Part shown: one piece after another, positions 1 through 29,905 of the stretch
Layout: every line of letters starts with the position of its first letter
Numbering within the stretch: the stretch's first letter is position 1
Origin: a virus
DNA: 29,905 bases
Reading direction: 5' to 3' (one strand)
IMG/VR virus record: IMGVR_UViG_2724679704_000001
Position numbers and translations under genes: made by a program
Notes under the pieces: generated by a model
The model's database searches: none
Seen by the model: the letters and a program-made list of their open reading frames with translations, nothing else
What the model was told of the DNA's origin: nothing

Positions 1-139
1 GAGAATCATCGCGAACCTCTGCTGCCAGTTCATACAGGCTAAGTTGTGCGCCTTCTATGAGATAGCAGCGAAATCAGTTCGGGCTAAACACGTACGAGTA
101 GTGTAATAGCCAGTAATCGCCAGAACCGTCTCCATCGTC

Positions 140-180
140 TTAACCAACAAAACTATGGATTGGCGGACTGTGTTGGTTAA
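140..180. repeat. 41-bp inverted-repeat element, copy 1 (TTAACCAACA-N21-TGTTGGTTAA)
   Basis: Perfect 10-bp arms at 140-149 and 171-180; identical arms and spacer length recur at 5932-5972. Confidence 0.85.
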
Positions 181-194
181 CACGCGAGTAGCCG

Positions 195-518
195 ATGTCC
201 TACGAACCCCCGACCCCACCGGCGACCCTCCCGACAGAGATCGTCAACACGCTCAACGAGACGAGCCCGGAGCAGCTCCAAGACGTTGCGACGTACGCTG
301 AAGCGCTCGTCGAGTACAAGGAACGAGAGGCCCGTCTCGGGAAGTCGGCAGATCAAGAGGGAGTCGAAGAGCGACCAGACGATCTTCCGGATGACGTCCC
401 TGCCAAAGCGACGATCACGATCAAGGAGATCAACGACAACCGCTACTACTACTGGCAGTGGCGAGATGGAGACAAAATCCGATCTCAGTACAAGAGCCCA
501 GTCAATCCAGACGAGTAG
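195..518 (+). CDS. Small acidic hypothetical protein of a type common on haloarchaeal mobile DNA
   Basis: 107-aa ATG ORF; helical N-terminus and C-terminal IKEINDNRYYYWQWRDGDKIRSQY beta-hairpin-like motif; starts 14 nt after the 41-bp element. Confidence 0.75.
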   Translation: MSYEPPTPPATLPTEIVNTLNETSPEQLQDVATYAEALVEYKEREARLGKSADQEGVEERPDDLPDDVPAKATITIKEINDNRYYYWQWRDGDKIRSQYKSPVNPDE

Positions 519-679
519 AATGAATTATTGACCTGATCCGAGGATCAACACACCCCATGTGCGAAGCGAAATTCGATTAGCTTGAACCAATTTCGCATGC
601 TGGTGAAGACTACATTACAACTTCTCTCAAGTAAGCCGACTGACGTACTGATATATCGTCAGAACAAAAAAAAACAGAC

Positions 680-804
680 CACCCCGGGCGTCGAGTGTAA
701 ATAGGAATTAAATGGCGTACTATGCCTTATAGACGGCGTATAGAAAAACACAGAATACGTCACCCCGAGAAACAGAGTATGACACCCCAACTGTCGAGTG
801 TAAA
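680..804 (+). promoter_or_regulatory. Two ORB-like boxes downstream of cdc6
   Basis: CACCCCGGGCGTCGAGTGTAAAT (680-702) and ACACCCCAACTGTCGAGTGTAAA (782-804) share the GTCGAGTGTAA core with the boxes upstream of cdc6. Confidence 0.7.
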
Positions 805-812
805 ATCATGAA

Positions 813-2042
813 TTATCCATTAGGAGAGAATCGCTGATCAGATTCAATCGCGCTTTGGACGACTTCTGGCTCCTCAAGGAGGTAGTAGAAATTGGTCATT
901 CCCTTCCCACGACCACGGCCAACTCGATCTGTAACACCAAGAATATCGAGAAAGGCCTGTTCGTTCAACCGATCAGACATCCGCCGTTGTGAGAGTGGGT
1001 CAATTTCTAGCGATTCAGTGAGTTGCTCATACCGTTCATAGATTTCACGTGTGGGGAATTCTTCCTGCTTGTTCCCGTCTGCAATCAATGAAAGAGCATA
1101 CACTGCGGCTTTTGATTGTGTTGGCTGGTCTTGAAGCAACTTCGAGAATCGATCGATATCTGCTTTTTCTCGCGCATTTCGCACATGTTCTTCCTGGACA
1201 ACTTCGCTATCATCGTCTTTCGCGAGTTCACCAGCATTTCGAAGAATATCGAGGGCTTTTCGAGCGTCACCATGTTCCTGTGCGGCGAACGCAGCCGCAA
1301 GAGGAATTACATCATCGGTGAGAGCTCCTTCGCGAAACGCATCTTGACGATGGCGCATAATTTCGCGGAGCTGGTTTGCGTCGTAGGGCGGAAAAATAAA
1401 CTCACGCTCTTGGAGACTACTCAAAACTCGCTCATCCAGAGAATCTTTAAATGAGATTTTATTGCTGATCGCGAGGATTCCGACCTTACATGAGTCAATC
1501 TTTCCAGCTTCCCCAGCTCTGGAGAGCTGCATTAGCACGTTGTTCTCTTGGAGTTTGTCGACTTCATCGAGAATGATGATGACGACGTCGTGGAGGCTAT
1601 CGAGAATCTGCCAAAGACGATCGTAGTATACATTCGTCGATAACCCCGAAAGGGGTACAGAGATATTTGTTTCATTTGGTCGATTGAATGTTCGGGCGAG
1701 TTTGATAACAACCTGAGTCTCCGTCGTTGCTTGAGTACAATCGATATATGCGCGATCGAGTCTCGTACCCTGCTCGTGGGAGAAGTCTTCAGCACTCTGG
1801 GTAACGTGTTTAGCTACAAGACTTTTTCCAGTCCCTGTCTTTCCGTAAATTAGCGTGTTTCTAGGCTTTCCACCCCTGATTGCAGGATGGATACTATTGG
1901 CGAGATTAGATATCTCATCCTCGCGGCCAATAATCCGTTCCTCGTCTGGAATATGTTCGATGTCGAGGAGTTCTTTGTTCGCAAAAACCGGATCCTCGCT
2001 TTCCCAAATTGAGTCGAGAGAACTCTGTTTCTCGTTACTCAT
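813..2042 (-). CDS. cdc6: Orc1/Cdc6 replication initiator (AAA+ plus winged helix)
   Basis: 409 aa; IIGREDEI, Walker A GKTGTGKS, Walker B ILDEVD, FPPYDANQL, GDARKALDILRNAGELA, C-terminal wHTH with GRGRG wing. Confidence 0.97.
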   Translation of the reverse strand: MSNEKQSSLDSIWESEDPVFANKELLDIEHIPDEERIIGREDEISNLANSIHPAIRGGKPRNTLIYGKTGTGKSLVAKHVTQSAEDFSHEQGTRLDRAYIDCTQATTETQVVIKLARTFNRPNETNISVPLSGLSTNVYYDRLWQILDSLHDVVIIILDEVDKLQENNVLMQLSRAGEAGKIDSCKVGILAISNKISFKDSLDERVLSSLQEREFIFPPYDANQLREIMRHRQDAFREGALTDDVIPLAAAFAAQEHGDARKALDILRNAGELAKDDDSEVVQEEHVRNAREKADIDRFSKLLQDQPTQSKAAVYALSLIADGNKQEEFPTREIYERYEQLTESLEIDPLSQRRMSDRLNEQAFLDILGVTDRVGRGRGKGMTNFYYLLEEPEVVQSAIESDQRFSPNG

Positions 2043-2074
2043 TTGAGTAATCGACCTCGGGGCGTCCGGCGCAT

Positions 2075-2733
2075 ATTACACACGACGGTCGGTGTGATAT
2101 ATAAAACTATGTCTTTATCACACACCACCTGTCGAGTGTAAATGCTGAAATACACCATTTGTAAGGTCTAGGAGATTGGAATAGCAAAGTGTATTTCAAA
2201 AAGAAGAAATATCTAATGGCTCCCCGGTCGTCGAGTGTAACGCAATAGTTCACGATGTCTGCTGTTAGCGAGGAAGCTACGTCCCCGAAGACACACACCC
2301 CGGGTGTCGAGTGTAAATTGATAAGATGGTAGGTCACTCCCCGGTAGTCTATCCGGTTTCTACTATTATTAGACGCCGATTTCACGAGGGAGAGTTCTTC
2401 AGACATCGATTTATAGTAGTTTTACTACTACTATCTACATATAGTATATATATTTTATTATATAGGCAACAAATAACAGAGAATTAGACAGTACAAGTAT
2501 TTTTGAGCCAGTGTAGATTCTAAGAATACATCTTTTATATAGCCCTCGTGAAAGCAGGATGGAGTCTTTTGACGAACTGTAAAGTTAGTAGAAACTGCGA
2601 CAGAATCCTAGTTTTAGCCGCTCACAGTCTATCTATATCGGTATTAAACGTATTTTCACGTACTCAAACAACCGTTTAATAGGCACCAGACAGCTACCAT
2701 AGACGATTTACACTCGACACCCGGGGTGTGTGT
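2075..2733. promoter_or_regulatory. Replication origin (oriC): ORB-like boxes and AT-rich DUE
   Basis: Boxes at 2075-2097 (reverse, degenerate), 2118-2143, 2222-2240, 2291-2318 and 2706-2733 (reverse). The last two are a perfect 28-bp inverted pair (ACACACACCCCGGGTGTCGAGTGTAAAT) with G-strings, flanking an AT-rich tract at about 2410-2470; adjacent to cdc6. Confidence 0.88.
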
Positions 2734-2861
2734 GGTACCGCCCACAATTTGTGAATAGCTTCGGTGCCAAACCGGGGCATTCGTCTCGACAGTCTTTGAT
2801 ATTCTCTTTACGTCAAAGCGCGAGACTTCCTCCTCAATTTTCCGTAGCCCAATAGCGACGA

Positions 2862-2871
2862 AGTATTATAT
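2862..2871 (+). promoter_or_regulatory. TATA box of a probably leaderless helicase transcript
   Basis: AGTATTATAT preceded by a purine-rich BRE-like stretch, about 25-30 nt before the ATG at 2896. Confidence 0.5.
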
Positions 2872-2895
2872 GCTGTCAAGAGAGCATGTTACTCA

Positions 2896-5115
2896 ATGTC
2901 TCTGTTGTTTGAGTATGCCGCCGACCAGTTCTCGCTTACTGATGCTGTCCTCCATACTGCCTCCAAAACGACGCTTTCCGAGACAACTGACCATATTCCA
3001 GTCCGCCCTATCGCCACATTTGCGAGCCATCACGACGAACTCTCCCATCCTGACCGGGATTGGACATGTATCCCGTTACACGGGCTCGACAACGCGACGC
3101 CGACCGAGGAGTTCGTTGCCTACACTGACCACGAGGTACGTGGCGAGATCTTCCTCGTTGAGCGAGACGGTGATGTGAAACCGATTGCCGCTGACGAGTT
3201 TGGCGGCACGCAACTTGCGAATCGAATTCGGTTCTGGCATTCGGATTATCTTCCGGAGACGTACCCACCAGGGTACGATGCTCCGATTGACGACCACGAA
3301 GATCCGACACATCCAGTGGAAGACGCCGACTTACTCGCAGAGTTTCGGGACTATATTGCCGATGAGCGTGCGGCGACGAGAGCAAGTAACGAGACGCAAG
3401 CTCGCAATCTCTCAGCACGAGCGCTGTACGAACGCGGTGAATCCGCCATTCCCCAACTGCTGTGTCGTGGCGAAGAAAACGGTGAATACCGCTTCCGAGT
3501 CGATCTCGATCCACGGCTCGAAGACCGTCGCGATGACGACTGGGCTTACTTTGTCGAAAGCGAGTTCGGCATTTACCAAGATAACGAGGTTCTGATTCAT
3601 GCTGACGCTGACGACGCACCTGATTCATTCCCGGTTGCTGCCGAAGTTGAACGCGTCCGTGGGCTGAATGTCTGGCTCACGCTCGAGTGGGAGACCGTCG
3701 ATACTACGGGAACAGTCAGCGCCTATCTAGAGGGCGATCATACGATCGGGTGTTCCGAACGGCTCAATCCAGTTCCCTTCGATCGCGAACTCACCGCCAT
3801 TGAGTCCTTACGAGATGATTCCTTCCACGAGGTGCTTGTCGGCGATCGCCCGCTTACATTCTCGAATGAGGCTGCCGCACTGAGCGAATCGTTTGATGAC
3901 GATCTCAACCAAGAACAGCAGCTCGCTGTCGAGTATGCCCTCCTCGCCGATGAGCTCTTCTGTATTCACGGGCCGCCGGGCACAGGGAAAACAAGGACAC
4001 TCGTCGAAATTATCCGTCGCGCTGTTGACGCTGGCGAGGATGTGCTTGTTTGTACGGATTCGAACCAGGCGCTAGACAACCTCGTCGCCGGCAACTCGAC
4101 ACGTAGTGATCTTGATGCTGGGTCACTCCATGCCTACGGACAACACGGATCCGGCGAGTTCACTCTTGACCGCGTCAACGCCGAGCGGTCGACGCATGAT
4201 GCCCTCCGGGAGAGCTACCAAGATGTTGCTGAAAGAGCTGAGGTTGTCGCAGCGACCAACAGCAGTGCAGCCACGCTCGCCCGTGAGTTCGACCTCCTCG
4301 TTCTTGATGAAGCGACGCAGTCGACCTGTACCGCATCGTGTATTCCACTTGCCCGCGTCGACCGAGCTGTTCTTGCGGGTGATCACGAACAACTCCCACC
4401 GTTCAGTGCGACAGACGATCCACCCGATTCTGGATATGGACTCTCACTGTTTGAACACCTCTACGCCGACGGTGGCGTCTATGAAGGTATTGGCCTCCAA
4501 CTGAAGACCCAATATCGGATGCACCCCGACATTGCCTACTTTTCCAACCGCGAGTTCTACGATGGGTCGCTCCGAACCGGCCGCGTCGTCACCCCGCTTG
4601 CTGACACGCCAGCGATTGAAGGCTACAATATCGGTGGTTCGGTCGATATCGTCGACCACTCCCGGGCCAACAAGGCTGAAGCACGTCTTGTCGTTCACCT
4701 TATTCAGACTACTCTTGAAGATGTTCCACCAGAAGAGATCGGTGTGATCACACCGTACGCTGCCCATGCTCGACTACTCCGTGACCAACTCAACGATCAC
4801 GTCGACCACGCGACCGCGATCACTGTCGACACTATCGATTCCTTCCAAGGCAGCGAGAAGACTGCTGTCATCATTTCGCTTGTTCGGAGTAATGCCGACG
4901 GTGACATCGGCTTTCTCGGTCGCGCCAACGACGGACCGCGACGGCTCAATGTTGCTCTCACTCGGGCTAAGCGGTACTGTGCGGTCGTTGGCGATTTTCA
5001 CACCCTTCGATACGACACTGATGGGAAGTGTACGGAACTTTACCGGGACTTCAGGAATCACTTCGAATCGACCGGTCGCCTGAACGACGTCGACCCGGCA
5101 TTCCTCGGAGTGTAG
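2896..5115 (+). CDS. SF1 helicase, Upf1/DNA2/NAM7-like (AAA_11/AAA_12), with unassigned N-terminal region
   Basis: GPPGTGKT, LVLDEATQ, GDHEQLPP, QYRMHPDI, TIDSFQGSEK, RRLNVALTRAK. Confidence 0.92.
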   Translation: MSLLFEYAADQFSLTDAVLHTASKTTLSETTDHIPVRPIATFASHHDELSHPDRDWTCIPLHGLDNATPTEEFVAYTDHEVRGEIFLVERDGDVKPIAADEFGGTQLANRIRFWHSDYLPETYPPGYDAPIDDHEDPTHPVEDADLLAEFRDYIADERAATRASNETQARNLSARALYERGESAIPQLLCRGEENGEYRFRVDLDPRLEDRRDDDWAYFVESEFGIYQDNEVLIHADADDAPDSFPVAAEVERVRGLNVWLTLEWETVDTTGTVSAYLEGDHTIGCSERLNPVPFDRELTAIESLRDDSFHEVLVGDRPLTFSNEAAALSESFDDDLNQEQQLAVEYALLADELFCIHGPPGTGKTRTLVEIIRRAVDAGEDVLVCTDSNQALDNLVAGNSTRSDLDAGSLHAYGQHGSGEFTLDRVNAERSTHDALRESYQDVAERAEVVAATNSSAATLAREFDLLVLDEATQSTCTASCIPLARVDRAVLAGDHEQLPPFSATDDPPDSGYGLSLFEHLYADGGVYEGIGLQLKTQYRMHPDIAYFSNREFYDGSLRTGRVVTPLADTPAIEGYNIGGSVDIVDHSRANKAEARLVVHLIQTTLEDVPPEEIGVITPYAAHARLLRDQLNDHVDHATAITVDTIDSFQGSEKTAVIISLVRSNADGDIGFLGRANDGPRRLNVALTRAKRYCAVVGDFHTLRYDTDGKCTELYRDFRNHFESTGRLNDVDPAFLGV

Positions 5116-5323
5116 CTGCGTCGGTGCTGGCATATCGTGGTGGGGCCTGATACGCTGCTAGTGCTTTCGGAGGGTAATCGTGGGTGACAGCATCCATACT
5201 CTGGAGAGCTGTTTCGTTCACCTCGCTCAGTTCATAGACCACGAGAGTGTCTGACAAAGAGTTAGATGACTCCCGGTAGTAGTGGAACGTAGCGAGTCGA
5301 GTAAATACGCCTCACGTGAACTC

Positions 5324-5491
5324 ATGACAGCAAACAACTCCGTGCTGGGTAGTTGCCCGCAGTGTGGCCATGAGATTAGTGAGGTGTGGGTGATGATCGA
5401 ATACGAGACTACCGAGGGTGAGGCAGGAGTCTGGGCAGAGTGTCCCAACTGCGAAACGATTGTAGATCCGATACACGACAAGCCAAAATGA
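5324..5491 (+). CDS. Small zinc-ribbon protein (CPQC...CPNC)
   Basis: 55 aa from ATG 5324; two CxxC pairs, typical haloarchaeal small zinc finger. Confidence 0.75.
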   Translation: MTANNSVLGSCPQCGHEISEVWVMIEYETTEGEAGVWAECPNCETIVDPIHDKPK

Positions 5492-5526
5492 AGCGGCGAA
5501 GCTAGACTGTTCTCGATCCCGACGAT

Positions 5527-5808
5527 TCAGCCGTTGTACTCAATGTAATCGGCTTCCCAGTCTGTTCGCGCCTCGATTTCTCTGGTTCCTCGGCGAGTAG
5601 TAGTGTACTCGTTAGTTCGTCGATCGCGTTGACCTTTCTCGACAAGTCCCTTCTCAACGAGCGTGTCGAGATTCGGATAGAGCCGCCCATGGTGAATCTC
5701 TTTCTCGTAATAATCTTCGAGCTCATCCTTGATGGCGAGCCCATGTGGATCATCGAGGCCGGCAATTACGTACAGCAAATCGCGCTGAAAGCCTGTGAGA
5801 TCATACAT
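5527..5808 (-). CDS. PadR-family winged-helix transcriptional regulator
   Basis: LTGFQRDLL...HGLAIKDELE...HGRLYPNLDTLVEKGLVEKG..DRRTNEYT, the usual haloarchaeal PadR-like pattern. Confidence 0.9.
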   Translation of the reverse strand: MYDLTGFQRDLLYVIAGLDDPHGLAIKDELEDYYEKEIHHGRLYPNLDTLVEKGLVEKGQRDRRTNEYTTTRRGTREIEARTDWEADYIEYNG

Positions 5809-5931
5809 ACTCTCTCCTACGTATTTAGGTTTTGAAATAATTACTGATCTTCGAAATGTTGTCCTAATAATGACTTCTTAGTCAGTATCGAACGCATTGG
5901 AGTAGGAGCTTAGGCGACCATGATATCAGAA

Positions 5932-5972
5932 TTAACCAACACTCACGGTTAATCCACAGCTCTGTTGGTTAA
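5932..5972. repeat. 41-bp inverted-repeat element, copy 2 (spacer inverted relative to copy 1)
   Basis: TTAACCAACA (5932-5941), 21-nt spacer, TGTTGGTTAA (5963-5972); the reverse complement of this spacer shares CTnTGGATT with copy 1. Confidence 0.85.
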
Positions 5973-6055
5973 CGTCATCCGGCCGCTGTGATAATGTGAG
6001 AGATCTATCCTGCCGGGCATCGACCCTTAAGATTCGCCAGACCGAAGGACTGCGT

Positions 6056-6448
6056 ATGCTACGGTAGGTTCTCGGTGCGCTCGGCGGTCTCACGGCGCTC
6101 GCTCCGAACCGGATCGTGGAGGTATTCGAAACGATTGCGGTCAAGAACCCTGAGGGAAACACCGTCCATCCGTGATTTAGTCTTCTGGTCCGGGTAGAAT
6201 GAGCAGTGCTCACGCTTGCTACGCTCTGTGATGGCCGCCTCTATGCGTGGCTGCTGAAAGTCACCGGAATCGTTGGTGCTGTCTTACTGTTCATTCCAGG
6301 GCTGTACGAGCAAATTGTGGGACCACTCGTGTATGAAGACCCGAAATCGGTAGAATAGAATGAGCATCTCACCGACGGTGTCCGCGTGATTGGCATTGCG
6401 TATGTGCTCCCCACGTTTTTGGACCGTCGACGTCGAAACGGGGCATGA
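6056..6448 (+). pseudogene. Pseudogene of a small membrane protein, four in-frame stops, no frameshift
   Basis: One frame from ATG 6056 reads MLR*VLGALGGLTALAPNRIVEVFETIAVKNPEGNTVHP*FSLLVRVE*AVLTLATLCDGRLYAWLLKVTGIVGAVLLFIPGLYEQIVGPLVYEDPKSVE*NEHLTDGVRVIGIAYVLPTFLDRRRRNGA*; its terminal TGA overlaps the SDR start (ATGA 6445-6448). Confidence 0.7.
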
Positions 6449-7332
6449 CAAACGACCTCTCCGACCGCACGATCCTTCTCACCGGTGGAACGAGCGGATT
6501 CGGGCGAGTGGCAGCGATTGACCTCGCACAACGAGGTGCGACCGTCGCAGTCGTTGGCCGCGACGAGTCGAAGGGAGCCACCCTCACAGAACAGTCCGAA
6601 GACTTTGCCGGAACAATCGCGTTCCATCAGGCTGATCTCGCCTCCCAATCCACCATCCGGTCTCTCGCAGCAACCGTGAAACGCAAGTACGATCCGATCG
6701 ATGTCCTCGCTCACAACGCCGGACTCTCGGCCGGGTCACGGCGTGAGAGTCCGGATGGAATCGAAATCACGCTCGCGGTGAACCACTTGGCCCCCTACCT
6801 TCTAACACACGAATTACTCGACCATCTCCGTGACGCACCCGATCCGCGTGTTGTCGTCACTGCCTCGGACATCCATCGGCGGGCGACACTCGATCTGGAC
6901 GACTTACAGTTGACGGACGAGTACGACTCACTCGACGCGTACGCTCGCTCGAAGCTGGCGAACATCGCGTTCACGGTCGAACTTGATGACCGGCTCCCGG
7001 AAGACTCCGCAGTCACGGTCAACTGCGTTCATCCGGGGTTCGTTCCGTCGACGGACCTGTTCCGCGAGGCGTCGCTCCGAACGCGACTGCTGGTTCGGAT
7101 CGCGGGGTTGGTTCCGGGTGTCGCTACCTCAAAACAGGCAGCCGCCGAACGCCTCCAAACGCTCCTTGTGGAGCCGACGTACGGCTCTATGAGTGGCCAA
7201 TATATCGGCAGCGATGGTCCCGTTGACCCCGCGCCCGAGGCGACGAACAAGACTGTGCGACGGCGGCTTTGGCGAATGAGTGCCGAACTGGTTGGCATTA
7301 CACCCGACTGGCCAACGTCTAAACTCAATTAA
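6445..7332 (+). CDS. Short-chain dehydrogenase/reductase (retinol-dehydrogenase-like)
   Basis: TGGTSGFG Rossmann motif, HNAG, VNHLAPYLLT, catalytic YARSK, VHPGFV. Confidence 0.93.
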   Translation: MTNDLSDRTILLTGGTSGFGRVAAIDLAQRGATVAVVGRDESKGATLTEQSEDFAGTIAFHQADLASQSTIRSLAATVKRKYDPIDVLAHNAGLSAGSRRESPDGIEITLAVNHLAPYLLTHELLDHLRDAPDPRVVVTASDIHRRATLDLDDLQLTDEYDSLDAYARSKLANIAFTVELDDRLPEDSAVTVNCVHPGFVPSTDLFREASLRTRLLVRIAGLVPGVATSKQAAAERLQTLLVEPTYGSMSGQYIGSDGPVDPAPEATNKTVRRRLWRMSAELVGITPDWPTSKLN

Positions 7333-7428
7333 ATGGAGTTGTCAGAATAAGGATCCTGGTTGGTCAAACAGGTTATCTATTCACTTTTTCATCTCAATTT
7401 ATCTTACTACTCCTAGATTTCTTTTTGA

Positions 7429-7746
7429 CTACTCTCGCCGACTCGAAGCTGGCGGATGGTAGGCTCGGTCCACAATATCATCTACCTGTATCTGTGTATC
7501 ATCCGTGACTCGTACCTCTTCTTCGGGTTCACAATAGACGACTTTCATATCGAAATGCGGTAGAAGGTCTTCTTCAAGTTCTGACTGTGGCTCATGTTTT
7601 ATTTTGAATTTATTTCCCACATCAAAACAGCGCCCTCTCATTCCTTCTTTTATCTCGTCTTTTGCCTCCTCGGTGAAGTGTGCTTCTTGACCAAAACTCT
7701 GGCATACTTGGATGAACTCGGCTTCCGAGATTGATCTTTTTCCCAT
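7429..7746 (-). CDS. Hypothetical protein in an AT-rich patch
   Basis: Acidic 105-aa frame from ATG 7746 (MGKRSISEAEF...); the upstream extension in the ORF track looks non-coding. Confidence 0.55.
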   Translation of the reverse strand: MGKRSISEAEFIQVCQSFGQEAHFTEEAKDEIKEGMRGRCFDVGNKFKIKHEPQSELEEDLLPHFDMKVVYCEPEEEVRVTDDTQIQVDDIVDRAYHPPASSRRE

Positions 7747-8443
7747 TGAGTAGATTTGGCACTGCGAATAAAAAACTGTAAGGATGTCTACCTTATCGTA
7801 AAGGAAGCGGCCGAGCGAGGGGTAGGTTGGTGAGTTAACGATGCTCAATCGATGGTTGAGAAGGCTCGCCAGCAGGAAGGAAGTATTTTCCCGTGAGGAC
7901 ACGCCGACGAAGCAGCATGTCCTCGCGGCGTCTTTGTAACATATAGCCCCTCATACCGGCGAATCGAACCGTTTGCCGACCACTCGTCTGAGGCGACCTG
8001 ACAGTGGTTCCATCGGCTGAAGCACTTTTTCGAGCCGGACTGTCTGATCGGAAATAAGTTGCCGTCGATGAGACGAAAACCGATATCGACAGCACCGAAC
8101 ACTACGTCTAGGCGTCAGTACTTGCTATCGAAGTCTCTCCAAGCCGATCAAGCCTCAATGCTCTTTTATTTTGAAGAGAGTTCCCGAACGGTACCGCGGT
8201 CGCCCGCTGTTGTGTGCCGACCGCGGGCCCTAGTACGACTGGCTGCTCGAATTCTTAGACTGCGAACACGAGCGTGAGACGTGAGGAAATCTGTTGTTCA
8301 TCGACTCGTGGTTCGGGATCTTCAAATCCCGAACCAGACACTTTTACCACCGATTTCTCTTCTACACCACCGCCAGCTCAACCAGATCGTGGCTTATAGC
8401 CCTCGCCGCTCTCCGCAATGTGACGCTCTAAGCTTAATACCCT

Positions 8444-9655
8444 TCACAAACCCATATCACTACCCCCTTTCCCCTCTTCAACGGATACGTCCATTACCTG
8501 TGCCATGGGGAATCGTCGCGCCTGTACACGATAGGCAAGCCGTTCAATCAGAAGCTCAGCAGGCGGGAGCGCAAACTCCTCTCCTAATTGGGTCCGCGTG
8601 ACATCGTACAGTTCGAATGGATCGACGTCGGGATCAGTCCAAAGGCGTTCAATCGTTCCGTAGGTATCTGAAGTGTCAAGACCATGCTGGCGGAACCGGT
8701 CGAGTGAGTCTGCTGCTGGAGAGAGTGCTTGGCGGGTCACGCGAAGATCCACTTCACCATCCTCATTGTTGGCGTACAGCGCGCGTTGAATCGCCTGCTC
8801 GACCCGCCAAGTTGGCGCATCACTAGCAAGATTGAATCCGAGCCAACATAAGGCGACAACATCGGTTGCTGCGGTAGTGGTTGGGGATAGTTCATCACTC
8901 CCCGCGTCAAACACCTGTTGGATGTCCTCATCTGGGAGCTGTTTGGCGAGCAACTGAAGATCCTGTAGTGATGCTTCAAGCCGCTCACGAAGTCGAGTTC
9001 GGAGTTTAGTGTCCGCTGACTTCGAACAGAGATCAGTTGTGTATAGTTCGCGTCGTTCGGCAGATGACAGAACCCCTTCCGGGAGCTCTGGGATGTCGGG
9101 TTCTCGGATATTGATATGTGTATTCTCAGTCACCCGAGCGGGAGTATCAGGAGAAACCGTCTTGATCCGAGCGTAGTATGGAACAGCAGTATCAGCAGTA
9201 CCTACATCGGTGGGCCGAAACTCAACAATGCCCGCGTCATGTGCGACCGCATCAACGAGTTTAGCAGAGGTTACTGAACACTGTTTGAGGATATCGGTGG
9301 CTGTGGTATCCACAGGAACGACGGTAAACTGGTTCGCCTCTGGTAGCGTGACTCCGGAGACAGAAATGCGTTCACTAGGCCCACAGACCAGTGCCGAGAA
9401 GACCGGGATATCCGTGAGCAGTTCGTCCGTGCTCACATCGAGTCCAGTCGACTCTCCTGTCTCAGCGACAGCATACGCGTGGTCGCCATTACTCGTCGAA
9501 AGTTGAACGACCTCGCCTGTCTGGACACCAATCTTCCCGAGAGTGTCTGCCGTCAGTACAGCCGTCGATGGGTGGTGCTCGGACGCTGTCGTGCGGTCGA
9601 TGACAACCTCAACCGACGACTCACCATCGTCGCCTTCTCTGATTTCGGGAGTCAT
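8444..9655 (-). CDS. Cdc48/VAT N-domain-like region fused to a helical C-terminal domain; no AAA ATPase
   Basis: AVLTADTLGKIGVQTGEVVQL, ERISV...EANQFTVVP and TVSPDTPARVTENTHINIRE parallel the two CDC48 N-terminal subdomains; no Walker motifs follow. Confidence 0.65.
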   Translation of the reverse strand: MTPEIREGDDGESSVEVVIDRTTASEHHPSTAVLTADTLGKIGVQTGEVVQLSTSNGDHAYAVAETGESTGLDVSTDELLTDIPVFSALVCGPSERISVSGVTLPEANQFTVVPVDTTATDILKQCSVTSAKLVDAVAHDAGIVEFRPTDVGTADTAVPYYARIKTVSPDTPARVTENTHINIREPDIPELPEGVLSSAERRELYTTDLCSKSADTKLRTRLRERLEASLQDLQLLAKQLPDEDIQQVFDAGSDELSPTTTAATDVVALCWLGFNLASDAPTWRVEQAIQRALYANNEDGEVDLRVTRQALSPAADSLDRFRQHGLDTSDTYGTIERLWTDPDVDPFELYDVTRTQLGEEFALPPAELLIERLAYRVQARRFPMAQVMDVSVEEGKGGSDMGL

Positions 9656-10395
9656 TGACGAGCCTCAACTGGGAGTGGCTGTCCACGGACGGTATCGGCA
9701 ACGTGGGATGCTACTTGCTCCACGAGTTTGTCCGGGGGGTCACTGTCGGCTTGCTCAAGGAGCGTTTCTGTCACCACCACTATGCCCCATGAGAGTGGCT
9801 CAATGGCGACGGCCAGCGCAATCCTTGGCTTGTCAGTCGACAGGTCGATCTCGGCTGGGACCGCACACTGCGGCTTGCTCATAGCTGCGGTACTCTGGTC
9901 ACGTAGCCAATCGTCAGTGGGTGTGATACCAAGCTCGGCCCACGCTGTGCTCATCAGCTTCCAGTTCTTGGTTTTCTGAGCGAGCGTCACTTCGTGGAGT
10001 TTTTCAACTGCTTGCGAGCGATTAAGTGAGCCCTCCTGATCATCAGGCCGAGCTACCTCAACGGCGACATCGATGTGCCCAAACTCAGGAGGTAGCTCAG
10101 AGTCAGTAACGAAGCGCCGCTCAGCGTATCTCGGTGAAACCGACTCGTCTTTTCGCGGGTGACTGCGCGACCTGACGCCACGCACGGTCGATGATGTAAT
10201 GTCATCTTGTCTGCCAATAACTGGTGGCGTCGGAGACCCTGGGACCCAACCACTTGGAAGCTCACCGACCTCAGGGAGAAGATCCCTAAGCGAGGGTGGG
10301 TTATCGACGGTTTCCTCGGTGTCGGAGGTGGAGTGGCTGGACAGTCGTGGAACAAGCGCGAGCGATGTCGTGGCGAGTACGGTTCGTCGGTTCAT
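9652..10395 (-). CDS. Putative Tat-exported protein
   Basis: MNRRTVLATTSLALV twin-arginine-like start; its stop overlaps the next start (ATGA 9652-9655). Confidence 0.6.
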   Translation of the reverse strand: MNRRTVLATTSLALVPRLSSHSTSDTEETVDNPPSLRDLLPEVGELPSGWVPGSPTPPVIGRQDDITSSTVRGVRSRSHPRKDESVSPRYAERRFVTDSELPPEFGHIDVAVEVARPDDQEGSLNRSQAVEKLHEVTLAQKTKNWKLMSTAWAELGITPTDDWLRDQSTAAMSKPQCAVPAEIDLSTDKPRIALAVAIEPLSWGIVVVTETLLEQADSDPPDKLVEQVASHVADTVRGQPLPVEARQ

Positions 10396-10471
10396 GATGT
10401 TCGAAGTCGGCGATGTGTGGTTGGCGGTTGATACAACCTGCTCTGAGGGGACGAATGGCAGCTGACCGCAG

Positions 10472-12358
10472 TCAGGCTTCGATACGGCCGCTCACCTCCG
10501 TCGCAACCGCAGTGGCGTTCTCACAGATCGCAGTAATGACCGGTTCTATCGCAGTTCCGTGATACGAAAGCTGGATGGAGTAGGGCGGCTGACTCGAACT
10601 GACCGAAATGGTTGCGTAAAACCGATCGGCGTCCGTGAGGGTGTCATCCATCTCTTTGGCGACCGTAGCGGCATCGCCACGGGCACTGTGTGTTGACCGC
10701 TCTGCGTGTGACGGGCCGAAAGAGGCAGACAGCCGCACGTCATCAGTTGCGAATAGGTGGGGATACTCTGTCCGGAGCAATGGCACGTCGTCATTACGGA
10801 TATAGTACCGATCTGAAGCAGTCGGCGAGAGGTTGTTCGTCGCCCCGTCATCGATATTTAGCGAGTCACCGCTGAGGTTGAACTTCTCCGCGAGCCCCGG
10901 CACAGCCGAGCGCCACTCGTTCAGATCAGAAGGAACACTGTAGACGTAGCACAGATGCCCCTCCTGGACGCCCTTTTTGAGTAAGTCCTCGACTGCTGAG
11001 TACGGTTTGTTTAGCGCGGTAGCAAGCTCATCAGGGCGTGAGGGAGTTGAATCAACAGCCTCGACAACGCGATTGAGCGTTCCTTCCGCAACGATGGTGT
11101 CACTATCGATCCCTGCGAGATTAAGGCCCGCCTCGTCAGCTGCCCGGATCCCACGTCCGAGAGCGTCGTAATCCGGACTTTCTGGTGTCGCCAGATAGAT
11201 CGCATGCTTCAGCCGGCGGTTTTCCGTCTGGCGCATGATCCGTCCAAGCCGCTGAATAAACCGGACCGAGCTGACGACGTTCGACCAGACAAGCAGCAGG
11301 TCAGCTGCCGGTAGATCGACACCTTCCTCACCTGCTGCGGTAGCGATTACGAGGTCAGTCTCGTCGCTTTTGGCGTTCTCGACAAGTTGTTTTTGTGCTC
11401 CTGTGCTAGAGTGGAGACGCCCGAGCAGTACTTCCGGGTTATACGCATCTAGTTCCTCAGCGAGCCGCTCTGCCACACAGACTCGATCGACAAACAACAC
11501 TGCTTTTTCGAACTCATGATCGGCAAGAGCGGCGCGACATGCCTCGAGTTTGTGGAGATCAGGGGCCTTGCTGAGCAGAGGCCGGAGGCGATCGCCCATC
11601 ATCTCACTCATTACCGTGTCACGCTCGAGTGTATCCGCAAGTGCCAGCGCCCCATCTCGGGCGAGCATCCGACGACCGAGTTCTGGGAGACCAGCAAACT
11701 GTGTCCCATCGAGCTTCTGCCGGAACTCATCTAGCACCCCAGAGATCTCGCGGTACGATGGTGGGTACTGAGCATCGTATACCGCCCCAAGCCAGTCCGG
11801 GACGTGCTCATCTGGTAAATCAGCGTACGCCCACCGATGTATTGGACCGACGAGTTCCTCGACCGTGGACTCCGACCGGGGAGGAATAGTGGCACTAAGC
11901 CCAAGCGAACGGTCGAACGTAGCTGTCCGCATTAGTTCGGCAAACGCATGCTGGCCGGTGGTGTGGTGGCACTCATCGACGACGACAGCGTCGAAATCAT
12001 GCTGTGCGATGTCGTTGTGTGCTGTCTGCGGCGTTGTAACGACAGCTGTTCCCTGCTCCCACTGGTTGCGTCGGTCAGCCTGCGATGTCGTCCCGTACAG
12101 CTTCTCCGTTGGGATCGTTGTGTGCTGCCGATAGTACTCGGTGGTCTGTTCGACGAGGAAGCGGGAGGGCTCAACGATGAGGATACGGTCGATACCTGGC
12201 GCTGCGAGAACTGAGCAAGCCCACGCACAGCCGACGAGCGTCTTTCCGGTCCCAGTTGGAAGACAGACGGTCGCATGGTTGCGGCCGTCAGCGTATGCGA
12301 GTGCGTCGGCTTGGTAGTCCCGAAGGTCAAGTTGCGTGAGCAAATGGTCGATACTCAT
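10472..12358 (-). CDS. SF2 DExH helicase (XPB/Hef-like core) with a C-terminal wHTH-like region
   Basis: LRDYQ Q-motif, LPTGTGKT, VVDECHH, GLSAT, EEGVDLP, FIQRLGRIMR; SD-like GGGGTGA just before ATG 12358. Confidence 0.9.
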   Translation of the reverse strand: MSIDHLLTQLDLRDYQADALAYADGRNHATVCLPTGTGKTLVGCAWACSVLAAPGIDRILIVEPSRFLVEQTTEYYRQHTTIPTEKLYGTTSQADRRNQWEQGTAVVTTPQTAHNDIAQHDFDAVVVDECHHTTGQHAFAELMRTATFDRSLGLSATIPPRSESTVEELVGPIHRWAYADLPDEHVPDWLGAVYDAQYPPSYREISGVLDEFRQKLDGTQFAGLPELGRRMLARDGALALADTLERDTVMSEMMGDRLRPLLSKAPDLHKLEACRAALADHEFEKAVLFVDRVCVAERLAEELDAYNPEVLLGRLHSSTGAQKQLVENAKSDETDLVIATAAGEEGVDLPAADLLLVWSNVVSSVRFIQRLGRIMRQTENRRLKHAIYLATPESPDYDALGRGIRAADEAGLNLAGIDSDTIVAEGTLNRVVEAVDSTPSRPDELATALNKPYSAVEDLLKKGVQEGHLCYVYSVPSDLNEWRSAVPGLAEKFNLSGDSLNIDDGATNNLSPTASDRYYIRNDDVPLLRTEYPHLFATDDVRLSASFGPSHAERSTHSARGDAATVAKEMDDTLTDADRFYATISVSSSQPPYSIQLSYHGTAIEPVITAICENATAVATEVSGRIEA

Positions 12359-12516
12359 ACTGTCACCCCTGCTCCGGGCCAATTTACAGGCGTGGTGGTT
12401 GAGGACGGGTAGTTTTGGCTGTTCATTATCGATCTAGGTTCGTGGCTTGTGGTGTCCATAGCTGTAGCTCGTCACCGGGTTTCTCCAGTAATTTCTCGCG
12501 TTCAGCGTGCTAGTGT

Positions 12517-12903
12517 CTATTCGTCGTTGTCTCGCTCGAACTTCCGGACCGTTACCTCGAGGAGATCGTCGCTCTCGAGTTCTAGGGCACGTCGTTCTCC
12601 GATTGGGATCTCAACTCGACCATCATCATCGAGGACAGCTCTGAACTCCGCATGGTCGGTGATAACGCTGGGTGAACGCGAGGGCTGTGCCGATCGCTTC
12701 GCCGTATCGTCGACGACCATCTGCATGGTCTTTTTAGCGTAGTCACCTGGCCGCCATCCGCGGTCATCCTCGAGCTTCGCGCTCGCCAGCTCAAGGACTG
12801 TCGCAAGTGCTGTCTCAAAGTCAGGAGGTTCTTTCTCGGTGTACTCTCGGTAGATATCGTTGATGTGTGCCGCTGTATCGTCGGAAAGTCGTGGTCGGGC
12901 CAT
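12517..12903 (-). CDS. AbrB/MazE/SpoVT-like DNA-binding protein
   Basis: C-terminal RAVLDDDGRVEIPIGERRALELESDDLLEVTVRK swapped-hairpin motif; start taken at MARPRLSDD (ATG 12903). Confidence 0.75.
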   Translation of the reverse strand: MARPRLSDDTAAHINDIYREYTEKEPPDFETALATVLELASAKLEDDRGWRPGDYAKKTMQMVVDDTAKRSAQPSRSPSVITDHAEFRAVLDDDGRVEIPIGERRALELESDDLLEVTVRKFERDNDE

Positions 12904-12926
12904 ATTTTGGATCCGCCTCTGGTCCA

Positions 12927-12957
12927 GAGCCGGTACCAAATGGACCGAGCCGGTACC
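12927..12957 (+). promoter_or_regulatory. Direct repeat GAGCCGGTACC x2 in a divergent promoter
   Basis: Copies at 12927-12937 and 12947-12957 (20-bp period), just before AT-rich TTAATATTAT. Confidence 0.5.
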
Positions 12958-12986
12958 TCTTAATATTATCGGCTCGCCATGGAGAC

Positions 12987-13529
12987 ATGGTAGATTTGAG
13001 TCCGTATCGTAGTTCACAGGGACAATTTGGGTTCCATATGACTGCCCGAGACAATGCCGACTCGATCCGTGATGAAGGACTCCAAGGGTCACCTACGAAT
13101 AACTCCGACACGGAACTGATCGCTGAAGCACTCGCCTCTCAGGGGTACGACAACGAATTCTTGTTTGATAGGACTGAGGTCATTTACTGTCATCTCGATC
13201 CATCCGAGGTTGTAGAGGCATACGAGATCTCCGGCGAGTTTGCGAATGATCCGGTAGTCGTCGTCGTTGACCTCGACGCCGTATCGGCGCCGTTGTACCT
13301 CGCTGATATGACTATCGCGAACGAGTTGATTGATCACCACGTGGCGCCAAACGCACCGACAACCACGGAGACGTTTGACGAGGCGGTACGGCAGTATCGT
13401 GAAAGCATCATTCGCCTCGACGGTGTTAGTTCAATTCGAAAACAGCAGGAGAAAATCGATGGCTATCCGGAATTGGTTATTGACGGAGATATACCCCCGA
13501 AGGCTATTGTCGAGAGTAGACCGATATAG
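12987..13529 (+). CDS. Putative ADP-ribosyltransferase-fold protein
   Basis: FHMTARDNADSIRDEGL resembles the H-x-T...N..SI...GL first strand of ART/Tpt1/DarT-like folds; VIYCH second strand; terminal PELVIDGDIPPKAI. Confidence 0.55.
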   Translation: MVDLSPYRSSQGQFGFHMTARDNADSIRDEGLQGSPTNNSDTELIAEALASQGYDNEFLFDRTEVIYCHLDPSEVVEAYEISGEFANDPVVVVVDLDAVSAPLYLADMTIANELIDHHVAPNAPTTTETFDEAVRQYRESIIRLDGVSSIRKQQEKIDGYPELVIDGDIPPKAIVESRPI

Positions 13530-13874
13530 GATCCGACAGTACTGGCTACCACAAGCCCATATCCGCTGAACTCCCGCGCCGACCAGTAAACGATGTAGTA
13601 ATCGGGCAGACATGATCTCCCGGCTCATTCAAGTTATAATGAAAGCGACGCAATCAGCTGGTTACTAATTACTCTGTATTTAACAATACAGAGGTTGCGG
13701 TTAGGACGATGACCACACTTGTTTCGTCACGATATGGCTGAACTACTCGTCTGCTGTCCCTACATATCGCACGGAGACAATAACAGGAGAGACTATTGAA
13801 GTGATGAGTTAACAGCAGCTTCGGGTCTAATAAATATAAAAAGACATTACCAATTACATAGCTAAGTATACAAA

Positions 13875-14171
13875 ATGCCCCGGGAGAAACACTGCGATTC
13901 CTGTAACCGCACATTTGAATGTCCTAGTAAAAGAGAGACTCATGAAAAATTCAGAGACCATCTTTTGGAAAGGCATGAAGAAGAGCTGAGGAATCTTTTC
14001 AGACTGAATTATGATGGTAAAGATTGTATGAGTTGTTCCAGACCAATCCACATGAGCGAGAAAACAGAGACGGACTTAGCTTGTCCGTACTGTAGCCACG
14101 ATCATTCAAAATGGTATGCAGGCTCAGTTGTCGTGGGTTGGAATTATTTCCTTAGAGAATTCGACCTTTAG
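13875..14171 (+). CDS. Double zinc-finger protein (C2H2-like plus C4)
   Basis: CDSC...HLLERH and CMSC...CPYC in 98 aa; TATA-like TAAATATAAAA upstream. Confidence 0.7.
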   Translation: MPREKHCDSCNRTFECPSKRETHEKFRDHLLERHEEELRNLFRLNYDGKDCMSCSRPIHMSEKTETDLACPYCSHDHSKWYAGSVVVGWNYFLREFDL

Positions 14172-14352
14172 AATATCAGTAAATAGAATATCTGTATTGA
14201 GCGAACAGTGGATCGCTGTTCGCTAGAAAGTGCGTAACCGATACGCGCTCTGTATTCAGCAAATCGTTGAGAACAGATCACCAGTTGAGAATTTTAATAG
14301 AGACTAATTCTACACGTACGCACCATTCGAGGCTGAAGAAGTAGGTCGTATG

Positions 14353-15174
14353 TCAGTGAGCGTCAATATCGGTGGCCTCCTCCAGCCGCTCAACACGCTC
14401 GCACAACTCTCCGAGGTCAGGGCCCTCAGTTCGGGCTTCCTCCAGCGGTCGGACATCGGTGAGCGCTTCGTCGATACGGTCGTCTTCAGCCTCGCCACCG
14501 AGGTAGAGGTTGCGCCGATCTTCGTGGAGGCTCCGGAGTGTCGACTCGGCGATGCCGGTGTCGTCAGCGACAGTCGCAAACGACTCACCGCGGTCGACGC
14601 GGGCGAGGGCCTCGCGAGTATGGAGGAATTCGGCCGGATCAACGCGGAGGTACCCATCTTCGACGACGAACCCCGCAGGCGGTCTCCCAGTCCACTTTCC
14701 GGCGGACTGTGCAGCCCGGACGCCCGACCGAATTCGCTGAAGGTTTTGCTGGTGTTCTATCTGGGCGAGGTCGCCCATCAACCGAGCAACCATGCTGTAT
14801 ATTGTCTGCTGGAGCTCGCCGTCGTCGACGTGAATCTTCAGGCCGACGTCGAGGGCTTCGACGCCGGTATCGTGTTCCAAGCAGTGCTGGATGAATTCGT
14901 GAATCTCAGTCGGACCGAGCCGAGAGAGCCGGCTGATCTCATGAACAACCACGAGATCGAACCGTCCCTCCTCAACGTCTTCGAGGAGGTGGTTGTACAC
15001 CTCGCGAGTGTCGGTGTCGGCGGCGCCGGAGACAATTTCAGGATACTCCTCAATGTCTTCGACACCGAGACGCTCTAGGTGTTCGTGTGCTTCGTCGAGC
15101 TGCCGAGACACGTCCTGGTCCGATGTCGAAACTCGGGCGTAGATTGCTGCGTCTGAGGGTCCGTTTTCGCTCAC
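14353..15174 (-). CDS. Serine recombinase (resolvase/invertase family) with C-terminal HTH
   Basis: AAIYARVSTSDQ catalytic motif, VVHEISRLSR, GKWTGRPPAGF, HTH FATVADDTGIAESTLRSL; visibly GC-richer than its flanks. Confidence 0.93.
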   Translation of the reverse strand: MSENGPSDAAIYARVSTSDQDVSRQLDEAHEHLERLGVEDIEEYPEIVSGAADTDTREVYNHLLEDVEEGRFDLVVVHEISRLSRLGPTEIHEFIQHCLEHDTGVEALDVGLKIHVDDGELQQTIYSMVARLMGDLAQIEHQQNLQRIRSGVRAAQSAGKWTGRPPAGFVVEDGYLRVDPAEFLHTREALARVDRGESFATVADDTGIAESTLRSLHEDRRNLYLGGEAEDDRIDEALTDVRPLEEARTEGPDLGELCERVERLEEATDIDAH

Positions 15175-15584
15175 GTTTTCGAGGACGTGCTATCATTTCA
15201 AACAAGTGGGGGTTATCGCGGTTCCGTGTAAACCACTAGGTTTTCGCAATAATTAACCTCAAGAGATTACTCCCTCAAGACTTGTCTATGAGCGAAGTGG
15301 TCTACGTGATTCGGATTTTTACCTCGAATATTCTGGGGCTCAAAAACGCGCTGACGGTGACTGTCAGGACGATCCTCAGCGACGTAGTTTTTCCCGTCCA
15401 TCCGTGCGGCTTTCTGCCAACCCCTCTATATTGCTTGGAAGACAAACTGTGGTCTTGTAGGCCTTCGAGCTTATGATGAATCAGAAGAGGACTTTGACCT
15501 CGAAGAGTTGCGCTTGGTCGTCTGGGCGGATGCGGTTTGATTGACTAGTCCTTCGAATATAGGGATGATTTCCTTTTATTTATT

Positions 15585-15983
15585 TTATTGTACCTGCTCT
15601 CTTGCGGACTTCAATTCTGTATCACCGAACTCAACAGTTTCTTCAATCCCGCCTCGCCGTGCCTGTTCGAGCCGGATGTACATTTTTTTAGGAGATATTG
15701 TCTCGGTAATTTCTTCATACATCTCAGCACCAAGTCCTTCGGCAGTGATCTCAACATCACGATACGATTCAAGGAACTTTTTCAGGCTCTTGCTCTCGAC
15801 ACAGTCTTCGGAAGGAACGTATTTTAGAGTGAACTCATAGTAATCAGGCCCTCCGAAGTCGAACGGACAGAGTGCTGTTACTTCGTCTGTTTCAAACGTA
15901 TACACCTGAGCGACTGACGTCTCCGGGGCTTCAAAAGAGTCCAGTAAGGAACTTCGTTCAGAACTGGAAGAGGACTGTGACAT
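15585..15983 (-). CDS. queF: QueF-type preQ0 nitrile reductase (unimodular T-fold)
   Basis: ALCPFDFGGPDY (catalytic Cys and Asp), QueF motif ESKSLKKF, second Glu 19 residues after the motif Glu, terminal RRGGI. Confidence 0.82.
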   Translation of the reverse strand: MSQSSSSSERSSLLDSFEAPETSVAQVYTFETDEVTALCPFDFGGPDYYEFTLKYVPSEDCVESKSLKKFLESYRDVEITAEGLGAEMYEEITETISPKKMYIRLEQARRGGIEETVEFGDTELKSAREQVQ

Positions 15984-16017
15984 AGTACAATCTACGTGTC
16001 CCCTCTAATAAACGCTC

Positions 16018-16554
16018 TCACTTACTCAGGTGCCGTTCCATCTGATACATTTCTCGACCACCATTTGTAAAGTACGAATCAACTTTGTGAAACCCGATAG
16101 CCTCCCAGAATTGTACTGCGGGAGCTTCGGCTGCAACGTCCGCGATTATTGATTCCTTATTATGCTCTTTTGCAAATTCAATAGCCTTTTTCACCAAGTA
16201 CTGTCCGATTCCATAGCCTCGATAATCTGGTGAAACAGCAACAAGGCGTATTTGTGCTTCCGTTTGGTCAAGCACTCTCGATTCACACCAAACCATGAGT
16301 CCGCCGATGATCGCATCGTGGGGTGCAAAATAAAACAACCGTCGGTCAGGCCGTGACGCTGCACGTTCCAGGGTGTCCCGATGAGTGAACCAATGGAGTT
16401 CAGATTTGATCTGATTAGAATTAAAAAAAGAATTCAATTCTGATACCGATCTCTCACTTTTGCTAATTGATTTGACAAGGAAGTCAGAGATCTGGAGGTC
16501 GACTGTAGTTGGCACTGCCGTAGAATTATTTGATCGTTGAATATTTGTTGTCAT
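16018..16554 (-). CDS. GNAT-family N-acetyltransferase
   Basis: IRLVAVSPDYRGYGIGQYLV acetyl-CoA motif A, AVQFWEAIGF motif B; ATGA overlap with the upstream ATPase. Confidence 0.9.
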   Translation of the reverse strand: MTTNIQRSNNSTAVPTTVDLQISDFLVKSISKSERSVSELNSFFNSNQIKSELHWFTHRDTLERAASRPDRRLFYFAPHDAIIGGLMVWCESRVLDQTEAQIRLVAVSPDYRGYGIGQYLVKKAIEFAKEHNKESIIADVAAEAPAVQFWEAIGFHKVDSYFTNGGREMYQMERHLSK

Positions 16555-17720
16555 GCCCCGCTGCCACCATGCTGACTCATACGTGGTCGCATTTGAACCT
16601 GCTTGACTACTTCTCTTTCGTCATCGACGCAGACTGCTTCACCAACTTTATCGATTTTCTTGATATAGGTCTTCAGCTGACTCCCCATGTACTCCTGACT
16701 TAGTTCGTTCAGCGACTGAATATCAGTACGAGTAGTGATTTTGTGACAGAAAATCAAGTCCATTTGGGACACGACATCTGAGGATACAGCACTTGGCTGT
16801 TGAGTTGCTATGCCGAGCGACAGCCCCGGCTGACGTCCCTCCTTGATCCATCGAATCAAGATATCCTTCGCAAGCGAGGACGACCCGGACGGTGCAAAAT
16901 TGTGTGCTTCATCGATGAATAGCCAGACCTTCGGAATATCAGAGGACAACTGTAGTTCCTCTCGACGGCGCGCTTTCGATCGCTCATCAAATATTTTTTT
17001 TGTCAGTACGTAGACGACCAAATTACGAAGACCGTACTTCCCTGGGTCGAGAACACTCACGTCGAGAATATTAACCCGAGAAGGATCGAGATTGTTCCAG
17101 ATGTCTGTATATGAGTCACTAAAGATGCCCCATTCGTGTGCCATCTCTAGACGATTGACAAGAGCGTCCACAGTCCGCTCGTTTGCTTTTTCGTCGTATT
17201 CAACTTCTTCGATGAGCTCGTCCAGGTCAAAGAAGTCTTGAGATTCGTTTAGCGAACGGACAGCTCGGTACAACGCAATACCCATCGGTTTGTTTATATT
17301 GAGATCGAAGAGTTCACACCACCCATCGGGAGAAATGTCAGAAGGATTGAGACGCAGGCTCTCGATTTCAATACCGCGGCGCATCATCTCATCGTAGACT
17401 TCAGGTCCGTAACGTTCTGTTGGATCGCCCGGAACGAGGAGTGTAGTGTCAAATCCAGTCGGCTGCATTCCCCAATCCCAGAGGAGATCTTGCTGTTCGT
17501 CATTTGGTTCGGCCATCGTCCAGTAAATCCCCATCGGGTCAACAACAAGGGGAACTGTGTCGGGCATCTCTCGGTTGACCTCCTCGATGACGTTTCCCAA
17601 CGAATAGCTCTTGCCGGTCCCTCGCTTCCCACAAACGAATAGAGCACGGGCCTTCGAAGTGTCAATAAGCGTTTCCTCGCCGCTATCACGTTCCTCGCCA
17701 ATGAATATTTCTTGTGTCAT
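16551..17720 (-). CDS. HerA/DUF87-like P-loop ATPase, no obvious N-terminal HAS barrel
   Basis: FVCGKRGTGKSY, VVDPMGIY, WLFIDEAHNF, IKEGRQPGLSLGIATQQPS. Confidence 0.85.
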   Translation of the reverse strand: MTQEIFIGEERDSGEETLIDTSKARALFVCGKRGTGKSYSLGNVIEEVNREMPDTVPLVVDPMGIYWTMAEPNDEQQDLLWDWGMQPTGFDTTLLVPGDPTERYGPEVYDEMMRRGIEIESLRLNPSDISPDGWCELFDLNINKPMGIALYRAVRSLNESQDFFDLDELIEEVEYDEKANERTVDALVNRLEMAHEWGIFSDSYTDIWNNLDPSRVNILDVSVLDPGKYGLRNLVVYVLTKKIFDERSKARRREELQLSSDIPKVWLFIDEAHNFAPSGSSSLAKDILIRWIKEGRQPGLSLGIATQQPSAVSSDVVSQMDLIFCHKITTRTDIQSLNELSQEYMGSQLKTYIKKIDKVGEAVCVDDEREVVKQVQMRPRMSQHGGSGA

Positions 17721-18892
17721 TTCAGATCCTCGTATTCAATTAACGGAACAATGGACTCTTGGTACGAAAAGCCACCGTGTACTCCTGGTTCGTTACTTCG
17801 TAGGTTATTGAATATGTATGGGTGATAAAGCCGGAGATATTGCTGACCAGCCCAGAAGGATGTTTCACCAACGGACTCAGGAACAGATGCGCTGGCTGGA
17901 GGGTCTTCATAGTCCCGACGAATTCCCTGCTTCCACTTTTCATCGAGTGCCTCAAAGTCAGTATCCATCCGCCAGAGAATACCATGGTCGGCAACAGCGA
18001 AAATACGGAATGAGTCCGTTTCTTTGCTGATCGTTTCACGGAGGTCAGACAACTTTTGATGAACTGCGTCTACCTCACTCTGGATCACAGGATCCTCCTT
18101 CATTCGGTGCGCTACACGTTCAGGACCGGTGAGAGTGAACTGGAGATAGGTCTTTGGTCGATACCAATCGTGGGTCTGTAGATATGAGATGGAATCACCA
18201 AAGTCCTGGATGTTTCCGATTACGTCGTTCTTGGAGAAACCATCGTGTAATTCGTCAGAAAGGTCGTTATCCTTACGTTCCCAGTAGGTGAACGCCTTCC
18301 GGGTTTTATATCCCTTGTTGAAGAGCCGATATTGGAGATGCTTCCCATTAGACGCCCCACGGACGACATTTGGGTAGCCACAATCTGTACGTGTTGGGCA
18401 ATCAACATAGATTGGCTCTGCCTCATAGCCTGAGTCTGTCCAATCCTGATAGGAGAGGCCATCAACAATAACCAGCGCAATGACATCAACACCAGATGCC
18501 GCCTCCGTGATGAGATCGCCGACCTCTGATTGACAAGTGGTTGTGCTCTCCACATCGTCCCAAGAAATCGAACCCTCTGATATGAGTCTATTGAGCGACC
18601 TATCGTAAACGGTGCCAGTGTATTCGACCTGTTCTATCGAAGGTGGGTTGTAGAGCGTAAGTGACCTATCAAAGGACGGCTTAGGTCCCTGATCTCGAAT
18701 GATCACATCGGTTTCAATCAAATTAGTCGGAGACTCATAGAGGCGGTAAAACTCTTCAAGCGATTCAACGGTATCGATACCATGCCTGTTTTGTAGTACC
18801 CGAGACTCGAGCCCTCCGATATTTGCGACAACTGGTCCGTCACGTGTCGCTTCAGCCAAGGCAGACAGTGACTCGATGGTACAGGTGGACAC
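17717..18892 (-). CDS. pglZ: PglZ-like alkaline-phosphatase-superfamily protein (compact)
   Basis: LVIVDGLSY, CPTRT, AVADHG, HGGFSYQESIVP match PglZ motifs; GTG start 5 nt after the large ATPase stop. Confidence 0.8.
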   Translation of the reverse strand: MSTCTIESLSALAEATRDGPVVANIGGLESRVLQNRHGIDTVESLEEFYRLYESPTNLIETDVIIRDQGPKPSFDRSLTLYNPPSIEQVEYTGTVYDRSLNRLISEGSISWDDVESTTTCQSEVGDLITEAASGVDVIALVIVDGLSYQDWTDSGYEAEPIYVDCPTRTDCGYPNVVRGASNGKHLQYRLFNKGYKTRKAFTYWERKDNDLSDELHDGFSKNDVIGNIQDFGDSISYLQTHDWYRPKTYLQFTLTGPERVAHRMKEDPVIQSEVDAVHQKLSDLRETISKETDSFRIFAVADHGILWRMDTDFEALDEKWKQGIRRDYEDPPASASVPESVGETSFWAGQQYLRLYHPYIFNNLRSNEPGVHGGFSYQESIVPLIEYEDLK

Positions 18893-18897
18893 GGGAG

Positions 18898-21800
18898 TTA
18901 CCTATGTTCGCTTTTGATCGAGAGCGTGATATGGTTCCCCTCGAATAAGGTTTCCAGATCGGCAAAGAACTCTGCAACGTCGGTGTCACCTTTCTTTTCA
19001 GAGACTGCAATTAGGACGCTCTCCAAGTCAGACTGATCCCGATAGTCCAGTTCATCCATAATATATTCAAGATCTTCTGGGGGAGTCTCAGTGACCTGTC
19101 GCCACTCGCGAACGTCTTGATGGAGTGCCTCAATTGAATCTCGGATTTCGTCGATTCGTTCGCCGACGTTCACCTCGCGATTGTCAATCGAGAGACTCAA
19201 TTTCTCATCGGTGTTGGGGAACGAGTTCGAACGGCCATCCTCAGTCGGAAGTTGGATAGCCGAAGTGATATCCATTTGACTGACAGCCTGATGGATATCT
19301 TCAATAGTAGATTCGAAGTCGGCTATCTGATCGCGGATATCAGCCGGAGTCGGGTCAGCTTCATCCGGAACCTGATTCAACAACTCAGCATACTCAATGC
19401 TGGTCTCAATCGATTTGATATCGGACTTTACATCTTCGATTCCATCGCTGTTCTCGACCAGCTGACGGCGGAACTCATGCTTGAGGTCATTACGTGACTT
19501 CTCAGCATTGTTAGGACTCAGGTTTTGTCTGATACTTGGGTGGCCGGAAGTACCAATCTTCAGCGTGTTCTCAAGCACATTCTTCCGGTAATTGAAGTTC
19601 TCTTCGTCCCCCTGAGTTATCTCCTCGAATTGGTCTTTGAGGTCTTCGAACTGCTGCCGATACATTTCGGCATTCCGCAGTGCCTGAGGGAAGTCGTCGT
19701 GGTCACCGCCTTTCTGGAACTCAGTCTGAATCTCACTCATCAGAGCGGTAAGCTCATCTCTGATTGACATCGCGGCACTGTTGTCAGGATGGGTGTTTGC
19801 ATACTGAACAATGTCCGAACGAGCGGCGTCCATGTCATTCGCAAGTCGACACCAATCCGCGTAGTCAGCCGCGTCCTCTTTGATATCCTCTAATTCTTCA
19901 TCAACCTGCTCAGCGATTTCTTTCGCCTCGCTAATTGAGTCCTGTAGAGTATTAATCTCACTCAGAGTTGCCGTGCCAGATGTAATCTCGAGATCTGTAT
20001 CAAGATCAGAGCGGGCAGAGTCGGCCTCTGTAGTTGCTTTTGTAAAGTTGGATGATAGTTCAGTCTCGATGTCTTTGATATGGAGGCCGAACGGAACATT
20101 AGACTTCTCGACAGTCTTTTTCAGATCGCGAGGCTTGTTTCTGGATGAAAGCCCTTTGAGTCTGTCTATTGTTCCTCGGGCACGTTCATGAAGGGTCGCA
20201 CTTGTGGCCTTGATCTGCGTCGAGATCTGCGAATCTACCGCTTCTAGCTCGGCGTTAAGATCATCAAGTATCTCAATGTCGTCATTCGTCGTTCCACTGA
20301 GTTCCTCCTCGATGCGATCCAACTCATCAGTGATCGAGTCATACTCACTCCACTCGTTCGAGATTTCGTTGAGCTCGGCAGCCGTGTTTCGGAGTGATTC
20401 CAGCCGAGATTTGACTTGGTCGATGTCGATAGCAATGTCGCTCAGTTCGACCGTGCCATCGTTTTGATCATGCTTGATGAAATCTCGACCAACAAGGAGA
20501 CGGATTGCCCAGTCAACTTCTTCCTGCCGGTACCCCTTCTCCCCGGCTACATCATATAACTCACTGACGGCGACAGTTTCCTTCTCTTGCTCCTCGATAT
20601 GGTCTTTAACAAGTTCTTCAAGCGGATGAAGGGTCAACCGAACCCTGGCATCCTTGCCCTGCCAGACTTCGGTGTCAACGAGATCTTCAAATTGTTTATC
20701 AAGGCGTGTTTTTGCTGTCGAATTACTAGATACCCCGATCGCGTTGGAAATATCGCTTTTTGTACCTTCAATTGGGGTATTACCCCGCTTTTGTGAGATC
20801 CGGATATTCGGATCGTTTCCTACTAGGAGGGATTCATAGTCATCTAAGAAGGTCTGGTAATTGTCCGAGATGAAGAGGGTTTTATAATCAGGATAGACCT
20901 CTTCGATTACACGGTTGAAGATTTTCTCGACGACCTTTGACGGATCAACGGTCCGGCGACTACTCCCTGATTCATCGAGGAAGTCGTCCCCATTCAGGGG
21001 AGGGCCAAACGCCTTCTGAATGCTTTGCGTGACTAGCTGGTCACGGATATATTCCAACTGTGTCTCCTGGTTGGGATTGACTGTTTGGTTCTCCTCCCAA
21101 TTACGCATGAAGTGATGCAAGGAGAGCAGCAGATGAGGGCTGACGTCTTCCGGACTCATGTAATCTTCCAACATAACGATATTGCTCGGGAGGCTGTCGA
21201 AAGAATCAGCTAAGTCTAGATGTAGAAGAACCTCGTCAGTAGATACCCGTTCGATGTGAGGGGTGACTTCAGTCTGCTTCTCCATGTTAACGGCAAAGCC
21301 AATCGTGAGGTCAGTATCTGTGCCTTCATCGGGCGATTTAACTGATGTAGCATCCGTGCCCATTCGGATTTCAATAAGCCGCTCAGGGTACTCTTGCCCG
21401 TTGAATGACCCACGAAAGACTGCCGCGTACACTCCTCCAGTTTCGGGCTCAAAGGCGTGTTCGGTAACCCAGCTGCTCAGACTCTTTCCTCGAACAGCGG
21501 GGAAGAGTTCTTCCGAAGCAACAAATTCTCGGAACGTCTCAGAAGCGTTCGAATCGTATATGTCTGTGGTGTCATAATCCCGATAGAACTGTGTGAACAG
21601 TTCGTCTTTGATCCCACGATCCTCTCCTTCCCGCTCAAGACGTTTGAGCGTGCGCCCTTCCTCGTGTGTGATGATGAGCTGTCCGTGAAGTTCTCCTTTG
21701 ACCTGTTCTTTCGCCTCGTGAACCCCATACTGCTTCAGTAGGTCATCTGAGACTCCTCGAGGGAATACCCCACACAGCTTGATGAAATTCTCACGATCGG

Positions 21801-22989
21801 AGGTACTTATTTGATCAGAATTAATCGCCTCTGTGATTGCGGTTTTGATGTGGTCTCCTTTGAATCGGACAACGCCATTATAGTACGCATTAGCGAGGTC
21901 AAGAGCATCAAACGCCTCCGACTCAGAGAGGTAGTGCTCGATAGCGATCGTGAGAATGTCCACAACTGAACGAGGGCCGTTTGAAAGAGGAGGTCCACGT
22001 TCACAGATCTGACCAATTGCGTCTAGCGTATCCTCGGTAATTACTTCGTAGCGTCTGTCCTTGAAACCGTAAGTTTCAGCCAGACTTTCCCACAGCTTAG
22101 TCGGGAAATCTCGGTTGTAAACATTCGCTAAGTTGAGTTGAACGTTCTGTTCTGCTAACCGCGCAAGAACATCGTCTGCATTCACGTCCAGGTCTCCGTG
22201 GAGACCATCGTCCATGGTGAACAGAAGACCCAAGCCGTCGCCTTCGTTCAGGCCGAGGGCTGTGCTTTTTGCAATATCACGTAGCTTAGAGTATGCTTCT
22301 TTGTCAGACGAGTGGCTGGATATGAACTGCTGAAGTTCGTCGGCAATAACGACGAGGCCTTTGTACCCAGCGTCTTTTGCGATCTGATTACATTCAGAAA
22401 GGAAATCCAGGACGTGTTGGACCGAGAATTCGATATCAATCGATCCCGACTCGATTAGTCGCTCGAACTCTTCCCGGGTTTGATCTTTGTCATCGAATCC
22501 AGTTTGGTCAACAATATCTTCGACGTTACTGGTCACTTTGGCCTGGTACCGCTGTTCGAGGGTTTCTAGATGCTCTTCTCGGTCCCTCAAGCGGAACCGC
22601 ATCCATCCGTACACGGCGTCGACAATTGACTGTAGTTCATCGAAATAGATCGGAGGGGTAGTAATGTAGTTGTCTTCCTGGTCAAGAAGGTACCAAACTT
22701 TTCCCGTTGTACTGGTCTTCCCAAACCCGTAGGGGCCCACAATGTATCCAGGAACAGATTTATTCAGATCTTCATCTTCGAGGGCTCCAGTCAACGAATC
22801 AATAAACCGTTGAATGTCTGGCTGGATCAGGTGAGTCCGAGCGTACTCAATGTATTCGGTCTCGATATCGCTCGGCTGGTCTAAAAATCGGTGAGCGCTT
22901 GATGTATTGACAATCCCCTCATCTTTGTTCAGCGTGTCATTGAGTTCTCGAAGAGAGGACTCGATATTTTGCGCATTCGCCTGTCCCAT
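18898..22989 (-). CDS. BrxC/PglY-like large P-loop ATPase with wHTH-like segments and a long coiled-coil tail
   Basis: 1363 aa; IVGPYGFGKT Walker A, VVIADELQQF Walker B near the N-terminus; heptad-rich acidic C-terminal third; directly upstream of PglZ. Confidence 0.75.
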   Translation of the reverse strand: MGQANAQNIESSLRELNDTLNKDEGIVNTSSAHRFLDQPSDIETEYIEYARTHLIQPDIQRFIDSLTGALEDEDLNKSVPGYIVGPYGFGKTSTTGKVWYLLDQEDNYITTPPIYFDELQSIVDAVYGWMRFRLRDREEHLETLEQRYQAKVTSNVEDIVDQTGFDDKDQTREEFERLIESGSIDIEFSVQHVLDFLSECNQIAKDAGYKGLVVIADELQQFISSHSSDKEAYSKLRDIAKSTALGLNEGDGLGLLFTMDDGLHGDLDVNADDVLARLAEQNVQLNLANVYNRDFPTKLWESLAETYGFKDRRYEVITEDTLDAIGQICERGPPLSNGPRSVVDILTIAIEHYLSESEAFDALDLANAYYNGVVRFKGDHIKTAITEAINSDQISTSDRENFIKLCGVFPRGVSDDLLKQYGVHEAKEQVKGELHGQLIITHEEGRTLKRLEREGEDRGIKDELFTQFYRDYDTTDIYDSNASETFREFVASEELFPAVRGKSLSSWVTEHAFEPETGGVYAAVFRGSFNGQEYPERLIEIRMGTDATSVKSPDEGTDTDLTIGFAVNMEKQTEVTPHIERVSTDEVLLHLDLADSFDSLPSNIVMLEDYMSPEDVSPHLLLSLHHFMRNWEENQTVNPNQETQLEYIRDQLVTQSIQKAFGPPLNGDDFLDESGSSRRTVDPSKVVEKIFNRVIEEVYPDYKTLFISDNYQTFLDDYESLLVGNDPNIRISQKRGNTPIEGTKSDISNAIGVSSNSTAKTRLDKQFEDLVDTEVWQGKDARVRLTLHPLEELVKDHIEEQEKETVAVSELYDVAGEKGYRQEEVDWAIRLLVGRDFIKHDQNDGTVELSDIAIDIDQVKSRLESLRNTAAELNEISNEWSEYDSITDELDRIEEELSGTTNDDIEILDDLNAELEAVDSQISTQIKATSATLHERARGTIDRLKGLSSRNKPRDLKKTVEKSNVPFGLHIKDIETELSSNFTKATTEADSARSDLDTDLEITSGTATLSEINTLQDSISEAKEIAEQVDEELEDIKEDAADYADWCRLANDMDAARSDIVQYANTHPDNSAAMSIRDELTALMSEIQTEFQKGGDHDDFPQALRNAEMYRQQFEDLKDQFEEITQGDEENFNYRKNVLENTLKIGTSGHPSIRQNLSPNNAEKSRNDLKHEFRRQLVENSDGIEDVKSDIKSIETSIEYAELLNQVPDEADPTPADIRDQIADFESTIEDIHQAVSQMDITSAIQLPTEDGRSNSFPNTDEKLSLSIDNREVNVGERIDEIRDSIEALHQDVREWRQVTETPPEDLEYIMDELDYRDQSDLESVLIAVSEKKGDTDVAEFFADLETLFEGNHITLSIKSEHR

Positions 22990-23076
22990 AGTAACTATAC
23001 CCTTCTGGCACTTCTCTGTTAATAAATTATTGGATGATCGACAGACAGTAGAGAAGGGGGATATCTCCTGTAAGTA

Positions 23077-23478
23077 TCAGTTGTCAGAGAGTGTAACACG
23101 CGCTTTTGTTTCCGGAACCGGTTTGCGCGAAACTGAAATCACCGTGTCTGGAGTGTCAAATCCAATAATTTCACGCGCTCTGCGTGACGCTGTCCTGGTT
23201 GCCGGTACATTATCGACGAAGAGGACTTGTGTTGAGGCATTTTTCACGGGCAGCCATGGAGCGTATCCCCACCCGTTCTGATGAACCATCATATATTTAG
23301 CCAGCGTGGTCTTGCCAACACCTCTTGCTCCATACAAGTTGTAATGACCGCCGTCCTGATCAGCAAATTCCAAAAGTTTCGAGCGTACTGCGATCTGATC
23401 TTCGGTCAGGAGGTCATCTTGTAGTCGCCGCTTTGCCTCATTAGATTTCTGTAGTAGTTCTGCAACAGGTGACGACAT
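23077..23478 (-). CDS. Small P-loop protein in the BrxB position
   Basis: 133 aa from ATG 23478 (1 nt after the upstream stop); LYGARGVGKTT and VLFVDN. Confidence 0.7.
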   Translation of the reverse strand: MSSPVAELLQKSNEAKRRLQDDLLTEDQIAVRSKLLEFADQDGGHYNLYGARGVGKTTLAKYMMVHQNGWGYAPWLPVKNASTQVLFVDNVPATRTASRRAREIIGFDTPDTVISVSRKPVPETKARVTLSDN

Positions 23479-23479
23479 G

Positions 23480-24340
23480 CTATTGGAGGTCATCAAGAGT
23501 TACTTCTCGGTCTAATCGAAGGTTGAGACCAAAGTCATGTTTCTTTGAGAAGAATGGATACGCCTGTTCAGCGTACTCGGTTACCTCATCGAACCCATCA
23601 TCAGAGAGGAGGCACATCTGTTGAATTCGAACTTTGGTATCATCTGTCACTCTGAGGAGCGTCTCATAATCTGTCTCGTTTTGCTTATAGATATGATCCA
23701 CGGCCAAGATCATAAGTTCCGGAGGGCAGAACGCACGTCGCTCGAATCCGGGACTCCCAGAGTCATCCTCCACTAGCACCTCGGGGGATAGTTCCGCAAG
23801 ATACTGCAGATAATTATTGAAACTCTTTGTACTAAGTGACACGCCGCTTCGTGTCTTGGAAACGTCGACATCTGGACTCTGTTCTGCTAATTCGGTGACT
23901 TCACCAACAATTGTTCCACGCTCTCCCCGAAAAGTGCTAAACGGAGAATTATCATAGAGATAGTTGGTCATCTCTCTGTATGTGTACGACATAAATACAT
24001 ATCTGTCTGGGTATCTCTCAAAAGCAGAGTAATAAAGAAAATGAAGTACCGTATTAAACAGGTTCCGATCCCTATACATGATATCGACCAGGGAGTCACC
24101 GAGTTCAGTAAACTGAAATTGATCGGTGGGATCGACAATCCCGAGCCGGCCAAGCACCGAACCTTCTGTAGATTTCTCCTTGCTTCCGATTGAGTGGCCA
24201 AGATCTCTGGCCGATTCAAGAAGCCCTGGATTCGATGATGGCGATGTTGCCTCCACGGTGTCCAAATATTCATACAACTCCTGAGGGCCAGGGTCACTAA
24301 TATGGAATTTTGAAGTGTAATGACTCATCTCGTCATTCAA
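23480..24340 (-). CDS. Winged-helix-like protein in the BrxA/SspB/DpdG position
   Basis: VLGRLGIVDPTDQFQFTELGDSL wHTH-like segment; SD GAGGTG 5 nt before TTG 24340 (alternative ATG 24328); family inferred from position. Confidence 0.6.
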   Translation of the reverse strand: MNDEMSHYTSKFHISDPGPQELYEYLDTVEATSPSSNPGLLESARDLGHSIGSKEKSTEGSVLGRLGIVDPTDQFQFTELGDSLVDIMYRDRNLFNTVLHFLYYSAFERYPDRYVFMSYTYREMTNYLYDNSPFSTFRGERGTIVGEVTELAEQSPDVDVSKTRSGVSLSTKSFNNYLQYLAELSPEVLVEDDSGSPGFERRAFCPPELMILAVDHIYKQNETDYETLLRVTDDTKVRIQQMCLLSDDGFDEVTEYAEQAYPFFSKKHDFGLNLRLDREVTLDDLQ

Positions 24341-24375
24341 TTAGACACCTCAAACAAATATCTACCTCTAGATAA

Positions 24376-25443
24376 TCAGTTCCGGACCGACTCGGTTGAT
24401 GTAAAGTTCTTTAGGTAGCCGGTATACTTTGAGTTAGGATTCATCATCTCGATGAGTTCTTCGAGCGAATATTCTAGGATCATGTCTGTCATCTCACGCA
24501 TAACAATAAGATTATGTAAAATTCGATGTTGACGACTGTTTTGCAGGGATTCGAATGACTGACAGTACGGACATTCATGTCCGGTCTCCTCTTTTATTTC
24601 CCTCAATTCCTCTCGGAAGACTGTAGGACCGGACCGATTGCGAAGGTGCGTAACATTAAGCCGACTTTTAAATGGGAAAAAGATATTTCCATAACCCCCA
24701 GATCGTATCCAGCCAGTCGAATCGAACGTATCAACACCACACTGATATAGGATAGGAATTGAAGTTGGCCCACCAATTCCGAATGCATGGACGTCTAGAT
24801 CATACTTCCGAGCCTCTTTCACAACGAATTGTAGTAGTTCGAGATTCTCCTCATTCAAATAATTCACACCCCCATTTACTCCTCCGGTACCAAAGCTCCC
24901 AAACCCAATTTTATTTATTTTGTCAAACTTCCTATAAACATCGAGACACTCAACGATTTGTTGTTTAGTATGCCCCTGGATTACTGGCACTGCGCGCTCT
25001 TGCTTGTCGCTTGGTAGTTCATTATATAGCATTCGAGAGAGAGAGATTGTGTCTTGGACCTTCTGCTCTATCGTTGCCTCGTCGTCTCCTTCTACGGGCA
25101 CTTGGTCGGGCAGAACTAATTCGTCAGGCCAGTCTGTCGACAAGTAGTATTCTCGATCAAATGTATAGATGTCTTTCATCGTATATTCATCGTTGACTTG
25201 AGACTCATACCCTCCCGAATCACAAGCGAATGTGAGATCGTAGGACGATGAAAGCGATTCAAGATAATCAACCGCAATCTCTGAGGAGGTAAGCGGACAA
25301 AACATCATCCGACCAAGAGCATACTCTACAAGGTTGTATTCCTCGAGGTCCTCCACGATATCGATAAGCTGAGAACGATTGATTTGCGCGACAGACGCCA
25401 CGAATTCCATCTCGCCGACGTCATCGAATTGGTATCGTCGCAT
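24376..25443 (-). CDS. dpdA: TGT-family deazaguanine transglycosylase, DpdA-like (probably DNA-acting)
   Basis: CDSGGYE, LPDQVP, PVIQG, VHAFGIG, GVDTFDS (catalytic Asp), zinc site HECPYC...HN; 355 aa with no PUA extension. Confidence 0.82.
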   Translation of the reverse strand: MRRYQFDDVGEMEFVASVAQINRSQLIDIVEDLEEYNLVEYALGRMMFCPLTSSEIAVDYLESLSSSYDLTFACDSGGYESQVNDEYTMKDIYTFDREYYLSTDWPDELVLPDQVPVEGDDEATIEQKVQDTISLSRMLYNELPSDKQERAVPVIQGHTKQQIVECLDVYRKFDKINKIGFGSFGTGGVNGGVNYLNEENLELLQFVVKEARKYDLDVHAFGIGGPTSIPILYQCGVDTFDSTGWIRSGGYGNIFFPFKSRLNVTHLRNRSGPTVFREELREIKEETGHECPYCQSFESLQNSRQHRILHNLIVMREMTDMILEYSLEELIEMMNPNSKYTGYLKNFTSTESVRN

Positions 25444-25792
25444 GAAGCTACTTACTCAGATACCCTACCTCACTCGTCATATCATTTGTGTCTTCAATAC
25501 AGGGAGTGTAAGCACAGATATATTATAATAACATTACTATTATCCCGATTCTTGTTCCGTTGAATCCACAGAAGGTGAGTAACCGATGCTACGTTCGAAT
25601 ATAGAGTGGAATGTTTGTGATCTATGTTTGTGATTTCACGAGACTATTTCATTTATTCTAGTGTAGCTAACAATATACGCGAAAATTTCGCGATACTACA
25701 ATGAGCCACAACCTGCTCAGCGAACGGAGCATTACTTCTCAGAGACTGGAAGTAGCAAGACCACTTTGGGGTCTATCAGCTGGGAACTGTTA

Positions 25793-26164
25793 CTAAGATT
25801 GGATGGTAATACTCACTTTGTAAGGTACTTTCACAGTGTCTTTGCCAAGTGAAAGCGCTTTGTGCGTATTTCCAGATTCGTCTTGTACAATCAGTGTCGT
25901 TGATCGATCTTTCAAACGGAAGATAGCATAGTGAGTATAGGTATCTGTCTGAAGTGCCTGAAGATCAACGGGAGGCGAATCCTCTAACGATCCGATTTCA
26001 GTTACTTTTCCCACCTCGGTGGTTGCTCCCTGCCTTTTGTAAAATTTGAGCTGATACAGCATCTCTCCAGATTTGCCGTCCATTTGCTTTTCATCAGGGG
26101 CTCGCGTGGAGTCTATTTCACTCAAGGACAAGCTACTCTCTCGTTGATCTTCTCGTTTACTCAT
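25793..26164 (-). CDS. Hypothetical protein
   Basis: 123-aa ATG ORF on the same strand, upstream of the dpdA operon; no recognisable motif. Confidence 0.55.
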   Translation of the reverse strand: MSKREDQRESSLSLSEIDSTRAPDEKQMDGKSGEMLYQLKFYKRQGATTEVGKVTEIGSLEDSPPVDLQALQTDTYTHYAIFRLKDRSTTLIVQDESGNTHKALSLGKDTVKVPYKVSITIQS

Positions 26165-26375
26165 TGTCTATTCTTATCGTAGTGTATATTTGTAATCTTG
26201 GATGGTGTTGTTCATCTTCTTGATCGGTCGAGATCTCCTCAACATTTGGCGGAAAAGTGTCTCTCACCAATCCGGCGAAAATCCGTGTGAAAGGTGTCCA
26301 TACTTTGTGAATAAGTGTTCATAATCCAAAACTAGTGAACAGGCCCGTACTCGATAATTAAGCTGGATCCTAATA

Positions 26376-26381
26376 TTTATA
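26376..26381 (+). promoter_or_regulatory. TATA box of the queDEC operon (leaderless)
   Basis: TTTATA about 24-29 nt upstream of the queD ATG at 26405. Confidence 0.55.
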
Positions 26382-26404
26382 TCTGCGATTGGTAATCTTC
26401 GAGT

Positions 26405-26866
26405 ATGTCTCAAAGCATATCGCAAGATGATTCTACGGCTGAAAACTTGGTCGAGGCAGGCCAGCGGACACTCAAAATCGGAGGCGACAATCCAATCCGG
26501 ATCAGTTCGGGTCATCGAATCCTACATCACGACGGGAAGTGTTCGCGGCCACACGGCCACAACTACGAGATCACTGTCGAAGTGACCGGTGAACTCACCG
26601 AGGAGGGCTGGGTCGTCGACAAAGGCGACGTCACGGACGTCATCGACGCGTGGGACCACCGGTTCCTCGTCGAAGAGGGCGATCCGCTCGTCGACGCGTT
26701 CGAAGCGTCCGGCGACGGCGACGCGCTCGTCGTCTTGGAGCACCCGCCGACGGCAGAGGTGATGAGCGTCCTCCTCGAACAACGCATGCTCGATGCGTTC
26801 CCGGACACCGTCTCGGACGTGTCGGTGTCGGTGAGCGAAACCGGCGAGCTCTGTGCGACCTACTAA
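26405..26866 (+). CDS. queD: 6-carboxy-5,6,7,8-tetrahydropterin synthase
   Basis: GHRILHHDGKCSRPHGHNY, WDHRFL, PTAE; TAATG overlap with queE. Confidence 0.93.
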   Translation: MSQSISQDDSTAENLVEAGQRTLKIGGDNPIRISSGHRILHHDGKCSRPHGHNYEITVEVTGELTEEGWVVDKGDVTDVIDAWDHRFLVEEGDPLVDAFEASGDGDALVVLEHPPTAEVMSVLLEQRMLDAFPDTVSDVSVSVSETGELCATY

Positions 26867-27642
26867 TGCCGGTCGCAAATGATGTCGAGGAGCCCACAAC
26901 GGACGCTGACGCGACTGGTGAGGGGCTTCCGATCAACGAGGTGTTCTACTCGTTGCAGGGCGAAGGAACGCTCGCAGGCGTGCCCTCTGTCTTCGTGCGG
27001 ACGTCTGGGTGTAATCTGCGGTGTTGGTTCTGTGATTCGTACCATACGTCGTGGGAGCCGACTGGGGCGTGGCGCGATGTCGATTCGATCTTGGAGGAAG
27101 TCCGCTCCCACGAGCAGGCGAATCACGTCGTACTCACGGGCGGGGAGCCGCTCATCCACGAGGAGTCCGTCGAGCTCCTCGAACGGCTCGACGAAGAGGG
27201 GTATCACGCGACGGTGGAGACAAATGGGACGATCTACCGGGACGCACCAATCGATCTGGCGAGTATCAGCCCGAAACTGGCGAGCAGCACGCCGACACCG
27301 GAGCGCGACCCGAAGGGGGAGGGCGAGTGGGAGGAGAAACACGAACAGAATCGGATCGATATGGATGCGTTGTCCCAGATGGTCGATGCGTACGAGACCC
27401 AACTCAAGTTCGTCGTGACCGACGAGACGGACCTCCCGGAGATCACAGACCTGGTTGACCGAGTGCGAGAAGCGACGGCGACGACCGTCGCCGATGATGA
27501 CGTCCTGTTGATGCCAGAGGGCATGACGCGCGAGCAACTCGACGGGACGCGAAGCGAGGTCGCCGAGCTGGCGATGGAGTACGGCTACCGGTACACGCCA
27601 CGACTCCACGTGGACCTATGGAACGACGCACCGGGTACATGA
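26866..27642 (+). CDS. queE: 7-carboxy-7-deazaguanine synthase (radical SAM)
   Basis: EVFYSLQGEG, GCNLRCWFCDS (CxxxCxxC), VLTGGEP, ETNGT, PRLHVDLW; true start at ATG 26866. Confidence 0.95.
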   Translation: MPVANDVEEPTTDADATGEGLPINEVFYSLQGEGTLAGVPSVFVRTSGCNLRCWFCDSYHTSWEPTGAWRDVDSILEEVRSHEQANHVVLTGGEPLIHEESVELLERLDEEGYHATVETNGTIYRDAPIDLASISPKLASSTPTPERDPKGEGEWEEKHEQNRIDMDALSQMVDAYETQLKFVVTDETDLPEITDLVDRVREATATTVADDDVLLMPEGMTREQLDGTRSEVAELAMEYGYRYTPRLHVDLWNDAPGT

Positions 27643-27758
27643 GTACGTCACTCTCAGAGACCGGTCGGAAGAGCGCGGTGCCGCGAGTGCGGTGTGAGTG
27701 TCGCCTGCGGCGTGGTGAACAGAGCGATAACCGATTCGACGCAACCAAGCAGACATGA
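27639..27758 (+). CDS. 39-aa micro-ORF linking queE and queC
   Basis: MSTSLSETGRKSAVPRVRCECRLRRGEQSDNRFDATKQT*; ATGA overlaps at both ends. Confidence 0.4.
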   Translation: MSTSLSETGRKSAVPRVRCECRLRRGEQSDNRFDATKQT

Positions 27759-28444
27759 GCAACAAAAGCGCGGTCATTCTGGTGTCCGGCGGGATGGATA
27801 GTGCGACGGCTGTGTACGAGGCGATCGAGCAAGGGTACGAGCCGTACTTCCTCCATACGTCGTACGGGCAGCGCACGGAAGACAAGGAGTACGAGTGTGC
27901 GAAAGCGCTCGCTGAGGAAGTTGATGCGGCTGACTTCCTCCATATCGAAACGGGGCACCTCTCGCAGATCGGTGCATCGAGTTTGACGGACGAAGAGATG
28001 GACGTGGCCGACGCGGATCTTGAGAGTGACGAGATTCCGACGTCGTACGTTCCCTTCCGAAACGCGAATCTGTTGTCGATGGCGACGTCGTACGCGGAAG
28101 CGACTGATTCGGAGGCACTGTTTATCGGCGCGCACTCCGAAGATTTCTCCGGCTACCCTGATTGCCGTCCGGCGTTCTTCGACGCCTTTCAGAACGTGAT
28201 CGACGTCGGGACGAAACCAGAGACAGAGATTGAATTGAAAGCGCCGTTCGTCGAGTGGTCGAAAACGGAAATCGCGGAGCGTGGGTTGGAACTCGACGTG
28301 CCGTACGACATCACGTGGTCGTGTTACCGCGACGAGGAACCGGCGTGTGGGACGTGTGATGCGTGTGCGTTCCGGCTTGAGGCGTTCCGGAATGTCGGGT
28401 CACGCGATCCGATCGCATACGCTGAGCGGCCGGAGTTCTCGTAA
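27755..28444 (+). CDS. queC: 7-cyano-7-deazaguanine (preQ0) synthase
   Basis: SGGMDS PP-loop, YVPFRNANLL, YPDCR, TWSCY...CGTCDAC zinc site. Confidence 0.96.
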   Translation: MSNKSAVILVSGGMDSATAVYEAIEQGYEPYFLHTSYGQRTEDKEYECAKALAEEVDAADFLHIETGHLSQIGASSLTDEEMDVADADLESDEIPTSYVPFRNANLLSMATSYAEATDSEALFIGAHSEDFSGYPDCRPAFFDAFQNVIDVGTKPETEIELKAPFVEWSKTEIAERGLELDVPYDITWSCYRDEEPACGTCDACAFRLEAFRNVGSRDPIAYAERPEFS

Positions 28445-28612
28445 CTCATCAACTGAGATGAGTTCACTCTCTCATCTTCGTTGAAATCCGGTTCTTCAGA
28501 TATATTTTCGTCTGAAACAACTGGTCACTGAATCCAGCGTATTGACCGCTCGGGTACCTGCCAATCAACGGATGTTTTCAAAGAGCCGTGTTGAATACAG
28601 AGCGCAAGCGTT

Positions 28613-29590
28613 TCACGAGTATTCGTCTCGTGGGATGTTATGAGCAGTTAGAAGGTCACATAGTTGCTTTCCATCGAGAAGCTCAATCCGATCGGTTTTC
28701 TCAACGGTGTTAGTGAAGCTAGAACTCGTTACGACTACAACCCGATCAGCATCCTCGATCTCCAGCAGGCCCGCAGTTTCCCTGACCGTTTTGACTCCAA
28801 CCCGGTTCTGATGGCGTTTTGCTTGGATCAGAATTCGCTTGTCTTTTTTCCTTGCATCAACGTCATAACCACCATCTTTCGCCCGTTGAGTCACCTTAGT
28901 CGAATACCCCATCTCAGACCAAAGGGCCGCAACTACTCGTTCAAACTCGACAGGGTCACACTCAAACAGGTCTTTATGCTTCCATCGGATCGACTCACCT
29001 CTCCTGTCGGTTTGGATTTTCTCCGTCGCCCACTCGGCAACAGCACGAGTGTATTGCGAATCACTTAATTGGAGTTGCTTGATCTGTCGGAGAGCGGTTT
29101 CATCCTCTAAGTGACCAAGTGCGAGGCAAGCATGCCCTTGTACTACTGTATTCTCGTCCTTGAGGAGGTGCCTAAGACCGACGGCTGTGCCTTCAACTGT
29201 ACTAACGTCAGTTCCCGCAAAATGAGCGAGAATGCGGCATGCTGAACCTCGAATCAGGTCGTCTCGATGATTGAGGAGTTCAAGTAGTTCCGGATCAATA
29301 TATTCCGTTAGCTTGTCTGGTGGGTTTTCTGCTACCCAAGAGAAGGTAATACGTGCACCGGGAGGAGTTACCTCATCGACCGAGTGAAGATCGTCAAAAA
29401 GATCGTCAGGATTCCGAACAAAGAGATGGGGTTCCTCAGCGAGTATCGTATACAAACCAATGGCAATCAGATCACGGGCATCGTCATTTTCCGTATCTCG
29501 AAGGTTATTGAGCTCCTCGACTAGTTCGCGCGAGCGCTCGCCGCTCTCCACCCGTTCGAGGAGTTCCTCGGCTCTGTATTTATCATTCAT
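28613..29590 (-). CDS. mrr: Mrr-family restriction endonuclease with N-terminal HEAT-like repeats
   Basis: PVEFERVVAALWSEMGY, DGGYDV, IQAKR, VVVTSSSFT; N-terminal IRGSACRILAHF and VQGHACLALGHL HEAT-like repeats; alternative GTG start at 29614. Confidence 0.85.
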   Translation of the reverse strand: MNDKYRAEELLERVESGERSRELVEELNNLRDTENDDARDLIAIGLYTILAEEPHLFVRNPDDLFDDLHSVDEVTPPGARITFSWVAENPPDKLTEYIDPELLELLNHRDDLIRGSACRILAHFAGTDVSTVEGTAVGLRHLLKDENTVVQGHACLALGHLEDETALRQIKQLQLSDSQYTRAVAEWATEKIQTDRRGESIRWKHKDLFECDPVEFERVVAALWSEMGYSTKVTQRAKDGGYDVDARKKDKRILIQAKRHQNRVGVKTVRETAGLLEIEDADRVVVVTSSSFTNTVEKTDRIELLDGKQLCDLLTAHNIPRDEYS

Positions 29591-29905
29591 ACATCTATTG
29601 TGTTCTAATGCCACGAAAGTAAGCCCTTGTGAACGGTTCTACCGACTGTGTTGAAACCTTTAGTGCCTGTGGCGTTCTAAATCTACTCTGTATCTTGTAC
29701 GCAGTTTCTGATATAGTGTGGAGAGGCCGGCGTTCTTCATTGGTCTATGAGTTCCCTGTGTTGACCTCAGCGAAGTCAAACTGTGTCGTTACTACGGGTT
29801 TCTACAGACCGTACGTGTTTACCCCGGAGTCTCGACAGCCGGCACAGCGTGAGCCCGTGAGATCAGTTCATTGTTACTGACGGCTCGACGAAGCTCTTCG
29901 TATGG

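Follow-up and report, generated by a model that had tools for sequence, protein, structure and literature searches.

The operon at positions 15585-25443 of the window (the whole 29,905-nt stretch of DNA that was analyzed) belongs to the BREX-Related Capture (BRC) family as a haloarchaeal representative, because it contains each of the seven described components in an order like the published one and its GNAT is of the same family as the BRC GNATs. BRC is a computational prediction by Rakesh & Krishnan (NAR 2026, PMC12839542; bioRxiv Oct 2025), who describe PglZ, a BrxC-like DUF6079 protein, a STAND NTPase, DUF4007, HerA, a GNAT acetyltransferase, and a TGT, with haloarchaeal members in Halohasta, Halorubrum, Halogeometricum, Haloplanus, Halobacterium, Halovivax, and Haloprofundus. 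The first-pass annotation had presented the combination of a BREX-like scaffold with deazaguanine chemistry as possibly novel. It is already published, haloarchaeal copies included, so the annotation's caveat about prior computational mentions was right. In the literature, we found no experimental study of any BRC system that addresses the modified base, expression, or defense. On balance, we favor the reading that the locus is a restriction-modification-like defense in which the mark on self DNA is a 7-deazaguanine derived from preQ1 and possibly N-acetylated. We first list the genes and then weigh this reading against four alternatives.

Layout and conservation of the locus

The twelve genes, from the TGT through the operon to QueF and then from the 123-aa gene to queC, are:

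24376-25443, minus strand: TGT-superfamily transglycosylase (BRC clade), predicted base-exchange enzyme; 355 aa, Pfam TGT 1.6e-10
23480-24340, minus strand: BrxA/SspB-like (DUF4007-type) tripartite wHTH DNA-binding protein; 286 aa, AF2 structure matches
23077-23478, minus strand: small P-loop NTPase (BRC "active STAND"); Walker motifs, weak AAA_25/AAA_16 matches
18898-22989, minus strand: BrxC-like P-loop ATPase; 1363 aa, Pfam BrxC_BrxD 27.3 bits
17717-18892, minus strand: short PglZ-like alkaline-phosphatase-superfamily protein, predicted effector; 391 aa, PADLOC PglZ 3.8e-6
16551-17720, minus strand: HerA/FtsK-type translocase ATPase; DUF87 4.2e-12
16018-16554, minus strand: GNAT acetyltransferase, probably paired with the TGT; Acetyltransf_1 3.7e-14
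15585-15983, minus strand: QueF-family protein ("type B"), predicted preQ0 to preQ1 reductase; Pfam QueF 5e-17
25793-26164, minus strand: conserved 123-aa accessory gene, no assigned function; between the TGT and queD
26405-26866, plus strand: QueD (CPH4 synthase); PTPS 1.2e-20
26866-27642, plus strand: QueE (radical-SAM CDG synthase); 258 aa, Radical_SAM 1.6e-17
27755-28444, plus strand: QueC (preQ0 synthase), right end of a shared 13.2-kb block; QueC 2.2e-72

The eight co-oriented ORFs of the operon are spaced, from TGT to QueF, by 35 nt, 1 nt, 87 nt, 5 nt, two 4-nt overlaps, and 34 nt, and queD-queE-queC (26405-28444) is divergent from them. This reproduces exactly the order, gaps, and overlaps that had been annotated; the eight operon genes and queDEC are real, but the 123-aa gene had been overlooked. 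The 1-nt gap between the 286-aa gene and the small P-loop gene is valid with the ATG at 23478, which we used; the ORF listing gave an upstream TTG instead. Domain searches found no methyltransferase, PAPS reductase, or BrxL domain in the window's non-shadow ORFs of more than ~200 aa, and none of the three is a conserved neighbor across the 11 related loci, which bears out their reported absence on both counts.

The host is a haloarchaeon, as had been proposed. A survey of 401 Halobacteria genomes yielded 11 BRC-type loci in 9 genera, and the seven core genes occur together in the same order in all 11, so the synteny and co-conservation check that had been suggested comes out positive. The core genes are also found in Chloroflexota and Acidobacteriota. 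Because the seven-gene order recurs in many bacterial loci as well, the arrangement is not due to chance.

The BREX-like core

The 286-aa protein has no Pfam match, but its AF2 model (pLDDT 95.5) aligns over 252 residues with SspB (VIA-align, 6juf_B, Z 16.1, rmsd 3.5) and over ~180 residues with BrxA (3bhw_B, Z 9.8; 7zge_A, Z 9.5). The next-ranked structures are single wHTH domains with Z ~8. The small P-loop NTPase, which is present at all 11 haloarchaeal loci, has a Walker A motif (GARGVGKT) and a Walker B-like hhhhDN motif, and its sequence pattern is that of the haloarchaeal rows of the STAND alignment in PMC12839542, whose authors liken the small STAND NTPase of BRC to BrxB. The 1363-aa ATPase exceeds the Pfam BrxC_BrxD cut-off (27.3 versus 22.2 bits) and has Walker A (GPYGFGKT) at 85 and Walker B (VVIADE) at 213; its relatives are found at 11 of 11 loci, with 26-29% identity.

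Pfam PglZ is matched weakly by 6 of the 8 members of the PglZ-like family, and an alignment of the family shows conservation of D144, T169, D302/H303, and H372-G-G (the metal and nucleophile residues). The AF2 model of the PglZ-like protein (pLDDT 71) matched YejM, PorX, ENPP, and LtaS with E ~1e-5; we take PorX to be a PglZ-domain protein. The HerA-like protein matches the PADLOC models HerA (2.4e-19) and mad8 (3.3e-18), has Walker A at 31 and Walker B at 266, and is the best conserved of the core genes (62-68% identity among haloarchaea).

Structure and motif tests thus support the BrxA/SspB-like, PglZ-like, and BrxC-like assignments. The structure comparison that the first-pass annotation had recommended was run on two core proteins, and their models are akin to known families: the 286-aa protein to SspB and BrxA, and the PglZ-like protein to the alkaline-phosphatase superfamily, including PorX. 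The claim that a TGT-superfamily enzyme, and no methyltransferase, accompanies a scaffold of the BREX type (BrxA/SspB-like, small P-loop NTPase, BrxC-like, PglZ) stands. The PADLOC and Pfam checks gave partial hits (PglZ, HerA, and BrxC_BrxD over its cut-off), but these are not a sign of novelty, given that the architecture was already published.

queDEC and the 123-aa gene

From QueF to queC, the window and the nearest genome (G001) share a single collinear alignment of 13,210 bp at 97.3% identity, which ends at 28443; outside this block, both flanks are unrelated. The whole 13.2-kb block moves as one unit. Within it, queE carries the radical-SAM motif CNLRCWFC and shares a single nucleotide of its start codon with the stop codon of queD (TAATG).

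Is queDEC simply the housekeeping archaeosine pathway, placed beside the defense genes with no functional relation to them? We consider this unlikely, but it has a good deal in its favor. The counterpart of the window's queC is the sole QueC of the nearest genome, whose chromosome carries arcTGT and an ArcS-like gene; queDEC has a GC content of 0.53-0.61 versus 0.44-0.50 for the operon; queE-queC is 87-91% identical to the nearest genome while the operon is ~99% identical; and queDEC is elsewhere or absent in 8 of the 11 genome loci. However, queDEC adjoins BRC in at least five lineages and in three arrangements (the window and G001, G040, G161, and metagenome contigs L078 and L077), it stays attached in the window and in the nearest genome although their outer flanks differ wholly, and within the nearest genus QueC is limited to 3 of 10 genomes, where 2 of the 3 copies lie beside BRC. 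So, queDEC is tightly linked to BRC in several lineages, including the window's. Because the nearest genome has this one QueC as well as arcTGT and an ArcS-like gene, queDEC probably also serves the synthesis of tRNA archaeosine. The first-pass annotation spoke of the operon's "own" pathway: queDEC does travel with the block in this lineage, but it is probably shared rather than private.

Nor is the supply of substrate uniform across BRC hosts, as QueC is missing altogether from two BRC-positive haloarchaea and QueF over the cut-off is absent from 4 of 5 bacterial hosts. There are no que genes at 20 bacterial loci. Five bacterial genomes with such loci all encode a canonical bacterial TGT and none encodes QueC, which implies an existing reliance on a supply of the preQ1 or queuine type.

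The 123-aa gene, which has no Pfam or PADLOC match, is a further linked component of the locus. Seven of the 11 20-kb loci contain it (41-99% identity to the window's copy over the aligned part, and 66-99% in six of them), and at an eighth locus (G191) it lies 2.7 kb beyond the 20-kb stretch. Across the family, it is found in only 7 of 151 genomes, of which 5 are BRC-positive. Separately, an FHA-like fold is a weak lead for this protein.

QueF and the nature of the mark

QueF had been annotated as a member of the operon, and the comparison goes further: it is an integral and constant eighth component of the haloarchaeal loci. Pfam QueF is found over the cut-off in just 14 of the 401 genomes, and these include all 11 BRC-positive genomes, where QueF is at or near BRC (within ~11 kb of PglZ); only 3 other genomes have it. 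In L036-L038, the stop region of QueF overlaps the TGT start by 4 nt. Haloarchaeal tRNA archaeosine requires preQ0 and not QueF (PMC5699537), and our Haloferax control genome has no QueF. With QueF constant in the haloarchaeal loci and queDEC frequently adjoining them, the gene content points to chemistry at the level of preQ1 and suggests that the mark is built from preQ1.

The window's QueF is of a divergent type ("type B"). It scores just below the cut-off of TIGR03139 (82.1 versus 86.9 bits). When it is aligned with QueF from B. subtilis, Ala stands at the position of His96, whereas the catalytic Cys, the ESKSLKKF NADPH motif, and the Asp and Glu residues are all kept. "Type A" copies have all of the catalytic residues. 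The two types may be non-equivalent, as G053 carries both within one locus. QueF homologs with Pfam scores in the type B range also occur in 3 genomes that lack a third TGT.

PMC12839542 proposes a mark "perhaps restricted to dPreQ0 alone," in which case QueF might clear surplus preQ0 or be a weakened paralog, and the target of the GNAT might be a protein or a small molecule. The missing His of the window's QueF and the bacterial hosts without QueF would fit this idea, as would the DpdAs characterized before PMC10516641, which, according to that study, insert preQ0. We nevertheless think it distinctly improbable: QueF accompanies every haloarchaeal locus, often translationally coupled to the TGT, and has no other haloarchaeal use; the type A enzymes are catalytically complete; the bacterial hosts that we checked lack QueC, and hence endogenous preQ0, yet carry a preQ1-using bacterial TGT; and phage DpdA2 expressed in E. 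coli yields mostly dPreQ1 in plasmid DNA (PMC10516641).

The TGT and its partner GNAT

The first-pass annotation pointed to DpdA-type TGT paralogs. The window's enzyme does belong to the TGT superfamily, but the DpdA, arcTGT, and general TGT models score it alike (~1e-5, all far under their cut-offs), so it cannot be called a DpdA on this evidence. It has no match to the halovirus DpdA4, and the only solved chains matched by a profile of its family are arcTGT and Cap10. The active site looks intact and the enzyme looks active, as judged from an 18-sequence alignment: both catalytic aspartates are kept (D75 in DSGGY, corresponding to D102 of bTGT, and D241, corresponding to the bTGT nucleophile D280), along with D113, Q156, and the zinc site (H289-x-C291-x-x-C294...H310).

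The GNAT also looks active, as it retains the acetyl-CoA motif R-G-Y-G-I-G. GNAT substrates are very numerous, and nothing in this sequence indicates a nucleobase as the substrate. This GNAT and those of the haloarchaeal BRC loci (supplement of PMC12839542) are plainly of one family. Two gene arrangements suggest a joint action of GNAT and TGT: metagenomic homologs (P0103-P0112) have the two fused, and in a Thermocrinis virus, a GNAT and a related TGT are adjacent and overlapping in the replication region, next to genes for a sliding clamp, helicase, nuclease, and DNA polymerase. A GNAT-like enzyme is known to acetylate 5-aminomethyl-dU within DNA (PMC8989533), and phage DNA contains methyl- and formyl-dPreQ1 (PMC10516641).

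The TGT, QueF, and GNAT could instead modify tRNA or another RNA, for instance to retune translation during infection, with a BREX-like part that needs no mark on DNA. The TGT superfamily consists mainly of tRNA enzymes, the arcTGT model scores as high as DpdA, and the top sequence matches among solved structures are tRNA enzymes. But the nearest genome already has arcTGT and the ArcS-like gene, the window's TGT has neither a PUA domain nor a C-terminal tRNA-binding domain, it is always found amid DNA-binding or DNA-translocating proteins, at the place where BREX has a DNA methylase, and the related viral pair sits among replication genes. An RNA target therefore seems quite improbable to us.

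Proposed mechanism

In the reading that we favor, with a preQ1-derived mark on self DNA, QueD, QueE, and QueC would make preQ0 from a GTP-derived pterin and QueF would reduce it to preQ1. The TGT-superfamily enzyme would then install the 7-deazaguanine base in place of guanine in self DNA, and the GNAT would acetylate the aminomethyl nitrogen, before or after insertion. The BrxA/SspB-like binder, the small P-loop NTPase, the BrxC-like ATPase, the HerA translocase, and PglZ would detect incoming DNA that lacks the mark and either destroy it or keep it out. Gene content and host agree with the original proposal of 7-deazaguanine marking in a haloarchaeon; what we infer is the DNA substrate, the preQ1-derived or acetylated nature of the base, and a defense directed against viruses or plasmids.

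It is very improbable that the TGT is instead an effector that exchanges or excises guanines in captured foreign DNA, with no self mark, even though PMC12839542 stresses a HerA-driven "capture" logic and base-excision restriction enzymes exist (PMC10273834), because a dedicated precursor supply (QueF and queDEC) suits stoichiometric marking of a genome better than damage, PglZ is the conserved candidate effector, and minimal bacterial forms, which look like a modification-only remnant, keep the TGT, BrxA-like, BrxC-like, and GNAT proteins while losing PglZ and HerA.

Comparison with known systems

The locus has the same seven components as BRC. QueF, queC/D/E, and the 123-aa gene are present here and absent from the main text and the available supplements of PMC12839542; relative to that description, the linkage of these genes is new and the core idea is not.

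Like Dpd (dpdA-K of Salmonella Montevideo) and the phage DpdA1-4 modules, the locus combines a TGT-superfamily enzyme with preQ0-pathway genes, and 7-deazaguanine in DNA would be expected to serve self/non-self discrimination or protection. In contrast to Dpd, DpdB (ParB-like), DpdC (DUF328), and DpdD-K were not found, the restriction side is BREX-like, and the TGT cannot be placed in a DpdA subfamily. The full-length SspB fold of the 286-aa protein (PDB 6JUF) recalls the SspABCD phosphorothioation modules, but SspC/D and a cysteine desulfurase are absent, and the predicted modifier would perform base exchange rather than sulfur insertion. The decoration of an aminomethyl group on a DNA base has precedents in gp48 of PaMx11 (a 5-aminomethyl-dU N-acetyltransferase) and in phage DpdM and DpdN (which form methyl- and formyl-dPreQ1); we claim no sequence kinship. 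PMC10516641 lists eight 7-deazaguanine derivatives in DNA, and N-acetyl-dPreQ1 is not one of them.

Compared to canonical BREX (types 1-6), the locus is without the PglX methyltransferase, the PAPS-reductase-like modifier, BrxL, and BrxH. It shares the BrxC-like ATPase, PglZ, the BrxA-like fold, a small NTPase in the position of BrxB, and the operon logic of a modifier, an ATPase scaffold, and PglZ. It differs in that its PglZ is short (391 aa), the Walker A motif of the small NTPase is intact, and HerA, a GNAT, and a TGT have been added.

The operon in the window

The operon consists of eight co-oriented ORFs on the minus strand, from 25443 down to 15585, with queD, queE and queC upstream of it and divergent. 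The first-pass annotation of this layout was accurate overall, and its biological reading was largely right. All of its spacings were confirmed (35 nt, 1 nt, 87 nt, 5 nt, two 4-nt overlaps and 34 nt); the spacing of 1 nt is obtained if the small P-loop gene begins with the ATG at 23478. Family scans back its gene labels (table). As it had stated, the window lacks a methyltransferase, a PAPS reductase and BrxL: domain scans of the substantial ORFs found none of them. The GC content of the operon is 0.44-0.50, versus 0.53-0.61 for queDEC. Statements about whole genomes are drawn from the genome nearest to the window (G001) and from samples of relatives.

Table. Operon genes with family matches, and the que genes
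TGT-like; operon, minus strand; Pfam TGT, 1.6e-10
1363-aa ATPase; operon, minus strand; BrxC_BrxD, 27.3 bits, above the cut-off
PglZ-like; operon, minus strand; PADLOC PglZ, 3.8e-6
HerA-like; operon, minus strand; DUF87, 4.2e-12, and PADLOC HerA, 2.4e-19
GNAT; operon, minus strand; 3.7e-14
QueF; operon, minus strand; Pfam QueF, 5e-17
queD; 26405-26866; upstream of the operon and divergent from it
queE; 26866-27642; upstream, divergent; radical-SAM motif CNLRCWFC; TAATG overlap with queD
queC; 27755-28444; upstream of the operon and divergent from it

This locus is a member of BRC (BREX-Related Capture), which has already been described in silico. Rakesh and Krishnan (PMC12839542; NAR 2026, bioRxiv October 2025) give its components as PglZ, a BrxC-like DUF6079 ATPase, an active STAND NTPase, a BrxA-like DUF4007 protein, HerA/FtsK, a GNAT, and a TGT. 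They report BRC from 45 taxa, including three archaeal classes; methanogen members are named in their paper and haloarchaeal members are listed in its supplementary alignments. The central claim of the first-pass annotation, that a TGT replaces the methylase in a BREX-like scaffold, had thus been published as a computational prediction, in line with that annotation's own caveat. Our literature search found BRC named in that paper only and found no experimental study.

Core proteins of a BREX-type scaffold

The AlphaFold model of the 286-aa protein is very confident (pLDDT 95.5). In structure comparisons, which support the proposed BREX kinship, the model matched SspB (6juf_B; Z 16.1, rmsd 3.5, 252 residues aligned) and BrxA in two structures (Z 9.8 and 9.5, with some 180 residues aligned), all higher than the background set by single wHTH domains, at about Z 8. 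The protein has no Pfam match, and DUF4007 was absent from all seven members of its alignment (the window protein and six relatives). A profile of the protein reached 210 representatives; we sampled 10 of these, all without a DUF4007 match. The link to BrxA and SspB is a purely structural one, and it is by its modelled structure alone that we classify the protein as DUF4007/BrxA-like, with a tripartite DNA-binding architecture.

The 1363-aa protein is a BrxC-like large ATPase, as expected in BRC: it exceeds the BrxC_BrxD cut-off, with a match that spans just 74 residues, and it contains Walker A and Walker B motifs. The DUF6079 model had no match among the window proteins at E <= 0.01, nor among family members or profile hits. 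Both Walker motifs are also present in the HerA-like protein, a translocase of the HerA/FtsK type that is universal in BRC. The small NTPase is a candidate for the small active STAND-type NTPase of BRC, a BrxB homologue in the view of PMC12839542: it has a Walker A motif, a fitting position and size, and the STAND alignment pattern of that paper.

In BRC, PglZ is without the extra domains of the BREX protein (PMC12839542), and the PglZ-like protein of the window has 391 aa. It fits the short form, which is described as an N-terminal domain joined to an alkaline-phosphatase-type domain. It keeps D144, T169, D302/H303 and H372-G-G, with D144, T169 and H303 as predicted metal and nucleophile residues; its model, of moderate confidence (pLDDT 71), matches members of the alkaline phosphatase superfamily, including PorX, YejM and ENPP (E about 1e-5); and six of eight relatives weakly match Pfam PglZ.

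Conservation and mobility

A PglZ-like gene is present in 11 genomes, from nine genera, in our sample of 401 genomes of Halobacteria. Each of these 11 loci contains all seven core genes, and their order does not vary. We found no further conserved neighbour of these 11 loci and no methyltransferase, and a phylum-wide sample of 401 genomes contained no copy of BRC outside Halobacteria. Metagenomes of salterns, brines, lakes and food, from at least 10 studies, contain copies nearly identical to the locus; no RNA dataset was listed among the public runs with it. On one metagenome contig (L079, 9912-12537, minus strand), where HerA has moved upstream, the BRC operon adjoins two convergent genes. 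One encodes 815 aa and faintly matches PglZ, and the other encodes 1326 aa and faintly matches BrxC-PglY_N.

The block formed by the que genes and BRC moves as a unit. Window 15236-28443 aligns collinearly to the locus of G001, which sits on a 124-kb contig, in a single alignment of 13,210 bp at 97.3% identity. The flanks are unrelated: the block lies between a serine recombinase and an Mrr-HEAT protein in the window, and between AddAB-like genes and an ADP-ribosylglycohydrolase in G001. We found neither direct nor inverted terminal repeats where the shared block ends. The two copies are about 99% identical between QueF and queD, and 87-91% identical across queE-queC (window 26700-28443). This drop marks a recombination breakpoint within the que genes, which implies that the junction between que and BRC predates the latest exchange of the operon.

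Other genes of the window

Outside the core, the window contains these features:

813-2042, minus strand: Orc1/Cdc6 gene, at the window start
2896-5115, plus strand: 739-aa SF1 helicase (AAA_11/AAA_12) that matches PADLOC MkoA (Mokosh) at 2.2e-72, in the C-terminal part of the model only
8444-12382, minus strand: 636-aa DEAD/ResIII helicase (PADLOC PbeA, 4.5e-22), then 247-aa and 403-aa proteins without a family match
14353-15174, minus strand: serine recombinase (Resolvase, 8.1e-24), abutting the QueF end of the shared block
25793-26164, minus strand: 123-aa gene without a family match, overlooked in the first-pass annotation
28613-29614, minus strand: HEAT-repeat and Mrr_cat nuclease, type IV-like (PADLOC mREase_IV/PDC-S02), directly after queC and outside the shared block

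The serine recombinase, the Orc1/Cdc6 gene and the low GC content suggest that the window comes from a plasmid or an island. The three genes at 8444-12382 may be another defence module. The type IV-like nuclease is of a kind that attacks modified DNA, and it adjoins a predicted DNA-modifying system.

The 123-aa gene recurs in 7 of the 11 haloarchaeal BRC loci of 20 kb, in either orientation; in an eighth genome, G191, it is located just beyond the 20 kb. Identity to the window copy is 41-99% over the aligned part, and 66-99% in six loci. Within the family, 7 of 151 genomes have the gene, and five of these seven are BRC-positive. A weak Atlas lead points to an FHA-like fold.

The TGT-like protein and its GNAT partner

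The TGT of the BRC clade looks active, judging by its conserved residues. An alignment of 18 sequences keeps DSGGY (D75, which corresponds to D102 of bTGT), D113, Q156, and D241 (which corresponds to the nucleophile D280 of bTGT), as well as the zinc site H-x-C-x-x-C...H. At the positions that align with bTGT 231-235, the family is variable and the register ambiguous, and we draw no preference for preQ0 or preQ1 from them. The first-pass annotation had called this protein TGT-like and had cited DpdA-type paralogues. Its membership in the TGT superfamily holds, but the DpdA subfamily is not assignable, as models of DpdA, arcTGT and generic TGT all match at about 1e-5; with the NCBIfam DpdA model the protein scores 23.5 bits, where the cut-off is 200, and its scores with arcTGT and general TGT are similar. 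DpdA4 of a halovirus gave no match with the window TGT, and a profile of the family, compared with solved chains, matched arcTGT and Cap10 only, with DpdA absent.

A GNAT paired with the TGT characterizes a subset of BRC loci, and the window has this pair. Its GNAT aligns with the haloarchaeal BRC GNATs in the supplementary alignments of PMC12839542 and clearly belongs to their family. The GNAT is functionally tied to the TGT by gene fusion: metagenomic homologues (P0103-P0112), in bacterial BRC loci, are GNAT-TGT fusions. The sole phage record with a related TGT is the Thermocrinis Great Boiling Spring virus (L042, BK013347.1), in which a GNAT gene overlaps a TGT-like gene of the BRC clade (3953-5130), beside genes for a sliding clamp, a helicase, a nuclease and a polymerase. 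The paper that describes this virus is silent on both genes. The viral pair may be a DNA-modification module, perhaps one that protects the virus's own DNA.

QueF and the supply of precursor

QueF tracks BRC closely. Just 14 of the 401 Halobacteria genomes have a match above the Pfam QueF cut-off, and these include all 11 BRC-positive genomes, in each of which QueF lies within about 11 kb of PglZ. In L036-L038, QueF and the start of the TGT gene share 4 nt. The three genomes with QueF and without BRC have arcTGT and an ArcS-like gene as their only TGT-type genes. In Haloferax volcanii, our control, QueC and QueD matched and QueF did not.

There are two subtypes of QueF. Type A lies upstream of the TGT gene and keeps every catalytic residue (Cys, Asp and the His-Glu pair) as well as the NADPH motif E(S/L)K(S/A)hK(L/Y)(Y/F/W). 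Type B, the subtype in the window, keeps the Cys, the Asp, the Glu and the NADPH motif (ESKSLKKF in the window copy), and has Ala where His96 of the Bacillus subtilis enzyme aligns; the window protein scores 82.1 against TIGR03139, versus a cut-off of 86.9. In the genome G053 (locus L034), both subtypes lie side by side, at 14393-14821 (minus strand) and 15529-15936 (plus strand), one a canonical type A and the other a His-less type B, so their roles may differ.

The queDEC cluster adjoins BRC in the window and G001, in Halorubrum sp. SY-15 (G040), in G161, and on the metagenome contigs L078 and, partly, L077, in varying arrangements. QueC itself is found in 303 of the 401 Halobacteria genomes. 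In the nearest genus just 3 of 10 genomes encode it, and two of these copies adjoin BRC. The chromosome of G001 carries arcTGT and an ArcS-like gene, and the BRC-linked QueC is the only one in that genome, so queDEC probably also feeds archaeosine synthesis in tRNA. Thus, of the preQ0/preQ1 pathway that the first-pass annotation assigned to the operon as its own, QueF is dedicated, but the supply of preQ0 is linked and shared. QueC is absent from two genomes with BRC and QueF (G300 and G357, both 99% complete), which would require salvage of preQ0. Precursor supply is not uniform among BRC hosts, and the QueF of the window is of an atypical type.

Bacterial loci

Using one genome per species, we found 20 bacterial BRC loci in Chloroflexota and Acidobacteriota, with either the full gene order or a minimal form (TGT, BrxA-like, BrxC-like and GNAT). 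QueF, QueC and QueD are absent from the 10 kb around every one of them. In five host genomes, a canonical bacterial TGT was always present, QueC never, and QueF exceeded the cut-off once. This implies that a preQ1- or queuine-type base must be imported. We had considered that a housekeeping QueF serves the QueF-less bacterial loci, and dropped this explanation because only one of the five hosts has one. Minimal forms without PglZ or HerA are L061, L072, L073 and L074, and L049 and L050. In L048 and L049, large proteins with sigma-70 r2/r4 domains precede the BRC genes.

Proposed mechanism

The self marks known so far in the BREX family are adenine methylation and phosphorothioation. A third chemistry, base exchange to 7-deazaguanine, is to our knowledge only predicted. 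We observed the gene content, linkage, intact motifs, folds and fusions, and we propose that the TGT would exchange guanine in DNA, that QueF would supply preQ1, and that the GNAT would acetylate the aminomethyl nitrogen of the preQ1-type base. The substrates of GNATs cannot be read from their sequences. A GNAT-like enzyme acetylates 5-aminomethyl-dU in DNA (PMC8989533), and methyl- and formyl-dPreQ1 are found in phage DNA (PMC10516641); the latter study lists eight derivatives, and N-acetyl-dPreQ1 is not among them. In haloarchaea, the tRNA pathway ends at preQ0 (PMC5699537), so a supply of preQ1 is the one thing that they lack. The BrxA/SspB-like protein, the NTPase, the BrxC-like ATPase, HerA and PglZ would sense and restrict unmarked DNA, as PMC12839542 proposes.

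It is possible, if rather doubtful, that haloarchaeal BRC writes a new DNA base, N-acetyl- (or other N-acyl-) 7-aminomethyl-7-deazaguanine, with QueF forming preQ1, the TGT inserting it and the GNAT acylating it, that this base is the self signal for a BREX-like restriction, and that a related GNAT and TGT protect the DNA of a bacterial virus. If so, no earlier 7-deazaguanine mark would be known from the genome of a cellular archaeon. The haloarchaeal loci sharpen the BRC prediction, as they add QueF, and often queDEC, in organisms that otherwise make preQ0 for tRNA only, and they narrow the candidate nucleosides to a small set. These candidates are dPreQ0, dPreQ1 ([M+H]+ 296.1), fdPreQ1 (324.1; both masses from PMC10516641), dG+, dADG and N-acetyl-dPreQ1, which by calculation would be about 42.01 Da heavier than dPreQ1, at about 338.1. 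Carriers include culturable haloarchaea, and genetic tools exist in relatives. Finding the base would open BRC to experiment for the first time and possibly add a new natural DNA base, and a tRNA-modification pathway would then be shared with genome defence.

Comparison with known systems

Canonical BREX has a PglX-type methyltransferase or, in type 4, a PAPS-reductase-like modifier, and neither is found among the ORFs of the window or the conserved neighbours of the 11 haloarchaeal loci. The Dpd system includes DpdB (a ParB-like ATPase) and DpdC (DUF328); our scans of the operon and of other ORFs in the window found neither domain, and BRC is likewise described without DpdB and DpdC (PMC12839542). 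We rejected kinship with MADS because the HerA-like protein alone matches a component (mad8, 3.3e-18) and the remaining components are unrelated. MADS is an eight-gene operon, mad1-mad8, with a methyltransferase and the modules MAD3/MAD4 and MAD7/MAD8. Relative to the literature that we searched, what is undescribed in the haloarchaeal form of BRC is the constant QueF, the recurrent linkage to queDEC, the 123-aa accessory gene, and the preQ1-derived mark that the constant QueF and the queDEC linkage lead us to predict.

Follow-up and report, generated by a model that had tools for sequence, protein, structure and literature searches.

The window (the whole stretch of DNA that was analysed, 29,905 nucleotides) contained a minus-strand operon with the gene order TGT, 286-aa protein, 139-aa P-loop protein, 1363-aa BrxC-like protein, 391-aa PglZ-like protein, HerA-like protein, GNAT, and QueF. 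The queD-queE-queC genes at 26405–28444 were divergent from that operon (Table 1). The TGA stop codon of the GNAT gene was located 34 nt ahead of the QueF ATG, which confirmed the spacing and the shared operon given in a preliminary description of this DNA. The TTTATTA in the spacer is possibly a leaderless promoter of QueF's own. For GNAT, an alternative start is the GTG at codon 14, which is used in the RefSeq annotation of the ortholog in Haloplanus sp. HW8-1 and may be the true start.

Table 1. Coordinates of the features in the window and the evidence for their assignment.
Feature	Position	Strand	Evidence
QueF, unimodular (YkvM-type) preQ0 reductase, haloarchaeal type A clade with His to Ala	15585..15983	-	Pfam, NCBIfam, alignment
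GNAT-QueF spacer, 34 nt	15984..16017	-	TTTATTA about 28 nt ahead of QueF ATG
GNAT, small dedicated family, acetyl-CoA motif R112-G-Y-G-I-G117	16018..16554	-	Pfam, profile, AF2 model
HerA/FtsK-like ATPase	16551..17720	-	DUF87 4e-12; PADLOC HerA 2e-19, mad8 3e-18
PglZ-like protein, 391 aa	17717..18892	-	PADLOC PglZ 3.8e-6, weak match
BrxC/DUF6079-like ATPase, 1363 aa	18898..22989	-	BrxC_BrxD 2.3e-6 (weak); RefSeq name
P-loop NTPase, 139 aa, BrxB-like slot	23077..23496	-	P-loop matches only; position conserved across cassettes
286-aa protein, BrxA/DUF4007 slot	23480..24340	-	Slot conserved across cassettes
DpdA-like DNA-type TGT	24376..25443	-	DSGGYE, LPD, FDS, H-x-C-x-x-C...HN motifs conserved
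Conserved cassette protein, 123 aa	25793..26164	-	Kept in other cassettes
QueD	26405..26866	+	Divergent from the operon
QueE; ATG overlaps queD stop codon	26866..27642	+	Divergent from the operon
QueC; end of block common to Haloplanus sp. HW8-1	27755..28444	+	Divergent from the operon

Positions 15236–28443 were 97.3% identical to the plasmid NZ_CP098519.1 of Haloplanus sp. HW8-1, the closest genome among those searched. The archaeal host proposed in the preliminary description can thus be specified as a haloarchaeon. The window outside this 13.2-kb block was unrelated to HW8-1; therefore, the block had moved as one unit. The sole QueC of HW8-1 was inside the block, and the HW8-1 chromosome had a normal arcTGT and an ArcS-like protein. 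The ratio of synonymous to non-synonymous changes between the window and HW8-1 was 4:1 for QueF and 3:1 for GNAT, with too few changes for interpretation. Orthologs of the 391-aa PglZ-like protein on two metagenome contigs showed a faint match to Pfam PglZ. Family searches with the 286-aa protein gave no match, and a PUA domain was absent from the window TGT.

BRC (BREX-Related Capture) was defined by a comparative-genomics paper in 2026 (NAR 2026 gkag035; PMC12839542), and the system type is therefore already published. BRC is composed of PglZ, DUF6079/BrxC, a small NTPase, DUF4007, and HerA/FtsK, with GNAT and TGT in a subset, "occasionally fused"; dPreQ0 was proposed as its only base, and the word QueF is absent from the paper (PMC12839542). 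The block in the window showed the same seven-part architecture, including the BrxA-like slot, GNAT, and TGT. The features that assign it to BRC were the HerA/FtsK translocase, the TGT and GNAT module, and the BrxC/DUF6079-like and PglZ-like proteins (both weak matches).

The 132-aa product of the QueF gene included ALCPFDFGGPDYY...VESKSLKKFLESYRDVEITAE. It matched Pfam QueF (PF14489) at 5e-17 and 62.3 bits, above the gathering cut-off of 27.3. The score on TIGR03139 preQ1 synthase was 82.1 bits, just below the equivalog cut-off of 86.9; the range in the type-A clade was 74–90 bits. In an HMMER search against solved structures, the top match was Bacillus subtilis QueF (YkvM; 4F8B) with an E-value of 8e-8, and the archaeal amidinotransferase QueF-L (5JYX) was last with 1.6e-4. 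Cys39, Asp47, and Glu82 of the window QueF were aligned with Cys55, Asp62, and Glu97 of 4F8B, and the unimodular tunnel fold and the C-terminal RGGI were also common to both. The NADPH motif E63SKSLKKF was paired with E78SKSLKLY of 4F8B, and the motif region was ungapped. It fitted seven of the eight positions of E(S/L)K(S/A)hK(L/Y)(Y/F/W), with Lys instead of Leu/Tyr at position 7. The two proteins were about 30% identical, and the window QueF was acidic, as a halophile would predict. The B. subtilis enzyme functions in tRNA queuosine synthesis, whereas the window QueF is assigned a putative role in DNA modification.

The preliminary description had stated that the spacing from the QueF motif to the second Glu and the catalytic Cys and Asp are kept, and the alignment with 4F8B agreed with this. 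Its account of the active site held for Cys, Asp, the motif, and Glu, but it had overlooked the missing auxiliary His. At this position (His96 in B. subtilis, His229 in Escherichia coli), the window QueF had Ala81. All 20 aligned type-A relatives (56–88% identical) read T/S-A/G-E at this site, so the loss of His is a clade trait and not decay. Cys, Asp, E-S-K-S-L-K, and Glu were invariant in the same 20 relatives.

Type-A QueF might not be a nitrile reductase. Without the His, its reaction could end at the amidine G+, an aldehyde, or an imine, or its substrate could be preQ0 that is already in DNA, just as QueF-L works on tRNA. The change of His96 to Ala throughout the clade, the TIGR03139 score below the cut-off, and the match of the window QueF to QueF-L are consistent with this. 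However, the NADPH motif was invariant in type A and is absent from QueF-L: 5JYX reads IEEFKKMV where the window QueF has ESKSLKKF, so the lack of this motif that defines QueF-L does not apply here. QueF-L itself retains the auxiliary His in the alignment, and the H229A and H96A mutants of QueF stay active (review PMC13740343). Type A also takes the place of the canonical type-B QueF in the same cassette, as described below. A type-A QueF without nitrile reductase activity is therefore highly improbable. In agreement with the preliminary description, the window QueF looks like a reductase rather than a QueF-L amidinotransferase. It is very probably a real preQ1 synthase that was recruited to feed a DNA transglycosylase.

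The distribution of the cassette was investigated in 401 species genomes of the class Halobacteria. QueF was rare in the class, being found in 14 genomes. Close orthologs of the cassette HerA (62–100% identical) were present in exactly 11 genomes, and all 11 were among the 14 with QueF. The GNAT-family profile matched exactly 11 of the 401 genomes, the same 11 with cassette HerA, TGT, and QueF; these co-occurrence counts represent few independent lineages, namely two sub-lineages of the cassette, a single family of viruses, and the fusions in bacteria. By tblastn of the window proteins on 20-kb contexts, the same cassette was recovered in 11/11 genomes (the TGT of genome G171 was located separately). 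QueF was thus found in every archaeal GNAT-bearing cassette, and the window had queDEC too, which differs from the published description of BRC.

Two types of QueF were found in these cassettes. In 8 of the 11 genomes, a type-B QueF, 33–41% identical to the window QueF, was directly upstream of TGT. Type B was fully canonical (CLCP...QPDF, ELKSLKLY, and YHE) with 110–148 bits on TIGR03139. Type-A QueF was near the GNAT end in the window, HW8-1, and genomes G025 and G171, and genome G053 carried both types. A remnant of type-B QueF was sought in the 350-bp gap upstream of the window TGT, and none was found. The use of two QueF lineages for the same role within a single system speaks for a common function of type A and type B. 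The HerA-GNAT-QueF order of the window was repeated on two metagenome contigs, the TGTs of which were 61–69% identical. The neighbourhood of GNAT and QueF reported in the preliminary description was therefore valid for one sub-lineage, in which the genes are adjacent, but it was not conserved, since the other sub-lineage has QueF beside TGT. In archaea, GNAT was always after HerA and never beside TGT. The proposal that QueF serves DNA was supported by its association with a DNA-type transglycosylase. In genome G305, type-A QueF was immediately ahead of a DUF6610 gene; DUF6610 is DpdA4, the DNA transglycosylase of archaeal viruses (PMC10516641).

HerA proteins 34–38% identical to that of the window marked a second BRC variant in six genomes. 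The core of this sister variant consisted of a 921-aa phosphodiesterase/PglZ-like protein, 250-aa and 106-aa proteins, a 1281-aa ATPase, and HerA. Five of the six loci had as neighbours a 419-aa TGT (TGT419), a 637-aa ArcS-like TGT-DUF5591 protein, and a DUF6884 protein that showed weak DpdC/YaaA-like similarity. No QueF above the Pfam cut-off was found in these five genomes, and no PF00583 GNAT was found within the five loci. In contrast to the window cassette, the GNAT-less variant has ArcS-like and DUF6884 genes instead, and the QueF-GNAT pair and the ArcS-like-DUF6884 pair behave as alternative tailoring modules. The preliminary description had tied GNAT to QueF and TGT. A counterexample, GNAT in homologous loci without QueF, was sought and not found, because the QueF-less sister cassettes had no GNAT and, among the 401 genomes, the GNAT family occurred only in those with the cassette.

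The window GNAT matched Pfam Acetyltransf_1 at 3.7e-14. It had the acyl-CoA motif R/Q-x-x-G-x-G/A, in which R112 and G115 were invariant. The three-dimensional structure was modelled by AlphaFold (AF2) with a pLDDT of 86. In a Foldseek search with this model, the polyamine N-acetyltransferases PaiA and SpeG were the best fold matches, with PaiA at the top (2.8e-11), and the protein N-alpha-acetyltransferases Ard1 and RimI also matched. The fold search thus did not discriminate between substrate classes. The archaeal family had Trp in place of the Tyr that is a frequent general acid in GNATs. Ten cassette GNATs were combined into a profile, which was searched against 1.84 billion representative proteins. 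It gave 14 clusters below 1e-20 and, past these, only generic GNATs at 1e-13 and weaker, which indicated a sharply bounded small family. A protein-atlas search with GNAT returned generic GNAT clusters and nothing else.

Fusions of GNAT with TGT were found in bacteria, which confirmed this point of the published BRC description. The fusions surfaced through relatives of the window TGT (31–39% identical, 455–515 aa) that bore an N-terminal GNAT; a word-based search from the GNAT side for longer GNAT fusions found none. The fusion gene was the first in bacterial BRC operons, and one was on a plasmid of Oscillatoria nigro-viridis PCC 7112. The fused domain was related to the archaeal GNAT family by hhalign (probability 96%, E 3e-9), and both shared the N-terminal signature K-x-E-x-x-F-x-Y-R-x-x-L-E. 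No QueF was found within the bacterial fusion loci. Bacteria usually encode their own QueF, and the hosts of these fusions presumably do so as well.

The GNAT family was also found in haloviruses. By tblastn against 50,697 phage records, GNAT matched HVTV-1, HVTV-2, HCTV-1, HCTV-5, and HCTV-16, and the sole other match was a weak one to a bacterial phage. The family was thus present in 5/5 Druskaviridae viruses, and gene 90 of HVTV-1 was a 38% identical homolog (E 9e-39). In each of the five viruses, the GNAT gene followed DNA polymerase B, and the genes of QueF, QueC, QueD, QueE, GTP cyclohydrolase I, and DpdA4 were located a few kb downstream. These five were the only archaeal viruses with QueF in the phage set. 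The bacterial dPreQ1 phages in the set had QueF, and this GNAT was not found in them. HVTV-1 QueF was 29% identical to the window QueF and kept the auxiliary His. On TIGR03139 it scored lower (78.3 bits) than the window QueF, yet its virus has dPreQ1 in vivo (PMC6884629).

The Druskaviridae pathway (PMC6884629; PMC10516641) resembled the window cassette in the archaeal setting, FolE/QueCDE, QueF, a DNA transglycosylase, and the same GNAT family, and dPreQ1 has been measured in the viral DNA. The difference was that the former is viral with the transglycosylase DpdA4/DUF6610, whereas the window has a cellular defence cassette with a TGT of the TGT355 family. The viral GNAT was not linked to the dPreQ1 pathway in Hutinet 2019 (PMC6884629) or Cui 2023 (PMC10516641). 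In HVTV-1 DNA, dPreQ1 was 88,607 per 10^6 nt, about 30% of G, by LC-MS targeted at five known nucleosides; the DNA resisted all restriction enzymes tested, and the authors allow for "other modifications" (PMC6884629). Because unacetylated dPreQ1 is present at about 30% of G, acetylation in HVTV-1 would be partial (perhaps minor or site-specific), transient, or absent, and quantitative acetylation of dPreQ1 in this virus is unlikely.

Although the QueF partners of this one GNAT family belonged to three lineages and the transglycosylases to two families unrelated to each other, GNAT and preQ1 were the constants. The gene associations indicate that GNAT belongs specifically to the preQ1/TGT module and did not come to lie there by chance. 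That GNAT acts on the amine of preQ1 is considered slightly better than an even chance from the same associations. Its position after HerA or PolB and away from TGT in archaea, the Trp in place of Tyr, the fold matches to Ard1 and RimI, the free dPreQ1 of HVTV-1, and the lack of this GNAT in bacterial dPreQ1 phages count against such a role. A tRNA-acetylating toxin was set aside as a candidate function, as GNAT is fused to TGT, is carried by lytic viruses, and has no evident antitoxin-like partner.

The mark could instead be plain dPreQ1, and GNAT, leaving the base untouched, could acetylate or regulate a protein such as HerA, TGT, or a replication protein, or could be an acetyl-CoA sensor. 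Such a function is suggested by the constant translational closeness of GNAT to cassette HerA and viral PolB, by Ard1 and RimI among the best fold matches, and by the unacetylated dPreQ1 in HVTV-1 DNA (PMC6884629). However, the sister cassettes have HerA and no GNAT, the fusion partner in bacteria is TGT and not HerA, and GNAT tracks QueF across the lineages and transglycosylase families given above. Protein acetylation with an untouched base was considered rather unlikely on balance.

GNAT could also acetylate free preQ1 only, as a control of a base foreign to archaea (for example, by keeping it out of tRNA via arcTGT or by buffering the pool), so that no acetyl base would enter DNA. The archaeal GNAT occurs only where QueF occurs, GNAT is missing from the dPreQ1 phages of bacteria, hosts that deal with preQ1 anyway, and HVTV-1 DNA contains free dPreQ1, all of which would fit this function. 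The TGT fusion, however, exists in bacteria, for which preQ1 is an ordinary metabolite, and no deacetylase or exporter was seen in the cassette. Control of free preQ1 alone is thus improbable. N-acylation of the aminomethyl group would be the most economical chemistry.

A pathway ending in this acylation can be proposed from the observed gene content, catalytic motifs, co-occurrence, and fusions; which reactions the enzymes catalyse, in what order, and which base results are deduced from them. QueD, QueE, and QueC would produce preQ0. QueF would reduce free preQ0 to preQ1; Cys39 would act as the nucleophile, Asp47 would donate the proton, and ESKSLKKF would bind NADPH. To our knowledge, preQ1 is otherwise not made by archaea. 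The DpdA-like TGT would swap guanine in DNA for a preQ1-type base. GNAT would most likely use acyl-CoA to acylate the aminomethyl nitrogen of preQ1, either on the free base or once the base is in DNA, and the product at some or all sites would be 7-(acetamidomethyl)-7-deazaguanine. The BrxC-like, PglZ-like, and HerA-like proteins would act on DNA without the mark. Insertion of a preQ1-derived base into DNA by the cassette is probable, and the presence of N-acyl-dPreQ1 in DNA is considered somewhat less likely than not. The assignment of QueF and GNAT as the base-tailoring end of a mobile haloarchaeal BRC cassette that marks its own DNA with a preQ1-type 7-deazaguanine is modestly favoured.

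Substitution at the aminomethyl nitrogen of preQ1 in DNA is already known from the phage enzymes DpdM (methyl) and DpdN (formyl), and N-acylation is among these reactions (fdPreQ1) (Cui 2023, PMC10516641). They differ from GNAT in belonging to unrelated families (a metal-dependent methyltransferase and a PF00551 formyltransferase) and in occurring only in bacterial phages. In the similar Salmonella Dpd system (DpdA/B/C and DpdD-K), host DNA likewise receives a 7-deazaguanine from a TGT-family enzyme, and this base serves a restriction module as the sign of self. Unlike Dpd, the window had no match to DpdB or DpdC among the proteins scanned, and its TGT matched NCBIfam DpdA weakly (23.5 bits against a cut-off of 200). 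Its restriction side is BREX/HerA-like, and the predicted base is preQ1-type, not preQ0/ADG. Acetylated dPreQ1, or a viral acetyltransferase tied to the pathway, was not mentioned in the searchable literature. Eight 7-deazaguanine derivatives are known in DNA; we know of none that is acetylated and none shown as an archaeal chromosomal self mark.

As far as the searchable literature shows, the obligatory QueF, the coupling of QueF and GNAT, the ArcS-type sister variant, and the viral GNAT homolog are new. BRC has hitherto been defined by comparative genomics alone, and the link with QueF shifts its base prediction from dPreQ0 to a preQ1-type base. This link also offers the orphan GNAT a primary aliphatic amine, which makes chemical sense as its substrate. 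With some reserve, N-acetyl-dPreQ1 (or a different N-acyl-dPreQ1) is put forward as a natural DNA base, which may be the self mark of an archaeal BREX-like system and may also occur in part in HVTV-1-type haloviruses and in the bacteria with GNAT-TGT fusions. If this is true, it would be a new natural DNA base, the BREX-like system would have a mark that is not methyl, and host and virus would share one tailoring enzyme.

The 34-nt spacer between the GNAT and QueF genes carried the sequence TTTATTA some 28 nt ahead of the QueF start codon (ATG), a distance that fits the TATA box of a haloarchaeal leaderless transcript. QueF may therefore be served by a promoter of its own. In Haloplanus sp. 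HW8-1, whose plasmid shares a 13.2-kb block with the window, the QueF ortholog has 99% identity and was named "hypothetical protein" in RefSeq (NZ_CP098519.1, 117826-118224). The RefSeq start of the HW8-1 GNAT was 13 codons downstream of the longest-ORF start, which removes the GNAT/HerA overlap.

Features of the window
Feature	Position (nt)	Strand	Remark
Orc1/Cdc6 gene	813-2042	-	
SF1 helicase	2896-5115	+	
Hef/Cas3-like helicase	10472-12382	-	
Serine recombinase	14353-15174	-	Start ~60 nt past one end of the block shared with HW8-1 (13.2 kb)
GNAT-QueF spacer	15984-16017		
123-aa cassette protein	25793-26164	-	Without family match
HEAT-Mrr nuclease fusion	28613-29614	-	Just past the other end of the block

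Type-A QueF, the lineage found in the window, also occurred outside the cassette. In the cellular contig G305:C3 (L031:14461-15634), it overlapped the start of the gene for DUF6610 (DpdA4), the DNA transglycosylase of archaeal viruses, and a C5 DNA methylase was encoded 1.6 kb upstream. This is a dPreQ1 module like that of halovirus HVTV-1 and may represent a provirus. In genome G354, an MCM helicase gene was beside type-A QueF.

Neither the serine recombinase nor the HEAT-Mrr fusion was within the block common to the window and HW8-1. Outside that block, only the origin region of the window resembled HW8-1 replicons, and weakly. With its Orc1/Cdc6 and helicase genes, the window resembles a section of a plasmid or minichromosome. 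In two metagenome contigs (L099 and L100), a Rad50-NurA-HerA repair gene cluster directly adjoined the cassette.

The 123-aa protein was among the best conserved of the cassette proteins, with 66-77% identity in G053, G080, G161, and G040. Its gene was divergent from QueF-B (the canonical lineage) and TGT in most cassettes; in the window and HW8-1 it was on the same strand as TGT, which implies a local inversion. Genome G357 had the full cassette, including QueF-B and TGT; QueC was not found in this whole genome (99% complete; E ≤ 1e-10). Perhaps the G357 cassette relies on preQ0 salvage, or it may not be functional.

A second BRC variant was present in six haloarchaeal genomes (for example L076, G186:C2:77000-96999; others within L072-L083). 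Its core consisted of a 921-aa PglZ/phosphodiesterase-like protein, 250-aa and 106-aa proteins, a 1281-aa ATPase, and HerA. The neighbours were a 419-aa TGT, a DUF6884 protein weakly matching DpdC/YaaA, and an ArcS-like TGT-DUF5591 protein; queDEC adjoined the variant in two genomes. For this variant, the predicted DNA mark is dG+ or dADG.
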